Below are positions 1-61,553 of a stretch of 61,553 nucleotides of DNA, in pieces. The stretch comes from Candidatus Colwellbacteria bacterium. GTDB taxonomy: Bacteria; Patescibacteriota; Minisyncoccia; UBA6257; Colwellbacteraceae. The number at the start of each line of letters is the position of its first letter. The stretch's first letter is position 1. The position numbers and the translations under genes were made by a program. Location of the stretch: contig JACOWZ010000003.1 of assembly GCA_016176525.1 (NCBI GenBank), positions 1 to 61,553 on the forward strand, in the 5' to 3' direction. The notes beneath the pieces are model-generated. The model was not told the DNA's origin, did no database searches, and worked only from the letters and a program-made list of their open reading frames with translations.

Positions 1-294
1 GTCGGCTCTGATATTCCCGCCCACATGGAGTTTTTGCTGTGGTGTGCCTGTTGAACCAAGGCCTATTGCTACATTGCCGTTGATTACTCGGAGGCCGACG
101 GAGATTCCGGAGCCCTCACCAACTGTTAGACCGCCTTCCTTTATCTGGCCTATACTGCCTGTGTGGAGAGGCGCAGAAGCATTGTTGCCCGGAGGGTTGG
201 ACGTTGGACGGTTCCAGGCTGATACAGTCTGGATGCCTGCAAAGACAAAGGCCATTGTCAATATCAAGGATAAAATTAATGGTTTTTTATTCAT
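1..294 (-). CDS. Secreted surface protein, N-terminal part (C-terminus lies beyond the left window edge)
   Basis: Reverse-strand ATG at 294-292 with an open frame down to position 1. Translation MNKKPLILSLILTMAFVFAGIQTVSAWNRPTSNPPGNNASAPLHTG...GTPQQKLHVGGNIRAD has a clear signal peptide. It is missing from the ORF track only because no stop lies in the window. The + ORF 44..319 is its antisense shadow. Confidence 0.5.
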   Translation of the reverse strand, partial: MNKKPLILSLILTMAFVFAGIQTVSAWNRPTSNPPGNNASAPLHTGSIGQIKEGGLTVGEGSGISVGLRVINGNVAIGLGSTGTPQQKLHVGGNIRAD

Positions 295-321
295 CTTAGT
301 TAATATTTTAACATATTAGTA

Positions 322-600
322 TTAATCTGCAGTCATGGATTGAATGAGCTCATTAAAATCTTTATCTGGGAGACTTGTGTAGTTTGGCCCGACATCACCT
401 GCCGACTTTGTAGAATCCGGAGTTTTAGTATCTGGCGTGCCGCGCAGTTTTTCTAATAATTCCTTCTGTTCTTCCGTAAGTTCAGTTGATGGAGGTTCTG
501 TGAGGTTGTCGGGCCGACTGCGATTTACAATAAACATCCATACGGCAAACGCCGAAACAATTATAACCGCCGTAATAATTAGAATATTTGACTTTGCCAT
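322..600 (-). CDS. Small membrane-anchored protein, function unknown
   Basis: One N-terminal TM helix (ILIITAVIIVSAFAVWMFIV) followed by a charged, Pro/Thr-rich tail. Its ATG overlaps the stop of the upstream gene in a TAATG junction. Confidence 0.5.
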   Translation of the reverse strand: MAKSNILIITAVIIVSAFAVWMFIVNRSRPDNLTEPPSTELTEEQKELLEKLRGTPDTKTPDSTKSAGDVGPNYTSLPDKDFNELIQSMTAD

Positions 601-1223
601 TAGCGCGGCCTTGTTTCTCTAATGTGTATCGGAGCTGTTGGAGGTTGGAAAATCCAGTTTGTTTCATCCTCAAACTGAACCCAGCCAACAACATCGCTGC
701 CCCACGCAAATCCTTCAAAGCTATTCCCATCTTCCATTAAACAAACTCCGTAGTGTGCTCCGCCACTGGTTTCTCCAGCAAGTTTAATCCAACCGTCCCA
801 TCCACTTGCGTCGCTGCCAGCGTCGGCTCTTACCCAGCCCTGTGCTTCTAAACCGCTTGCGCAAACATCACTAGAAACAGCACGGACCGTGGCAGGCATC
901 GTTGGAGTTTCTGGATAAGGAGCCGGCGGTTCAAAATCTATCCAACCGATATTAGAAGACCATGCATAGCCGCTAAATTTGCCAGTAGGCGGGTCGATTT
1001 TAACTTGGTAGTCCGGCTGGCTGCCGCATGTTTGCGGGTCTTCATTTGCGCAACTAAAACTTATCCAGCCTACATTTGAAGACCATGCATAACCATTTAG
1101 AAGGTTTTCGTGCTCGCTTGCCTGCAAAACACTCGAACCCTGTATAAAAAACAAAACCGCAAAAAGCGCAAAAAGACCAAGCGCCGCGAATATTGTTAGA
1201 TTACCCTTTGATTCCATTGCCAT
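600..1223 (-). CDS. Secreted Trp-rich repeat protein, function unknown
   Basis: N-terminal signal anchor (LTIFAALGLFALFAVLFFI). Three copies of the motif G(Y/F)AW(S/G)S(N/D)xxGW(I/V)xF: GYAWSSNVGWISF, GYAWSSNIGWIDF, GFAWGSDVVGWVQF. Confidence 0.6.
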   Translation of the reverse strand: MAMESKGNLTIFAALGLFALFAVLFFIQGSSVLQASEHENLLNGYAWSSNVGWISFSCANEDPQTCGSQPDYQVKIDPPTGKFSGYAWSSNIGWIDFEPPAPYPETPTMPATVRAVSSDVCASGLEAQGWVRADAGSDASGWDGWIKLAGETSGGAHYGVCLMEDGNSFEGFAWGSDVVGWVQFEDETNWIFQPPTAPIHIRETRPR

Positions 1224-1242
1224 ATAAATATTATAACATTTC

Positions 1243-1920
1243 TTACTTGCTCAACCATGCAGCTGCGGCGTTTAGTTCCGCTTCTTGCTTAGATTTACCA
1301 TCCCCTTCAGCCTCTTTTTTATCGCCGAAAAACAAGCCAACTCGAAACTCGCGCGCATGCGCGGGACCAGACTCTTCTAAAACTTTATATGTTGGAGTAA
1401 TTTTAAATTCGCTTTGTGCGCGCTCTTGTACAATGCTTTTTGCGTCTTTGCCGCCTAGTTCTACTTTATCCAATTTTGACATTATGTTTTTTTCTACAAA
1501 TACGCGGGCTACATCGTAGCCTTTATCTAAATATATGGCGCCAATCAAGGCCTCTAGCGCATTTGCGGCAATTTTCTCGCGGCTTTTGCTTTTTAGCGAC
1601 TCTCTGGCCTCACTTTTAGACAGCTGCACTTTATCAATAATCATTAATTCTTCTGCAACTTGGTAAAGAGTTCTGGAATTTACTAGCGCGGCTCTATATA
1701 AAGTAAGTTCTCCCTCCATTTTTTGAGGGAATAAATTAAAAAGGTGTGTTGTAACAATAAGTTCCAAAACTGCGTCGCCTAAAAATTCCAGCCGCTCGTT
1801 ATGCGCGGCGCCCGGTTCTTTCGCCTCGTTCATATATGAACGATGGGTTAGTGCTTCTTTTAAGAGATTCCTATTGCCAAAAACAACCCCAATCTTTTCT
1901 TCAATCTCTTCGTAATTCAT
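1243..1920 (-). CDS. rnc: Ribonuclease III
   Basis: RNase III signature [14 protein letters not shown] followed by a C-terminal dsRBD-like segment. 225 aa. 4-nt overlap with nusB. Confidence 0.9.
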
Positions 1921-2357
1921 TCTTCTTTCTTCTTATCTGGCTCTCCCATTTCTCTGTATACCGTGCCCAAAACTCCATTTACAAACTTACCGGAGTTGTC
2001 TCCGCCGTAACTCTTAGCTAACTCTATCGCCTCGTTTATTGCCACGCGCGGAGGCACCTCTTTGCGGTCTGCAAATAAAAGTTCATAAAGCCCAATGCGC
2101 AATATGTTTCTGTCCACAATCGGCAATTTTGTAAGCGGCCAGTCTGGTGCAGACGTTTCTATTATTTTATCCAACTCTGACATTTTATTTATAACCCCGT
2201 CAGAGAGTTTCTCCACAAATTCAGGCTCGTTGAACCCTGGCGCGAACTCTGCCAAGTTGCGCTTTAAAACAGTTTTAGGATCTTGCTTTCGCCCATAAAA
2301 ATCCCATTCGTAGAGGGATTGCAAAACCAAAGACCTGCCAAGTTGCCTAGTTGCCAT
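1917..2357 (-). CDS. nusB: Transcription antitermination factor NusB
   Basis: 146 aa. NusB-like motifs [13 protein letters not shown] and [26 protein letters not shown]. Confidence 0.85.
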
Positions 2358-2549
2358 TTATTTCGTGGATTCGGATGTATTTTGGGTTTTTCTTTCTTTG
2401 TAAAATCCGCAGTTTGGGCATGCTTTATGCGGCATTGTTGGGGCTTTGCACTTCGGGCACGGCATTAAAGACAAAGGGGTTCTTGCTAAATGACTCCTCC
2501 GCCTGCCTACTTTTGATTTTGAATGTCTTTTTACTGGTACGCCACCCAT
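2358..2549 (-). CDS. rpmF: 50S ribosomal protein L32
   Basis: 63 aa. N-terminal VPVKRHSKSKVGRRRSH and zinc-ribbon CPKC...CPNCG, typical of L32. Confidence 0.85.
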   Translation of the reverse strand: MGGVPVKRHSKSKVGRRRSHLARTPLSLMPCPKCKAPTMPHKACPNCGFYKERKTQNTSESTK

Positions 2550-2554
2550 TTGAA

Positions 2555-2586
2555 TAGTTAATAGTTTGTAGTGAGTAGTGTAGTAG
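2555..2586. repeat. Degenerate heptamer array TAGTKKG (about 4 units) at the 3' end of rnhB
   Basis: TAG recurs at 2555, 2562, 2569 and 2576. The 19-nt string tagtttgtagtgagtagtg (2562-2580) is identical to 23275-23293. Confidence 0.8.
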
Positions 2587-3187
2587 ATTTCTTCAAGAAG
2601 GTCAATCGGTGAACTTTGGAATGACTATGCTTTTTTATTGCTAGGCGGTGGATTCTTGTTCCATAGCCTTTATGCAGATTAAAGCTATACTCTGGATATT
2701 TTTTATGTAATTTAACCATATATCTGTCGCGAGCAACTTTGGCAACAATAGAAGCTAATTTTATTGCATTGATTTTCTCGTCGCCTTTTATTATTGTCTT
2801 TGCCCACGGAAAATTAAGCATCTGATACTTTTTGTGTTTAACATATAAACCGCCATCCAGAAATAGTGAGTAGTTAATAGATTGTAGTGAGTAGTTGAAA
2901 AGTAATTTTTTTAGCGCGCGGTGAGCAGCCAAGTTTGCGGCCATGGTTATGTTTATGCCATCAATCTTGTTTGGATAAACTCTTGCAACTGCGTATCTAA
3001 AGTTTGTGCGGATATATTCTGCCCAAAGTTCGCGATGATGAGATAAAAGTTTTTTAGAATCCCGAAGCGGTAATTTTAAATTTGAAATTTTAAATTTTAA
3101 ATTGACTGGCGCGGCTACTGCCGCAACAGTTATTGGCCCTGCGAGCGCCCCTCTTCCAACTTCGTCTATGCCTATTACATACTTCAC
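2558..3187 (-). CDS. rnhB: Ribonuclease HII
   Basis: N-terminal IGIDEVGRGALAGPITVAAV plus DSKKL motif. 209 aa. Contains three heptamer-repeat tracts (listed separately). Confidence 0.85.
   Translation of the reverse strand: MKYVIGIDEVGRGALAGPITVAAVAAPVNLKFKISNLKLPLRDSKKLLSHHRELWAEYIRTNFRYAVARVYPNKIDGINITMAANLAAHRALKKLLFNYSLQSINYSLFLDGGLYVKHKKYQMLNFPWAKTIIKGDEKINAIKLASIVAKVARDRYMVKLHKKYPEYSFNLHKGYGTRIHRLAIKKHSHSKVHRLTFLKKSTTLLTTNY
2864..2898. repeat. Degenerate heptamer array TAGNNNN (5 units) inside rnhB
   Basis: tagtgag tagttaa tagattg tagtgag tagttga, with TAG at 2864, 2871, 2878, 2885 and 2892. Encodes NYSLQSINYSLF on the minus strand. Confidence 0.8.
3071..3103. repeat. 33-nt AT-rich module (AATTTKA heptamers), copy 1, inside rnhB
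   Basis: taattttaaatttgaaattttaaattttaaatt is identical to 27944-27976. Translated [11 protein letters not shown] in both genes. Confidence 0.9.
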
Positions 3188-3200
3188 TTTGTGAAGTATA

Positions 3201-3228
3201 GAATTTTCAATTTTAAATTTCCAATTTT
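3201..3228. repeat. Intergenic heptamer array NAATTTT x4 in the rnhB/dnaE divergent region
   Basis: gaatttt caatttt aaatttc caatttt. In addition, gaattttcaat is repeated at 3201-3211 and 3233-3243. Confidence 0.7.
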
Positions 3229-3270
3229 CATTGAATTTTCAATGTTTTAAATATAGAATAAGCACGCACT

Positions 3271-6200
3271 ATGCCTAAATTCGTACATCTGCATACCCAC
3301 AGCCACTACTCCCTCTTAGACGGCTTGTCTAAAATAGACAAGCTGGTTTTGCGTGCAAAAGAACTTGGCATGCCAGCATTAGCACTTACCGACCACGGCA
3401 ATATGTACGGTGCTGTTGAATTCTACAAAAAATGTAAAAAAGAAGGTGTGAAACCGATAATTGGCGTAGAAACCTATATTGCCAAAAATTCGCGCTTTGG
3501 GCGCGACTCGAAAACAGATTCTACAAGGTATCACCTAACACTCCTTGTTAAAAACGGGGTTGGCTACAAGAATTTAAACACACTTATAACAAAGTCTCAT
3601 TTAGAGGGCTTTTATTACAAACCAAGGATTGATAAAGAACTTTTAAAAGAGTATAGCGAGGGGTTAATTTGCCTATCCGGCTGCTTTTCCGGCGAAGTAG
3701 CAAGGCTTTTACAGGCTAATCAGGTGGAAGTTGCCGAGCGTGTTGCAAAAGAATACAAAACAATATTCAAAGACGATTACTACATAGAAATACAGCCTCA
3801 TAGCCCGAATCTCCATAAAGGGCTTATTGCGATTTCCAAAAAATTAAATATTCCGCTTGTTGCAACGCAAGACTCGCACTATCTTAGACCTGAAGATGCT
3901 ACTATGCACGAAGTATTTTTGGCAATTCAGACAAACGCAAGATTTGAGGACGAAGACAGATTTAGTTTTAAAAAATATAACGCGTCACTGCGGCCGATGG
4001 AAGAAATGGCAGAGCTTTTTAAAGACTTGCCAGAGGCAATAGAAAACACGGTTAAGATTGCGGATAAATGTAATTTTGAGTTTCAGCTAGGTAAAACAAT
4101 ACTCCCCCACTTCGATGTGCCGGAGGGTAATGATGCAAATTCATATCTGGAAAAACTCTTAATGGAGAAACTCGCCAACCGTTATCCAAAGGCGCCACAA
4201 GAAGTAAAAGACAGGCTAAAGTATGAGCTAAGCGTAATAGAGAAAACCGGCTTTGCGGATTACTTTTTGATAGTGCAAGACTTTGTAAACTGGGCAAAAG
4301 AGCGCGGGATTGTTGTTGGGCCCGGCAGGGGTTCTGCGGCGGGGAGCATAATTTCTTATATTTTAGGCATAACAGATGTAGACCCTTTAAAATATAACCT
4401 TCTTTTTGAGAGATTCTTAAACCCAGAGAGAATATCAATGCCTGATATTGATTTGGACTTTGCCGACACCCGCCGAGACGAAGTGCTGGGTTACCTTAAA
4501 GATAAATATGGCGAAGACCATGTAGCGCAGATTATAACCTTCGGAACAATGGCCGCCCGGGCATCTGTGCGCGACGCAGGCCGCGCGCTCGGCATGCAAT
4601 ATGACTTTTGCGACCGCATAGCAAAATTAATTCCGTTTGAACCGAATATGAATAAATCTGATACCCGCTTGGATAAATATCTGGAGGCTGTGCCGGAGCT
4701 AGGGCAAGAATACAAAACAAACCCAGACGCTAAAAAACTAATAAACGCCGCGCGCGAACTTGAAGGCACGGTTAGGCATGCATCTGTGCATGCATGCGGA
4801 ACCGTGGTATCGCGCGAATCACTAGTAAACTATATGCCACTTCAGCGCTCGCCGCAGGATGAGAAGGCAACAATCACGCAATTTGAAATGCACAGCGTAG
4901 AAGACCTCGGGCTTTTGAAAATAGATCTTTTGGGGCTGCGCACGCTAACAATTATTGAGGAAACGCTCCGCTTGCTTAAAGAAATGCAAGGCAAGGATAT
5001 TAATATTACTGAAATTCCATTGGATGACAAAAAAACATATAAATATCTACAAACTGGCGAGACAACCGGCGTGTTCCAGTTTGAATCCAGTGGAATGCGC
5101 AGATATATGAAAGAAATTGTACCTACCACACTTGAAGACTTAACTGCGCTTGTCTCACTATATAGGCCCGGCCCAATTGAACTTATCCCCTCTTTTATTG
5201 CGCGCAAATTTGGGCGCGAAAAAGTAACCTACCTTCATCCAAAACTTGAACCCATATTAAAAACCACCCACGGCATAGGGGTATACCAAGAGCAAATGAT
5301 GCAAATTGCAAGAGACTTGGCAGGCTTTACACTGCCGGAAGCCGACACCTTGCGTAAAGCTATAGGCAAAAAGATAAAGTCGCTTTTGGATGAACAAGAG
5401 AAAAAACTTATTGACGGCATGGTTAAAAACGGCATAAACGATACAACTGCGCGTAAGATTTGGGAACTCTTCCCACCTTTTGCAAGATATGGATTCAATA
5501 GAAGCCACGCTGTAAGCTATGCGCTTATTGGCTACCAAACAGCATACTTGAAGGCGCATTATCCGGTTGAATTTATGACCGCGCTTTTAAATAATTCTAA
5601 AGAAGATGTTGAGCGCATTGCCCTTTTGGTAAGCGAAGCTAAAAGAATCGGCATACAAGTTTTGCCACCGGATATTAATATGAGCGCGGAAAAATTCGTG
5701 CCAGAAGACAGCAACATCCGCTTTGGAATAGCTGCCATAAAAAACGTAGGCAAAAACATAACAAGCGTAATAGTAGAAGAGCGGTTAAGGGGTGGGGCAT
5801 ATAAAAGTTTGGAAGATTTCGCATCACGTATAAGCCACAGAGACCTCAATAAAAAATCATTGGAATCTTTGGCAAAAAGCGGCGCGCTGGATTCATTTGG
5901 TATTGAAAGAAATACCATATTAGAAAATATGGACAACATTTTAAAACTGAAAAATGGCGCCAAATCTGCAAACGAAAATCAGATAGGACTTTTTGCACAC
6001 AAACCAATTGAGATAAAAATAAAATTAAAAGAAGCAAAACCTGCGGCTAAAATGGAGCGGCTAAATTGGGAAAAAGAGCTTTTAGGCTTATATATTACAG
6101 ACCATCCGCTAACTGGAGCCTTAAGTAAAATTAAAGGAGCCGAGCCGATATCTGGAGTACTAACAGAGACAAATGAAAGAAAGACCCATAAAATTGCCGG

Positions 6201-6426
6201 TCTTATAACAAAAATACAATATATCAACACGAAGAATGGCGACCCTATGGTTTTTGCTAGAATTGAAGATATAGGCAACAATATAGAAGCGTTGATTTTT
6301 AGTGATGTATTAAAGAAAGATGCATCTATATGGACAGAAGGAAATATTGTAGGAATTGCGGGTCGCATTAGCCGCAAAAACGGAGAACCGAAGATAATAT
6401 GCACAGCAGTAAAACTAATAAAATAG
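3271..6426 (+). CDS. dnaE: DNA polymerase III alpha subunit
   Basis: 1051 aa. PHP domain start FVHLHTHSHYSLLDG, polymerase core motifs (PDIDLDF, GLLKIDLLGL) and a C-terminal OB-fold region. Confidence 0.95.
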   Translation: MPKFVHLHTHSHYSLLDGLSKIDKLVLRAKELGMPALALTDHGNMYGAVEFYKKCKKEGVKPIIGVETYIAKNSRFGRDSKTDSTRYHLTLLVKNGVGYKNLNTLITKSHLEGFYYKPRIDKELLKEYSEGLICLSGCFSGEVARLLQANQVEVAERVAKEYKTIFKDDYYIEIQPHSPNLHKGLIAISKKLNIPLVATQDSHYLRPEDATMHEVFLAIQTNARFEDEDRFSFKKYNASLRPMEEMAELFKDLPEAIENTVKIADKCNFEFQLGKTILPHFDVPEGNDANSYLEKLLMEKLANRYPKAPQEVKDRLKYELSVIEKTGFADYFLIVQDFVNWAKERGIVVGPGRGSAAGSIISYILGITDVDPLKYNLLFERFLNPERISMPDIDLDFADTRRDEVLGYLKDKYGEDHVAQIITFGTMAARASVRDAGRALGMQYDFCDRIAKLIPFEPNMNKSDTRLDKYLEAVPELGQEYKTNPDAKKLINAARELEGTVRHASVHACGTVVSRESLVNYMPLQRSPQDEKATITQFEMHSVEDLGLLKIDLLGLRTLTIIEETLRLLKEMQGKDINITEIPLDDKKTYKYLQTGETTGVFQFESSGMRRYMKEIVPTTLEDLTALVSLYRPGPIELIPSFIARKFGREKVTYLHPKLEPILKTTHGIGVYQEQMMQIARDLAGFTLPEADTLRKAIGKKIKSLLDEQEKKLIDGMVKNGINDTTARKIWELFPPFARYGFNRSHAVSYALIGYQTAYLKAHYPVEFMTALLNNSKEDVERIALLVSEAKRIGIQVLPPDINMSAEKFVPEDSNIRFGIAAIKNVGKNITSVIVEERLRGGAYKSLEDFASRISHRDLNKKSLESLAKSGALDSFGIERNTILENMDNILKLKNGAKSANENQIGLFAHKPIEIKIKLKEAKPAAKMERLNWEKELLGLYITDHPLTGALSKIKGAEPISGVLTETNERKTHKIAGLITKIQYINTKNGDPMVFARIEDIGNNIEALIFSDVLKKDASIWTEGNIVGIAGRISRKNGEPKIICTAVKLIK

Positions 6427-8171
6427 AAAATATTCGGCATTCGCTAGCTCACCTTTTGGCCGCCGTAGTGCAAAAACGGTATCCAAAAGTAAAGCTTGGT
6501 ATTGGCCCCGCAATAGAGGGCGGTTTTTATTATGATTTTTTGTTTGCAAAACCGATCTCGGCGGATGTTTTGCCGGAAATTGAAAAAGATATGCGCGAAC
6601 TTATTAGAAAAGGTTTGGTATTTTCCGGAGAAAAAATAACACCCGCCAAGGCCCGCACTCTTTTTAAAAATCAGACGTTTAAACTGGAACTGATAAAAGA
6701 CTTTTCAAAAGAAAAGAAACAACTAACTACATATAAGACTGGCGATGTTTTCCAAGATTTATGCAAGGGCGGGCATGTTAAAAATACCTCGGAGATTAAC
6801 CCCGATGCATTCAAATTAACCCACCTTGCCGGCGCCTACTGGAAAGGCGATGAGAAAAATAAAATGTTAACACGTATATATGGTGCGGCGTTTGAGACTA
6901 AGCGCGAACTTGATGAATATCTTGCGCACATAGCCGAAGCCGAAAAACGAGACCACAGGCGTATAGGCAAAGAATTAGATTTGTTTACTTTCTCTGATTT
7001 GATTGGCGCAGGGCTCCCTCTTTTTACCCCGCGTGGAGCTGCAATGCGAGAAGCGTTAATTGATTTTTTATGGAGTTTATCTAAAAAATATGGATACCAA
7101 AAAGTATCTATACCACATATAACAAAAATTGATCTGTATGAAAAGAGTGGGCACGCCGCAAAGTTTAAAGATGAGTTTTTTTACGTGCATGGCGCACAGA
7201 GCGGAGCAGACTTTGTAATGAAACCGATGAACTGCCCCCATCATACACAAATTTATGCATCGCGTCCGCGAAGCTACCGCGACCTGCCAATACGGCTAAA
7301 TGAGCCGACAATGATGTACCGAGACGAAAAGCCAGGGCAACTTCGAGGCATAGAGCGCGTGCGTTCTATAACTGTTGATGACGCCCACATATTCTGCACA
7401 CCAGACCAAATAAAAGACGAGGCAAAAAATATTGTAAAAATCATCAAAGAATTCTACTCCGCATTAGGAATGTGGAAAGAAGGTGTAACATTCTGGGTAT
7501 CACTCTCCGTGCGCGACCCTAAAAACCTAAAGAAATACCTAGGTGAAGATAAAAATTGGAATAAAGCCGAGAATTTTTTGGAAGAGGTGGCATTAGGAAT
7601 GGACTTAAATGCAAAACGAATGGAGGGCGAGGCTGCGTTCTACGGGCCGAAATTAGACTTTATGTTTAAAGATGCGCTAGGCCGCGAGACGCAACTCGCA
7701 ACAATTCAAATAGACTTTGTACAACCTGATAGGCTCGGTTTGGAGTATGTAAGCGAAAACGGGAAAAAAGAAATACCAGTAATGATACATCGCGCAATTG
7801 CGGGCTCATTGGAGAGATTTATGTCAATCTTGATAGAACACTTCGCCGGTGTATTTCCGTTATGGCTCTCCCCCGTTCAGATTGTCGTAATTCCTATTTC
7901 AGAAAAGTTTAATAAGTATGCGGAGGAAGTGCGCGAGAAATTATTTAATGCAGACATTCGTGTTGAGGTTGACGATAGCAACGAAACCCTAGGTAAGCGC
8001 ATCCGCAGTGCCGAAATGCAAAAAGCGCCGTACATTGCAATAGTTGGAGAAAAAGAAATGAACGCCGGTACTATAGCACTCCGTAAACGCGGCAAAGGAG
8101 ATGAGGGTGTAATTGGCGTAGATAAGTTTATTGAAAGACTAGAGAAAGAAATTGAAGAAAAGACTCTTTAA
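6399..8171 (+). CDS. thrS: Threonyl-tRNA synthetase (no N-terminal TGS domain)
   Basis: Begins at the editing-domain motif RHSLAHLLAAVV..GPAIEGGFYYDF. Class II core (FVMKPMNCPHH, RVRSITVDDAHIF) and an anticodon-binding C-terminus. Overlaps the dnaE end by 28 nt. Confidence 0.92.
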   Translation: MHSSKTNKIENIRHSLAHLLAAVVQKRYPKVKLGIGPAIEGGFYYDFLFAKPISADVLPEIEKDMRELIRKGLVFSGEKITPAKARTLFKNQTFKLELIKDFSKEKKQLTTYKTGDVFQDLCKGGHVKNTSEINPDAFKLTHLAGAYWKGDEKNKMLTRIYGAAFETKRELDEYLAHIAEAEKRDHRRIGKELDLFTFSDLIGAGLPLFTPRGAAMREALIDFLWSLSKKYGYQKVSIPHITKIDLYEKSGHAAKFKDEFFYVHGAQSGADFVMKPMNCPHHTQIYASRPRSYRDLPIRLNEPTMMYRDEKPGQLRGIERVRSITVDDAHIFCTPDQIKDEAKNIVKIIKEFYSALGMWKEGVTFWVSLSVRDPKNLKKYLGEDKNWNKAENFLEEVALGMDLNAKRMEGEAAFYGPKLDFMFKDALGRETQLATIQIDFVQPDRLGLEYVSENGKKEIPVMIHRAIAGSLERFMSILIEHFAGVFPLWLSPVQIVVIPISEKFNKYAEEVREKLFNADIRVEVDDSNETLGKRIRSAEMQKAPYIAIVGEKEMNAGTIALRKRGKGDEGVIGVDKFIERLEKEIEEKTL

Positions 8172-9063
8172 GCCAAGGATTATTATAATCTTAGGTCCAA
8201 CCGCTAGTGGAAAATCTGATTTAGCGGTAAATATCGCTAAGAAACTCAATGGCGAAGTGATTTCTGCCGATTCGCGGCAGGTTTATAATGGGTTAGATAT
8301 TGGCTCTGGAAAAATAACAAAACGCGAGATGCGCGGAGTTCGTCATTATCTTTTGGACGTCGCCTCTCCAAAAAAGGTTTTTACTGTCGCGCAATATCAA
8401 AAGCTCGGCAAACGCGCTATAAAAGATATTTTGCACCGAGGTAAACTCCCCATAATCTGTGGCGGCACCGGGCTTTATATTGATGCGCTTATATATGACA
8501 AAAAATTCCCCGCCGTGCCACCGAACAAAAAACTGCGCGCAAAATTAGAAAAACTATCAACCACAGAACTCTTTGTGCGAATTAAAAAACTAGACCCAGA
8601 GCGGGCGAAAACAATTGAAAAACAAAACCGCAGGCGATTGATTCGCGCATTAGAAATTATTGAAGAGCTAGGTAAGGTGCCGAAGATTAAAACATCGTCT
8701 CCATACGAAACGCTAAAAATCGGCATTAAACTGCCGCGAGAACGGTTGAAAAAAAATATTACGAAACGGCTTGAAAAAAGACTAAAGCAAGGAATGGTTA
8801 AAGAGGTGGAGAATTTGCATAAATCCGGCGTTAGCTGGAAGCGACTAGATGATTTAGGACTTGAGTATCGCTATGTCTCGCGATATCTGCGTGATATGAT
8901 CAATCATAACACCATGAAAGAGATGATTCTACGTGAAAGTTGGAAATACGCCCGCCGCCAAATGACGTGGTGGAGAAAAGATCAATCCATTCACTGGATT
9001 TCTGGAAAAATAAATAGCAGGCTAAATAGCCTGCTTAACTTCCGATACCCTAAACGGAAATAG
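8152..9063 (+). CDS. miaA: tRNA dimethylallyltransferase
   Basis: P-loop ILGPTASGKSDLA followed by ISADSRQVYNGLDIGSGKIT, typical of MiaA. 303 aa. Confidence 0.9.
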   Translation: MKKRLFKPRIIIILGPTASGKSDLAVNIAKKLNGEVISADSRQVYNGLDIGSGKITKREMRGVRHYLLDVASPKKVFTVAQYQKLGKRAIKDILHRGKLPIICGGTGLYIDALIYDKKFPAVPPNKKLRAKLEKLSTTELFVRIKKLDPERAKTIEKQNRRRLIRALEIIEELGKVPKIKTSSPYETLKIGIKLPRERLKKNITKRLEKRLKQGMVKEVENLHKSGVSWKRLDDLGLEYRYVSRYLRDMINHNTMKEMILRESWKYARRQMTWWRKDQSIHWISGKINSRLNSLLNFRYPKRK

Positions 9064-9298
9064 ATTTTGCCCTTACATCAGTCGGCGGCATAAATGCGTA
9101 CTTCAAACCGCAGCGTGTACAATGAATTTCTTCGGTAATAACTTGCATTGTCCCAACCGGATTAAATTGTGTTGGGTATGGTTCAGTGCTGGATGTTTCA
9201 GAAACTACCACTGTACCGCCACAAAACACACATTCGCCGGTTTTTGCCTTGCGATCTGGTTGCTTTAGCAATGTTTCAGTTTTCAGCATTTTTTCCAC
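9050..9298 (-). CDS. Small zinc-ribbon protein, function unknown (higher-GC)
   Basis: CVFCGG ... CTRCG pairs of CxxC. GTG start. Its 3' end overlaps the miaA 3' end by 14 nt. Composition is clearly GC-richer than the flanks. Confidence 0.4.
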   Translation of the reverse strand: MEKMLKTETLLKQPDRKAKTGECVFCGGTVVVSETSSTEPYPTQFNPVGTMQVITEEIHCTRCGLKYAFMPPTDVRAKSISV

Positions 9299-9348
9299 CC
9301 TATGTGGAGTACTAAAAGGGTTTATAGCGTAAATATCTTTACTTTGTC

Positions 9349-9376
9349 AAATAAAAACCGACGGATAAACCATCGG
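9349..9376 (-). terminator. Rho-independent terminator after the 230-aa orphan
   Basis: On the minus strand: CCGATGG-tttat-CCGTCGG followed by TTTTTATTT, 13 nt after the stop at 9389. Confidence 0.5.
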
Positions 9377-9388
9377 CATGCGTGGGAT

Positions 9389-10081
9389 CTACTCCCCACT
9401 TCGGTTGTCGACCATCTCGGTGCGCCATAGGATGTGCGGTCCATTAAGGACCAGGTCTTTGTGGTCCGGCGCACGGAGAGTCCCCTCGGCGATAGTTCCT
9501 CTCCCGTAATTAGGAGAATGAACCTGCCCACCACAGAGACTGTGTCTGGTATTTCCAATAGGAATCCCTTTCTTCTGATCAGCGATTTGGAAATCCGTCT
9601 TGGAGTGACCGAGCGCGATCATCGCGATCCGCAGATTCTCCCAAGTAGTCGGTATCGGAACACAGAACCAGTCACCTTGGCGTAGAGCAGTAACGCCAAA
9701 GTTCTTTTCCAGTTCTTTGATCCGTTCGGGCTTGAGACTATCGTAGAATGCCTGTTCGCCTTGGCGCAGAATTTGAGCCGCCTGATCTTGCATCCTTACG
9801 ACAAAGGCAGACGCCTCGTCGGTGCCGCCGAAAAGGACCCATCTGGCATGCTCTAGTGGCACAATAAGGATAAATTGTTCTCCTCCGCGAAGAGGGAAAA
9901 ATTCTGCCTCATCCAGATATGGCAGGAAAATTGTGCGACCCTTGCAGTGCGGAGATTGCACCATAAGCTTGTTTTTATCTTTCTTGTCTTGAGTGGGTAG
10001 AACCCACTCAATATTAGCTGCTCCGGCTTTGCGCGGAACTTGTCCGCTTGCCTTTAACTCAAACAACCGCATTTTTCTCAC
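9389..10081 (-). CDS. Hypothetical protein, no recognisable family (higher-GC orphan)
   Basis: 230-aa ORF preceded by GAGGTGAGAAAAATG and followed by its own terminator. I recognise no motif. Confidence 0.55.
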   Translation of the reverse strand: MRKMRLFELKASGQVPRKAGAANIEWVLPTQDKKDKNKLMVQSPHCKGRTIFLPYLDEAEFFPLRGGEQFILIVPLEHARWVLFGGTDEASAFVVRMQDQAAQILRQGEQAFYDSLKPERIKELEKNFGVTALRQGDWFCVPIPTTWENLRIAMIALGHSKTDFQIADQKKGIPIGNTRHSLCGGQVHSPNYGRGTIAEGTLRAPDHKDLVLNGPHILWRTEMVDNRSGE

Positions 10082-10151
10082 CTCTATATGTCTGACCCCG
10101 AACCTCGGGATCGATGTGCTGGGATTTTTATATCACTAAAAAAATAGTACG

Positions 10152-11573
10152 TCAACTAGTCAATTTACTAATAAAAAGCTTACGTAATACTTCTGGGTTT
10201 CCGCGGCCTTTGAGCTTGCCCATTGCGCGGCCGACTAGGGCTTCTAGCGCGGCAGTTTTGCCCTTTTTATAGTCCGCTACTACTTTTTCAGATTCTACGA
10301 TAACGCCAGATACGACTTTCTTAAGCTCTCCTTCGTCGCTTATCTGCGAAAGCCCTTCGTCTTTCATAATCTCGCGCGGATCCCCGCCTTTTACAAACAT
10401 TTTTGCTAAAATATCTTTTGCCGCGCGGCTGCCAAGCTCCCCTTTTACGATAAGCGCTATTAAGTCTGCAAAATCCTCTGGTGTTATTTTTATTTTCTCA
10501 ACGGGTGTGTTAGTTGATGCTGTAAGCCCAAGTAAATCAGAAGTTAAATAATTAAAAACAAGCTCTACGTTTTTAGAGTCATCCTGCATTTCTTCGTCCA
10601 ATTCGGAAACTACCTCTTCAAAATATTTGGCCAAAAATCTGTCAGATACCAATATTTCTGCGCGTTCTGCTCTTAAATTGAATTCTTTTTGGAAACGCTC
10701 GCGCTTTTGTGCAGGAAGCTCCGGCAGCTCAACTTTAATTTCTTCAACTTCTTTTTTGGTTATTTTTAGCGGCGGTAAATCCGGCTCCGGCAGATAGCGA
10801 TAATCGTGCGCTTCTTCTTTTGTGCGCTGGCTGTAGGTCGCCTGTTTTGCATCATCCCAACCGCGAGTTTCTTGCGTTACTTTGCCGCCGTTCTCTAAAA
10901 CCTCTTCTTGCCGTTTTATTTCATATGCAATAGCACCTGCTACTGCGCGAAAAGAGTTAAGGTTTTTAACTTCAACTTTTGTACCCCGCTTTTTATCCTT
11001 GCTTATAGAAATATTAGCCTCAACTCGCATCTCGCCATGCTCCATATCTGCATGGGATATTTCTAAATAACGCAAAATAAGTTGTAATTCTTTAGCAAAA
11101 GTAAGTGCCTGATCAGCAGAGGTAATAACAGGCTCGGTAACAAGCTCCATAAGCGGCCTGCCGGCGCGGTTAAAATCTACCAAGCTATTGCCACTTTTAT
11201 CGTGTATTAATCTGCCGGTGTCTTCTTCTAGATGAACGCGGGTTATTTTTACGCCCACAAGCTCGCCACCTTGCACGAGCGGCATATCATATTGGGATAT
11301 TTGATATCCTTTTGGTAAATCCGGATAAAAATAATTTTTGCGGTCAAACTTTGCGAATTCCGGAATTTTTCCACCCAATGCAAGCCCTAACTTTATTACA
11401 GAACGCACAGCTTCGCGATTTATTGTAGGCAGTGTCCCAGGATGCCCCAAACAAATCTCGCAGACGTTTTTATTTGGCTCTCGGTCATCGCGCACATTCG
11501 GGCACGAACAGAACATCTTGCTCTTCGTAGACAACTCAGCGTGTATCTCTAAACCGATAGTGGGTTTGTACAT
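10152..11573 (-). CDS. gatB: Asp/Glu-tRNA amidotransferase subunit B
   Basis: N-terminal YKPTIGLEIHAEL..KMFCSC, the central GatB core and a C-terminal YqeY-like tail. 473 aa. Confidence 0.93.
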   Translation of the reverse strand: MYKPTIGLEIHAELSTKSKMFCSCPNVRDDREPNKNVCEICLGHPGTLPTINREAVRSVIKLGLALGGKIPEFAKFDRKNYFYPDLPKGYQISQYDMPLVQGGELVGVKITRVHLEEDTGRLIHDKSGNSLVDFNRAGRPLMELVTEPVITSADQALTFAKELQLILRYLEISHADMEHGEMRVEANISISKDKKRGTKVEVKNLNSFRAVAGAIAYEIKRQEEVLENGGKVTQETRGWDDAKQATYSQRTKEEAHDYRYLPEPDLPPLKITKKEVEEIKVELPELPAQKRERFQKEFNLRAERAEILVSDRFLAKYFEEVVSELDEEMQDDSKNVELVFNYLTSDLLGLTASTNTPVEKIKITPEDFADLIALIVKGELGSRAAKDILAKMFVKGGDPREIMKDEGLSQISDEGELKKVVSGVIVESEKVVADYKKGKTAALEALVGRAMGKLKGRGNPEVLRKLFISKLTS

Positions 11574-11593
11574 ATAAATATAAGTTTAACACG

Positions 11594-11702
11594 AACCAAA
11601 CCCATTGTGTCGAGAGTCATTTTCGGAGCGCGACGGCGCGAGAAGAAGGCGAAAATTCAGTAAGAATTTTATGCCGGTGACTCGAGATACTGTGGGTTTG
11701 GT
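11594..11702. repeat. Long imperfect inverted repeat (arms about 25 nt, 58-nt centre) between rplK and gatB
   Basis: aaccaaacccattgtgtcgagagtca (11594-11619) pairs with tgactcgagatactgtgggtttggt (11678-11702). The outer 10 bp and inner 6 bp are perfect. Confidence 0.5.
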
Positions 11703-11713
11703 GAGAAACTAAA

Positions 11714-12139
11714 TTACTCTTTTATTTCTATCCCAGAAGACCGCGCTGTGCCCTCAACAATTTTCATCGCGGCGTCTATGTCGTTTGCGTTTAGGTCTTC
11801 CATCTTGCGCTCGGCAATCTCTCTAACCTGTGCGCGGGTAACTTTGCCAACTTTGTTTTTGTTAGGCTCACCGGAACCTTTTTCTATACCTGCGGCTTTG
11901 CGCAAAAGCGCAGATGCAGGCGGAGTGCGAAGCTTAAAAGTAAAACTTCTGTCTTCATAAATAGTGATCTCCGCAGGCACAATATCACCTATCATAGTTT
12001 TTGTAGCGTCGTTAAACTGCTTACAAAACTCTGCAATAGCAATGCCGTGCTGGCCGAGTGCCGGGCCTATTGGAGGCGCAGGGTTCGCTTTGCCCGCTTG
12101 AATCTGTAACTTTAATACTGTTTTAATTGGTTTAGCCAT
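11714..12139 (-). CDS. rplK: 50S ribosomal protein L11
   Basis: 141 aa. [23 protein letters not shown] is the canonical L11 N-terminus. Confidence 0.93.
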
Positions 12140-12143
12140 AATT

Positions 12144-12713
12144 TTATAGTTTTCTTATTTGCAATGAATCCAATTCTACGGCTGTATCTCTGCCGAAAAT
12201 TGCAACCAATACTTTAACACGCCCGCGTTCTTCGTCAACTTCTGCAATCTTGCCATCGTGGTCCCTGAATGGACCATCAGTGATGCGAACTGTTTCGCCA
12301 ACTGTATAATCAAACTTATGTTTTGTGTCGCGCTTACCCATTCTGGACATCAACTCATTAATTTCTTCTTTGGAGAGCGGTGAAGGGTTAGTAGGGTCAG
12401 CGCCCACAAAACCTGTTACGCGCGGAGTGTTGCGCACCACATACCAAGTGTCGGGTTCCATAACCATATCAACAAGCACATAACCGTGGTAGATTTTTTC
12501 TTCCACCTCAATACGCTTGCCGCCTCTTATTTTAATTTTCTTTTCTTTAGGGACAATAATACTAAAAATCTTATCGTTAAGAGAGAGAGCGTCAACACGC
12601 GTTTTTAAGTAGCGGGCTACCGCGTCTTCGTAGCCAGAATAAGTATGCACCGCATACCATTCCCTAGATTTAGTTTTGTCCGTTTTGACTTCCTTCATTA
12701 TTATTTGTTTCAA
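12144..12713 (-). CDS. nusG: Transcription termination/antitermination factor NusG
   Basis: [14 protein letters not shown] start and a C-terminal KOW ([21 protein letters not shown]). The true start may be the internal Met at 12698. Confidence 0.9.
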
Positions 12714-12966
12714 TTTGCACCTCTACTGGGTTACCTTCGCTGTCTATCGCCTCTACTCCTCCCGCTTCTATCGGAAGCTCTTGTTCAGGAACAATAACCT
12801 TTAATCCTTCTAGGAAAAGATAATCCCAAAAACCCAAAAAAACCGCCATCACTACGGATATAACTATCACAATAAAAACCAACTTAAATGTTTCTCTGCG
12901 ACTGGGCCAATTTACCCTTTTAAATTCCTGCTTAGACTCCCTAAGGAACGATGTAAGTTTCGCCAT
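12670..12966 (-). CDS. secE: Preprotein translocase subunit SecE with an acidic C-terminal extension
   Basis: KQEFKRVNWPSRRET plus a single TM helix, in the conserved secE-nusG-rplK order. An extra acidic tail of about 45 aa overlaps nusG. Confidence 0.75.
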   Translation of the reverse strand: MAKLTSFLRESKQEFKRVNWPSRRETFKLVFIVIVISVVMAVFLGFWDYLFLEGLKVIVPEQELPIEAGGVEAIDSEGNPVEVQIETNNNEGSQNGQN

Positions 12967-13011
12967 ATCGTGGGGCTAAATATACCTGCTTTACGCGCGT
13001 TTGACAAGGGG

Positions 13012-14994
<1,983 letters not shown>

Positions 14995-15020
14995 AGAACC
15001 ACCTAAAATAACAAATTGAA

Positions 15021-16160
15021 TTATCTTATAACTCCCTTAAATTGCGCTTTGGTTTCGGCCTCTATTTTGGCCTGTATTGGTTCTATTTCTTCGGTCTTTA
15101 AAGTGCGCTCGTTGGAACGGTAAATTACCCTATAAGTGTAGCTTAGCTTGCCTTTGCCGAATTTTTTTTCGTCCTCGTATTTATCTAAAAGTTGAACTTC
15201 TTCTACTAAATCACCGCCTATGTCGCGAATTAAATCAAAATAATCGTTTGGCACAAAGTCCGCCGAAACTACAAACGATATATCGCGTGTAATGGGCGGA
15301 TAAATACTCACTTCTTTGTAGTGATGCCCTAGTTTTAGTTGCTTCTTGACCCTCTTATCATCCGACCACAAAAGCCGAATATCCGGCAAATCCATTGATG
15401 CCATCGCCAAGCGCTCCAAGCCAAAGCCGAATGCCCAGCCATGATAACCTTCCAACCCAAAGTTTTTTAAAACGCTTTTGCGTGGCTGGCCGGAACCAAC
15501 CATTTCCATCCAATTGTCGTTGATAAATGCTTCCATCTCAAAACTCGGATCAGTGTATGGGAAGTTGTGGTCGTAAAAACGGAACTTTGTTTCCTCTCCA
15601 AATATTGCACGTGCGATTTTAGAAAGGATTTCTTTTAAGTCTTCTGGTTTAACAGTTTCTTTACCGTCGGCAGCAAGATATAGCCCGCCCATTTGGTGAA
15701 ACACGTTCATGTGTTTGCGGTCTATCTCGTCTTTTCTGTAAACCTTGCCAAAACAAATTGCGCCGAAAGACTGTTTATTTTTTATTCTTTCTTTAATTTC
15801 CGGCTGGTTTAGGTAGTAATACCAAAACACTGTGTCGTGCGTGCGGAGCACATATTTGTCGTTAACATAATATGTATCTGACTTACTGCGAGCGGGGTGC
15901 CCAGGGGGCATATTAAACAAATCAAAAAGAATATCGGTAGAAACAATCTCCGGCACTTTTATAATATGGAAATCTTCTAGGCCCTTAACTTTTAGAGTGC
16001 GTTGCACCACTTCGTAAAGCGGGCTGCCGTTAGTACGCGACAAGTCCGGCATTGCAAGAAAACGCGCAAGCCGCTTGCCCTCCGCATCTGTTTTTTTGTT
16101 TACCTCTTCTAAAAGCTGTTTTTCCTTATCGTCTTCAATAATTATCTCCTTGTGGGGCAT
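15021..16160 (-). CDS. pheS: Phenylalanyl-tRNA synthetase alpha subunit
   Basis: Class II motifs (HPARSKSDTYY, FGKVYRKDEIDRKH, AFGFGLERLAM). 379 aa. Confidence 0.9.
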   Translation of the reverse strand: MPHKEIIIEDDKEKQLLEEVNKKTDAEGKRLARFLAMPDLSRTNGSPLYEVVQRTLKVKGLEDFHIIKVPEIVSTDILFDLFNMPPGHPARSKSDTYYVNDKYVLRTHDTVFWYYYLNQPEIKERIKNKQSFGAICFGKVYRKDEIDRKHMNVFHQMGGLYLAADGKETVKPEDLKEILSKIARAIFGEETKFRFYDHNFPYTDPSFEMEAFINDNWMEMVGSGQPRKSVLKNFGLEGYHGWAFGFGLERLAMASMDLPDIRLLWSDDKRVKKQLKLGHHYKEVSIYPPITRDISFVVSADFVPNDYFDLIRDIGGDLVEEVQLLDKYEDEKKFGKGKLSYTYRVIYRSNERTLKTEEIEPIQAKIEAETKAQFKGVIR

Positions 16161-16192
16161 ATGAATTTATATAATAGCAAAATAATACACGA

Positions 16193-16232
16193 AATAAAAA
16201 GCGCAGAGGTGTGAAAGATTCACACATGCGCT
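16193..16232 (-). terminator. Rho-independent terminator after the Nudix gene
   Basis: On the minus strand: AGCGCATGTGTGA-loop-TCACACCTCTGCGCT followed by TTTTTATTT, 9 nt after the stop. Confidence 0.55.
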
Positions 16233-16240
16233 TTTGCGCC

Positions 16241-16738
16241 CTACTGGCGCGCCTGGTGAGCCCGGAAACCGGCGAGGACCATCGTCATCATCCGGCTCAC
16301 GTAACCCTTACTTGTGGGGTTGGTGAGCACCTGGATCTGGCCGCCGAAAAGATCAGCAACGCTGACCAAGCGTGCGTCCAGATGTGAATCCGTCGGAAAG
16401 CTCGTGAGCTCTCCGCCTGTGACCTCACAAAGGTGCACGACTGCCTCGTCGCTCGCTTGCGTTACAACTCCAGGAGGAGCCGTAAGTTCGGGAGAAACGA
16501 CTCCCAGCGATCGGACTTCGAGTCCAGTCTCTTCGCGCACGCGCCTCGCAAGACACTCCTCGTCGCTCTCGCCCTCGTTCGCCCGCCCGCCAGTGAGCTC
16601 CCACTGCTTGGGGTAACCCTTACCATCTGGCGTGCCGGCTCGCTGGATCAGTAGGATCCGCGGAATGTTCTCTTCAATTCGGACGATTGCTCCGAATACT
16701 CCTCGTGTCGATTTCTGTTGCGTTGCTGTTTCAGTCAA
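16241..16738 (-). CDS. Nudix hydrolase (higher-GC)
   Basis: Nudix box GGRANEGESDEECLARRVREETGLEV. TTG start preceded by GAGGTGA. GC-rich relative to neighbours. Confidence 0.8.
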   Translation of the reverse strand: MTETATQQKSTRGVFGAIVRIEENIPRILLIQRAGTPDGKGYPKQWELTGGRANEGESDEECLARRVREETGLEVRSLGVVSPELTAPPGVVTQASDEAVVHLCEVTGGELTSFPTDSHLDARLVSVADLFGGQIQVLTNPTSKGYVSRMMTMVLAGFRAHQARQ

Positions 16739-16850
16739 CTTGGTTCACCTCATATTTGGTTGTCCGTCCCGCACCGCGGGACAAGAACTAACCGCAGTAA
16801 AACATACGCTCAAAGAATTGTCAAACAAAAAACCACTCACTAAAAACGTG

Positions 16851-16922
16851 TTGCGGGGCCGGGAATTGAACCCGGTTCTACAGCTTATGAGGCTGTCGAG
16901 GTAACCGTTCCTCCACCCCGCG
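16851..16922 (-). tRNA. tRNA-Met (CAT), probably the initiator
   Basis: Hand-folded cloverleaf CGCGGGG-UG-GAGG..CCUC-G-ACAGC-CUCAUAA-GCUGU-..CCGGG-UUCAAUU-CCCGG-CCCCGCA-A. The C1:A72 mismatch is as in bacterial tRNA-fMet. No encoded CCA. Confidence 0.8.
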
Positions 16923-16968
16923 ATATGGGGTTTATGTTATAGATTTATCCAAGACTTGTCAAAAAAAC

Positions 16969-16996
16969 TGTTAATTGTTATATGTTAATTGTTACA
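16969..16996. repeat. Intergenic heptamer array TGTTAWW x4 between divergent tRNA genes
   Basis: tgttaat tgttata tgttaat tgttaca. It ends 12 nt upstream of the + strand tRNA. Confidence 0.7.
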
Positions 16997-17007
16997 AGTT
17001 ATTTTCC

Positions 17008-17079
17008 GCCGGTGTAGTTCAATGGCTAGAACGAGGGACTCATAAGCCTTAAATGGAAGTTCGATTCTTCCCACCGGCA
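17008..17079 (+). tRNA. tRNA with CAT anticodon (elongator Met or lysidine-modified Ile2)
   Basis: GCCGGTG acceptor pairs with CACCGGC. Anticodon loop CTCATAA, T-arm GGAAG-TTCGATT-CTTCC. 72 nt. No encoded CCA. Confidence 0.75.
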
Positions 17080-17109
17080 CAAAGCTACTTAACAACGAGG
17101 TGAAAAATA

Positions 17110-17436
17110 GTGCTGATCTTGGAAGTTCAAATGCCAGATAAAAGCTGGAAGGAGACTTGTAGGGTTTATCCTCATCAAGCGCCGGGCAGTATTACAGATA
17201 ATAAACCGGATGGCACGCGTGATGTATATTTGTTCTATTGCGAAGATGATGACGGCTGCTCTAAAGTTCTCAAATCCCGCGGCGGTGTTGATACTGCAGA
17301 TCCTTCTACAAGAGTCGTTACAAACCTCGCAGGGTTTGAACTAGTAAAGACTATTCACCCGCGCGAATACTTTACTATGACGATTCTTACCGACGAGTCG
17401 CAAGAGCCGCGTAAGATACGCATTAAGCACTTTTAA
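17110..17436 (+). CDS. Hypothetical small protein
   Basis: GTG start 7 nt after GAGGTGA. 108 aa with no recognised motif. Followed by its own terminator. Confidence 0.45.
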   Translation: MLILEVQMPDKSWKETCRVYPHQAPGSITDNKPDGTRDVYLFYCEDDDGCSKVLKSRGGVDTADPSTRVVTNLAGFELVKTIHPREYFTMTILTDESQEPRKIRIKHF

Positions 17437-17445
17437 TTTCTTCTG

Positions 17446-17478
17446 CACCCGCACATGATTTAGCTCGGGTGTTTTTTT
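17446..17478 (+). terminator. Rho-independent terminator
   Basis: cacccg (17446-51) pairs with cgggtg (17466-71), followed by ttttttt. Confidence 0.45.
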
Positions 17479-17488
17479 ATAAAAAGAA

Positions 17489-17517
17489 TTGACAACATAG
17501 CATTTATATAGTAATTT
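17489..17517 (+). promoter_or_regulatory. Putative sigma-70-like promoter
   Basis: TTGACA (17489-94), a 17-nt spacer, then TAATTT (17512-17), about 100 nt upstream of ORF 17615. Confidence 0.3.
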
Positions 17518-17614
17518 AGCAAAACCTGTTCCTTAACAAGGGGGTAAAAAAACGCAAACCATTAAAGTATCGTTAATCCCGCATTCGTATGCAAGATTTG
17601 TCGAAAGGTGGTGG

Positions 17615-17875
17615 TTGAAAAAGATGAAAAAACCTTCCCATGACGATGTCTTGCATGTACTGAGCACTAACTTCACAGAAGCGGAATGGATAGAGCACTA
17701 CGGTAATACTACCGAATTTTTTCTTCGTTTCTCTAATGATGCAGTGTTTGTTATTAAACTCTGCAACGAGGAAGATCTATTCATAGCGAAAACCTTCAAA
17801 CACATGCGTCTGCAATCGCCCAAAAAACCCCGCAAAGTAAAAGTACATTGGGGGGAACTTGTTAAAGAAGTTTAG
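17615..17875 (+). CDS. Hypothetical small protein
   Basis: 86-aa ORF. AAGGTGG lies upstream, so the real start may be the ATG at 17624. No motif recognised. Confidence 0.4.
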   Translation: MKKMKKPSHDDVLHVLSTNFTEAEWIEHYGNTTEFFLRFSNDAVFVIKLCNEEDLFIAKTFKHMRLQSPKKPRKVKVHWGELVKEV

Positions 17876-17900
17876 AGAGAATATTAGGGCAATCTCAAAC

Positions 17901-17927
17901 ACTCCGACTTAGTCGGAGTTTTTATTT
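17901..17927 (+). terminator. Rho-independent terminator overlapping the MFS gene 3' end
   Basis: actccgac-tta-gtcggagt followed by ttttattt. Confidence 0.5.
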
Positions 17928-19069
17928 GCAAATAAACTCACCAATAAGGTAACAATTAAAACTATTGCGGCCCCAGTGATGAAGAGCACCTGAAAACCGA
18001 AAGTAGAAACAATAAAGCCGCCGATTAGCGCCCCTAGTGCAACGCCAAGCGGTGCGAAGATGGTGTCTACCACTCCCGCCTCAATTGCGTGCTCCGGAAA
18101 TTCTTTAGAAATCGCACCGGATCTGCGGGAGTTCATCATAAAATCAGAGAAAGATTTAGAAGTGTTAACAAATAGTAATCCGCTCAAAGGCAGTTTATAC
18201 CCCATAGCACCAATAACAAACGTTGAGGCCGCATGTATAAAACCGCCCCAGAATATTCCCCCACTCACTATTGCCTTCTTTAAAAACCTAACAGTTATAA
18301 GAGAAATCGGCACAAGCGCGGCAGAAAAAACTCCAACATAGGTTATAATCTCGGACTGGCTTAACCCGCGATCTTTTAAGAAAAGTATAAAAAATGAGCT
18401 GTAAAAGCCGTCTACAATAAGCATCGCAAAACTCAGAATTAAAATGTTTAATAATCCCCTCTCTTTTATTCGTTTAAATATAGATAAATAATTCTTTAAG
18501 TCGCCGATGTGGGCATGCGCGGCGTGGTGACTCGCAATATATTCGCCTTTATGAATCGCACGCAAAAGAATATTCAATAAATAAATTAAAATACTTGCTA
18601 TAAATACGCCAAAGAATCCGAAGAAATATAAAATTATGCCTCCTATAATAGGCGCTATAAAGTTTGCATAAATCGGCGCCGAATAAAACCAACCAAATGC
18701 CGCGTCATGGTGCACAAGTTCGGATTCAATCAACATTGCACGAGAAGATACAAAGAAAAGTGCTGCGGAACAACCCAACATAACCTGCAAAAAATAAAAA
18801 GGCAGTCCCGGACTAACGGCAATCATTCCCAGAGAGTATAGTGCATAGCCGGATATCCCAACACCAGATAAAAACACTGGCGAAAATCTATTAGACAATA
18901 TCCCAACAACAGGTGCGAAAAGTACAAATGCGATGTATATAAAAAAATATGAGTAACCTATCTGTGACAAAACCAACCCCCTCTCTACTAGATATAGTGC
19001 AAAATAAGCCGAGAACAGCTTATAACCGAACATTAATAGGAAGTGAGATAGAACAATTTTGCGAATCAT
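17909..19069 (-). CDS. MFS-type transporter
   Basis: 386 aa with about 12 predicted TM helices in a 6+6 layout and a central loop. Confidence 0.7.
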   Translation of the reverse strand: MIRKIVLSHFLLMFGYKLFSAYFALYLVERGLVLSQIGYSYFFIYIAFVLFAPVVGILSNRFSPVFLSGVGISGYALYSLGMIAVSPGLPFYFLQVMLGCSAALFFVSSRAMLIESELVHHDAAFGWFYSAPIYANFIAPIIGGIILYFFGFFGVFIASILIYLLNILLRAIHKGEYIASHHAAHAHIGDLKNYLSIFKRIKERGLLNILILSFAMLIVDGFYSSFFILFLKDRGLSQSEIITYVGVFSAALVPISLITVRFLKKAIVSGGIFWGGFIHAASTFVIGAMGYKLPLSGLLFVNTSKSFSDFMMNSRRSGAISKEFPEHAIEAGVVDTIFAPLGVALGALIGGFIVSTFGFQVLFITGAAIVLIVTLLVSLFANKNSD

Positions 19070-19092
19070 ATAGATTAGAATAACATATAGCT

Positions 19093-20355
19093 ATGAAAGA
19101 CACAGAAAAAATAATCAATTCTGGCAATAACGTGTATGTTGTTGGCATTAAGGGTGCAGGAGTTGCGGGGCTCGCACAATTTTTAAAAGGACGAGGATAC
19201 AAGATTAGCGGCTCGGACACAAAAGAAAAATTTTTTACAGATGCGCTTTTGAAGAAAGCGCACATACCCTACCGCGAGGGGTTTAGCACTAAGAATATTC
19301 CGCACAAAATTGATTGGGTTCTGGCTTCAAACGCATATATCAGCAAAGACTCAGAAAATCCGGAAATAAAAGCACTGCGGCGGCGCAAAATCCCAATATT
19401 CAGCTACCCGGAAGTTTTGAGTTATTTCTTCAACAAAAGCTACGGTATAGCAATAGCGGGTACGCACGGTAAAACCACAACCTCGGCTGCAATCGCACAC
19501 ATTTTAAAAACTGCAGGCATGCGTCCAAGCGCTTTAATCGGCGGAGAAGTTATTAATTGGAAATCAAATACTCTAACCGGCAAGTCTAATATATTTGTAA
19601 TTGAAGCGGACGAATATAAAGACGCGTTTTTAAATTATAGGCCAAACGTAATAGTAATACTAAATACTGACTGGGACCACCCAGATTATTTTAGAACACA
19701 TAAAAAATATCTAATTTCATTTAAAAAGTTTAAAAGAAATCTAAAACCGGGGGGTAGAATATTTGAGCCTAGAAATTTTATAAAGATAAAATTACCTGCA
19801 AATCCCCGTATCGCAGGAGAACACAATAAATACAACTTAAAAGCCGCAGTTGCAGTAACCAAACATTTAGGCGTAAAAAATAATATTATTAAAAAAGCAA
19901 TAGCTAATTTTAAAGGAACGCAACGTAGGTTAGAGGTAGTCGGCAAATTGCGCGGCAACATATTAGTTGATGACTACGCGCACAACTCACAGAAAGTAGA
20001 AGCTTCAATAAATGCTCTGCGAGATGAATACCCGAATAAAGAAATAACTGTGGTTTTTCAGCCGCACACATATACACGCACTGTTCAATTTTTGGAAGAA
20101 TTTGCGAGAGCTCTGATTTTGGCAGACAACATATTCTTGCTTGATATTTATTCTTCGGCACGCGAGAAGAAGGGTAAAATAACAAGTAATGATTTAATGC
20201 GTGAAGTAATAAAACTGGGCAAGCTTGCCGATAATCTAAGGACTGTGTCGGCAGCAGTGCGATTCTTTAAAAAATGGCCGCGTAAAAACCAAGTTATAGT
20301 AGCGATGGGCGCTGGGGATGTTGGCGCGCTTGCACACAAATTAAAAGGGGTCTAG
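19093..20355 (+). CDS. murC: UDP-N-acetylmuramate--L-alanine ligase
   Basis: N-terminal Rossmann VVGIKGAGVAGLAQFL, Mur ligase P-loop GTHGKTTTSA and a C-terminal Mur ligase domain. 420 aa. Confidence 0.85.
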   Translation: MKDTEKIINSGNNVYVVGIKGAGVAGLAQFLKGRGYKISGSDTKEKFFTDALLKKAHIPYREGFSTKNIPHKIDWVLASNAYISKDSENPEIKALRRRKIPIFSYPEVLSYFFNKSYGIAIAGTHGKTTTSAAIAHILKTAGMRPSALIGGEVINWKSNTLTGKSNIFVIEADEYKDAFLNYRPNVIVILNTDWDHPDYFRTHKKYLISFKKFKRNLKPGGRIFEPRNFIKIKLPANPRIAGEHNKYNLKAAVAVTKHLGVKNNIIKKAIANFKGTQRRLEVVGKLRGNILVDDYAHNSQKVEASINALRDEYPNKEITVVFQPHTYTRTVQFLEEFARALILADNIFLLDIYSSAREKKGKITSNDLMREVIKLGKLADNLRTVSAAVRFFKKWPRKNQVIVAMGAGDVGALAHKLKGV

Positions 20356-20392
20356 AATGGGTTTTTTAGCTCATTTACAAGTTAACTTACGA

Positions 20393-20428
20393 CAGCAAAG
20401 AGGAGAATTCCTCTTCTTTTCTTTGCTG
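20393..20428 (+). terminator. Terminator-like hairpin after murC
   Basis: agagga-gaat-tcctct followed by tcttttcttt. An alternative outer stem is cagcaaag/ctttgctg. Confidence 0.4.
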
Positions 20429-20463
20429 CCGTAAGAAATCGGCAGAGTAAAAAGAGGGATAGC

Positions 20464-21096
20464 TTGGAACAGATACAAGTAGAAGTAAGAAATGTAAGTG
20501 AGAGGGCTCTCCTAAAAGAGTTCTCTCGGCAAGCTGAACGACTTACGGCCATCGGCTACGATGCCGCAGATCTAGAACCATTGAGGCAAAAAATCAGCAA
20601 TATGCAGATTCCCATGCGGAAGGGCGGCATTCCATTTGTTATCGCGGTTCCAGCGGTAATCGCCAACCCAAAACTCCAAATGCAAAATCTCATTTTGCTG
20701 AACATCCGAGGTTATGTGCGCCTACCGATTCAAAAAATCGGGTATGCAAACGGGGCAACAGTTCCCAACAAACCCTACCTACTAGTAGACGTTGAACCAG
20801 GGCTAAAAACTTCGGGCATGACTCCCGAAAGATGCACCGAGGTTTTCAAAGACCAAGGACGACTCGGACTTACAGCGGAGGAAGGAATAGCGCTTGCAAC
20901 TCAATTCCCGGAACTTTTCAACGTTCTAGAGGGGGGAAATCCGCGCAAAATCTATCTGCCCGGCGCAACATTCGGACCAGAGAGTACACTCTACGTCTGG
21001 AGGAACGAACAAGGCGAGATTTGGCTCTACTGTGGCTGGACAAGCAAAGTTGAGCCCGGCGGACGTTCTGCCTCCTGCGTAAACCGCATAAGTTAG
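20464..21096 (+). CDS. Hypothetical protein (higher-GC orphan)
   Basis: 210 aa. TTG start after AAGAGGGA. No family recognised. Wedged between convergent murC and murD. Confidence 0.5.
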   Translation: MEQIQVEVRNVSERALLKEFSRQAERLTAIGYDAADLEPLRQKISNMQIPMRKGGIPFVIAVPAVIANPKLQMQNLILLNIRGYVRLPIQKIGYANGATVPNKPYLLVDVEPGLKTSGMTPERCTEVFKDQGRLGLTAEEGIALATQFPELFNVLEGGNPRKIYLPGATFGPESTLYVWRNEQGEIWLYCGWTSKVEPGGRSASCVNRIS

Positions 21097-21111
21097 ACGC
21101 TACCGATATAA

Positions 21112-21144
21112 AGACCCACGCTTTAGCGATGGGTCTATTTTTTA
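21112..21144 (+). terminator. Rho-independent terminator after the 210-aa orphan
   Basis: agaccca-cgctttagcga-tgggtct followed by attttttat. Overlaps the murD 3' end. Confidence 0.45.
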
Positions 21145-22364
21145 TATTTTTTTACGTATTTTTTAAACAAATCACCTTTTTCTTCAAAGTTCTTCCATAC
21201 TGAATAGCTGGGCGAGGCGCAAGATAGCATGCATACAAAACCCCTTGGAGTATGCGCATATCCAAACTCAACAGCAGTTTCCATATCTCTGGTTTCTAGA
21301 ATATTCCAATCGTTGCCGAGACGGGTAAGCTCTTCTAAAATTCTAGCACCGCTATCCGGGAAAAGAACCACGTTTCTTATGCCGCTAAACCTAACTTTCT
21401 CCGCAAGCTTAGAGAAATCATATCCCCTATCTGTGCCGCCCAAAAAAATTGTGCCTACATTAGGTATTGAATTTAATGCCTCAATTGTAGACTCCGGCGT
21501 TGTTGAAATAGCATCATCATAAAAAGTAATGCCTTTATGTGTTCCTACAAATTCCAAGCGATGCGGCAATGGCTTAAAATTCTTAACTGCTTTTTCTATA
21601 GTTTTAGTAGGAATTTTAAAGATACTCGCAATAGTCACCGCGGCTTTTATGTTCTCTATATTATGCTGGCCTACAAGAGGCAAACCCTCTTCCGAAAAAG
21701 GCAGCTTTTCTATATATGGCACTGGTTTTGCATTAGTTTTTTTAGCAAGTTCTATAAGCTCTGGATAGCCTGGATTGTAAACAAAGTAGTCGTCCACGCT
21801 TGCAAACTGTAAAATTCTTTTCTTCGCCGCTTTATATTCTGTAAACCCGCCGTGGTAATCCATATGCTCCGGAAATAAGTTTAAAACCGCAGCAATATGA
21901 GGCGAATATTCTATATCAGACAACTGATAGCTAGAGAGCTCAAAAACATATATAGCTTCTTTAGTTTTTGGTTTTATTAGCTCCATCGTAGCTGGCTTGC
22001 CAATATTGCCTACAAGGTAAGCATCAAAACCTGCAACTTTTAATATGTTATAGGTCAACGAGGCGACTGTACTCTTGCCTTTTGTGCCAGTGATGCCGAC
22101 GATTGGCCCATTAGCATTTGCAAAAAATATATTTGTCGGAGTGGTATACTTCGCCGATACCAGTTTTTGCGGAATTCCGGGAGATTTTATAACCAAATCA
22201 TAATCATTTTGCTTTAGCAAATAATCCGGGTCGTCTTTTTGGTCGGCAATGCCTATTTTAGAATCAGGACAATATTTTTCCAAGAATTTGTGCACTGCCT
22301 TGCCCTCTAGGCCATAACCCAAAATTAAAATCCTTTTATATTTCTTTAATTCTTTTAAATTCAT
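21135..22364 (-). CDS. murD: UDP-N-acetylmuramoylalanine--glutamate ligase (MurD family)
   Basis: N-terminal ILILGYGLEGKAV, P-loop GITGTKGKSTV and Mur ligase middle and C-terminal domains. 409 aa. Confidence 0.85.
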   Translation of the reverse strand: MNLKELKKYKRILILGYGLEGKAVHKFLEKYCPDSKIGIADQKDDPDYLLKQNDYDLVIKSPGIPQKLVSAKYTTPTNIFFANANGPIVGITGTKGKSTVASLTYNILKVAGFDAYLVGNIGKPATMELIKPKTKEAIYVFELSSYQLSDIEYSPHIAAVLNLFPEHMDYHGGFTEYKAAKKRILQFASVDDYFVYNPGYPELIELAKKTNAKPVPYIEKLPFSEEGLPLVGQHNIENIKAAVTIASIFKIPTKTIEKAVKNFKPLPHRLEFVGTHKGITFYDDAISTTPESTIEALNSIPNVGTIFLGGTDRGYDFSKLAEKVRFSGIRNVVLFPDSGARILEELTRLGNDWNILETRDMETAVEFGYAHTPRGFVCMLSCASPSYSVWKNFEEKGDLFKKYVKKYKK

Positions 22365-23715
22365 ATGGTCTTAAATGTTCACTAGAAACTCCAGTAATTT
22401 CTTTCTCTTGAATCTTGCTAAGCGGCTTTAAAAATCGGGGTTCTTTAAGCAACGCTTTTATAACCGCGTCATTAGCATAATGCCCCGACTCCACCGCCTT
22501 ATGCAAGGCAAATTTTACCTCCTCGGGAGCGCCAACACACTCAAACGGCTTAAACCTAGATATTCCCAAAAGTTCTTTGTAGAGAGGCACAAGTGTGCGG
22601 TCTGCAAGCAGATTCTTACCGAATATAGAAACGAGCTTATTTTTGGAGACAAAAGGAATAAGTATTGTAAAAACAAACGCACATTTAGGGCAAACCCCAC
22701 ACCAATTAAGCTTCCCAGTTTGCTCCCAAATTTTAATCGCGCGATTGCAGCTAGAGAATTTGCGCAGATATTTTGTATATTTGCTAAAAATCTCGGCAAT
22801 TTTAATTTCGTAAAGCGACCGTAAGAGAGAAAAATATGTAATGCCAGGGTTGATATATTTAGATGCATAATTCTGCATTATTCTTTCAAACTCTATAGAC
22901 TTGCTCCATTGGTGGTTTGCTTCTTCGCCTAAATATTTAACATTGCCGTAATTAGAGCTTCTCTCGTTAGAGGCTATAACATATCTAAGCCCGTATAAAA
23001 TAGCAGTGAGTTCGCCAACAAATGCAAACACAGCAGATACCGGAACGTGGCCGTTGTAAACATCTTTGCGAGTGTTTAACGCTGTAAGCTGAGGATCTAA
23101 TTGGCGCAGAACAATCATAGATTTAGGCGGTGCAATTTTTTTAGCAAGCTTAAGCCGTGCGGTAGGAACCACGATAAGTGGAGTAAAATTAAATTTGTGT
23201 TTTTTTAAAAGCTCTAGAGAAACAAGAGAGTCTTTGCCGCCGCCGAACAACAACAATGACTTGTTGCTAGTGTGTAGTTTGTAGTGAGTAGTGCGTGGTC
23301 TCCGTGCAGAAACGGGAAAATTTATAAGCCCGCGAAAGTCTATTCTGTTCTGATAGAAAAATTCGCCGAGGCCGAGTTTATAAACTTTATCCCAGAATTT
23401 TGCCTGCTCGGGCGTTAGCGAGTAATCTGCAATTTCAATTCTTTTTGGACAAAAGGTTTTCCAATAGCTTATGCCCAGAATCAGATGCAAGGATTTTACC
23501 GCTGCATCCAATGCTTTTTTATCTACCTTGCTCCACTGAATTTTCTTTGGGAAAACCAGTTCTTCTATAAAAGTAAATTGTTCGTCAAACTTGTCTAAGG
23601 AATATATAAACTTAAAAGAATTAGACTTTTTATCTATCGTGTAATCCTTAAATGTAAAGATGGTATTTACCGCACGGCTTTCCATAGCTTGGCTTGAATT
23701 ATAGATTAAATGCAC
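22336..23715 (-). CDS. PP-loop ATPase-like protein, candidate UDP-MurNAc-L-Ala-L-Glu epimerase (MurL-like)
   Basis: 459 aa. PP-loop-like LLLFGGGKDSLVSLELL and a CxxC pair CGVCPKC. Overlaps the murD start by 29 nt. The MurL assignment is inferred from size, ATP-motif and murD linkage only. Confidence 0.45.
   Translation of the reverse strand: MHLIYNSSQAMESRAVNTIFTFKDYTIDKKSNSFKFIYSLDKFDEQFTFIEELVFPKKIQWSKVDKKALDAAVKSLHLILGISYWKTFCPKRIEIADYSLTPEQAKFWDKVYKLGLGEFFYQNRIDFRGLINFPVSARRPRTTHYKLHTSNKSLLLFGGGKDSLVSLELLKKHKFNFTPLIVVPTARLKLAKKIAPPKSMIVLRQLDPQLTALNTRKDVYNGHVPVSAVFAFVGELTAILYGLRYVIASNERSSNYGNVKYLGEEANHQWSKSIEFERIMQNYASKYINPGITYFSLLRSLYEIKIAEIFSKYTKYLRKFSSCNRAIKIWEQTGKLNWCGVCPKCAFVFTILIPFVSKNKLVSIFGKNLLADRTLVPLYKELLGISRFKPFECVGAPEEVKFALHKAVESGHYANDAVIKALLKEPRFLKPLSKIQEKEITGVSSEHLRPYEFKRIKEI
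23268..23295. repeat. Heptamer array TAGTKKG x4 inside the MurL-like gene
   Basis: tagtgtg tagtttg tagtgag tagtgcg. Encodes RTTHYKLHTS on the minus strand. Confidence 0.8.
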
Positions 23716-23739
23716 GTTATAATGAAGCGCGTGTGAAAT

Positions 23740-23815
23740 GCGGTCGTGGTGTAGCCCGGTCCAACACGCCTCCCTGTCACGGAGGAGATCGCCGGTTCAA
23801 ATCCGGTCGACCGCG
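23740..23815 (+). tRNA. tRNA-Asp (GTC)
   Basis: Acceptor GCGGTCG/CGACCGC, anticodon arm CCTCC-CTGTCAC-GGAGG, T-loop GGTTCAAATCC. Confidence 0.9.
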
Positions 23816-23830
23816 CAAAGAACTAAAATT

Positions 23831-23858
23831 ACCTACTTATGTAGGTGATTTTTGTTTT
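23831..23858 (+). terminator. Terminator after tRNA-Asp
   Basis: acctac-ttat-gtaggt followed by gatttttgtttt. Confidence 0.5.
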
Positions 23859-23900
23859 GTAACGAAAACGGATTTGAACCGTGGAAAGGGGTCGGGAAAA

Positions 23901-24287
23901 CTAGTTTTCTTTCAAGTGTTTTTTAACAATCCCTACAAACTCTTTTAAATCCCCTCCCTTCTTCCAAAAATCTACCGCGCCTATCTCTTTAGCGAGTTTT
24001 TCGTCCTCCGCGGGTTTAATCTTCTCGCCAAAAGACGTAATAAAGATAACTTTAATATCCTTTGTCTCGGGGTTCTCTCTAAGTTTCATAAACGCCTCAA
24101 CGCCGTCAATATTCGGCATGTTTACATCCATTAAGATAAGATCTGGTTTCCTGTTCTTACAAAGCCCTATAGCCTCCGAGCCGTCTTTTGCTGTTATAAC
24201 CGAATACCCCTCCTTTTCAAGGCATTTTTTATAAACCTCTATAAAACCCGGTTCGTCATCAGCTATTAAAATAATATGCGCAGCCAT
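23901..24287 (-). CDS. Stand-alone response regulator receiver domain (CheY-like)
   Basis: 128 aa. ILIADDE, phospho-acceptor context DLILMDVNMP and a conserved K in FITSFGEK. No output domain. Confidence 0.8.
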   Translation of the reverse strand: MAAHIILIADDEPGFIEVYKKCLEKEGYSVITAKDGSEAIGLCKNRKPDLILMDVNMPNIDGVEAFMKLRENPETKDIKVIFITSFGEKIKPAEDEKLAKEIGAVDFWKKGGDLKEFVGIVKKHLKEN

Positions 24288-24299
24288 GTTAGGTATTAT

Positions 24300-24335
24300 A
24301 ACAAAAAGACCCGATCTCTTATCACGAGACGGGTC
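24300..24335 (-). terminator. Rho-independent terminator after the gnd-like gene
   Basis: On the minus strand: GACCCGTCTC-gtgataa-GAGATCGGGTC followed by TTTTTGTT. Confidence 0.55.
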
Positions 24336-24346
24336 GAATATGTATG

Positions 24347-25264
24347 CTAGACAACTCTCTTTGATGCGGTGTCTTTAGTGTGGCCGCCGAAGTACTTGCG
24401 AAGGGCGTTGATAACGTTAGCATCAAAGCCGGGTTTCGTGCGCGAACGCGCACGCATCTCAACTGCGGCCTTGAGGAGCGGCGCGGGATATTGCGCCATA
24501 AATTTCTCCATCTCGCCCTCTGTCTCGCCATAGGGCACTTTGTCGCCGAAAGACTTGAGTCCTGGGTCGTCCTTCCAAGCAGCTGAAAGCCACTCGGTTA
24601 CAAGACGTCCGGCAACAATACTGCCGTGGCCCCAAGCTTTGATTACCTCGCCTAGATCTGTATTGAACTCCTTGGCGTCGCGTACAGCTTGAAGCCCTTC
24701 GGCGATACCTGCCATCATCACATATTCAACCCAGTTGTGGATTGCCTTAACGCGATGCCCACTACCGGAGAATCCCATATAGCCGTAGCCATTCTCTACG
24801 CATATGTCGCAAAAGAGCGGCTCCAACCGTTCAAAGATTTCACGAGGACCACCGATCATCATAGAAGCGCCATTGCGTGCGCCAGATAGGCCGCCGGAAA
24901 CGCCGACATCCATAAAATGAATACCGAGCGATTCACATTCCTTCGCGCGACGGATGCTGTCTTCATACCAGGTGTTGCCGCCATCAATAATCACATCACC
25001 CTGCGCGAGAAGAGGCTTTAACTTGTGAAGCGTCTCCTCTAAATGACTGCTCGGGATCATAAGCCAAACGAGGCGAGGAGGCGTAAGTTTGGAAACAAAA
25101 TCTTCAAAAGAATTTGCTCCAATCGCGCCACTATCAACCGCGTCTTTCATCGCATCTGGGTTCACGTCGTAGACGTGGACCTTGTGCCCCTTTTCAACGA
25201 GGCGAAGCGCCATCGCGCCGCCCATTCTTCCAGTTCCTATAAGTCCGATTTGCATGTCTTGCAT
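24347..25264 (-). CDS. gnd: 6-phosphogluconate dehydrogenase, short (about 300 aa) decarboxylating type (higher-GC)
   Basis: IGLIGTGRMGGAMALRL Rossmann motif, GDVIIDGGNTWYEDS and MDVGVSGGLSGARNGASMMIGG. Confidence 0.8.
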   Translation of the reverse strand: MQDMQIGLIGTGRMGGAMALRLVEKGHKVHVYDVNPDAMKDAVDSGAIGANSFEDFVSKLTPPRLVWLMIPSSHLEETLHKLKPLLAQGDVIIDGGNTWYEDSIRRAKECESLGIHFMDVGVSGGLSGARNGASMMIGGPREIFERLEPLFCDICVENGYGYMGFSGSGHRVKAIHNWVEYVMMAGIAEGLQAVRDAKEFNTDLGEVIKAWGHGSIVAGRLVTEWLSAAWKDDPGLKSFGDKVPYGETEGEMEKFMAQYPAPLLKAAVEMRARSRTKPGFDANVINALRKYFGGHTKDTASKRVV

Positions 25265-25334
25265 TTTAACACCTTAAACTAAGGTTAAACAACTTCGGCC
25301 TTTATAACACGTATATGTAAGTTTTGTAAAATCT

Positions 25335-26738
25335 TTAATCTAAACTTTCGTAAAATCTGCCCATACTAAGAATATCTGCTTCGCGCCATTTTTTGCCAAT
25401 TAACTGAAACCCGACGGGTAGTTTACCATCGCGCCCCTTTACAGGAATTGAAACACCCGGCAAACCAGCAAGGTTCGCTGGGATTGTATATATATCGGAC
25501 AAATACATTTGCAATGGGTCTTTGGTTTTCTCTCCGAGTTTAAATGGCAGTGTAGGTGTTGTAGGGGCAATAACCATATCAACTTCTCCAAAGACTTTAT
25601 CAAAATCATTGCTTATAAGCGTGCGAACTTTTTGCGCTTTTGTATAATAAGCGTCGTAATAGCCGGCCGAGAGCACAAAAGTCCCCAAAATAACTCTCCT
25701 TTTAGTTTCTGCGCCAAATCCAACACCCTTGTTCTTTTTATACAATTCAAACAAATTATCTGCGCTTTGCCTCTCTCCATAACGAATGCCGTCGTAGCGG
25801 GCGAGGTTTGTGCTCACTTCCGCTGGCATTATTATGTAATAAACCGAGAGCGCATATCTTGTGTGCGGCAAGCTAATACTCTTAAACTTAATGCCGGCAG
25901 ATTTTAAGGCGGCTATAACCTTTTGCACTTCATCTCCTACTTCGCTATCTAGGCCTTCCGCAAAATATTCTTTAGGAATTCCAACTCTAAGATTCTTTAT
26001 TTTGTTTCTTCCATTGGTATAATCAGTGTGATGCGAGGTTGCGTCTAATTCATCTTTACCCACAATTGCCTTAAACAAAATCTCTGTGTCCTCAACTGTT
26101 TTTGCAAACGGACCTATTTGGTCTAAAGACGAGGCCATTGCAATCAAGCCATAGCGCGAAACCGCCCCATATGTTGGCTTTAGCCCAACCACACCGCAAA
26201 ATGCAGCTGGCTGGCGGATTGAGCCGCCGGTGTCTGAACCTAGCGCACCAAGCGCCATATCTGCGGCAACGGCAGCTGCAGAGCCACCGGACGAACCACC
26301 GGGAACACGGATAATGTCATGCGGATTCTTTGTGGGCCCATAAGCAGAGTTTTCGGTTGAACTCCCCATAGCAAACTCGTCTAAGTTAGTTTTGCCTAAA
26401 AATATTGCGCCCTCTTCGCGCAGTTTTGAGATTACAGTTGCATCATATGCAGCGGAGTATTTTTCTAAGATTCTAGATGCTGCTGTTGCTGGTTCTCCAG
26501 AAATTAAGATGTTGTCTTTTATCGCAAGCGGAATACCGGCGAGAATACCAAGTTTCTCGCCTTTTGCAATACGCGCGTCTATAACCTTTGCAGTTTGAAG
26601 CGCGCTATCTTTATTTAAGCTTAAAAAAGCGTGGATATCTTTATCTTTGGCATGAATAGTTCTGTAAAACCCACCTATAGCTTCTACTGCAGAGAACTTT
26701 TTATCAACGAGACCTTCGTGAAAACCCTTTATCGTCAT
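25335..26738 (-). CDS. gatA: Glu-tRNA(Gln) amidotransferase subunit A
   Basis: Amidase signature GGSSGGSAAAVAA and GSDTGGSIRQPAAFCG. 467 aa. Confidence 0.93.
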   Translation of the reverse strand: MTIKGFHEGLVDKKFSAVEAIGGFYRTIHAKDKDIHAFLSLNKDSALQTAKVIDARIAKGEKLGILAGIPLAIKDNILISGEPATAASRILEKYSAAYDATVISKLREEGAIFLGKTNLDEFAMGSSTENSAYGPTKNPHDIIRVPGGSSGGSAAAVAADMALGALGSDTGGSIRQPAAFCGVVGLKPTYGAVSRYGLIAMASSLDQIGPFAKTVEDTEILFKAIVGKDELDATSHHTDYTNGRNKIKNLRVGIPKEYFAEGLDSEVGDEVQKVIAALKSAGIKFKSISLPHTRYALSVYYIIMPAEVSTNLARYDGIRYGERQSADNLFELYKKNKGVGFGAETKRRVILGTFVLSAGYYDAYYTKAQKVRTLISNDFDKVFGEVDMVIAPTTPTLPFKLGEKTKDPLQMYLSDIYTIPANLAGLPGVSIPVKGRDGKLPVGFQLIGKKWREADILSMGRFYESLD

Positions 26739-27016
26739 AGAACTTTAGGTACTTTTAAAAGTCCGTCTTTTGTGTCTGGAAACGCTTTTGTAGCCGCATT
26801 ATTTAGTTCGGGGAATCTTTCTTTAGCTTCATCTTTACGGAATACATTCGTAAGCTCTGTCCCCCCGGCCATTGGCACAACATTTTCTGTATCTAGTTCC
26901 TGTAATTCTTTAAAATGGTCAAGAATTTTACCAAGTTCGCCACTAAACCGTCTCTTTTCTTCTTCAGACAACTCTACACGAGCAAGTTTAGCTAAATATT
27001 CAACATTAATATCCAT
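26735..27016 (-). CDS. gatC: Glu-tRNA(Gln) amidotransferase subunit C
   Basis: 93 aa. LAKLARVELSEEE start, directly upstream of and overlapping gatA. Confidence 0.85.
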   Translation of the reverse strand: MDINVEYLAKLARVELSEEEKRRFSGELGKILDHFKELQELDTENVVPMAGGTELTNVFRKDEAKERFPELNNAATKAFPDTKDGLLKVPKVL

Positions 27017-27031
27017 AGGGTTATTTTATCA

Positions 27032-27061
27032 CAAAAAATAAAAACCCGACTAAATGTCGGG
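27032..27061 (-). terminator. Rho-independent terminator of the 143-aa orphan
   Basis: On the minus strand: CCCGAC-attta-GTCGGG followed by TTTTTATTTTTT. The stop codon lies in the hairpin. Confidence 0.55.
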
Positions 27062-27481
27062 GTTGGGCTTGGCGTTCCACCGCCTACCGCATCCGCCTTG
27101 TGCTTCTGGGCAAAAATCCGGATCTTCGTCGGCATCAACTCTGATCTCCATATCGCAGAGCTCGTGCTTCTTCGTCACGATAGCACGAGGAACATATTCG
27201 AAATGGACCTCAAGAACAAGTTTGCCGCGCTGGCCCCTGTAGATATTGAACTCTATGCCCAGATCAATTTTCTCGTCCAGCCACCTTTTAGTACTGAATT
27301 CCAAGTGCGGCTCAAAAAATTTATCGACCATTCTTAAGCCATACTGCTTGGTCTTTTTATCCAAGCGAATAAAGTCACGCCCCAACTCTTCGGAGCGGCT
27401 AACTTCAACAAGAATCCGCTTCCAGAGGGTTTCCGGCTTATTTGGTTTAGGTTGTGCTTCTGTTTCTAGTGTTTCTTCCAC
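27050..27481 (-). CDS. Hypothetical protein (higher-GC orphan)
   Basis: 143 aa. GTG start after AAGGAG. No recognised motif. Sits between ligA and gatC. Confidence 0.5.
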   Translation of the reverse strand: MEETLETEAQPKPNKPETLWKRILVEVSRSEELGRDFIRLDKKTKQYGLRMVDKFFEPHLEFSTKRWLDEKIDLGIEFNIYRGQRGKLVLEVHFEYVPRAIVTKKHELCDMEIRVDADEDPDFCPEAQGGCGRRWNAKPNPDI

Positions 27482-27526
27482 TTAGAGCCACGCTCCTTGT
27501 GATGAACTGCCCCTAGAATAAAATAG

Positions 27527-29914
<2,388 letters not shown>

Positions 29915-29925
<11 letters not shown>

Positions 29926-30472
29926 CTTCTCTAAGATTTCTGGTGCTTATTGTAGTTTGCAAATTCGCATCTATCTCCAAGATACTTACAACTTGTGTAC
30001 CTATTGTAACCCGTACCGGCCAATTCTCTGCAGGATCTAAGCCTTTATAGAAAAAGTCCAGCTTTTCTATACTTACATTATCTGCTGTAATTGGAATAAA
30101 CCTTGCAGCCGGCGCCGATAAGCACTCTCTTTCGGATCCAACGCATTTTGTTATTGAGTTATCTAGCAGTTTATATGCAACCCATTCGTTCTTAAAATTC
30201 TGGAAATGTAAAACATTAGAAGTGGACTCTTCAAAATCTGTGCCGGTGCGCACTTCGCGGGCAATCTGCTCCAGAGCCTGTACGGTGTTGTTGTTGGCAT
30301 CAACTAAAGTAGAAAGCTGCCTTTGTACTTTAATTGACTCTACAAAAGAAGCAGAGGCAATAGATATTATTATTATAAATAGCGAACCTGCAATGATTAG
30401 CTCAACAATCGTAAACCCACTTCTATTTTTATTCTTCTTGCTCATAATACTGATTCTTCTTCTTGTCTCCAA
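29915..30472 (-). CDS. Type IV minor pilin-like protein
   Basis: Prepilin N-terminus RSGFTIVELIIAGSLFIII (G|FTxxE). Confidence 0.6.
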
Positions 30473-30942
30473 TTAAAAAATCTGTCTTCTACATTAACCT
30501 CCATATCTAACCTCGATCTGTCGCGCCACTCTACAATTGAATTTACTTTTATCTCGTCGTCAGATAAATTTTCTACAACCACTGTTCTAGTAAAAATAGT
30601 TTTTTCACCGCCCGCCCAGTAGCCGTAGCCTCTGGCCTCTTCAAATTTTAAAATCTGTCCGGAAGCGGCGGTAAGTTCTTCTGATGTGTAGTCTACTTCG
30701 TAAGAACCGTTAGAAATGCCTGAGTTCCACGCCACTCCGTCCAAGAGCGCATTCCTGTCTATAATATTTTTAACAACTTCAATGCCTTCGGCCGCAAGCG
30801 TGGATGCAATATATTGGTTTGTGGCAACACGATGCATTCCAAAAGAATTTGAGAGTAAGCTGAATATTCCGAGTAATCCAATAGTTACCAATGTAAGCGC
30901 AATAACTGCCTCAACTAAAAGCTGCCCTCCTCTATTCTTCAT
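30442..30942 (-). CDS. Type IV minor pilin-like protein
   Basis: N-terminus NRGGQLLVEAVIALTLV with Glu at +5 after a Gly cleavage site. Confidence 0.55.
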   Translation of the reverse strand: MKNRGGQLLVEAVIALTLVTIGLLGIFSLLSNSFGMHRVATNQYIASTLAAEGIEVVKNIIDRNALLDGVAWNSGISNGSYEVDYTSEELTAASGQILKFEEARGYGYWAGGEKTIFTRTVVVENLSDDEIKVNSIVEWRDRSRLDMEVNVEDRFFNWRQEEESVL

Positions 30943-31529
30943 CTTGTAGTTACTTGCCCAAAATGGTTTATTACGACTTCGAATTGATTTGTAGTATCGG
31001 TTGTAAGATGCACAATTACTGAAGCTGATGTAGTTCCAGTTCTGTTATTTATTAAAGTTGTGGGTTCTGGAGGAAAAAACACAATATCTTCTGCGGTTGT
31101 GCCATCATATATTTGTAAAATTGAATTTATAAAACTAATATTCTCTCTCTCGCCCTCCAGCCTTACATCCCCAGAGCTATATTCGCCCACACCAATTAGA
31201 GCACAGTCTGGGTCTTCTTCTTCGTCTGTAGTATCCTGAAAAATGAAGATCTCTTGTTCATCTTTATCAATATGCACGCCGTAACCGCAGATTATTTGCC
31301 CAGCCTGCGGAGTAAATTCAAAACTCTGCGCCAAAGATTTTGCATGTAAAATCAAATTAATAACCCGTGCTTCCATATTCAAAAGGTCAAGTCTGCGCTC
31401 AATTCCCTTGCCATAACCAAAAAGCACGCCCGAGAGAACACTTATAACCCCTATAACAATTGCCAATTCTATTAAAGTGAAGGCTCGCTTTCTCTTAGAA
31501 GATAAAGCTGAAGAACTTGAAATAGACAT
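30939..31529 (-). CDS. Type IV minor pilin-like protein (GspH/FimT-like)
   Basis: KRAFTLIELAIVIGVISVL prepilin-type methylation motif. Confidence 0.6.
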   Translation of the reverse strand: MSISSSSALSSKRKRAFTLIELAIVIGVISVLSGVLFGYGKGIERRLDLLNMEARVINLILHAKSLAQSFEFTPQAGQIICGYGVHIDKDEQEIFIFQDTTDEEEDPDCALIGVGEYSSGDVRLEGERENISFINSILQIYDGTTAEDIVFFPPEPTTLINNRTGTTSASVIVHLTTDTTNQFEVVINHFGQVTTR

Positions 31530-32415
31530 CTAGAATATCATAACCGAAAAAGAACGTTAATGTAATACCGAGTGCTATAAATGGGCCAAACGGCAACATA
31601 TCTTTTAACCCACGTTTCTTTCTCAAAATCTGGATAGAAGCCCAAAACGCGCCGGTAATAAAGGCAAGCATTGTTGCGAGTACTATATCCGGCATACCCA
31701 GCAATAACCCGGCGGCAAGCGCAAGTTTAACGTCGCCAAACCCCATAGCGCGGCCGCGGCTTAAATAGTATATTGCTCCAAAAAATAAACCGCCGAATAG
31801 AAGCCCGCCTGCGGCGCTAAGCCACGGCCCATCTGGAAGCATAATCATTTCTGCCGAAGGCCCCAAGAAAGAACCTACAACTTTCACGTGCGAATCGCCA
31901 AAGAGAGATTTATAGAGTGCTCCCTGCTCCACATCGCCAAAACCGCCGTGCGTTAAGAGCAATGCTAAATTTAAAACTCCCAAAAGAGCCACGAACATAT
32001 TGAGACCATTTGGAATAATCCAAAGGCGGATATCAATAAAAGAAATTAAGACTAATGACAAAAGTGTGCCAACCCAAATTGAAATTAAAAGATATGGGAC
32101 CCCGCCTCCTATAGGAATAAGCACATATGGCACTGCGGCGAAAATAAAAGCGCATAAGGCCTCTACAATCGGATATTGCCACGAAATCCGCGCTTTGCAG
32201 CTGCGGCAACGCCCTAGCTGTATAACAAAGCTTATAATCGGAATAAGTTCGTACCACGCAAGTGCTTTGTGGCATTTCATACACCGCGAACGGCCGCCTG
32301 TGCCTTTAAAGAGCGTTTCTTCGCCTTTATATCTAAAAATTACTACGTTTAAGAAGCTGCCTACGGCAGCTCCAATTAATGCAAGCAAAACTATTGTAAG
32401 CGGACTAAGAACCAA
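31495..32415 (-). CDS. pilD: Prepilin peptidase (A24 family)
   Basis: Zn-binding CMKC..CRSC N-domain, polytopic membrane protein and catalytic-Asp context GFGDVKL. 306 aa. Confidence 0.85.
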   Translation of the reverse strand: MVLSPLTIVLLALIGAAVGSFLNVVIFRYKGEETLFKGTGGRSRCMKCHKALAWYELIPIISFVIQLGRCRSCKARISWQYPIVEALCAFIFAAVPYVLIPIGGGVPYLLISIWVGTLLSLVLISFIDIRLWIIPNGLNMFVALLGVLNLALLLTHGGFGDVEQGALYKSLFGDSHVKVVGSFLGPSAEMIMLPDGPWLSAAGGLLFGGLFFGAIYYLSRGRAMGFGDVKLALAAGLLLGMPDIVLATMLAFITGAFWASIQILRKKRGLKDMLPFGPFIALGITLTFFFGYDILDVYFKFFSFIF

Positions 32416-32896
32416 TGCAGTAATTTAATGCAGTATCGTCGCAGTTTCTCTCACCACTCGTTGTCTGCCAAGTGCTGGGAATATCAACAGAATCCAATTC
32501 TGTATTATCTTGAAGCGTGCGGTTGTCTCTTTCCAACACAGCCTTAAGAGCATAGCCCAACCCATTAGGTTCTTTTATATAAATATAGTTCCGGCCTGCA
32601 AGCGGGTCGTTGGAAATTCTTGCTCCAGTTGTGTCTGAAAGAACTGTAGATAGCGTATCCCAGTTTGTGGGTAAGGTTGTTCCTGTCCCACAAGTAGCGG
32701 TGCCAGGATAGTGGCCACAACGCACAAAATACAGCTCTAGAGATGGTTGTGTATTCTTTAAGTCGCCTATTCGTTTTGTATCTCTGGCGTTTGCTTGAAA
32801 ACCGGTAACCCCAGTCAACACCACTCCTGCGAGTATTGAAATAATTGCTATAACAACCAAAAGTTCAATCAACGTAAAACCTTTATTTTGCTTCAT
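32405..32896 (-). CDS. Type IV pilin (probable major pilin)
   Basis: MKQNKGFTLIELLVVIAIISILAGV is a canonical class III signal. 163 aa. Located next to pilD and pilC. Confidence 0.75.
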   Translation of the reverse strand: MKQNKGFTLIELLVVIAIISILAGVVLTGVTGFQANARDTKRIGDLKNTQPSLELYFVRCGHYPGTATCGTGTTLPTNWDTLSTVLSDTTGARISNDPLAGRNYIYIKEPNGLGYALKAVLERDNRTLQDNTELDSVDIPSTWQTTSGERNCDDTALNYCIGS

Positions 32897-32916
32897 GTTT
32901 TTGTAATTATATACAA

Positions 32917-34128
32917 CTATAATCTTTGCGCCAATTCAAAGATGGGGATAAGAATAGAGGCAAAAAGTATGCCCACAAACACGCCTATTACCACCATCAT
33001 AAGAGGCTGTATTAGCTCAACTAAGTTTGAGACCATATCTTCTGCCTCGCGCGTGTAAAAGCGCGAGATTTTATCAAGTATGTCTTCCAGCCGACCGGTT
33101 TCTTCTCCAATCGCAGTCATTTGCGATACAAGCGGCGGGAAATAAGCCTCGCTTTTTGCAAATGCCTGCGATAAATTCTCGCCCTGTCTAATATTTTCGG
33201 CCGCTTTATGTAAAAGCTCTCTATATGTTGCGCTCCCTATTGTGTAGCCAGCAACTTCAACCGCTTGCGGAATTGAAATACCCCCTTTAACCAAAATGCT
33301 TATAGACTGTGTAAAGCGCGCGATGTAAACTTTTTTCATAAGATCGCCCACAACCGGCACGCGTAAGAAAACTTCATCTAAAACAGCTTTGCCTTCCGGG
33401 GTTTTAAAATAGTCCACAGCGAGAACGGCTAAAGCCGCAAATGCAATAGCAAGCGCCCACCACCACGCAGATATAAACTTAGAAGCTCCTATAAGAAAAC
33501 TTGTTATAAATGGCAAGTCAACCCCGGCCTCAAGGAAAATCGGCTCAATTTTTGGGAAAACAACAGTCGCCATAAATCCGGCCAAACCAAAAAACAGCAT
33601 TATCATAATAACCGGGTAAGTTAAGGAGTTTTTAATTTTGGTTTCGAGCGATTGTTCTTTTTCCAAATAATCTGCCAAGAAGTTTACAGATTCTTCAACC
33701 CGGCCGGTAAGCTCGGCGGCGCGAATCATATTTACATAGAAGATTGAAAAAACTTGCGGGTATTTTTCTAAAGCCTGCGATAGAGAAAGGCCGGCGTCTA
33801 CATCGCGTGACACGTCCATTAAAGTATCTCGCAAAATAGGGTTGGATGTTTGCTTACGCAGAGTTACAAGCGAATCAGTTAGCGGCACTTTTGCCGAAAG
33901 TATTGCCGCAAACTGCCGCGTAAAAACCATCATATCTTTTATGCGGACTCTGTTTAAAAAGCCGAATGCGGATTCATACCAGCGCCCTTTTCCCTCTTCT
34001 TCAATAAATAGGACAAAAAGCTCGTGACCACGCAAAAGCCCAACTGCGCCGTCTCGGCTAGCGGCTTCCACAGTGCCAACCTGCAGCTCCCCTTCTTTGG
34101 TTCTTGCTTTGTACTTAAACTTTGCCAT
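32917..34128 (-). CDS. pilC: Type IV pilus platform protein PilC (GspF family)
   Basis: 403 aa. Duplicated GspF domains separated by TM helices. Conserved position after the ATPases. Confidence 0.88.
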   Translation of the reverse strand: MAKFKYKARTKEGELQVGTVEAASRDGAVGLLRGHELFVLFIEEEGKGRWYESAFGFLNRVRIKDMMVFTRQFAAILSAKVPLTDSLVTLRKQTSNPILRDTLMDVSRDVDAGLSLSQALEKYPQVFSIFYVNMIRAAELTGRVEESVNFLADYLEKEQSLETKIKNSLTYPVIMIMLFFGLAGFMATVVFPKIEPIFLEAGVDLPFITSFLIGASKFISAWWWALAIAFAALAVLAVDYFKTPEGKAVLDEVFLRVPVVGDLMKKVYIARFTQSISILVKGGISIPQAVEVAGYTIGSATYRELLHKAAENIRQGENLSQAFAKSEAYFPPLVSQMTAIGEETGRLEDILDKISRFYTREAEDMVSNLVELIQPLMMVVIGVFVGILFASILIPIFELAQRL

Positions 34129-34131
34129 CTA

Positions 34132-35202
34132 CTAAATCCTTTCCAAAAGTATTCTTAACTCTGAAGGATTCAATGAGTAGAGTTCTGCATTTTCTAACGA
34201 AACCTCTTTGCGTTTTACAAGCTCTGCAAGTGAACGGTTCATGGTAACCATGCCGTCTTGCAAGCTTGTTTCTATTACCAAATCAATTTGGTAAATTTTG
34301 CGTTCGCGAATAAGGTTGCGGATAGCCGAGTTCATAAACATAATCTCAATTGCAGGCAACCTTCCGCCATCAACTCTCGGCACAAGACGCTGGGACACAA
34401 TGCCAACCAAGGTCGCTGCAAGCTGGGACGTAATCTGGCCTTGCTGGTTTGCGGGGAAAGAGTCTATTATTCTGTCTATAGTCTGCGATGCAGAGTTTGT
34501 GTGCAGTGTTGAGAAAACCAAATGGCCTGTTTCTGCCGCTGTCATTGCGGTTGAAATTGAGGCAGGGTCGCGCATTTCTCCAATCATTATCACGTCTGGG
34601 TCTTGCCGCAATATAGAGCGCAGGGCAATATCAAAAGACGGGCTGTCGCTTTTAATTTCTCTCTGCGAAACCATAGACCTGTCTTGTGTAAACAAATATT
34701 CAATAGGGTCTTCAACCGTTATTATGTGCTCCGTGCGTTTGTGGTTAATTTCATCTAAAAGAGCAGCTAAAGTAGTGGACTTGCCGTGGCCGGCAGGACC
34801 TACAACAAGCACAAACCCCTGATTAAGCTTTGTAAACTCGTGCAAAATCGGCGGCAGATTTAAGTCTTCTACAGTTTTTATTTCTGCGTTAATTGTGCGA
34901 AGAGCAGCCGCCATGTACCCTTTTTGGAAAAAAGCGTTTACCCTAAACCGCGCTTTGTCTTCAAAGGCATAAGAAAAGTCAACATCGCCATTCTTTAAAA
35001 ATTTCTCTTTACGTTCCGGCGAAAGCATTGCAAGAACAAGGCCTTGCGAATCTTCCGGGGTAAGCACCGCTTCTCTCTGTAGTGGCACTAAAATACCGTC
35101 TACCCGAAGCGTAGGCTTACGGCCAACCGAAATGTGCAAATCCGAGGCGTTTTGCCTTGCGGTTGCAAGCATCAAATCGTTTAATTTTTGTTTATAATCC
35201 AT
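34132..35202 (-). CDS. pilT: Twitching-motility retraction ATPase PilT
   Basis: 356 aa. ASDLHI motif, Walker A GPAGHGKST, Asp box and His box (TGHLVFSTLHTNSA). Confidence 0.88.
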   Translation of the reverse strand: MDYKQKLNDLMLATARQNASDLHISVGRKPTLRVDGILVPLQREAVLTPEDSQGLVLAMLSPERKEKFLKNGDVDFSYAFEDKARFRVNAFFQKGYMAAALRTINAEIKTVEDLNLPPILHEFTKLNQGFVLVVGPAGHGKSTTLAALLDEINHKRTEHIITVEDPIEYLFTQDRSMVSQREIKSDSPSFDIALRSILRQDPDVIMIGEMRDPASISTAMTAAETGHLVFSTLHTNSASQTIDRIIDSFPANQQGQITSQLAATLVGIVSQRLVPRVDGGRLPAIEIMFMNSAIRNLIRERKIYQIDLVIETSLQDGMVTMNRSLAELVKRKEVSLENAELYSLNPSELRILLERI

Positions 35203-35215
35203 AATAAAAATTATA

Positions 35216-36952
35216 TCACGACTCGGAGGTTTCGCGGAGAACTTCTTCTATTCTAACCAGTCCTTTAAGTGCTTTTAACACGCCATCTATACGCAGTGTT
35301 ATCATTCCCTGTTTCTTTGCTTCCGCAACAAGCTTCGCTTGCGTAATTTCTGTGTTCACTATTTCGGCCAAGCTGTCTGTCATACTTAAAACTTCAAAGA
35401 GCGCAATGCGGCCGGAGATTCCTTTATCGTTGCATTTTTTGCATCCTGGGGCCTCGTAAACTTTATATGGCGCGGAGTATTTAATTTTGGATTTAATATT
35501 GGGGGGTAATTTATTAAGCTCTGTTTGAATAATATCTTGTATCGCCTTTGGCGCCGGCACAGACTTTTTACAATGCTCGCATAGTCGGCTAACCAGCCTT
35601 TGGCCAACCATAAGGCTTACAGCAGATGGAATTAAGAAAGAATCAACCCCCATATCTATAAGCCTTGGAATAACGCCGATAGCATTATTAGTGTGGAGCG
35701 TGGTTAAAACAACGTGGCCGGTTAGCGCCGCGTGCACTGCCAACTGTGCAGTTTCTTTATCTCTTACCTCACCCACCATTATGATGTCCGGGTCTTGCCT
35801 GAATATCTGGCGAAGCCCGGATGAAAAATCATACCCTATCTCAGGTCGAACCTGCGACTGGTTTAGCCCGTCAATGTAATACTCCACCGGGTCTTCAAGG
35901 CTTACAATGTTTACATCTTCACTATTGATAATCTGCATCAGCGCGTAAAGCGTGGTAGATTTACCGCTGCCTGTAGGGCCGGTAACCAAAACCATTCCGT
36001 AGGGCCTTTTTATTGCATCTTCAACAAGCGATTGTTGCTCTTCCAAACCAAGGTTTTCTATTCCTTTTAGGCCAACTGTCGGGTCAAGCACGCGGATGGC
36101 AACCTTTTCGCCGGCCGGAGTCGGAAAAGTTGCAACCCTAAAGTCTATGTCGCGCCCGAATATAACGGTTCTAAACCTGCCATCTTGCGGAATGCGGGTT
36201 TCGTCAATTTTTAAATCCGACAAAACTTTTACTCTAGAAATTACAGGCTGATGCAGCTCCATAGGCAAGGTAGAAACTTCCTGTAAATTGCCGTTTATTC
36301 TAAACCTTATTCGGGTTTTTGTTCTCTGTGGTTCTATGTGAATGTCGGATGCGTTTTCGGAAACCGCGGACTTAAGAGTGGAGGCAACTATTTTTATAAT
36401 CGGCGCTTCTTCTGCAACATCCACACTCTCGTCAATAGAAATAGTTCTCTGGCTGCGCATCAACCCCTTGCCTGGTTTAACGTTAATAGACTTTATCGCC
36501 CGATCAACTTCGCTCTTATAGAGTCCAAATTTCTTTAGCGTCGCTTCTAAATCCGACGGAGTTATAACATAAACCCCAAGCGAGAGTTTTTGCTCCTTTG
36601 CTATAAACCGCAGTGCCTCCTGTGCGCGCACTTCATCCGGATTCAACATTCCAACAACAAGCATGTTCCCCTGTTTTGAAATTGGAACAACACCGTAGTT
36701 CTGTATTGTATCCAGCGAAATTAACTTAACCGCATCTTCTGGAATTGTATCTGGATCAATGTGTTTGTAGGGAATCCCGAGCGCGCTGCCTTTTGCTTTC
36801 GCAACAGACACTTCGTCAACCGCACGTTTTTCGTAAATTAAACTTTCAACACTTTTGCCTAAACTATTTGCTTCAACAGAAAGCTTTGCCGCCAATTCGC
36901 GCGAAAGGAGTCCTTGATTTACCAAAGCGTCTAATAAGTTTTTATCTTCCAT
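35216..36952 (-). CDS. pilB: Type IV pilus assembly ATPase PilB (GspE family)
   Basis: N-terminal GspE_N domain, Walker A GPTGSGKST, tetra-Cys CEHC..CKKC and TGHVVLTTLHTNNA. 578 aa. Confidence 0.9.
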   Translation of the reverse strand: MEDKNLLDALVNQGLLSRELAAKLSVEANSLGKSVESLIYEKRAVDEVSVAKAKGSALGIPYKHIDPDTIPEDAVKLISLDTIQNYGVVPISKQGNMLVVGMLNPDEVRAQEALRFIAKEQKLSLGVYVITPSDLEATLKKFGLYKSEVDRAIKSINVKPGKGLMRSQRTISIDESVDVAEEAPIIKIVASTLKSAVSENASDIHIEPQRTKTRIRFRINGNLQEVSTLPMELHQPVISRVKVLSDLKIDETRIPQDGRFRTVIFGRDIDFRVATFPTPAGEKVAIRVLDPTVGLKGIENLGLEEQQSLVEDAIKRPYGMVLVTGPTGSGKSTTLYALMQIINSEDVNIVSLEDPVEYYIDGLNQSQVRPEIGYDFSSGLRQIFRQDPDIIMVGEVRDKETAQLAVHAALTGHVVLTTLHTNNAIGVIPRLIDMGVDSFLIPSAVSLMVGQRLVSRLCEHCKKSVPAPKAIQDIIQTELNKLPPNIKSKIKYSAPYKVYEAPGCKKCNDKGISGRIALFEVLSMTDSLAEIVNTEITQAKLVAEAKKQGMITLRIDGVLKALKGLVRIEEVLRETSES

Positions 36953-36956
36953 TGGT

Positions 36957-37247
36957 TTAGAAAGTCAAAAATGGATTTTCTCTACCAAGTTCGCCAACTT
37001 TTACGGGCGCTATCTGCGGCTCCAAACCCAACTGCGTAATAAGGTCAGTTACTTTTGTAACATCTATTGTTACTTTAGAAAGTTCGGATGCTTCTTGTAA
37101 TTCCACGGGCGCGATACGCTCAGCAAGAGGCGCCGGCGCAAAGAAAAAGTAATAAGTTGCTGTTATTAAAATTGCAAACACTACAACAAAACCGCCTATT
37201 GCAACGAAACTTAACTTATTTTTTTCTTCTCCTACAACAATTGCCAT
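36957..37247 (-). CDS. Small single-pass membrane protein in the pilM-N-O operon
   Basis: 96 aa with one TM helix. Occupies the position where PilP would be. Assigned by context only. Confidence 0.4.
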   Translation of the reverse strand: MAIVVGEEKNKLSFVAIGGFVVVFAILITATYYFFFAPAPLAERIAPVELQEASELSKVTIDVTKVTDLITQLGLEPQIAPVKVGELGRENPFLTF

Positions 37248-37248
37248 A

Positions 37249-37842
37249 TTATCTTTCTTGATAGTATGCGTCTACGACTATGGTGAAAGCAAATATTTCT
37301 CTCCCAGGTAATGCGCCGCCGTCAATACGAAGCGAATTTATATCCATTACGCGCAAGTTGTGTTCGAGCATATCCAAAAAACCTTTTAACCCGTCGTATC
37401 TGCCGTTCATTCTTGTCGTTATGCGCAATGTGCCTAGCCCGCTTACTATTGAAGAATCAGATTGCTTAATCGGCGTATACTGGAAAGAAGCGGACTCAAA
37501 CACCATATTATTGGCGGAGGCCATTCCGCTTAATTGGTTTAAAACCTGCGGCACGTTGGCGTTGGGTTTAGGTAACATATCAGTAAAAGCTTCTTCAAGC
37601 TCGCCAGCGCCTTGGTATGCGGCAAGTAAATTACGCACGGCGCTCTCTGCACTTTGTTGCTGACTTAATATTACAAGCCGCGCATCTCGCTCGCCGCGCA
37701 AAACCTGCACGTCTGCATAACTTGGCCGCAAAAAAGCGGAAAAGACATATATTGTAACAACTAATATTGCGAAGCTCCCCATTATTGAAATTAATCTCTT
37801 TGTTGAACCGCGCATTTTAGTTAAGGATTTCTTTAAACACAT
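37249..37842 (-). CDS. pilO: PilO-like pilus assembly protein
   Basis: 197 aa. N-terminal TM helix plus coiled region. Gene order pilM-pilN-pilO. Confidence 0.6.
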   Translation of the reverse strand: MCLKKSLTKMRGSTKRLISIMGSFAILVVTIYVFSAFLRPSYADVQVLRGERDARLVILSQQQSAESAVRNLLAAYQGAGELEEAFTDMLPKPNANVPQVLNQLSGMASANNMVFESASFQYTPIKQSDSSIVSGLGTLRITTRMNGRYDGLKGFLDMLEHNLRVMDINSLRIDGGALPGREIFAFTIVVDAYYQER

Positions 37843-38362
37843 CCGGCGACAGGTTGATGTTAACCCTAAATCTCACTACATTTCCTAAAAGAGAATTTTC
37901 TTCCATCACTACGCCTGCAACCTGCGGGGCAGACTCGTAAGCAACAAGTTGTTCAACAAGAGATGCGTAAGAAGAGGTAACGCCATCTATTGTTAGTCTG
38001 CGCTCTGGCACTGCAACTTCTACAGTAGAATAAGCGGTTTTGGGGGTAGTGTAGTCTTCTAGAAATTTAAGAACGTTTGAGCTCCAAACATGCGAGTTTA
38101 AAACTTTTTCTAAATTGGTTATTTGTGAATAAAAACTTACAAGATTTTTGTGCTCCGCCAAATCCGGGCTTTGCGAAAACTCGCTTATCCGCAAATCTGC
38201 CTCCTCTATGCTCACGCGCAGAAAATTCTTGTAGCCGACTTCCAAACCAATATAAAGCAAAAACACTAATGCAAAAATAAGAATCAAAAACATAAAAAGC
38301 CTCCAAGAAAATTGGCTAGTCTCTTCTCCAACCATTTTGTAAGCGTCTTCTGTTCTTGCCAT
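37817..38362 (-). CDS. pilN: PilN-like pilus assembly protein
   Basis: 181 aa bitopic protein directly after pilM. Confidence 0.6.
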   Translation of the reverse strand: MARTEDAYKMVGEETSQFSWRLFMFLILIFALVFLLYIGLEVGYKNFLRVSIEEADLRISEFSQSPDLAEHKNLVSFYSQITNLEKVLNSHVWSSNVLKFLEDYTTPKTAYSTVEVAVPERRLTIDGVTSSYASLVEQLVAYESAPQVAGVVMEENSLLGNVVRFRVNINLSPDVFKEILN

Positions 38363-38366
38363 ATAC

Positions 38367-39431
38367 TTATTTTAATGCCAGGCCCATCGCTACAGAAAAA
38401 CCAGGGCCAATTTCAGCTATCGCAGGCGCAATACTCGGAGAATAACGCACTCTACCGAACGGGTCTGCAATCTCGGCAGGCAGTTGAAACTCTCTTTCAA
38501 CGTACTTTTGAATGCCTTTCAAATTTGCTCCCCCGCCAGAGAGTATTATCCGTTCAATATTAGTTTTGTAATTCTTCTCGTAGAAATACTTAACTCTCTT
38601 CACTTCAGAAAGTATAACATCCAGGAATGGCGACATCAAAGTGGATAGTTCGTATTCGCCGCCTGTTCCAATAAGCCCTCTCTGCTTTTTAAGCTCTTCC
38701 GCACGCTTCATATTAATGTTTAGCCCTGTGGCAACTGCCTGCGTAAGCGAGCTGCCTGCAAAATCTATCTGCGTGTTGTATCGTACAAGCCCACCGCCTG
38801 CAACAGTAATAGTAGTAGATCTGCCGCCAATATCCGCTATTATTGATAGTTTTTGGTCGCCGGTGGTTAATGCCCTTGCAAGGCTTACACCCTCCAATTC
38901 TAAAACCTGCAGGTTTAAGCCAACTCCGCTAAAAATTTTTTTATATCTTTGGATGTTTTCGTTTACAACCGCGATTAAAAATATACGTTGCTTCTTTATA
39001 CCGCGTTCGTCCTCAAACTCTTCAATACGCGTCCAGTCTATAGTGGCGTCAGCAATTGGCATAGGCACAGCTGCCTTTGCCTGATAGTAAACAACCTTTG
39101 AGGTTTCTTGGTCGGACATCTGTGGAATTTCAATTAATGTAGAAAACGCGGAAAACGGCGGCAAAGATGCAACAACGTTTTTGCCTTTAATTTTTACCTG
39201 TTTTAAAAGTACGCGCAAAAGTTCTTGTGTTTCGGACTCAACAAGTTTTAAACTGCTTGTCTGGATTGCGTTGTTTACTCTGTCTAAATAGCCATAGCCT
39301 TCTAGAGAGCCGTAATTTAAAAGCTCCGGCTTATCGCCGCGCTTTGCAAGTTCAACAATCTTAATAGTTGTAGTGCCGATATCCACTCCAACCGTTGATG
39401 CGCCACCAAAAAATTTACTTAAAAAAGCCAT
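38367..39431 (-). CDS. pilM: Type IV pilus assembly protein PilM (actin-like ATPase fold)
   Basis: VGVDIGTTTIKIVEL phosphate-1 motif and ADIGGRSTTI phosphate-2 motif. 354 aa. Confidence 0.85.
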   Translation of the reverse strand: MAFLSKFFGGASTVGVDIGTTTIKIVELAKRGDKPELLNYGSLEGYGYLDRVNNAIQTSSLKLVESETQELLRVLLKQVKIKGKNVVASLPPFSAFSTLIEIPQMSDQETSKVVYYQAKAAVPMPIADATIDWTRIEEFEDERGIKKQRIFLIAVVNENIQRYKKIFSGVGLNLQVLELEGVSLARALTTGDQKLSIIADIGGRSTTITVAGGGLVRYNTQIDFAGSSLTQAVATGLNINMKRAEELKKQRGLIGTGGEYELSTLMSPFLDVILSEVKRVKYFYEKNYKTNIERIILSGGGANLKGIQKYVEREFQLPAEIADPFGRVRYSPSIAPAIAEIGPGFSVAMGLALK

Positions 39432-39463
39432 ATAGTTGATATTATAACACCCTGATTTACCAC

Positions 39464-39895
39464 TTAACCAGCTTTACGCCTATTCTGCCGAGGCTTGCGC
39501 AACAGCCATGAACTTTTATATAGAGAAGGAATGTGATATTTAGATTTAATAAATGATTTTCTGCTAGGATCTTTAGTATAACGCGAACCTCCAGAGTGAT
39601 AACTAATATATTTACCGTGTTTCAGAAAGCTTTTCTTAATAGTTGAAATGGTTTGCAAAGAAAGCCAGAGCTCTTTACTTATTTCGCGATGAGACTTGCC
39701 TTGATTGAGAAGATATGCAGCAGCCGCGCGTCTTCCAATACGATGCTTTTCAAAATCAGGAAGTAATAAATCAAGAATCTTACTAATACTATTAAAAGAC
39801 CCGGCGTGCGATAGATCTTTTACAACCTCTGACCATAAGGCCTCTTCCCATTCCTTTCTAGATCCAAAATTATTTAATGGCGGAATATGTTTCAT
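39464..39895 (-). CDS. TrpR/YerC-like helix-turn-helix protein
   Basis: RIGRRAAAAYLLNQGKSHREISKELWLSLQTISTIKKS resembles TrpR-family HTH. 143 aa. Divergent from comF. Confidence 0.6.
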   Translation of the reverse strand: MKHIPPLNNFGSRKEWEEALWSEVVKDLSHAGSFNSISKILDLLLPDFEKHRIGRRAAAAYLLNQGKSHREISKELWLSLQTISTIKKSFLKHGKYISYHSGGSRYTKDPSRKSFIKSKYHIPSLYKSSWLLRKPRQNRRKAG

Positions 39896-39945
39896 ATTTT
39901 GATATCTTATGCCTATAAATTTTATTTACTTGTGGGGTCTATACC

Positions 39946-39973
39946 CGGTGTTATGATTAATCATAACACCGCG
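39946..39973. promoter_or_regulatory. Perfect palindromic element, copy 1 (candidate operator) in the TrpR-like/comF divergent region
   Basis: cggtgttatgattaatcataacaccgcg has a 24-bp perfect palindrome core, ggtgttatgatt/aatcataacacc. It lies 33 nt upstream of the comF ATG. Confidence 0.55.
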
Positions 39974-40005
39974 TTTTAATTATATAATAATGTATTATAA
40001 AAGAA

Positions 40006-40716
40006 ATGGATATTGCAAAGAACATTAAAAGGTTAAAGTTGCTGGCGCTGGAAATGTTTTTTCCAGCAGTTTGTTTGAATTGCGTAAAATATCTGCACAG
40101 CTGGGAGGAAAAGGACAATTTGCTTTGTAACAACTGTTTTAACTCAATAGAAATAAGCGAGATAATACACCGCCCGGACCCAAGTATTCTCTTATTTTCC
40201 GTTGGTAGTTATTCAAACACTCCAATGCGCGAACTGATTCATAATTTAAAATTTAATCTAAACCTGCGAACACAGAAACCTATTGAGAAACTCGTTAAGA
40301 ACTATATCAAGAAATCTCATCTGGAGAAAATTATAAGTAGAGAGAATTCAATAATAATTCCAATTCCATTGCATAAAAAGAGGCTTAAAAAGCGCGGATT
40401 CAACCAAGCGGAGATAATAGCTGATATTTTAGGAAAAGAACTCGGCATCCTGGTTGAGAAGAGATTATTAGAACGTGTTAAGAATACTGCTCCCCAAATT
40501 GAAATGGACGGCAAAAAGGCACGCGAGGAAAATATAAAAGGGTGTTTTACTACACACAGCGGTGTTATGATTAATCATAACACCGCGCGAATTAGTGAGC
40601 TAATTATAGTGGATGATATATATACGTCCGGCTCTACAATACTGGAAGCTGCAAAAACACTGAACAGAAAACTAAAACCCGCGAAAATTATTGGTTTTAC
40701 ACTAGCTAAAGCTTAA
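40006..40716 (+). CDS. comF: ComF family protein (phosphoribosyltransferase-like, competence)
   Basis: N-terminal Zn-finger CLNC..CNNC, RGFNQAE motif and PRPP-binding loop LIIVDDIYTSGST. 236 aa. Confidence 0.8.
   Translation: MDIAKNIKRLKLLALEMFFPAVCLNCVKYLHSWEEKDNLLCNNCFNSIEISEIIHRPDPSILLFSVGSYSNTPMRELIHNLKFNLNLRTQKPIEKLVKNYIKKSHLEKIISRENSIIIPIPLHKKRLKKRGFNQAEIIADILGKELGILVEKRLLERVKNTAPQIEMDGKKAREENIKGCFTTHSGVMINHNTARISELIIVDDIYTSGSTILEAAKTLNRKLKPAKIIGFTLAKA
40560..40587. repeat. Perfect palindromic element, copy 2, inside comF
   Basis: The 28 nt are identical to 39946-39973. Translated as SGVMINHNTA just before the PRPP loop. Confidence 0.85.
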
Positions 40717-41583
40717 TTATGGGGATGGCAAGTCTAGAACTCTTATACCAGTTTCTTGCGGTGGCGGCGTAATCCCACAGGACAGAACAGGATCTATCGT
40801 AAGCGCACCAGTAGGTAAACCACTAACACCTACACCTTGTGCAGCACACACATAAACATCTACTAGACTGCCGTCTCCAATATTTATTTCCTCAAAATAC
40901 CCATTTCTCCATTGATTTTGTGAATCGCCAATATCAAATTGAACATCTGTATTTGGCAATAAATTATCATCAAACTCGGCTGCCGAGACGCGGCTTACAG
41001 CAGATTGCGTAGTGCGCGAAAAACCAAATGTAGGATTATTCGTGTTATATGTCATACCTAAGTCAATTTGCAGAACATTATGCGCGCCGGCTTTTTCAAT
41101 TTTTGTAAGTTCAAAAAAATCAACTGTAACAGCATCTGTAGTAAGAGCTTGTGGGTCTTTATCACACTCTTGTACTTTTATCTTCATATCATCTAGATCG
41201 TAAAAAATCCATAATTTGTTTTTGTTTTGGTATAGAAGCCCGCAATCCGCGAAACTCTCCGGCATTCTTAATACTACGGTACAGAAATCTGTAGTATTAG
41301 TGGTACACGTTGAGTCGGTTCCCGCTGGTCCCTCAGGTTCGGGGTCACCCGCATTGTATACCTTTTCAATTAAACTGGAGTCTCTAATAAACCTCTGTAC
41401 GGTTGTCATAACAAGATTTGTCTGCGAATTTACTTCGTTTTTAGAGACTTGGGTTGTCTGCACGCGAAGCGTTACGGTTAAAATAGTTACCAAAAAAGTG
41501 CCGACTATGGCAAGAATACCCATATAAATTAAAGTCTCTATAAGAGTGAAACCGGGCACAGCTTTTAACTTCGTTAGCTTCAT
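40717..41583 (-). CDS. Large pilin-like protein with prepilin N-terminus
   Basis: AVPGFTLIETLIYMGILAIVG class III signal. 288 aa. Confidence 0.6.
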   Translation of the reverse strand: MKLTKLKAVPGFTLIETLIYMGILAIVGTFLVTILTVTLRVQTTQVSKNEVNSQTNLVMTTVQRFIRDSSLIEKVYNAGDPEPEGPAGTDSTCTTNTTDFCTVVLRMPESFADCGLLYQNKNKLWIFYDLDDMKIKVQECDKDPQALTTDAVTVDFFELTKIEKAGAHNVLQIDLGMTYNTNNPTFGFSRTTQSAVSRVSAAEFDDNLLPNTDVQFDIGDSQNQWRNGYFEEINIGDGSLVDVYVCAAQGVGVSGLPTGALTIDPVLSCGITPPPQETGIRVLDLPSP

Positions 41584-41607
41584 TAGCTTATTAGTAATTA
41601 TAACATT

Positions 41608-44136
41608 TTAAGCGATTCTTTTTCTAAAGAGCCACTTTACAAACTCTACAAATAGCACGCTTAAAAGCCCGAAACCGATTGCCGCAAAAATCCATATTGG
41701 AGCAAGCGGCACAGTGTTGAAAAGCTTTTGCAATGCCGGCAAATACACCGCGAGGGCCGTAAGCCCGAAGCCGATTAAAGTGGCTATATTTAAATACTTA
41801 TTAGAAAAGGGGTTGTATCTAAAAATACTTATATTCAAATTCCTTAGTGCGAAAACAAAAATCAATGTGTAGATAGAGAATGTTGTAAATATAAACGTGC
41901 GGACCGTCGGTTCTTCGAAACCAAGGGTTATAAGCATAAAGTACATTATAAGCAATGCCACCGAAGTTGAAGTGCCCACAACAATAACTATAAACCGCAT
42001 AAGCGGGTCAAAAAGGCCGCCTTTTAGACTGGATGGCTTGTCCTTAAGATGATCTTTGCCGTTTTCAAACGCAAGAGCAATGGCAGGAAAACTATCCTGA
42101 AAAAAATTTACCCACAATATTTGCAGAGGATTCATCGGCAGAGGCAAGGCAAGCAAAAGCGAACCGCCTATCAAAATAATGCCGTCTAAAACATTAGAAA
42201 ACATATAAACAATAACCTTTTTAATATTCTCCAAAGTTCTTCTCCCTTCTTCTATAGCGGCGACTATTATGCCGAAGTTGTCGTCTAGCATTATCAAATC
42301 CGCCGCGCTTTTTGCAACATCAGTGCCGGAGCCGACTGCTATGCCAATATCGGCCTGTTTTAGGGCGGGTGCGTCGTTTACTCCGTCGCCTGCCATTGCA
42401 ACAACCTCGCCTTTTTCTCTAAATAATTGCGAAATTCGTAGTTTGTCTTCTGGAGACACGCGCGCGTAGATTTTTACAAAGTCCAATCTATTGCGTAAAA
42501 CATCATCACTCATAGCACGTACCTCTTCGCCTAAGAGAACCTGGTCTTCTTTAACCTGTAAGCCTATTTCTTTTGCAACTGCAAGCGCAGTGCCCTTATG
42601 GTCGCCAGTTACAATAATAGTGCGCACGCCGGCAGCACCAACACGCTCTATTTCGTCTTTAACGGTTGCGCGCACTGGGTCGCTAAAGGCAATAAATCCC
42701 ATAAACTCATGGCCGAGCACAATAGACAACACTCTTTTGCCGGACGAGGCAAGCTCTTCAACCTGGCGAAGCAGTTGATCTTTCTCTTCGCGTTTTAAAT
42801 CGGTTTTAGCTAATAATATCTCCGGCGCGCCCATATAATTCCAGAGTTTTTTGTCGCCAATTTCAATTTGAGTTGCGCCAAACTTATTGGTTGAATTAAA
42901 AGGGTGCCTGTCTAGAATTTTTAATTTGGGCCTAAAGCCGTCTAAAAGCACTTGGTGTGTGAGCGCGGCACGGAGTATTGCCTCTTCAAAGGGTTTGCCT
43001 ATTATTCTCCATTCCGTGGACGGCGCATCAGGATTCTCTACCACAACATCTGTGTTTAAAAGAGCAAGTTCCAGAACTTTGTCTTTTGGTTTTTTAGAAA
43101 TAATCTCTGAAACCGACATTTTGGCTTCAGTAAGCGTTCCTGTTTTGTCGGTCATAATAACCGTAGTGCTGCCCAAAGTTTCTGTAGCTAAAAGTTTTCT
43201 TATAACTCCCTTCTTGCGCACAAGCCGTTCAACCCCCACAGCTAAAATAACTGTTAAAGCTACGGGTAAGCCCTCCGGCACTGCAAAAACTGCAAGCGCT
43301 ATGGCAATTAAAAACATTTGGAAAAGGTCAAAGCCCATAAAAAGCCCTACTACAAAAAGTAAGGCAGTAAGCAAGGTAAGAACCAAGCTTGCTTTCATAG
43401 TAAACTTTTGAATTGCGGTTTGTAGAGGCGTTTTTGAATGCTCTTTTGCTGTTACTGCCTCTGCTATTTTGCCGAATTCCGTATTTTTCCCTATTAAGGT
43501 TACGACCGCAAGCCCCAAACCTTCAGCAACGAGAGTGCCAGCGAACACCATTGAGTTTCTAGCTAAAAGATTAGAGTCTTCTCTACAGGGTTCAACGGTT
43601 TTCTCCATATCCGGCATAGATTCGCCAGTTAGTACCCCTTCGTCAACGCCAAGTTCGTTTATTTTTACAAGCCGTGCATCAGCAGGCACGCGAGCGCCGG
43701 GAAAAAGCCTAATCAAATCGCCGGGCACTACTTCTTCGGAATCAATTTCAATTTCTCTGCCACCCCTTATAACTCTTACTCTTTCTTTTATATAAGATTC
43801 CAGACTTGCAAGCGCAGTTTCGGCTTTGTTCTCTTGGTAAAACCCTAAAATAGTATTTACAAAAATTGCAGCAAAAATAAAGCCGCCGCCTTTATAGTCG
43901 CCAAAAAATAAAGCCGCAACGCCTGCGAAAAAAAGCACTATAATAAGCGGGCTTTTAAATTGTTCTGCTAAAATTTCAAACTTTGTTGCTCTATGCCCTT
44001 TTGGCAAAATGTTTTTGCCGTACTCTTTTATGCGCTCTTTTGCGGCAGATTCATCAAGACCGTTTTCTCCCGAACCCAGCGCAACAAAAACATCTTCCAC
44101 CGGCATAGCCCAATAAGGTTTTGCCACATAAGTCAT
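41608..44136 (-). CDS. P-type cation-transporting ATPase (P2-type, Ca/Mg-like)
   Basis: DKTGTLT phosphorylation site, VPEGLPVALTV, TGDHKGTA and GDGVNDAPAL. 842 aa. Confidence 0.9.
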   Translation of the reverse strand: MTYVAKPYWAMPVEDVFVALGSGENGLDESAAKERIKEYGKNILPKGHRATKFEILAEQFKSPLIIVLFFAGVAALFFGDYKGGGFIFAAIFVNTILGFYQENKAETALASLESYIKERVRVIRGGREIEIDSEEVVPGDLIRLFPGARVPADARLVKINELGVDEGVLTGESMPDMEKTVEPCREDSNLLARNSMVFAGTLVAEGLGLAVVTLIGKNTEFGKIAEAVTAKEHSKTPLQTAIQKFTMKASLVLTLLTALLFVVGLFMGFDLFQMFLIAIALAVFAVPEGLPVALTVILAVGVERLVRKKGVIRKLLATETLGSTTVIMTDKTGTLTEAKMSVSEIISKKPKDKVLELALLNTDVVVENPDAPSTEWRIIGKPFEEAILRAALTHQVLLDGFRPKLKILDRHPFNSTNKFGATQIEIGDKKLWNYMGAPEILLAKTDLKREEKDQLLRQVEELASSGKRVLSIVLGHEFMGFIAFSDPVRATVKDEIERVGAAGVRTIIVTGDHKGTALAVAKEIGLQVKEDQVLLGEEVRAMSDDVLRNRLDFVKIYARVSPEDKLRISQLFREKGEVVAMAGDGVNDAPALKQADIGIAVGSGTDVAKSAADLIMLDDNFGIIVAAIEEGRRTLENIKKVIVYMFSNVLDGIILIGGSLLLALPLPMNPLQILWVNFFQDSFPAIALAFENGKDHLKDKPSSLKGGLFDPLMRFIVIVVGTSTSVALLIMYFMLITLGFEEPTVRTFIFTTFSIYTLIFVFALRNLNISIFRYNPFSNKYLNIATLIGFGLTALAVYLPALQKLFNTVPLAPIWIFAAIGFGLLSVLFVEFVKWLFRKRIA

Positions 44137-44163
44137 ATAAATAGTTTAACACACGTAAACGAC

Positions 44164-45381
44164 CTACTTATTTGAAACACAAGCAAGATCTTGGTCAATA
44201 ATATCTCGCATACGCGCTTCCCCAATCCCCTGCACTTTACCTTTAATGCCTTCAACCGATGTAAACGGCCGGGCGGAAATAAGCGCGTCAGCTCTAGCAG
44301 AGCCGATATGGCGAATTTGCATCAACTCGTTTTTAGAAGCGGCATTCAAATCAACTCGCCATAATGCGCACCCGTCTTTGGTATTTAGTAACGCCTCAAT
44401 ACCGGATGCCCGCCATTCCGCTTTGGCTTCGGATAAAGAAACAGTATATATATCTCCGCGGTAGCTCTTATAACTGCCAGTAAAAATACTCGCCAAACCA
44501 CCGCCTACGGTTTTAGGCGTCCACGGAACATTGCCTTCCAGTACTACTTTAATTGTCCCATTTATGTCTGTCCTATAAATCTGGGAACCAAAACGCGTAA
44601 GCGTATCCAAAACTGTTTCTGCCGGATGGCCATAGCGGTTTACTCCAACCCCAATTGCGCCTATAACTGGCTGAACCGCAGCGATAAATTGTGGCGAAGA
44701 GGAATTCTTTGAACCATGATGGCCAACTTTTAGCACATCTGCTTTTAAAGGCGTTCCAGATTCAAGTAAAACCATTTCCGTTGCAAAGCCTACGTCTCCG
44801 GTAAAGAGCGCTGATACTCTAGGACCTTTAAACATAAGCACAACACCTGATTCGTTCTTGTCGGCTTTTGCAAGAATATCTGTATCTGGCGAGATAACTT
44901 GGATAACGTAGTCCAAATATTTTATTGAATCACCTTTCTGAACTTTTAGAGTTTTTACATCTTGCTCTTTAAGCGCACTTTGCAACACCATAAATGATGT
45001 ATCTTCTATACTTTGGCCATTCCAAACAAAAAGGCCGACATTATATCTATTTATAACCTCCACTATACCGCCATAATGGTCTATATCAGCGTGAGTTAAA
45101 ACAACTATGTCAATGTATTTATTACTATCTACTACAGACTCCAACTCGCCGAGAATCTCACCGCCCCGCCCACCGTCTATAAGTATATTAACCTCACCAC
45201 GAGTACCTGTGGGTTTTAGTTTTATAAGCTCAGAATCGCCTTGGCCTACGTCCAAAAAATAAATTGATGTGTCCCCTATTCTCCCACTTACGACTTCTGC
45301 AACAATTCCAAACCAAGTCCATACCGTAAATGCAGCGAGGATAAGCACTAAAATACGGGGTATGGTTTTCTCTTTTGTCAT
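44164..45381 (-). CDS. comEC: ComEC C-terminal metallo-beta-lactamase module fused to a ComEA-like HhH DNA-binding tail
   Basis: One TM helix, MBL motifs (LTHADIDHYGG, KVGHHGS), then DLNAASKNELMQIRHIGSARADALI, which is typical of ComEA HhH. ATGA overlap with the upstream ORF. Confidence 0.75.
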   Translation of the reverse strand: MTKEKTIPRILVLILAAFTVWTWFGIVAEVVSGRIGDTSIYFLDVGQGDSELIKLKPTGTRGEVNILIDGGRGGEILGELESVVDSNKYIDIVVLTHADIDHYGGIVEVINRYNVGLFVWNGQSIEDTSFMVLQSALKEQDVKTLKVQKGDSIKYLDYVIQVISPDTDILAKADKNESGVVLMFKGPRVSALFTGDVGFATEMVLLESGTPLKADVLKVGHHGSKNSSSPQFIAAVQPVIGAIGVGVNRYGHPAETVLDTLTRFGSQIYRTDINGTIKVVLEGNVPWTPKTVGGGLASIFTGSYKSYRGDIYTVSLSEAKAEWRASGIEALLNTKDGCALWRVDLNAASKNELMQIRHIGSARADALISARPFTSVEGIKGKVQGIGEARMRDIIDQDLACVSNK

Positions 45382-46826
45382 TTATTAGTTGTAGGAATAA
45401 AGAATTTTTGTGCGGCAGGAGAAAACCTAGCACAAAGCCACACTAAAAAAAGATAATAAACCGCGACAGTCATAACGCTAATTTGAGGATTAAATGGAGT
45501 TCTTAATATATAGAACACATCCATAACTTTGTAGATATAGTCCAGCAAAAATGCGGGTAAAGATGCAAAGACATAAGCAAACTGCATAGATATTACTGAT
45601 AAAATTATAACAACGAATCCAAAAATCATTACAAAAGGCATTATTGCAAGTATTGCGATATTTGCCGGAATTGCAGAAAACGAAAAAGTCTGGAAGTTGG
45701 CTATTATAATAGGCGCAACGGCGGCCTGCGCTGATAGAGTCATAGCTAAAATCTCGCGCCACATAAAAGCGCCTGACTCTTGGAAGAATTTAAGATTCTT
45801 TAAAACCGGCGCAAGATATATAATCCCGAGCAAAGCTAAAAAAGACAGCTGAAAACCCAAATCAAACACCGGCAGTTTTGGATTTACAAGTACAAGCGTG
45901 AGCGCAGCGAGAGCGATTGCGTTGCGCGGCAAATTTACATGTGCCGACTCTCTAGCCCACCCCACAATAAACGCCATAAAGGCTGCCCTAACTGCAGAAA
46001 CCTCAAAACCTGTCATCGCAACAAATAAGGCAACCATGAAAAACAGCGCGCTGAAAGCTACGCGTCGCCGGCCACGAAAAACCATGGCAAGTAGAGGAGC
46101 CATAATCACAATAATGATAGACATATTCGAACCAGAAAGGGCTGTAAGGTGCAATGTGCCGCTAATAGCGAGTTTGTCTAAAAGTTCTTGCGGCATTTCT
46201 TCTTTGTCGCCAAGTATAATTCCCGTTAATAACGCTGATTGTGTCGGGCTAAAAACGCGCGTGAACACTTCTTTAATATATAGCCTTAAACTGTATAGAG
46301 TTTTGAAAAATGGATTCGCCTTATTACCTGTGATTTCAATTTCGGGAAATGCGGCAACGCCGTGGATTCTCTCTTTTGTAAGGTAATTTCCGTAAGGCCC
46401 GTCAGGGAATTCTAAACTGCCCCCGAAACTTACAACATCGCCATATGCAACAGGCGTGTACTTATTCAACCGGAGTAAAATTTTTGCTTTTATTGGCGGC
46501 TCTGTAAGATTAACTCTCACTGCAATGCTTTCGCCGCGTATGTTGGGAATATCAGAAACAATGCCTGTAAAATTTGTTTCTACAAGTACTGTCTCGCGGA
46601 TTTTATGGTATTTGTAATCATCTAGAGCATAATAAACACTCCCGATTAAGGTAAACATTACAAACACCACAAACCAAGGCTTTCTAATTTGTTTAATAAA
46701 AAGAGAGGAAAGTGCTAAAACAGTTGTTAACAAAGCTGTGCCAAACGGCGTAATACCTACTCCGCCTAAAATTGCCGCGATAATAACCCCACCGGCGGCA
46801 AAAAAGAAAAAATTATAGCTGTTCAA
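45378..46826 (-). CDS. comEC: ComEC/Rec2 membrane channel module (OB-like region plus competence domain)
   Basis: 482-aa polytopic protein. Competence-domain motifs (LLTGIILGDKEEMP, GTLHLTALSGSNM). Confidence 0.8.
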   Translation of the reverse strand: MNSYNFFFFAAGGVIIAAILGGVGITPFGTALLTTVLALSSLFIKQIRKPWFVVFVMFTLIGSVYYALDDYKYHKIRETVLVETNFTGIVSDIPNIRGESIAVRVNLTEPPIKAKILLRLNKYTPVAYGDVVSFGGSLEFPDGPYGNYLTKERIHGVAAFPEIEITGNKANPFFKTLYSLRLYIKEVFTRVFSPTQSALLTGIILGDKEEMPQELLDKLAISGTLHLTALSGSNMSIIIVIMAPLLAMVFRGRRRVAFSALFFMVALFVAMTGFEVSAVRAAFMAFIVGWARESAHVNLPRNAIALAALTLVLVNPKLPVFDLGFQLSFLALLGIIYLAPVLKNLKFFQESGAFMWREILAMTLSAQAAVAPIIIANFQTFSFSAIPANIAILAIMPFVMIFGFVVIILSVISMQFAYVFASLPAFLLDYIYKVMDVFYILRTPFNPQISVMTVAVYYLFLVWLCARFSPAAQKFFIPTTNK

Positions 46827-46998
46827 TATCCGCTTCTAACTCACCCAATTCTGAATCTAGATCGTTTAGTTCTGTGTTTTCAATATCAGTCTGAATGTCT
46901 TTAAGCTCTTCTGGCACTTCCGGCACTTGCGGGTTTGCAAAATAAAACCAAGCGATAATTGCCGCAATTATAACTAACAATATTAAAAGTTTTTTCAT
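46813..46998 (-). CDS. Small membrane-anchored acidic protein
   Basis: 61 aa. One TM helix (LLILLVIIAAIIAWFYF) then an acidic tail. Overlaps the comEC start. Confidence 0.4.
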   Translation of the reverse strand: MKKLLILLVIIAAIIAWFYFANPQVPEVPEELKDIQTDIENTELNDLDSELGELEADIEQL

Positions 46999-46999
46999 A

Positions 47000-47956
47000 T
47001 TATTCTTCTACTTCTTCTTCGACCTCATCTTCATCTGTATCTTCATCAGCATCCTCTTCTGTATCCTCTTCTTCTGCGTCGTCCTTATCTTCTTGTACAA
47101 ATTCAGTGTGCACAACTCGGAGTGCATCAAATGCGGTGCGGACAAGGTTTCTTGCATGTTCTAGATACTCACTCCTAAGGGCTTCGTGGTCTGCTCGGAA
47201 CTCCGCCATAGTATCTTGGAAACCCTGCCTGAGATTCTCTTCTGATTCAAACTCAACTGTATATATTTTTTCTTTTTGCGCTAAAACCGCCTCTTTTGCT
47301 GCGGCAATACCTGCGCGTGCTTCGTCAACCGCGGAATCAAACAAATCTAACGCAGAATCGTCTAAACCAAATCGCTCTTGCCACTCATCTGCGCGTGCAA
47401 TTACCTTGTCCAAGACCATCTCCATTTTTTCTAAGTGTAGAATATATGCATCCGTTAACCGGCCGTTAATTGAATTAATTTGTGCCGCAGAACGCTCCGC
47501 GATAATTCGTTTTTGCTCATCGCGAACCACCTGCACCCTCTCATTGAACTCGGCTTTGCGCTCTTCAATAGCCTCTTGGTGCATCATGCGCGCCTCCTCG
47601 GTTCTTTCTCGGAACTCTACACGCTCATCTTCTATGCGAGCTCTAAACTCTGTGCGTGTTTCTTCTGTCTTCTGCCTAAATTCAACTCTGGCTTCTTCCA
47701 TCATATCTTGGCGCTCTTCTCTAGCCTCTTCTTGGTGTATGCGTATGCGCTCGCGCAGTTCTACAGACTCATCTCTAAATCTTTCTCGCGATTCTTCCCT
47801 TACATCACCATCTCTGGTCTCGCTTCTAACTTCACTCTCCTGCTCAAATTCTTCGAATTCTTCCCCGCCGTGCGCAGAAACCATTAATACACCGGATAGC
47901 GCCACAGCTGTTACTATGGCTCCAGTAAAGAAAATATTTCTATAGACTTGGCTCAT
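47000..47956 (-). CDS. Secreted, highly charged Glu/Arg-rich coiled-coil protein
   Basis: Signal anchor, then about 300 aa dominated by E/R/D with recurring xEFRxxxEExR units and a poly-acidic C-terminus. Confidence 0.55.
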   Translation of the reverse strand: MSQVYRNIFFTGAIVTAVALSGVLMVSAHGGEEFEEFEQESEVRSETRDGDVREESRERFRDESVELRERIRIHQEEAREERQDMMEEARVEFRQKTEETRTEFRARIEDERVEFRERTEEARMMHQEAIEERKAEFNERVQVVRDEQKRIIAERSAAQINSINGRLTDAYILHLEKMEMVLDKVIARADEWQERFGLDDSALDLFDSAVDEARAGIAAAKEAVLAQKEKIYTVEFESEENLRQGFQDTMAEFRADHEALRSEYLEHARNLVRTAFDALRVVHTEFVQEDKDDAEEEDTEEDADEDTDEDEVEEEVEE

Positions 47957-48009
47957 TTTCCTTATAATAAACCTAAATCTAAAAATATAAAACTGTGGAT
48001 AAGAAATAG

Positions 48010-48345
48010 CTACCTATAAATCAATACTCCTAGAACTATAGAAAAATGTAGAACCATCCAAAGTATATTTATAAAAACTAATGGTTTTGTTTTGTGGGTT
48101 ATTCCGTAAATTATCCAAAAAGCAGATACTACCATGTAAGCTCCCCATGATACTGCTGAAACTCCATCCACATTTTTTTCTATCCAAATTTTTGACCATT
48201 GGGGGAGCGTCATAACCGGACCTATAAGCGAAACAGGATAAATAATGCGGTCAAGAAAATTCTTCCATCTTATTTGAGTGCGGTATTCTTTATGTTCTCG
48301 CTTTCTTTTTATAACGTGGTCGTGCCCTTCTCTGTAAACTGCCAT
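48010..48345 (-). CDS. PQ-loop / SemiSWEET-like small membrane protein
   Basis: 111 aa with three predicted TM helices and an LPQ motif (MTLPQWSKIW). Confidence 0.45.
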   Translation of the reverse strand: MAVYREGHDHVIKRKREHKEYRTQIRWKNFLDRIIYPVSLIGPVMTLPQWSKIWIEKNVDGVSAVSWGAYMVVSAFWIIYGITHKTKPLVFINILWMVLHFSIVLGVLIYR

Positions 48346-48371
48346 GATTTTAATTATATCAAGTTAAGTGC

Positions 48372-48408
48372 AGATAAATAAAATGGCGCTGAAGCATGCT
48401 TCAGCGCC
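48372..48408 (-). terminator. Rho-independent (bidirectional) terminator after the BI-1-like gene
   Basis: Perfect palindrome ggcgctgaagc-at-gcttcagcgcc, flanked by an A-run on one side and a T-run on the other. Confidence 0.55.
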
Positions 48409-48419
48409 TTGTGTTTTCT

Positions 48420-49142
48420 TCAGCGCCTGGATCTGGCGTAAACCTCGAGGAGCCGTACAAAGAGGTTTACAGCATCCAAGATCAGCCCGCCGCTTGCGTC
48501 TATTGCGTTGTCCCATGTTAGCGGCAATTCCATTGCCTTAGCCCAGTCGTAGGCAACGAAGATCGTAAAGATTAGGATCCCTGCCCAGATGAGCACCCAG
48601 TCTAGTACAGACCCAGGCGCCGCCCACTCAAAGCCCATAACTCCGAAGATGATCTGGCCAAACAGAGCCAAGATCAAAACTCCGAGAGCTCCGAGAAGAT
48701 AGGGGCCTAAACCGCTAAACGCTCTTGGGTAGACAATGCCGACGCAAGACATTAGCACCATTATTGCGGCTGTTGTTAGAATCGCCTGTGCTACAACCAC
48801 GCTTGTGTAGGTTGCAACAACGGGACCCATCATAACGCCTAACGCTAGGCTCATAATGGTTACGCCGAGCAAGCTTATAAACGGATTGTCGTTTAGCGCG
48901 AAAATGAATATTGCGACGATTGACACGATAAACGTGCCGATTAGAAGCAGCCACGTAAACGGCCAGTCGTAGCTTACGACAACTCCAAATGCAACCACAA
49001 CGGCCATAAGGAGCGTTGAGAACGCCGTAGCTCGCACGAAAGCGGGCTTGCTGATTTCGTCACTGCCGCGGCGATTCCAGATGAATCCCCCAAGGCCCTT
49101 GTGTTCGTCCTCGCCTCTGTTGCCATATCTGTATCCATCCAA
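48420..49142 (-). CDS. Bax-inhibitor-1/YccA-like 7-TM membrane protein (higher-GC)
   Basis: 240 aa with a soluble N-terminus followed by about 7 TM helices. GAGGTGAGAAAAG lies upstream. The family call rests on topology only. Confidence 0.45.
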   Translation of the reverse strand: MDGYRYGNRGEDEHKGLGGFIWNRRGSDEISKPAFVRATAFSTLLMAVVVAFGVVVSYDWPFTWLLLIGTFIVSIVAIFIFALNDNPFISLLGVTIMSLALGVMMGPVVATYTSVVVAQAILTTAAIMVLMSCVGIVYPRAFSGLGPYLLGALGVLILALFGQIIFGVMGFEWAAPGSVLDWVLIWAGILIFTIFVAYDWAKAMELPLTWDNAIDASGGLILDAVNLFVRLLEVYARSRR

Positions 49143-49230
49143 CTTTTCTCACCTCATTTGTTTTCCTTTGTTAAGGAAACTGTTTGTGAGTTTATAACAT
49201 ATTTGGATAGTTGTCAAATAGACAACAGGT

Positions 49231-49803
49231 TTATTGATCTTCAAATTTTACCTCGTCGCCAAATAAAAGCTGGAACGGATAACCCACAAAGTTGCGCTCA
49301 ATCTTGCCGCACCCAACTTGTTTTAGAAAATTAACCATATCTTCAGCAACCTTCTTAGGATCTGCGCCGTCTTTGCCGATGTACTCAATTTCTACGAAAT
49401 CTCCTAAATTCTTTACTGAATCAACTGCAACTTCATAATCTTTATAAACCCAAGTTTTTCTGATTTTATCTACAACCACAAGCGACTTAAAGTTAAGCGC
49501 TTTTAAAATCTTCTTTGCTGTTTCTATGTTCTCAATGGTCGTCTCATACTCATCGCAATGAGTTCCTTTGCCGCTTTCATCGTAGTGCCAATCTTTGTAG
49601 TTTATTGAACACTTGCCGCCGCCATCGCGCAGGCGCAGCCATTCTTTAACCGGGCGCACCGATATAAAATCCCTGTGCGCAGGAGTAAAATACTCGTCAA
49701 TCTGACGTTTTTCGCCCTTAAACTCCGCGTTTCCCCCTAAAAAATCCAAAAGCGGCTTTTCATTCTCAACCCTAACCTGAATCTCAATTTCGATCTTTTG
49801 CAT
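49231..49803 (-). CDS. CYTH-domain protein (class IV adenylate cyclase / triphosphatase family)
   Basis: N-terminal EIEIQVRV (ExExK-type start) and about 190 aa, typical of CyaB/CYTH. The ATG immediately follows tRNA-Ser. Confidence 0.65.
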   Translation of the reverse strand: MQKIEIEIQVRVENEKPLLDFLGGNAEFKGEKRQIDEYFTPAHRDFISVRPVKEWLRLRDGGGKCSINYKDWHYDESGKGTHCDEYETTIENIETAKKILKALNFKSLVVVDKIRKTWVYKDYEVAVDSVKNLGDFVEIEYIGKDGADPKKVAEDMVNFLKQVGCGKIERNFVGYPFQLLFGDEVKFEDQ

Positions 49804-49891
49804 TGGCGGAGGAGGTGAGATTCGAACTCACGATACCTTGCGGTATACCGCATTTCGAATGCGGCGCATTCGGCCACTCTGCCACTCCTCC
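49804..49891 (-). tRNA. tRNA-Ser (CGA)
   Basis: GGAGGAG acceptor, anticodon arm CCGCA-TTCGAAA-TGCGG, long variable arm, GGTTCGAATCC-like T-loop. CCA is encoded. Confidence 0.9.
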
Positions 49892-49905
49892 GTGAAGTTA
49901 AAATA

Positions 49906-51069
49906 TCACTCTTGACTGGCTTTTTCAACGCGCTCCATAGCAATTTGCATTGCTACTTCACGTGGGCTTTTGTTTTCTTTTTTCGCACGTTTCAAGACAA
50001 GTTTAGTACTTTTCTTAATCTTTCGCTCGACTAAATCAAACATCCGCTTGGGGTTATACCCGCGGTGCTCGGCATAAGAAGAGATAACCCCACCGGCGTT
50101 TGCAACAAAATCCGGCACAACCAAAATCCCCTTCTTATGGAGTCCCAGCTCAATCTCTTCGCTCATCGGGATATTGCCGCCTTCAATAATAATTTTTACT
50201 TTAATGTCGTTTTTATTTGAGTCGTTTATAACATCGGTTACAGATGCAGGAATTAAAATATCCACCGGAATCTTCCAAAAGTCTTCGGATTTTATGCGAA
50301 ACTCTTTTGGATAAACATCTAATTTGCTTTTGTCGCTTATAATTTTATTCAGAACCTTGCCGTCTAATCCATCTTTATTGTATAGGGCAGCGTGATGATC
50401 AGCTAAAGCAACTATTTTAGCGCCACCATCCATTAAATATTGATAAGCAAATGTGCCAACGTTGCCAAAGCCGTGTATCGCAACAGTCGCGCCCTTGAGC
50501 GAAATTCCAGCGAACTCCACTGCTACATCTGTTGATTTAGCTACCCCAAACCCCGTACTCCCATACTCATGGGGTAATCCGCATTTGCCTCGCGCGCCCT
50601 CCGCGTGCCTTACCTTACCATTTGCGCCAACGAAAGTTTCCAAACAAAGATTTGCTGGTTTGCCTGTAGCCGCATGGTAATTATCAACCGCTTCCACAAA
50701 CCACTGCATCTCGCGCTCTCCGGTATTTACATCTGGGCCTGCAATATAGTACTTAACCAAAAATGGTTTTAGCGCGTGTGCAAAACTTTGCACAAATTTC
50801 TTTTTTAGATTATCATCTCCCCCTCTCCAGACTATGCCGGCTTTTGCTCCGCCAAATGGAATTTCTGCAAGTGCATTTTTCCAGGTCATAGTGCGGGCAA
50901 GGCGGAATACCTCAACTTCAGTAACATTCGATGTCATTCTTATACCTCCCTTTCCGCGGCCCAAAGCTAAATTGTCTATAACCAAGAAACCTTCCATTCC
51001 AATCTTGGGGTCGGAAACGCGCAAAACATATTTTGGGCCAAACTTGTCGGTTTTAAGCGTAAGCTCCAT
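49906..51069 (-). CDS. gdh: Glu/Leu/Phe/Val dehydrogenase family (glutamate dehydrogenase-like)
   Basis: GRGKGGIRM, PFGGAKAGI and Rossmann HGFGNVG. 387 aa. Confidence 0.88.
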   Translation of the reverse strand: MELTLKTDKFGPKYVLRVSDPKIGMEGFLVIDNLALGRGKGGIRMTSNVTEVEVFRLARTMTWKNALAEIPFGGAKAGIVWRGGDDNLKKKFVQSFAHALKPFLVKYYIAGPDVNTGEREMQWFVEAVDNYHAATGKPANLCLETFVGANGKVRHAEGARGKCGLPHEYGSTGFGVAKSTDVAVEFAGISLKGATVAIHGFGNVGTFAYQYLMDGGAKIVALADHHAALYNKDGLDGKVLNKIISDKSKLDVYPKEFRIKSEDFWKIPVDILIPASVTDVINDSNKNDIKVKIIIEGGNIPMSEEIELGLHKKGILVVPDFVANAGGVISSYAEHRGYNPKRMFDLVERKIKKSTKLVLKRAKKENKSPREVAMQIAMERVEKASQE

Positions 51070-51218
51070 TAAGGTTTTTCTTCTTCAATAGAATATTGAG
51101 TTATTTGTATATTACAGCTGTGGTGTTCTTTACACCAAACCTCGCACTTTTTTGCTATTTCCTCATCTCTGTAGTGCAACCCGCACTCCCCGCACTGGTA
51201 GAGTTTTTCTATATTCAT
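51069..51218 (-). CDS. Small Cys-rich zinc-finger-like protein (49 aa)
   Basis: MNIEKLYQCGECGLHY..CEVWCKEHHSC. The ATG overlaps the upstream stop in TAATG, and its own stop overlaps the gdh ATG in TAATG. Preferred over the 69-aa alternate-start version in the ORF track. Confidence 0.45.
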   Translation of the reverse strand: MNIEKLYQCGECGLHYRDEEIAKKCEVWCKEHHSCNIQITQYSIEEEKP

Positions 51219-51358
51219 TATTTGCACCCGCAATCGCACGAGCCGTCTGCCTTGTGTACGTGGTCGCAGTTTGCACAAGTTGCAGACTTAGCGCTGTCGT
51301 GCGTGTGAACCTTGTGCACTTCGCAGGGGCAAGTGCATGCCATACATACTTTTGCCAT
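51218..51358 (-). CDS. 46-aa Cys/His-rich peptide (metallothionein-like composition)
   Basis: My translation: MAKVCMACTCPCEVHKVHTHDSAKSATCANCDHVHKADGSCDCGCK (9 Cys, 5 His). Below the ORF-track size cutoff. No obvious SD. Confidence 0.4.
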   Translation of the reverse strand: MAKVCMACTCPCEVHKVHTHDSAKSATCANCDHVHKADGSCDCGCK

Positions 51359-51395
51359 TTTATTTTTTATTTATTTGGTTTATTAATTTCGACCT

Positions 51396-51779
51396 TTATT
51401 GAATCCCTATTATGCCGCCTCCGGTTAAAAGAATTGCAATATTTGCGGCGAGCAATATCAAATCAAACTCCCAACCGGTTTTATCCATCGCTGTAAACGG
51501 CATATGCCACTTTAGCATCTTAAAGTAAGTCGCGCCCACCATAACAACAGCAAGAAGTATCGCGGCAATTTGCGTGTAAAACCCTATTATCAAGCCGATT
51601 GAGGACAATAACTCAACAAAACCCAGCATCAATACCATTCCAGCGGGCATACCCACACCTTGCGCCATACCTTTTGGGTTTTGTAATTTAGGAAGTGCAT
51701 GGTAGATAAAAATTGTCGCAACCGCCAAGCGCAAAACTAGCAAGCCATAATCACTAAATTCTATTAATTCTGGAAACAT
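51396..51779 (-). CDS. DoxX family membrane protein
   Basis: 127 aa with 4 TM helices. LRLAVATIFIYHALPKL is typical of DoxX. Confidence 0.65.
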   Translation of the reverse strand: MFPELIEFSDYGLLVLRLAVATIFIYHALPKLQNPKGMAQGVGMPAGMVLMLGFVELLSSIGLIIGFYTQIAAILLAVVMVGATYFKMLKWHMPFTAMDKTGWEFDLILLAANIAILLTGGGIIGIQ

Positions 51780-51802
51780 AATTTTTATATTATTCTGTCA
51801 TA

Positions 51803-53131
51803 TTATTCTGCGACCTTTTGCATAGTTGATCCAAAATCTCTACACCATCTGTTTATATCAAACGAAAACGCCGGCTTCAAAAAATCTATTATCTTTAACG
51901 CATCTTGCTCGGCGTTTTTTAAGGAAACTGATGCGCCCGGCGAAGGTGTAATATTAAACAAAATCTTATCTCCTACTATTTCTGCCTCGCCCATTTCAAG
52001 TTTTTTTGCGCTAGTATCTACAACCTGCGGTCTTATGCCGCCTATTTTCTTGCCGTAGCGCAAATCTCTATACTTAAGAGACGGTACAATTTTCTGAACA
52101 TGTTTTAAAAAGAGCCACCTGCCTAATACAGGTATATCATACGTTAAATTTCTAAATATATAAAAGAAAATCGGTTTGTTAGAAATAATTTTTAATAGAC
52201 TTAATACTCCTCTTAGATTCCAAACAGAGGTGCGCAAGAAACCAGATATAGATTTGTAGTTATACCTCTCTAAAAGAGGAAGAACCTTGCCTGTTGGGCC
52301 AAAGCGCGTTTGCTGCGGGTTATTAATATCCGGATCGCCGTGTATTGCAGCAAACGGCAGCTTTTCAAGCTGTACTCTATAGACCTTCATATTCAGGATG
52401 TTTTTCGTAATATAAAAGCTACCGGCGATAGGAAGAATACTTAGGTTTTTACCGTAACCAAGCTGCTTTGCAAAAACAAGACTTTGCGGCCCGGCCATAA
52501 CCGCAACTGCACTTGCACTAAAATCTCCGCGAGAAGTTTTAATAATATAAGTATCTTTGTCTTTACGTAGTTCTTTTACCTCAGTGCCTAGATAAACATC
52601 TACAGTTTTATCTGTTTTTTTCGCCTCTCTAACAAAAGATTCCGAAACTTTTTTATAATTTACAGTGTAGCCATCCGGGCTGTAGAGCGCGGCTAGTTTA
52701 CCCCCGTTATTTCTGCCTTTAACAATAGCAGGCTCTAGTTTTGCAAGCTCATCTTTATAAATCTTTTTAATATTCGGGAATAGAAATTGAAACTCTTCAA
52801 ACCTCCGCTCAATTTCTTTAACCTCTCTTTCGCCAACCGCCAAAACCATCTTTCCGCCTTTTATAAACGAATCTTTTGCATATAATTCCAGATATCTTAC
52901 AAGCATAGTTGCCGCCTCTTTTACTTTAACAGCTTTTTCAAGGTTGTAATTTGTTTCTATATCGCCAAAATGTAGCGTCTGACTGTTGTTTCGTTCATGC
53001 GAATTAACTTGGGCAACATTTTTATATTTTTCGATAAGGGCAATGCGCGGAATGTTTGTGTAGCGCGAAAGCGCGTATAAAAGCGCGGTGCCAATTATGC
53101 CGCCGCCAATAATAACAACGTCGTATTTCAT
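51803..53131 (-). CDS. FAD-dependent oxidoreductase (malate:quinone oxidoreductase-like)
   Basis: YDVVIIGGGIIGTA dinucleotide fold. 442 aa. The subfamily call is tentative. Confidence 0.65.
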   Translation of the reverse strand: MKYDVVIIGGGIIGTALLYALSRYTNIPRIALIEKYKNVAQVNSHERNNSQTLHFGDIETNYNLEKAVKVKEAATMLVRYLELYAKDSFIKGGKMVLAVGEREVKEIERRFEEFQFLFPNIKKIYKDELAKLEPAIVKGRNNGGKLAALYSPDGYTVNYKKVSESFVREAKKTDKTVDVYLGTEVKELRKDKDTYIIKTSRGDFSASAVAVMAGPQSLVFAKQLGYGKNLSILPIAGSFYITKNILNMKVYRVQLEKLPFAAIHGDPDINNPQQTRFGPTGKVLPLLERYNYKSISGFLRTSVWNLRGVLSLLKIISNKPIFFYIFRNLTYDIPVLGRWLFLKHVQKIVPSLKYRDLRYGKKIGGIRPQVVDTSAKKLEMGEAEIVGDKILFNITPSPGASVSLKNAEQDALKIIDFLKPAFSFDINRWCRDFGSTMQKVAE

Positions 53132-53364
53132 TTAATCCCCAGCTTAGATTTAAGCCAGTCTTTGTCAAAGCCGACAAACATTTCGCCATCTATGTCTATC
53201 ACAGGCACTGCCATCTGGCCGGATTTCTCCACCATCTCTTTTGCCGCCTCCGGGTCGCCCGCAACATTCTTCTCCGTGTACTCTACGTTATTCTCCTTAA
53301 AGAACGCTTTAGTCATTTTGCAATAAACACAAGTTGGCGTGGTGTAAATTGTTACGTTTGGCAT
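53128..53364 (-). CDS. Glutaredoxin-like protein (NrdH/YruB type)
   Basis: 78 aa. TCVYC active site and a thioredoxin-fold VPVI motif. Confidence 0.8.
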   Translation of the reverse strand: MPNVTIYTTPTCVYCKMTKAFFKENNVEYTEKNVAGDPEAAKEMVEKSGQMAVPVIDIDGEMFVGFDKDWLKSKLGIK

Positions 53365-53365
53365 A

Positions 53366-53746
53366 TTATTTCTTGTTTTTTTCTAAAAGTAGACAAACGG
53401 AGTTGATGCAATATCTTTTACCTCCCAGCTCTTTTGGGCCATCATCAAAAACATGCCCTAGGTGAGAACCACAATTTTTACAGAGTACTTCTGTGCGGTT
53501 CATCCCATGGCTCTTATCAGACTTTAACTCAATGTTTTTAAGATTAGCTGGTTCCGAGAAACTTGGCCAGCCCGTGCCGGAATCAAACTTAGTGTCTGAT
53601 GAAAATAACTCCGCTCCGCATGCCGCACACTTATACATTCCCCTATTTTTCTCGTGTACATACTTACCCGAAAAAGGCGGCTCGGTGCCTTTTTCACGCA
53701 TAATGCTATATTGCTCGGGTGTTAATACTTTCTTCCAATCTTTCAT
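53366..53746 (-). CDS. msrB: Peptide-methionine (R)-S-oxide reductase
   Basis: [21 protein letters not shown] and RYCINS motifs. 126 aa. Confidence 0.92.
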
Positions 53747-54267
53747 TTTAATTTATCGCCAAATTCGGCTTTAATCTTAGCAACTTTTGGATCAATAACA
53801 ACTTTACAATAAGGCGCGCTTGGATTTTTAGAGTAATAATTCTGGTGGTAGTCTTCTGCTTTATAGAAATTCTTATACGGAAGAATTTCTGTGACAATTT
53901 TCTCTTTGTATTTTCCGCTTTCGCCTAAAGCTTTTTTGGAATTCTCCGCAAGCCGTTTTTGTTCTTCGTTATGATATAAAATTGCCGCTTCGTATTGCGA
54001 GCCAATATCATTCCCCTGCCCGCCGGATTGCGTTGGGTTATGTGATGCCCAAAAGATATCTAAAAGTTCTTTGTAGCTTACTTTATCGGGGTCGTACTCT
54101 ATTTGAATTGCCTCATGATGACCAGTAACACCCCCAGAAACTTCTTCGTATGTCGGGCTTTCCGCTTCTCCACCCGAATATCCAGCAACCACGGATTTTA
54201 CCCCTTTTAACATTCTAAAAACCGCATCCGAGCACCAAAAACATCCTCCGGCAAATGTGGCTTGCAT
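53743..54267 (-). CDS. msrA: Peptide-methionine (S)-S-oxide reductase
   Basis: FAGGCFWC active site and [15 protein letters not shown]. 174 aa. Confidence 0.92.
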
Positions 54268-54803
54268 TAACTTATCTCTTCTAATCTGCCCTTTAGCGTT
54301 TGAACTTCTTTCTTAAGCTCCGCCATCCTTACCTCTCTACCCGTCATAAATTTGTTTAGTTTATCCATCTCTTCAAACTTTTTCTTTAACTCCGCCTCGG
54401 CTGCTTTACGCCCAGTTATGTTTGGTTCAATGCCAATAAATATCCTAATTTCTCCATCCTCGCTCAACACCGGATAAACTCTAAGCTCTTGGTAATATTC
54501 CGTGCCATCTTTTCTAACATTCTTAACCTCGCCAAAAAAAGGTTTTTTATCAGTCTTTATTCTTCTCCACATGCCTTCATAAAAAAGTTTATCCATTTTG
54601 CCACCCCACAAATGCCCTGGGTTTTTGCCTATCACTTCTTCGCGGCTATAACCGGTCTGTTTTTCTACGCCTTTGTTTGCATAAAGTATTATTCCTTCTG
54701 CATCTGTAATAACTATATGCTCGGGTATTAAATCAAAAGCCTTTGTTATAGGGCTTAACTCTTTTTGAAGTTTTTCGATATCTTCTTTATAAACGTGAGT
54801 CAT
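54267..54803 (-). CDS. PAS-domain protein with C-terminal coiled coil (no kinase or output domain)
   Basis: PAS S-box-like ITDAEGIILYANKGVEKQTGYSREEVIGKNP ... KDGTEY. 178 aa. Confidence 0.7.
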   Translation of the reverse strand: MTHVYKEDIEKLQKELSPITKAFDLIPEHIVITDAEGIILYANKGVEKQTGYSREEVIGKNPGHLWGGKMDKLFYEGMWRRIKTDKKPFFGEVKNVRKDGTEYYQELRVYPVLSEDGEIRIFIGIEPNITGRKAAEAELKKKFEEMDKLNKFMTGREVRMAELKKEVQTLKGRLEEIS

Positions 54804-54807
54804 ATTC

Positions 54808-55284
54808 TTATCTAATCCAGTTTACTAATTTTGGATATCTGCGGCAAATTGGCAGATTTGTACACCAATTCTCTAAGCCCCACACTCGGCCAGCGCGCGC
54901 AGAGGCAAGAAATAAAAGCACTGCCGCGTTAATTATGTGATCATCAACTATAAATGAGTGCGGCGGAATATATGGAAACTCCAAAACCGGAAAGTAATAT
55001 AAAAACATTAATAAAACTCCGAGCAACGAACTCAAGCGCACCGCAATCCCCAAAATAAGAGAAACACCAAGAAGCGTTAATCCCCACTCATTTATAAAAT
55101 TAATAATCGGTAAAATGCCGGGACTGGCAAACCAGGCATAAATACCGCTGAAAGTTTTTGCGTTTTGCAAGTATCCCGCCGCCGACCACTGTGGATCCAA
55201 AATTTTTGTGATACCGGCATAGAACATCAGCCATCCGGTTGAAACTCGTAAGATAAATAACGAAACTTTATAAAATTGTGTCAT
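54808..55284 (-). CDS. DoxX/DoxD-like membrane protein
   Basis: 158 aa with 4 TM helices. LRVSTGWLMFYAGITKI is DoxX-like. Confidence 0.6.
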   Translation of the reverse strand: MTQFYKVSLFILRVSTGWLMFYAGITKILDPQWSAAGYLQNAKTFSGIYAWFASPGILPIINFINEWGLTLLGVSLILGIAVRLSSLLGVLLMFLYYFPVLEFPYIPPHSFIVDDHIINAAVLLFLASARAGRVWGLENWCTNLPICRRYPKLVNWIR

Positions 55285-55313
55285 TTAGTCTTCTAATAAT
55301 TATATCAATTAAA

Positions 55314-55775
55314 TTATTTCTTTTGGATTGAGCGGCCTATAGGCACAAGAGTTGAACCAACCACAACAGCAGAGGCCGCGATAAGAATATTTTTGATAAT
55401 ATATTGCCCCTCTAATGTCGGCACTAAAAATGCTTGCCACGTAGAGCTCGGCAAAAACACTAGCGGCATAACGGTTGTTATAAGGTGCAATCCAATTAAG
55501 AAAATCGCCAGGCGCTCAAACCCTTTTATAAGAAAGAGTATGCCGATTAACATCTCAAAAACAGCGAAACTTGTGTGAAAAAACTCAAACGACATAAAAC
55601 TAATGGTCTTGTTAAAGAGAGTCTCAACAAGCGGAGTAGCCGGGCTAACTCCAATAAGTTTTAATAACCCAAACCAGAAATAGACAACAAAAATAGCGAT
55701 GCGCGCGAGCGGTACTTCTAGCTTGTGTAAATGCTTTATAATTCCGGCGTCAATTTTGTTTATTAAATTACGCAA
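55314..55775 (-). CDS. Membrane protein, DoxX-related topology, function unknown
   Basis: 153 aa with 4 TM helices. IAIFVVYFWFGLLKL motif. Confidence 0.4.
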   Translation of the reverse strand: MRNLINKIDAGIIKHLHKLEVPLARIAIFVVYFWFGLLKLIGVSPATPLVETLFNKTISFMSFEFFHTSFAVFEMLIGILFLIKGFERLAIFLIGLHLITTVMPLVFLPSSTWQAFLVPTLEGQYIIKNILIAASAVVVGSTLVPIGRSIQKK

Positions 55776-55784
55776 GTAGTTTAA

Positions 55785-57776
55785 TTATAACACTTTGCGG
55801 CGGAGCAGTATTGCATTTATTGCAACAATTACAGTTGATAAAGACATAAAGAGCGCGGCGAGTGCCGGCTGTAAAATAATTCCCTTAAATGCAAGTACTC
55901 CAGCAGCGAGCGGTAATGCAACAACGTTATAGCCAGTCGCCCAGAAAAGATTCTGAATCATTTTTGTATAAGTCATTTTTGAGAGCCGGATAATTTTAAC
56001 TATATCTCGCGGGTCGTTTTTAACGAGAATTATTCCAGCGGACTCTATAGCCACGTTTGTACCGGCACCTATTGCAATACCCAAATCCGCCTGAGTGAGC
56101 GCTGGAGCATCATTTATGCCATCGCCTACCATAGCTACTCTCATTCCTTTCTCCTGTAATAATTTAACCTTTTTTGATTTCTCGCCAGGTAAAACACGCG
56201 CAAAATATTCGTCAATACCAAGCTCGCCCGCAACGCGTTTGGCAACATCTTCGGAATCACCTGTTATCATGGCGGTTCTAATACCTAAGTTTTTTAAGCT
56301 ATTTATAGCATCGCGCGATTCTTCGCGAATTTTATCAGCAACTTTTATAGAACCGATTTTGCGACCGTTTACTTCAACCACGATATCCGCGCCGCCACGA
56401 TGACCAACAAAGATTTTCTGACCGTCAACCTCGGCTTCACCCCCTACCCCGGGAATCCTTTTAAAATTTATCGCCTCTTTTACTTCAAGCTTCTTTTCTC
56501 TGGCTTCTTCTACAATTGCTTTAGCAATTGGGTGCTCGGAACTGAAATCAACCGCGGCGGCAAGGGCGAGAGCCTCGTCCGAAGAACTCTCTATAACACT
56601 AAACTTGCCTTCGGTAAGCGTGCCAGTTTTATCAAAAAGCACAATATCTATACCGCGAGCCGCTTCAAGCGCTAAACGCTTTTTTACCAAAAATCCGTTT
56701 TGCGCGGCCTTGGTTGTAGAGATTGAAGCGACAAGTGGCACCGCAAGCCCCAGTGCGTGCGGGCAGGCAATTACAAGCACTGCCACAGACCGCGCGACTG
56801 CAAAATTTAACCCAGCATTAGTGAATAGCCACGCAACGAGCGTAGCAATGCCCCCCAATATTGCTATTACAGTTAAGTAAAGCGCCGCTTTGTCAGAGAG
56901 TATTTGCAATTTTGATTTTGACGCTTGCGCTTCGGCGACAAGCCGCATAACGCCCGCCAGAAACGTCTTCTCTCCGATAACTGCGACATTAAGCTTTAGA
57001 ATACCATCACCGTTTATAGTGCCCGCTATAACGAAATCGTTAATTTTTTTTCGCACTAGAGCCGACTCTCCTGTAATCATCGCTTCATTTACATCTGATT
57101 CGCCTTCAAACACCTTGCCATCGGCAGGGATTTTGCCACCAGGTTTTACAATAACTTTGTCGCCGATTTTGAGTGACGCAAGCTGAACAACTTCGGTTTT
57201 ATTATCTCTAATAATTTCCGCGGTGTCTGGGAGAAGCTTTGATAATTCCTTAAGCGCACCTTGAGCACCGGAGACCGCCCGCATTTCCATCCAATGGCCT
57301 AGAAGCATAATAGTTATAAGAGTCGTAAGCTCCCAAAAAAGCGGCTCCTCATTAGTGAAAATTGCATAGATACTCCAAAGATATGCAGCCGAGATTGCGA
57401 CGCTAATTAAAGTCATCATACCTGGCAAGCGGCTTGTTAGCTCACGCCAAGCGCCAGCAATAAAAATCCATCCGCCGTAAAAAAAGATGATTGAGGACAA
57501 AACTAACGGCAGATACTCAGAACCTAAAAATTGCGGCGGCACAATACCGGTCCACTTAATGAAAATTTCCGAATATGCAATTACAGGAATTGTAAGGAGT
57601 AAACTTACCCAAAACTTTGTTTTAAAAACATTCGTAGAATGCCCCGCGTGTTTATCAAACTCCTTATCGCTTTTGTGTAATTCTTTTTTTGTAGGCACTA
57701 AATTCATTCCGCATTCCGGGCAAATGCCGGGCATGTCGCGCTGAACCTCGGGGTGCATTGGGCAAGTGTAGTACAT
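55785..57776 (-). CDS. copB: Copper-translocating P1B-type ATPase with CPH motif and an N-terminal CPMHPE metal-binding zinc ribbon
   Basis: [17 protein letters not shown]-domain, TM CPH ([10 protein letters not shown]), DKTGTLT and [10 protein letters not shown]. 663 aa. Confidence 0.88.
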
Positions 57777-57779
57777 AAA

Positions 57780-58289
57780 CTAAATAATGAATTGACTTGC
57801 TAGAGTACCAACTATAACACCAATAGAAATTGCCAAGCCTCCAATCAAAAACATTCTAAGACCATTTTTAAATACACTTATGCCGGAAATTCTGCCGCCC
57901 ACAACTCCGAGCATAAAAAGCGCGATAAGAGTTAACCCCATAGAGATATAAAAAGCAGAAGCTGCCGGGAGTATTAAATAAGGGAATAGTGGAATAAACC
58001 CAGCTGCAAAATATGAGAAGAACATAATCGCGCCAGATTTTAACGAACGTACAGAGAGTGTTTCTGTTTTAGACTCAAAACCTTCGGCAGATTGCTCGGA
58101 AAGCACGCTGCCGGCGCCCATTGAAAAAGCTTCAACAAATATGAGAACAATTCCGGATATAAAAATAGTGCTTCGCGGAACACCTACTATTGCGATGCCA
58201 GAGAGCAACCCGACAGTTGAAACTAAACTGTCTTCAATCCCAAAAATGAAATTCCTAAAATAGGATACTCGTGCTAATTCAGAACGCAT
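57780..58289 (-). CDS. VIT1/CCC1 family iron/manganese transporter
   Basis: 169 aa. FGIEDSLVSTVGLLSGIA motif plus 5 TM helices. Confidence 0.65.
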   Translation of the reverse strand: MRSELARVSYFRNFIFGIEDSLVSTVGLLSGIAIVGVPRSTIFISGIVLIFVEAFSMGAGSVLSEQSAEGFESKTETLSVRSLKSGAIMFFSYFAAGFIPLFPYLILPAASAFYISMGLTLIALFMLGVVGGRISGISVFKNGLRMFLIGGLAISIGVIVGTLASQFII

Positions 58290-58529
58290 TAACTAAATTA
58301 TAGTCCAGAAAATTGAATAAAAAAACTCTACGCATTTTTATCAACAGGCTCGTGCCTGCACTTACGTAGAGTTTGGCCCGCGTGTTCGGATTCTGTCAGC
58401 CAGAGAGAACGGTCGGGGCTAAGGCTTGGCCTATTTATGCGCTCTCCGCAGTAGCGGCAAAAAACGTAATAGTGTTTCATACCAACCCCGTGGATCTACC
58501 CCAGACCATACCATAACCGCCTAAAATTG

Positions 58530-58600
58530 TGGACCTAGGCAGAATCGAACTGCCAATCCCTCATTGCAAATGAGGAGTTATACCATTTAACTATAGGCCC
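58530..58600 (-). tRNA. tRNA-Cys (GCA)
   Basis: Acceptor GGGCCTA/TAGGTCC (one G:U pair), anticodon arm CCTCA-TTTGCAA-TGAGG, T-loop GTTCGATTC. Confidence 0.85.
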
Positions 58601-58612
58601 CTACACCAATCC

Positions 58613-61553: not shown

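Follow-up and report, generated by a model that had tools for sequence, protein, structure and literature searches.

Short arrays of a seven-base unit with an AATT core in essential genes and spacers of Patescibacteria

Essential genes and intergenic spacers of Patescibacteria (CPR) contain short tandem arrays whose unit, AATT followed by three further bases, is 7 bases long. These arrays are apparently undescribed, no account of them having been found in the literature on repeats and uptake sequences in CPR/Patescibacteria. CPR DNA has a specific excess of tandem arrays with period 7, as detailed below for a stretch of 61,553 nt of a Candidatus Colwellbacteria contig (the window) and for a collection of CPR loci.

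Heptamer arrays in the window

It had been predicted from the letters of the window that an identical 33-mer lies at two sites on the same strand, that both copies are read in frame as the same 11-residue peptide, and that the identity ends abruptly on both sides. All this is confirmed here. The 33-mer TAATTTTAAATTTGAAATTTTAAATTTTAAATT occurs in exact copies at 3071-3103 and 27944-27976 (+ strand), the flanking letters differ (g/t before the module, g/c after it), and the translations correspond to residues 29-39 of RNase HII and 530-540 of LigA. These are the only two copies in the window, with no further one at up to three mismatches, and none of 100 dinucleotide shuffles of the window yielded a match to the 33-mer. 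The host genes, both on the - strand, are rnhB (RNase HII, PF01351; 2558..3187), with one AATT array and two ACTAC-type arrays, and ligA (NAD-dependent DNA ligase; 27527..29563), with one array of each type. The AATT array of rnhB (3071..3103, - strand) presents five AATT cores (AATTTAA twice, then AATTTCA, AATTTAA and AATTA) and takes up codons 29-39. In that of ligA (27935..27976, - strand), the 33-mer corresponds to codons 530-540, and a decayed sixth unit, AAAATCAGC (KIS), extends it down to 27935. Tandem Repeats Finder gave a period of 7 for both, with 4.6 copies and 92% matches in rnhB and 5.4 copies and 90% matches in ligA. The module has 3% GC, in a window of 39-46% GC (~42%). The proposal that it is a discrete module built from heptamers, rather than a duplicated gene segment, was likewise supported.

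Both coding copies lie where they had been expected from the orthologues. In LigA, the module is in the HhH region before the SIEELQ motif, and the roughly 10 added residues that had been anticipated correspond to a 12-residue insertion with respect to E. coli LigA (PDB 2OWO). In RNase HII, it occupies the loop ahead of DSKKL, after the strand formed by residues 19-27, and an AlphaFold2 model (mean pLDDT 93; 81 in the 10-residue block with the module) depicts it as a short hairpin-like excursion from a confident fold. The copies are placed ~520 nt (rnhB) and ~420 nt (ligA) before the gene ends, and 420-520 nt from the next gene. The predicted stability of a module hairpin was no better than that of shuffled sequence (z = -0.8 and -1.1), and a stable hairpin or cruciform was discarded because the folding energies did not differ from those of the shuffles. 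A GC hairpin adjoins the ligA and rnhB copies; as a general feature of the arrays it was dismissed, being absent at most other copies.

The original prediction did not include an intergenic AATT-heptamer array and four ACTAC-core arrays that are also present in the window. The former (3199..3230, no strand assigned), with the units AATTTTC, AATTTTA, AATTTCC and AATTTTC, is located between the divergent rnhB and dnaE genes and overlaps sigma70-like promoter matches for both. Three-unit AATT arrays were observed at three loci of the window, against 0.06 expected per shuffled window. The ACTAC-core arrays represent a second heptamer family, found in the same kinds of loops and in the same two genes, rnhB and ligA, as the AATT family. 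In ligA (29050..29083, - strand), the units AAACTAC, AAACTAC, CCACTAC, AAACTAC and CAACTA encode an 11-residue peptide in a loop where other lineages display AATT-compatible peptides (e.g. EIENWKLKI and IPNSKFQIP). In rnhB, the ACTAC-type array at 2862..2896 (- strand; AACTACT, CACTACA, ATCTATT, AACTACT and CACTATT; peptide NYSLQSINYSLF) represents a second array hot spot of RNase HII, and the one at 2555..2586 (- strand) runs over the 3' end and the stop codon of the gene, with a peptide that ends in TTLLTTNY before the stop. The remaining array (23268..23293, - strand; peptide TTHYKLHTS) is in a 459-aa ORF (22336..23715).

The array family and its period across Patescibacteria

Eleven contigs of other species contain the exact 33-mer, within unrelated genes and at three non-coding places. 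Variants of the pattern, with discrete ends, were present in over 120 metagenome contigs, where they occur in at least 12 gene families as well as in non-coding DNA. Further host genes are those for MiaB, TsaE, RecG, RlmN, LeuRS, GT4 glycosyltransferases, RecJ, enolase, TatD and pilin leaders. In the architecture of the family, a palindromic AATT core recurs at 7-bp intervals with 3-nt spacers in between, most often with 4-5 cores (25-32 nt), and the commonest unit is AATTTAA. The same consensus extends across Microgenomates and Parcubacteria lineages, and the arrays are in frame in independent assemblies (NCBI, JGI, ENA and Logan). There are 3 AATT arrays in the 61.5 kb of the window, and unselected CPR DNA has ~1 per 20 kb. 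Short spacers immediately ahead of start codons are filled by non-coding arrays, several of which directly abut the ATG or precede a Shine-Dalgarno sequence; the A-rich strand ran toward a start codon no more than 10 nt away in 16 of 58 non-coding arrays, and in the opposite direction in 4 of 59. As to the surroundings of the copies, Type IV pilus genes flank ligA in the loci L001-L003 (synteny only), no CRISPR array was found beside the L132 copy, and several bins with the module appear to be mislabelled. On viral contigs, the general pattern AATTTNN x4.5 was swamped by AT-rich giant-virus satellites and was uninformative.

The period of 7 nt is strict. Arrays with four or more AATT cores numbered 176 at period 7 in ~0.96 Mb of CPR loci, and there were none at periods 5, 6 and 8-12. 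A tandem scan that was agnostic as to the unit disclosed in the CPR loci 190 arrays at period 7 (39 of them without AATT), compared with 14 and 8 at periods 6 and 8, respectively; masking of the arrays that had been searched for left 61, 14 and 2, and 140 kb of CPR DNA chosen without regard to arrays yielded 8, 1 and 0. No arrays at period 7 were present in the controls (E. coli and B. anthracis pXO1, 50 kb each). The arrays with non-AATT cores match the AATT arrays in period and size, and AATT overall was not over-represented (observed/expected 0.98). General AT-rich low complexity was rejected on the basis of this ratio and of the enrichment at period 7 only. The same counts speak against the reservation, attached to the original prediction, that 33-nt identities might arise at the rate expected from AT-rich low complexity.

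As three units make up 21 nt, that is, 7 codons, every array reads as a peptide with a period of 7 residues, N-[L/F/S]-[K/Q/E]-[F/L]-x-I-x, in which polar and hydrophobic positions alternate, and the array peptides occupy surface loops or replace amphipathic segments. A perfect AATTTAA array carries TAA in all six frames, and inside an ORF it needs a one-base escape. All 23 perfect TAA copies in a set of 113 non-redundant metagenome copies were outside long ORFs. In 59 ORF copies, codon 7 was AAA (22), GAA (11), TCA (9), CAA (5), TTA (4) or TAT (2), and both window copies carry the one-base escape TCA (Ser) at this codon. Arrays in ORFs never had more than 6 cores, whereas those in non-coding DNA reached 7, 8, 9, 15 and 17. 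An orientation bias of the ORF copies (59 vs 2) was discarded, as it was built into the search pattern.

Spacers were alike within one array and unlike between arrays, the units including AATTTAA, AATTCAA, AATTGGA, AATTTTC, AATTTCA, AATTACG and AATTTCC. At the LigA site, the unit is AATTTAA in the window and in L001, and (AATTTCC)x4 is found in L002/L003; the RNase HII loop holds AATTACA-type, AATTTTA-type or decayed arrays in L255-L258, with decay in the higher-GC relatives L256 and L257. Hot spots were also evident in a count made on peptides, with no reference to DNA, in 120 homologues of each protein. Array-compatible peptides of at least 9 residues were present in 22 of the LigA homologues (0.35 when shuffled) and in 28 of those of RNase HII (none when shuffled), and they clustered at residues ~156-168 and ~528-540 of LigA and ~24-36 and ~84-108 of RNase HII. 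Neither of the two refuting outcomes contemplated in the original prediction was clear-cut. For the one in which relatives have the same peptides encoded by freely diverged DNA, similar peptides do exist at both sites, but their DNA has not diverged freely, as the AATT period was kept. With respect to non-CPR orthologues, the module adds residues in TsaE, LigA and RNase HII. In MiaB, in contrast, the array replaces native residues, the segment having the same length with or without it, and the GT4 glycosyltransferases also harbor arrays with no change in length.

Identical arrays were found between orthologues whose flanks were 61-77% identical (LigA of the window and L001, with 36 identical nt, and also TsaE, MiaB and RecG). 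This hints at constraint; since these cases were picked by array search or peptide match, we do not claim purifying selection. The MiaB genes of L124 and L261 are 97-98% identical except in a ~115-nt recombination patch that holds the array. No copy-number variants were found in a small sample of relatives with 0-0.7% flank divergence, nor was any internal length change, array gain or array loss in six clusters at 90% identity, also a small sample. The sole true presence/absence insertion at the hot spots was a different, GC-rich palindrome.

Origin of the arrays and competing explanations

We believe, with roughly even confidence, that the arrays arise as heptanucleotide tandem repeats, that they are homogenised in place, and that surface loops tolerate them. 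Both birth and homogenisation would occur by tandem duplication or by template-switch conversion between AATT microhomologies, slipped-strand or microhomology-mediated tandem duplication being the likely process. Short-patch recombination between lineages may reshuffle the arrays further, and they would last only where the gene product tolerates them, the coding copies presumably having no function of their own. That tandem repeats originate generally by microhomology-mediated tandem duplication has been proposed (bioRxiv 10.64898/2026.02.28.708716). The homogeneity within arrays and the unit switches between orthologues speak for concerted evolution, the ceiling of 6 cores in ORFs as opposed to the longer non-coding arrays speaks for selection by tolerance, and the second family with an ACTAC core for a generic process. 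On the other hand, slippage or microhomology duplication predicts neither 7 nt alone nor a dominant AATT core; a single 7-nt step represents a frameshift in an essential ORF, and the dynamics are presumed with no copy-number variants observed; and the 16 vs 4 bias of the A-rich strand toward start codons looks functional. Moreover, simple expansion cannot produce the MiaB array at unchanged length, so that conversion, paired events or a directional force on point changes is needed. Concerning the two window copies, direct duplication between rnhB and ligA was rejected because arrays with interchangeable escape codons are common in metagenomes. They are independent members of the heptanucleotide array family and were not copied from gene to gene; their identity then results from the shared family plus a coincidence of ~0.2 (the same TCA escape).

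The main alternative, possible although we hold it only tentatively, is a selected or driven DNA or RNA signal that is shared across CPR lineages and accommodated in coding sequence, where it would have to sit because CPR genomes have almost no spacer DNA. Such a signal could be a sigma70-type promoter or an AU-rich translation leader, the target of a protein that recognises AATT at 7-bp intervals, in the way that ribbon-helix-helix omega repressors read heptads, or an uptake-type motif propagated by biased transformation and short-patch recombination. Both window copies display TTTAAA-N17-TAAAAT on the sense strand of the gene (9 of 12, a consensus match only), a layout that needs 29 nt, i.e. 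five cores. The overlap of the intergenic array at 3199-3230 with promoter-like matches for rnhB and dnaE, the start codons faced within 10 nt (16/58, against 4/59 reversed), the single consensus over Microgenomates and Parcubacteria and the MiaB patch, which places short-patch recombination in CPR genomes, are favorable as well, and so is the replacement at constant length in MiaB, which by analogy would resemble that of DNA uptake sequences in coding regions. However, homogeneous spacers are unexpected if the AATT cores alone are read, units that make poor promoters (AATTGGA, AATTACG and AATTCAA) form arrays of the same size in ORFs, and arrays with non-AATT cores share period and size. In addition, the coding copies are not near downstream gene starts, the arrays decay in the higher-GC relatives L256 and L257, and ~1 array per 20 kb is far under the known density of uptake sequences. 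It is likewise a minority view among ours that AATT arrays at 7-bp spacing constitute a CPR-wide cis-element written or read by dedicated machinery. Somewhat speculative candidates for the latter include a protein that reads heptads and serves in DNA binding, chromosome organisation or uptake; a promoter/leader code and an enzyme duplicating DNA in 7-nt steps are others. If true, a cis-element imposed on essential coding sequence would shape loop regions of housekeeping proteins throughout a superphylum of bacteria.

We consider it improbable that a mobile module similar to the Rickettsia palindromic elements (RPE) or to MITEs inserts in frame, with one master sequence spreading. The exact 33-mer in unrelated genes and three non-coding places of 11 other-species contigs, the discrete ends of more than 120 metagenome copies and the residues added in TsaE, LigA and RNase HII would fit, but the flanks of the examined copies bear neither terminal inverted repeats nor target-site duplications, and the many unit types within one architecture would need many masters. 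Also, orthologous sites across deep divergence hold lineage-specific and partly decayed arrays, MiaB and the GT4 glycosyltransferases show no length change, and the only true presence/absence insertion at the hot spots is that of the other, GC-rich palindrome. Of the RPE-like, in-frame colonisation suggested originally, the presence of the same DNA in many unrelated housekeeping genes stands and mobile insertion is not supported. Selection on the peptide, as an amphipathic Lys-rich beta-hairpin useful in nucleic-acid enzymes whose identity in DNA results from AT-biased codons, is more improbable still. It is consistent with the polar/hydrophobic alternation, the hairpin-like excursion predicted in the RNase HII model, the binding of nucleic acids by many hosts and the conservation of similar peptides at the same loops; however, the chance of the module DNA given the peptide and the codon usage of the window is 1.3e-4 and that of two independent encodings being identical 2.4e-5, non-coding DNA commonly contains perfect arrays, which have stops in all six frames, and glycosyltransferases, enolase and pilin leader peptides are among the hosts. 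Contingency (phase-variable) tracts or programmed -1 frameshift sites, to which we assign a very low probability, are suggested by a unit length that is not a multiple of 3 and by one in-frame A_AAT_TTA, a canonical slippery heptamer, at module positions 21-27. Yet a -1 slip meets a stop within 9 codons in rnhB and 13 in ligA, no stimulatory structure stood out in the folding predictions, the hosts are essential housekeeping genes, and array length is constant both in relatives with 0-0.7% flank divergence and in the 90%-identity clusters. Finally, a module of 97% A+T made of simple repeats calls to mind a chance low-complexity match or an assembly artefact, the probability of which we regard as negligible considering the shuffles (0/100 with a match; 3 loci vs 0.06 expected), the enrichment at period 7 alone and the arrays in frame in the independent NCBI, JGI, ENA and Logan assemblies.

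If confirmed genome-wide, these results mean that CPR/Patescibacteria carry a tandem periodicity of strictly 7 nt, built on an AATT core, which sets surface-loop sequences in RNase HII, LigA, MiaB, RecG and LeuRS and reflects an unusual replication/repair property of minimal host-dependent bacteria or an unrecognised DNA signal. The periodicity would then also be a simple marker for binning CPR contigs. Period-7 arrays account for many odd "low-complexity" insertions in CPR proteins, and identical peptides in unrelated CPR proteins should not be taken as evidence of homology or domain transfer. The findings make testable how non-triplet repeats arise and persist within essential ORFs.

Comparison with known systems

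RPE, which Ogata et al. in 2000 reportedly described as 100-150 bp palindromes of unique sequence with presence/absence polymorphism, and other MITE-like elements inserted in frame, on which there is a review (PMC10969869), resemble the arrays in being short repeats of many unrelated conserved genes and spacers, in frame and at positions tolerated by the fold. Copies of one sequence were indeed found here scattered over unrelated genes and spacers, but not a palindrome or inverted termini with target-site duplication, nor presence/absence of whole units. Unlike RPE, the arrays consist of 7-nt units in tandem over 25-32 nt, in many variants and without inverted ends, and they occupy the same loops across deep divergence, sometimes replacing native residues at constant length. 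Contingency loci, such as the tetranucleotide tracts in Haemophilus LOS genes or the 7-bp repeats upstream of hmw, are long, hypervariable and linked to surface or restriction genes. They share with the arrays short head-to-tail units that are homogeneous in each tract and whose non-triplet length shifts the frame per copy. Among these traits of tandem repeats, the head-to-tail order and the homogeneity within tracts were observed, and copy-number polymorphism was not seen in the small sample. In contrast to contingency loci, the arrays do not go beyond 5-6 units in ORFs, their copy number is constant in close relatives, and the hosts are essential genes (rnhB, ligA, miaB, recG, leuS and similar) in which no frameshifted alleles were seen.

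The USS/DUS of Pasteurellaceae and Neisseriaceae are non-repetitive motifs of 9-12 nt at ~1 per kb. Like the arrays, they are DNA-level motifs of related lineages that favor tolerant positions within genes, particular frames and replacement over insertion, in organisms that exchange short DNA patches. The arrays differ in being tandem repeats of 25-32 nt with variable spacers at ~1 per 20 kb, and thus not a short fixed motif at the density of uptake sequences. With regard to sigma70 promoters, both copies contain -35/-10 hexamers with a 16-18 nt spacer, as a consensus match only. The ribbon-helix-helix omega repressor of pSM19035 binds the heptad WATCACW in plasmid promoters, and its operators are also contiguous 7-bp units, several of which are needed for function and which are readable in either orientation. 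The 7-bp geometry is the same here, but the heptad is AATTNNN and most arrays are inside ORFs. In Plasmodium falciparum, the genome is ~80% AT throughout and the Asn/Lys-rich insertions are homopolymer-like, with no fixed period. They are comparable as AT-rich, repeat-derived peptides in loops of conserved enzymes; the window, however, has ~42% GC and the arrays keep a strict 7-nt period.

Microhomology-mediated duplication has been linked to Okazaki-fragment maturation (bioRxiv 10.64898/2026.02.28.708716). The arrangement AATT-N3-AATT, a 7-bp segment between 4-bp microhomologies, is the substrate required by this process, although the mechanism has no stated preference for 7 nt or AATT and leaves constant-length arrays unexplained. 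In Borg elements, the repeat units within genes are divisible by 3, have many lengths and sequences and correspond to disordered protein regions (PMC9879509). Their pervasive, recently homogenised tandem repeats, in and between genes and adding peptide segments, are akin to those described here. Nevertheless, the unit of the CPR arrays is always 7 nt, and thus not divisible by 3 in ORFs, the AATT core is dominant, and core housekeeping genes of a superphylum of bacteria serve as hosts.

The shared 33-mer and its relatives

The exact match between positions 3071-3103 and 27944-27976 was confirmed. As the original prediction had it, the copies lie in the genes for RNase HII and the NAD-dependent ligase and share one 11-residue reading; both genes, rnhB (2558..3187) and ligA (27527..29563), are on the minus strand. 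Even with up to 3 mismatches allowed, the window gave no third copy, and no match appeared in any of 100 shuffled sequences. Since the GC content of the window is 39-46%, 33 nt containing just one G/C are conspicuous. The proposed heptamer make-up was borne out by Tandem Repeats Finder (period 7), and a degenerate heptamer search disclosed a related third array between rnhB and dnaE (3199-3230). On either side of this intergenic array there is a copy of TATAGAAT (about 3195-3202 and 3251-3258, within 3192-3260), the downstream one being the likely -10 element of dnaE. A -10-like TATACT ends 8 nt ahead of the GTG start of rnhB, which suggests an mRNA with a short leader or none. A GC-rich hairpin, CCGCGCTAAAAGCGCGG, directly adjoins the ligA 33-mer (27977-27993) and another, GCGGCTACTGCCGC, is some 8 nt away from the 33-mer in rnhB (3111-3124); the LigA orthologues in loci L001 and L002 have a hairpin of different sequence at the corresponding place, and most other module copies have no such neighbour. 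The closest LigA and RNase HII homologues were from Jorgensen-, Colwell-, Wolfe-, Liptonbacteria and similar groups, with best identities of only 72% and 65%, respectively; the organism is a Patescibacterium.

The window carries a second heptamer family, with the core ACTAC, represented by minus-strand arrays in ligA (29050-29083, an 11-residue peptide), in a 459-aa ORF at 22336..23715 (23268-23293, peptide TTHYKLHTS), in rnhB (2862-2896, peptide NYSLQSINYSLF) and across the rnhB stop (2555-2586), the last two being of ACTAC type. The peptide TTHYKL is common to unrelated proteins with ACTAC-core arrays. We also noted a 14-nt tandem repeat, GTTAATTGTTACAA (2.3 copies, 16970-17001), just upstream of a putative tRNA gene, and an avoidance of palindromes (observed/expected: TCGA 0.34, GATC 0.54, CATG 0.62, GGCC 0.68) as expected from restriction-modification pressure.

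The array family to which the module belongs is very large. The exact 33-mer was present in 11 contigs of other species, which are low-GC MAGs resembling Patescibacteria (CPR), several with doubtful labels. There it reads as an 11-residue peptide in MiaB, in LigA at a site other than that of the window, and in a GT4 glycosyltransferase, TsaE, RecG, RlmN and LeuRS, several of which contain 2-4 related arrays; three times it lay outside ORFs. Four public bins with the module (L124, L126, L128 and L133) are titled Gammaproteobacteria or Bdellovibrionales; since the MiaB of L124, labelled Gammaproteobacteria, has its nearest homologues in Roizmanbacteria/Microgenomates, these labels look erroneous. 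A metagenome scan leaving free codon 7, where a one-base change removes the TAA stop of the perfect array, gave at least 120 matches. Among the matches listed, 59 of 113 non-redundant copies were in ORFs 120 aa or longer, with AAA (22), GAA (11), TCA (9), CAA (5), TTA (4) or TAT (2) among their seventh codons, and all 23 copies with an unbroken TAA lay outside long ORFs. Perfect (AATTTAA)n has a stop codon in all six frames, so that every single-base escape from TAA is in use. What the window copies have in common is thus the consensus of the family and one escape, whose coincidence has a chance of roughly 0.2, and their identity is no evidence of copying; we therefore rejected the derivation of one from the other.

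Hot spots in LigA, RNase HII and MiaB

The in-frame reading predicted for two unrelated enzymes stood. Both window sites are hot spots for arrays rather than private insertions, and orthologous loops hold arrays of other units. The LigA site was length-variable in 120 aligned homologues, with frequent AATT-heptamer translations (e.g. NFQFPIS, NSKFKI, KLEIRN). The homologue P0010 (67% identity) shows the same 12-residue peptide as the window, and its DNA (L001) is identical to the window over 36 nt with flanks 67% identical, while the orthologue in L002/L003 presents a perfect (AATTTCC)x4 at this site. Peptides resembling N-x-K-[FL]-x-I-x-N-x-K-L occupied the RNase HII loop in nearly all of 120 homologues, the shortest loops being of E. 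coli length, and orthologues chosen for DNA comparison without regard to the array displayed AATTACA-type, AATTTTA-type and decayed arrays. Scored on peptides only, stretches of 9 or more residues compatible with an array occurred in 22/120 LigA and 28/120 RNase HII homologues (0.35 and 0 in shuffles), clustering at two sites per protein. The LigA 156-168 loop bears an ACTAC-type array in the window and AATT-compatible peptides in other lineages.

The LigA module had been placed in the HhH region as added residues, and by comparison with E. coli LigA (2OWO) it indeed belongs to a 12-residue insertion in the HhH domain. The RNase HII loop exceeds the basal form by 5-6 residues. In its predicted structure, the fold is confident (overall pLDDT 93) and the module departs from it as a short hairpin-like excursion (pLDDT 81 for the block). 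In MiaB, the array-bearing segment is unchanged in length, and orthologues make up a series at this segment. Two MiaB genes (L124, minus strand, and L261, 151-1314) are 97-98% identical except in a patch of about 115 nt that holds the array and contains 34 substitutions, a case of short-patch recombination between diverged CPR lineages. The unchanged length and the patch swap imply that arrays are not always additions, and that they can also take the place of a compatible amphipathic segment or be exchanged into one. After GQNVNSYG, MiaB homologues have a hypervariable insertion, at most about 60 residues long and full of heptamer-derived peptides (e.g. ENSKFKIQNSKLQLKTKELKFNENLKLKIKN), that is missing from the shortest ones.

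Arrays were identical in relatives at 0-0.7% flank divergence, and no length variants were found in six clusters at 90% identity. The one internal indel of the LigA hot spot was an object different from the heptamer arrays. It is a GC-rich palindrome of 30 nt, CCCGCCTGCCAACACGAAACGGCGGGCAGG, which L263 has (3601-3630) and L264 lacks (1.8% LigA divergence); it lies inside an AAAATCA-type array and is read in frame as PRLPTRNGGQ. Similar GC-rich palindromic mini-insertions lie inside or beside AT-rich arrays in L262 (10898-10914), L177 (3582-3601) and L130 (2903-2922); CCCCGATTAAATCGGGG, with TCAA on either side, splits a MiaB array, CCTGCCTGCCGGCAGGCAGG abuts an AATTGAA array, and the like peptides PAGRVG, PTGRQA and PWPGRQ recur at hot spots in the alignments. 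In their behaviour these elements resemble true mobile or selfish insertions that keep the frame; the window contained none of them.

Period, size and non-coding copies

AATT is palindromic, so that each array has the form AATT plus 3 nt whichever strand is read. Across about 0.96 Mb of CPR loci, 176 arrays with 4 or more AATT cores had period 7, and none had period 5, 6 or 8-12. AATT overall was not over-represented (observed/expected 0.98), and AATT-AATT distances peaked at 7, 14 and 21 in CPR DNA, peaks absent in E. coli and pXO1. When arrays were counted whatever their unit, period 7 had 190 (39 lacking AATT), period 6 had 14 and period 8 had 8; the figures for periods 7, 6 and 8 were 61, 14 and 2 with the searched-for arrays masked, and 8, 1 and 0 in an unselected sample of CPR DNA (140 kb). 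No period-7 arrays were found in the small E. coli and pXO1 controls (50 kb each). The period itself, beyond the core, is special. Arrays that had not been searched for had 3 (n=19), 4 (n=25), 5 (n=15) or 17 (n=1) cores, with spacers uniform within arrays and unlike between them (TAA, CAA, GGA, TTC, TCA, ACG, TCC). ORF arrays did not exceed 6 cores, and non-ORF ones reached 7, 8, 9, 15 and 17. The contig end of L143 (9257-9547) contains perfect AATTTAA arrays of 15 and 17 cores plus several short ones, and may be a satellite-like region that breaks assembly.

Non-coding arrays often fill the whole intergenic spacer, and some abut an ATG or come just before a Shine-Dalgarno sequence. A start codon was at most 10 nt ahead of the A-rich strand in 16/58 and in the opposite direction in 4/59. 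The module fits TTTAAA-N17-TAAAAT, as a promoter consensus match only, and arrays of poor-promoter units equalled the others in size.

Origin of the arrays

We believe that the best supported explanation, to which we give an even chance, is a process of heptanucleotide tandem repetition that operates in situ. Units would arise by duplication or conversion between AATT microhomologies, short-patch recombination would contribute further, and protein tolerance and the need to avoid stops would filter the products. Such a process explains why spacers are uniform, why conserved sites carry lineage-specific units, why arrays decay in relatives of higher GC and why their size is capped in ORFs; it covers the second core family and the escape-codon pattern as well. 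It does not explain the 7-nt step and AATT dominance, the avoidance of frameshifted intermediates in essential ORFs, or the perfect, same-length MiaB array, and these gaps keep alive a functional or driven DNA signal, the main rival, which we consider somewhat less probable. Selection on the peptide is quite improbable, since the DNA has a probability of 1.3e-4 given the peptide and the window codon usage, and unbroken arrays are common where translation is impossible; the arrays are a DNA-level, not a peptide-level, matter. Mobility like that of Rickettsia palindromic elements (RPEs), the colonisation originally proposed for rnhB and ligA, is poorly supported and unlikely, although a little less so than peptide selection; phase variation or frameshifting is more doubtful still, and chance is hardly credible.

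In the literature searched, we found no description of these CPR heptanucleotide arrays. Closest among published concepts are microhomology-mediated tandem duplication (bioRxiv 10.64898/2026.02.28.708716), Borg tandem repeats (PMC9879509) and RPEs. The arrays differ from each of the three in defining features. Short tandem repeats and repeat-derived in-frame peptides are known, and the finding is a variant of these, but there is a real possibility that the 7-nt rule reflects a phenomenon of a categorically new sort.

What the first reader, a model, noticed from the sequence alone, without database searches (positions are those of the whole stretch)
16193..16738. Recurrent pattern: self-contained higher-GC single-gene cassettes wedged between low-GC core operons
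By eye, at least eight ORFs are markedly GC-richer than the surrounding roughly 40% GC genes:
- 9050-9298 and 9389-10081
- 16241-16738 (Nudix)
- 20464-21096
- 24347-25264 (gnd)
- 27050-27481
- 48420-49142 (BI-1-like)
- 61113-61553 (RT)
- more weakly, 17110-17436
They share an architecture. They have a strong SD, often GAGGTGA: GAGGTGAGAAAAATG at 10081, GAGGTGAGAAAAG before 49142, GAGGTGAACCAAGTTG at 16738, GAGGTGAAAAATAGTG at 17110. They frequently use TTG/GTG starts. Each has a private GC-rich stem terminator hugging or overlapping the stop codon (9349-9376, 16193-16232, 21112-21144, 24300-24335, 27032-27061, 48372-48408, 61093-61126). Several are next to tRNA genes. No integrase, transposase or flanking direct repeats are visible. 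This resembles promoter-less or terminator-bounded gene cassettes acquired from a higher-GC donor, possibly the host or partner organism of an episymbiont.
Basis: partly seen in the sequence, partly recalled or inferred. Interest (0 to 1): 0.65.

Follow-up and report, generated by a model that had tools for sequence, protein, structure and literature searches.

The report
GC-rich single-gene inserts in CPR genome
Seven stand-alone genes with foreign-looking base composition, each with its own ribosome-binding site and terminator, sit between conserved housekeeping genes of an ultra-small groundwater bacterium; they look like ordinary gene transfer among such bacteria rather than capture from a host.

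Summary
Seven of the nine listed ORFs are compositional outliers: GC 0.48-0.59 against a gene median of 0.42, codon-usage z -2.4 to -9.5, dinucleotide delta* 116 against a null of 36±12. ORFs 9050-9298 and 17110-17436 are not outliers. Independent assemblies from three groundwater runs span every junction at even depth.

In relatives the flanking core genes abut: miaA|gatB, ligA|gatC and tRNA-Met|pheS. All seven have a hairpin+U terminator. All six complete ones have a strong Shine-Dalgarno (SD) site, whereas native genes and core genes of relatives have none and often look leaderless. Four of six have promoter-like hexamers, so they are not promoter-less.

No integrase, transposase, flanking repeat or shared att/attC-like motif exists. 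The nearest homologues of the Nudix and Bax1-I genes lie in other Patescibacteria (CPR)-type contigs. The Nudix family occupies at least four different genomic contexts. It is GC-elevated and SD-led in all six lineages examined.

Best reading: accessory genes acquired laterally, mostly within the phylum, and not from a GC-rich host. This is a known kind of event. The SD/leaderless contrast and the persistent GC offset are the interesting residue.

The parts
16241..16738 (-). Nudix hydrolase gene (165 aa, TTG start), the focal cassette
   Evidence: PF00293 E=1.3e-15. GC .594, codon z -9.5. The TTG start is supported by the N-terminal extension shared with P0010/L134.
16745..16751 (-). Shine-Dalgarno GAGGTGA, 6 nt before the TTG start
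   Evidence: dG -9.9. One of only 5 GAGGTGA in the window.
16190..16239 (-). Intrinsic terminator of the Nudix gene (nested hairpin + UUUUUAUUU)
   Evidence: MFE -21.2 kcal/mol, z -3.7.
16850..16922 (-). tRNA-Met directly upstream of the Nudix gene; abuts pheS in relatives
   Evidence: In L003, L024 and L070 the tRNA-Met lies 9-39 bp from pheS; in L041 a tRNA-Asp lies between them.
15021..16160 (-). pheS, the native gene downstream of the insert (no SD, -10-like box close to ATG)
9389..10072 (-). 227-aa protein of an uncharacterised family, with SD GAGGTGA (10078-10084) and terminator (9349-9377)
   Evidence: GC .512, codon z -5.6. 392 cluster representatives at E<=1e-3. The miaA|gatB gap is -47 to 316 bp in 9 relatives against 1088 bp here.
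20464..21096 (+). DUF5701 protein gene with terminator 21112-21146
   Evidence: PF18959 E=1.8e-11. GC .496, codon z -4.4. The same Mur|Mur slot is 193 bp and empty in L134, and holds a different GC-rich ORF in L024.
24347..25264 (-). Short-form 6-phosphogluconate dehydrogenase (gnd-like), solitary, with terminator 24300-24335
   Evidence: NF007161 scores 309.8 bits against a cutoff of 271. GC .527, codon z -3.5.
27050..27481 (-). 143-aa unknown protein inserted between ligA and gatC; terminator 27033-27061 overlaps the stop codon
   Evidence: GC3 .535, SD dG -11.6. The ligA|gatC gap is 25-98 bp in L041, L063 and L070, and about 17 bp in L058 by the tblastn coordinates.
48420..49142 (-). Bax1-I/US12 membrane protein (TTG start), SD GAGGTGA 49149-49155, terminator 48372-48408
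   Evidence: PF01027 E=2.9e-27. GC3 .598, codon z -6.2.
61113..61553 (-). C-terminal part of a retron-type reverse transcriptase (cut by the window end), terminator 61093-61126
   Evidence: Weak hits: NF038233 E=1e-5, PADLOC RT_VI E=6e-9. GC .537.
17110..17436 (+). 108-aa ORF with the same SD-led architecture; not GC-rich
   Evidence: SD GAGGTGA, dG -10.2. GC .453. No homologue in L024.
17615..17875 (+). 86-aa ORF, SD-led, with its own terminator; not GC-rich
   Evidence: SD dG -7.4. Terminator MFE -16.9 kcal/mol.
9050..9298 (-). 82-aa zinc-ribbon-like ORF in the miaA|gatB slot; not GC-rich; promoter-like site scores 11/12

Best explanation
The window comes from a Paceibacteria-type Patescibacterium (CPR) of groundwater. 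Its core genes carry no Shine-Dalgarno (SD) sequence and often have a -10 box 6-9 nt before the ATG, which looks leaderless.

The seven GC-rich ORFs are accessory genes that entered this lineage by lateral transfer, most likely from other Patescibacteria of higher GC (about 50-56%). Each was fixed as a monocistronic unit in an intergenic junction between conserved genes. Each unit has an SD-led ORF followed by an intrinsic terminator that insulates the downstream native gene. Four of the six complete units also have a promoter-like site 33-54 nt upstream.

Insertion did not use a dedicated site-specific recombinase. The inferred route is DNA uptake through the type IV pilus and ComEC encoded in the window, followed by illegitimate or homology-assisted recombination.

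Shown: atypical composition, slot occupancy compared with relatives, SD and terminator architecture, physical linkage, and a phylum-restricted distribution of the closest homologues.

Inferred: the direction and timing of transfer, the uptake route, and promoter function.
For: Composition. Seven outlier genes. Pooled GC1/GC2/GC3 of .60/.42/.55 imply a source of about 52-56% GC. Amino-acid usage is shifted to R, G, P and W and away from K, I and N. Delta* is 116 against a null maximum of 84.

Synteny.
- No cassette has a homologue in the nearest relative L024 (PheS 78% identity), which keeps the core gene order.
- The miaA|gatB slot is empty in 9 of 9 relatives.
- ligA|gatC abut in L041, L063 and L070 (25-98 bp) and in L058 (about 17 bp).
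- tRNA-Met abuts pheS in 3-4 relatives.

Mobility of the Nudix family. It occupies at least 4 contexts in 6 lineages. One is a different slot, MurY|MFS, in the synteny relative L134. One copy is a pseudogene (L087). Its distances are incongruent with those of MurA.

Homologues.
- Nudix: about 10 close relatives among 5.8e9 proteins; all six contexts examined are Patescibacteria-type contigs.
- Bax1-I: named relatives are Collierbacteria, Vogelbacteria and Parcubacteria.

Architecture. SD on 6 of 6 cassettes against 6 of 61 other genes. Core-gene starts in relatives have SD energies close to those of shuffled sequence (66 starts, mean -1.54 against -1.22).

The nearest relative L024 carries four other GC-rich segments (.59-.64) in neighbouring slots.

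The assembly is verified.

Literature. PMC12455944 reports individually transferred genes in groundwater Patescibacteria, 83% of them within the phylum, and proposes pili and competence as the route.
Against: No donor was identified. The best non-self identities are only 52-70%, so no transfer is recent enough to trace.

The GC excess of the Nudix family (+0.10 to +0.17) recurs in all six lineages. It rises with host GC (r=0.70, n=6, p=0.12). It is also seen in three lineages that share the murA-adjacent locus and a common terminator design. Simple transfer followed by amelioration does not predict this.

Bax1-I is likewise GC-elevated in two lineages that share a ychF-adjacent locus.

The closest available relative is still distant (45-78% protein identity), so loss in relatives cannot be excluded for slots compared with few genomes.

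Inserts in the same slots of other relatives are not generally GC-rich (mean difference -0.018).

Promoter-like sites are weak for the Nudix and DUF5701 genes.
Confidence: 0.6

Rival explanations
1. These are long-resident accessory genes, not recent imports. Certain Patescibacterial gene families keep a higher GC content and an SD-led, leadered expression design wherever they live, through selection (low or tunable expression, mRNA stability) or GC-biased gene conversion. The differences between slots reflect local rearrangement and loss.
For: The Nudix GC offset is about constant (+0.10 to +0.17) and rises with host GC in six lineages. L081, L084 and L087 share the murA-adjacent locus and terminator design. 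The window and L134 share the N-terminal extension, and their Nudix identity (52%) is similar to their core identity (43-63%). Bax1-I is GC-elevated at a shared ychF locus in L128 and L129. SD presence is kept although the UTR sequences are not alignable.
Against: The pseudogenised L087 copy is still 15 points above its host GC, so function-linked selection is not maintaining the offset there. The window copy is closer to L084, L087 and L133 (65-70%) than to its synteny relative L134 (52%). GC1, GC2 and the dinucleotide signature are shifted as well, not GC3 alone. Nine of nine relatives lack anything in the miaA|gatB slot.
Confidence: 0.22
2. The genes were captured from a higher-GC non-CPR host or partner organism.
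For: Composition implies sources of about 48-66% GC. Beyond four metagenomic relatives, gnd is about 45% identical to Bacillales, Chlorobi and other phyla. The only hit for the DUF5701 gene among plasmid records is an actinomycete at 25% identity. PMC12455944 reports a minority of transfers from other phyla.
Against: The closest Nudix and Bax1-I relatives are on Patescibacteria-type contigs whose core genes lack SD. The best gnd relative (58%) lies in a gnd-pgl gene cluster on a contig whose core genes lack SD and have -10 boxes close to the start. No hit above 70% to any named non-CPR organism was found.
Confidence: 0.1
3. The cassettes belong to a site-specific mobile system, either integron-like cassettes or tRNA-targeting islands, whose recombinase lies outside the window.
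For: The units are single ORFs with a structured 3' end. The Nudix gene lies at the 3' side of a tRNA-Met.
Against: The units are dispersed rather than arrayed. There are no shared flank motifs, direct repeats or inverted repeats above chance. The 3' structures are plain terminators with U-runs. Homology between copies ends at the ORF. No integrase is present in the 61 kb.
Confidence: 0.03
4. The pattern is an assembly or binning chimera.
For: None beyond the composition shift itself.
Against: Three independent run assemblies span every junction with zero differences and an even 15-19x depth.
Confidence: 0.01

Closest known systems
Individually transferred genes and small genomic islands of groundwater Patescibacteria (PMC12455944, mSystems 2025)
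   Same: Same habitat and phylum. The transfers are single genes, mostly within the phylum, mostly not recent, with pili and competence proposed as the route. The cassette functions here are likewise accessory.
   Different: In the passages read, that study does not describe the unit anatomy seen here: an SD-led ORF with a private terminator, set in a genome whose core genes lack SD. Nor does it describe a GC excess that recurs for the same family in several hosts.
Compositionally atypical (horizontally acquired) genes in the Lawrence-Ochman / GeneMarkS-2 sense (PMC6028130)
   Same: Deviant GC at all three codon positions, deviant codon and dinucleotide usage, and patchy phyletic distribution.
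   Different: Atypical genes are usually AT-richer than the host (stated in PMC6028130). Here they are GC-richer. The direction depends on host GC across relatives.
Integron gene cassettes
   Same: Single ORFs with a structured 3' end and little non-coding DNA.
   Different: No attC consensus, no array, no IntI or attI. Most have their own promoter-like site, and the 3' hairpins are U-tailed terminators.
tRNA-linked genomic islands and integrative elements
   Same: The Nudix gene lies beside a tRNA-Met gene.
   Different: No integrase and no duplicated tRNA 3' end. The insert is one gene of 0.6 kb, and the other cassettes are not at tRNAs.
Bacterial genomes with frequent leaderless transcription (GeneMarkS-2 'group C') and Parcubacteria lacking the anti-SD motif (PMC9297842)
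   Same: Native genes have a -10 box 6-9 nt before the start and no SD. uL1 is missing at its canonical site, as in the Parcubacteria subgroup reported often to lack the anti-SD.
   Different: In this window and in six other contigs, the SD-led genes are largely the accessory or GC-rich ones. I did not find this split by gene class described in the papers read.

Membership tests
Horizontally acquired gene (compositional and phyletic definition) | Base composition, codon usage and dinucleotide signature deviate significantly from the resident genes | tested here: met
   seven genes, codon z -2.4 to -9.5; pooled delta* 116 against a null maximum of 84.
Horizontally acquired gene (compositional and phyletic definition) | Absent from the syntenic position in related genomes | tested here: met
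   miaA|gatB is empty in 9/9 relatives, ligA|gatC in 3/4 (plus L058), and tRNA-Met|pheS in 3-4. L024 and L134 lack the genes at these sites. The nearest relative is only 45-78% identical.
Horizontally acquired gene (compositional and phyletic definition) | Gene tree incongruent with the species tree | tested here: inconclusive
   Only pairwise identities were available. Nudix and MurA distances are incongruent. The window copy is closer to L084, L087 and L133 than to the synteny relative L134. No proper phylogeny was possible.
Integron gene cassette | attC recombination site (imperfect inverted repeat with conserved core) at the 3' end, shared among cassettes | tested here: not met
   The 3' structures are short GC stems followed by U-runs. 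No 8-mer is shared apart from the T-tract. No flank homology exists between Nudix copies.
Integron gene cassette | Array next to intI/attI/Pc; cassettes promoter-less | tested here: not met
   The units are dispersed over 52 kb. No integrase is present in the window (Pfam). Four of six have promoter-like sites.
tRNA-targeting integrative island | Tyrosine or serine integrase and a direct repeat of the tRNA 3' end at the far border | tested here: not met
   No integrase. The longest direct repeat flanking the Nudix gene is 7 nt, P=0.97.
IS or MITE-type transposable element | Terminal inverted repeats and a target-site duplication | tested here: not met
   flanking direct and inverted repeats are within chance (best P=0.05 for A/T runs).
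Nudix hydrolase superfamily (gene 16241-16738) | Nudix fold and Nudix box GX5EX7REUXEEXGU | tested here: met
   PF00293 E=1.3e-15. The box reads G51-RANEG-E57-SDEECLA-R65-R-V-R-E-E-T-G-L. The first E of the 'RE' pair is R in this copy but E in some homologues, e.g. P0002, P0003 and P0007. The substrate is not inferable; PDB hits are generic MutT-like.
Short-form decarboxylating 6-phosphogluconate dehydrogenase (gene 24347-25264) | Score above the curated family cut-off | tested here: met
   NF007161 scores 309.8 against 271. The equivalog TIGR00872 scores 288.3, below its cut-off of 297.2.
Retron reverse transcriptase (61113-61553) | Complete RT domain with adjacent msr/msd ncRNA | not testable with these tools
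   Only the C-terminal 146 aa lie in the window. Hits to retron RT models are weak (E 1e-5 to 6e-9).

The most novel reading that the evidence does not exclude
Patescibacteria may share a circulating pool of small accessory genes with its own 'dialect'. These genes have a GC content that does not track the host's and an SD-led, leadered, self-terminated unit design. The vertically inherited core of the same genomes has abandoned SD for leaderless or SD-independent initiation. In this reading the SD acts as a portability signal that lets a gene be translated wherever it lands. The persistent GC excess reflects continual movement between hosts, or biased gene conversion, rather than one recent import.
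Probability: 0.3. Interest if true: 0.65.

Novelty: new member of a known kind. Interest (0 to 1): 0.45.

Why it matters
Ultra-small CPR bacteria have minimal genomes, and how they gain functions is an open question. This window gives a clean, assembly-verified example of gene gain one gene at a time, without mobile-element machinery, at junctions of conserved operons. The imported genes bring or acquire a different translation-initiation design from the native genes.

If the SD/leaderless split between accessory and core genes holds genome-wide and across the phylum, it would have two uses. It would give a cheap marker for acquired genes in CPR genomes. It would also bear on whether ribosomes of uL1-less Parcubacteria still use the anti-SD.

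Tried and rejected
- Flanking direct repeats and inverted repeats: at chance level.
- Shared flank k-mers: only the terminator T-tract TTTTTATTT.
- Motif TTCCTTAACAA(G/A)GG in two 5'UTRs: 6 matches at <=3 mismatches against 6.2 expected.
- Rfam: only the 5 tRNAs.
- Viral contig scans for the Nudix, 9389, DUF5701 and 27050 proteins: nothing.
- PHROGs and PADLOC: only generic Nudix, dehydrogenase and RT hits.
- Exact-protein look-up of the window's own contig: hidden or not on record.
- Metagenome scan for the Nudix family: only one further close context, L087/88.
- RNA runs to map transcript starts: none available.
- PDB sequence searches for the three unknown cassette proteins: nothing.
- Single-sequence AF2 of the 9389 protein: useless, pLDDT 34.
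- Idea that slot inserts are GC-rich throughout the class: rejected (mean difference -0.018).
- Idea that the extra ORF after L11 in L024 is uL1: rejected, it is thymidylate kinase.
- Misassembly: rejected.

Full report
**What the window is.** The 61.5-kb window has 42.6% GC. It encodes a typical Patescibacteria (CPR) housekeeping set:
- replication, RNA processing and ribosome: dnaE, thrS, miaA, gatB, L11, nusG, secE, gyrB, pheS;
- cell wall and repair: Mur ligases, gatCA, ligA;
- DNA uptake: a complete type IV pilus operon and ComEC;
- ion transport and redox: P-type ATPases and msrAB.

PheS finds 222 relatives in genome collections, all of them Patescibacteria MAGs. The closest is L024 at 78% identity. 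The organism is present in three groundwater metagenome runs of one study.

**Check of the observation.** I called 68 genes and scored each one.

| ORF | codon z |
|---|---|
| 16241-16738 | -9.5 |
| 48420-49142 | -6.2 |
| 9389-10081 | -5.6 |
| 20464-21096 | -4.4 |
| 24347-25264 | -3.5 |
| 27050-27481 | -2.8 |
| 61113-61553 | -2.4 |

ORFs 9050-9298 and 17110-17436 are not outliers. Pooled, the seven have GC1/GC2/GC3 of .60/.42/.55 against .51/.36/.39 for the rest. They use more R, G, P and W and less K, I and N. Their dinucleotide signature differs from the rest by delta* 116, where random gene subsets give 36±12. The GC step coincides with the ORF boundaries.

**Assembly.** The arrangement is not an assembly artefact. 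Logan contigs from three runs, including a 4,094-bp and an 8,427-bp contig, are 100% identical to the window. They cross every cassette junction in 8600-28500 and 46500-61553 at a flat depth of 15-19x.

**Anatomy.**
- *Terminators.* All seven ORFs are followed by a GC stem and a U-run. A strict terminator scan finds one after 4/7 cassettes against 5/61 other genes.
- *SD.* The SD observation turned out to be the sharpest feature. All six complete cassettes pair strongly with the anti-SD (dG -6.3 to -11.6). The other 61 genes average -1.6, and only six reach -6. Two of those six are the small non-GC-rich ORFs 17110-17436 and 17615-17875, which lie in the same variable slot (Fisher p=9e-6).
- *GAGGTGA.* This heptamer occurs five times in the whole window. 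Four are exactly these SDs, and the fifth lies inside tRNA-Ser.
- *Native genes.* Many have a TATAAT-like box ending 6-9 nt before the ATG. This is the arrangement described for leaderless genes (PMC6028130).
- *Relatives.* The lack of SD is clade-wide. At 66 alignment-anchored core-gene starts in relatives, the SD energy (mean -1.54) is close to that of shuffled sequence (-1.22).
- *Literature.* A report states that the anti-SD motif is often undetectable in a Parcubacteria subgroup that also lacks uL1 (PMC9297842). Here L11 is followed directly by gatB, with no L1 gene. In L024 the gene at that position is tmk.
- *Promoters.* Promoter-like hexamer pairs scoring 9-10 of 12 lie 33-54 nt upstream of four of the six complete cassettes. 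In random 130-nt windows, 1.1% reach >=10 and 11.7% reach >=9. The Nudix and DUF5701 genes have no such pair. The units are therefore not promoter-less.
- *Start codons.* Non-ATG starts are modestly enriched: 4/6 against 11/61, p=0.02.

**Are they insertions?** The core order is conserved in L024: miaA-gatB-...-L11-nusG-secE-gyrB-pheS-tRNAMet-tRNAMet-MFS-Mur-Mur-MurL. None of the cassettes has a homologue there.
- miaA and gatB abut (-47 to 316 bp) in nine relatives, against 1088 bp holding two genes here.
- ligA and gatC abut (25-98 bp) in three of four relatives, and about 17 bp apart in L058, against 510 bp here.
- tRNA-Met lies 9-39 bp before pheS in L003, L024 and L070, and in L041 with a tRNA-Asp between them. 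Here the Nudix unit separates them by 689 bp.
- L024 has its own four GC-rich segments (.59-.64 in a .46 background) in neighbouring slots, one of them the same Mur|Mur slot that holds DUF5701 here.
- Across 52 relatives' loci, GC-rich outlier ORFs are rare (18 of 896). They concentrate in a few lower-GC genomes. The direction of outliers depends on host GC (Fisher p=0.002). Slot inserts are not generally GC-rich.

**Where do the genes come from?**

*Nudix.* The protein has only about ten close relatives (52-70% identity) among 5.8 billion clustered proteins. I recovered six contexts:
- beside murA in L081, L084 and L087/88;
- between an 86-aa ORF and a Cu-oxidase_4 gene in L133;
- between a Mur ligase and the MFS gene in L134;
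- the window's own site.

L134 shares the window's MurL-Mur-Mur-MFS synteny. In every one of the six, the gene is 0.10-0.17 GC above its contig and is SD-led, while the neighbouring core genes have no SD. Alignment of the six loci shows homology only within the ORF. The L087 copy is a pseudogene.

*Bax1-I.* The closest named relatives are Collierbacteria, Vogelbacteria and Parcubacteria. The three contexts examined are again GC-elevated and SD-led.

*gnd.* It has four metagenomic relatives at 52-58% identity, then about 45% to many phyla. The best relative sits in a gnd-pgl gene cluster at native GC, on a contig whose core genes lack SD and have -10 boxes close to the start.

*Others.* The DUF5701 gene matches only an actinomycete, at 25% identity. 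The 9389 protein belongs to an unnamed metagenomic family of at least 392 clusters.

Nothing points to a specific GC-rich host.

**Mechanism.** No integrase, transposase, flanking repeat or shared site exists (and the Pfam calls). The genome encodes the pilus and ComEC uptake apparatus. Published work on groundwater Patescibacteria finds mostly within-phylum single-gene transfers and proposes the same route (PMC12455944).

I therefore read the cassettes as laterally acquired accessory genes fixed at operon junctions. There, a private terminator and a downstream -10 box keep the native genes expressed. The uptake route and the promoter activity are inferences.

**What does not fit neatly.** The GC excess of the Nudix family persists at a shared locus in three diverged lineages and rises with host GC (r=0.70, n=6, p=0.12). 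Either the family moves often enough never to equilibrate, or it has an intrinsic compositional set-point. The pseudogene that is still GC-rich argues against function-linked selection. The shared loci argue against purely recent transfer. I leave this as the main rival (0.22) and as the basis of the novel reading.

**Verdict.** The pattern is real and well-defined. It is mostly an instance of a known process, single-gene lateral transfer within Patescibacteria. It carries an additional, apparently undescribed contrast in translation-initiation design between acquired and core genes.

Noticed in passing
window-wide, e.g. starts at 1223, 24287, 27016, 35202, 38362, 48345, 55775, 58289 (all - strand): Native genes lack a Shine-Dalgarno sequence. 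Many have a TATAAT-like box ending 6-9 nt before the ATG, suggesting mostly leaderless transcripts. Core-gene starts in 66 cases from relatives also show SD energy close to that of shuffled sequence.
   Followed up: partly
window 11573-11714 (between L11 and gatB); L024:16370-17029: The uL1 gene is missing from its canonical place after L11. L024 has thymidylate kinase there. This fits the uL1-less Parcubacteria subgroup reported to often lack the 16S anti-SD motif.
   Followed up: partly
window 9389-10072 (-): A 227-aa protein of an unnamed family (392 cluster representatives) with conserved motifs FGGTDE, RQGD, TRH and APDH. The alignment-based AF2 model has pLDDT 93 and pTM 0.85, yet Foldseek finds no neighbour in PDB or BFVD (best E 0.05-0.17, TM <0.2). 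It is possibly an undescribed fold.
   Followed up: partly
window 61113-61553 (-): The C-terminal third of a retron-type reverse transcriptase runs off the window end. The motif at the expected YxDD position reads YVDG. Any msr/msd RNA and effector would lie outside the window.
   Followed up: no
window 17528-17541 (+) and 49166-49179 (-): A near-identical hairpin-forming motif, (G/T)TTCCTTAACAA(G/A)GG, lies in the 5' leaders of the 86-aa ORF and the Bax1-I gene, between the promoter-like site and the SD. There are only two good copies, which is not significant by count.
   Followed up: partly
L087:1603-2081 and L088:1206-1684: The Nudix homologue beside murA is a pseudogene (N-terminal frameshift plus an in-frame stop). 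It still has GC 0.549 in a contig of GC 0.39-0.40.
   Followed up: partly
L127:5739-9784 and 11271-11690: A run of four or five GC-rich (0.53-0.60), SD-led genes, including the Bax1-I homologue, lies in a 0.35-0.44 GC background beside LexA, HTH and Mrr-like genes. It is a multi-gene version of the same phenomenon.
   Followed up: no
window 24347-25264; L132:3-2872: The window's gnd is solitary, with no zwf or pgl among the window genes scanned against Pfam. Its best relative sits in a gene cluster with pgl, preceded by an unannotated 411-aa ORF. A lone 6PGDH raises the question of what supplies its substrate.
   Followed up: no
window 29560-39431 and 44164-46826: A complete type IV pilus cluster (PilD, pilins, PilC, PilT, PilB, PilM) and a split ComEC (competence and metallo-beta-lactamase parts) give the genome a DNA-uptake apparatus.
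   Followed up: partly
window 600-1223 (-): A 207-aa protein with an N-terminal membrane helix and four repeats of G(Y/F)AWS(S)N(V/I)GWI(S/D)F. It has no Pfam match.
   Followed up: no
window 50144-50223: One run (X3) carries a contig with 15 substitutions in 80 bp of the glutamate dehydrogenase gene, at the same depth. This is either a co-existing strain variant or a recombined tract.
   Followed up: no
terminators at 9349-9356, 16190-16198, 17920-17928, 27033-27044, 61095-61104: The U-tracts of the cassette terminators share the string TTTTTATTT (5 of 7 cassettes). Two are followed at once by a TTGACA of the next unit, so terminator and next promoter are fused.
   Followed up: partly
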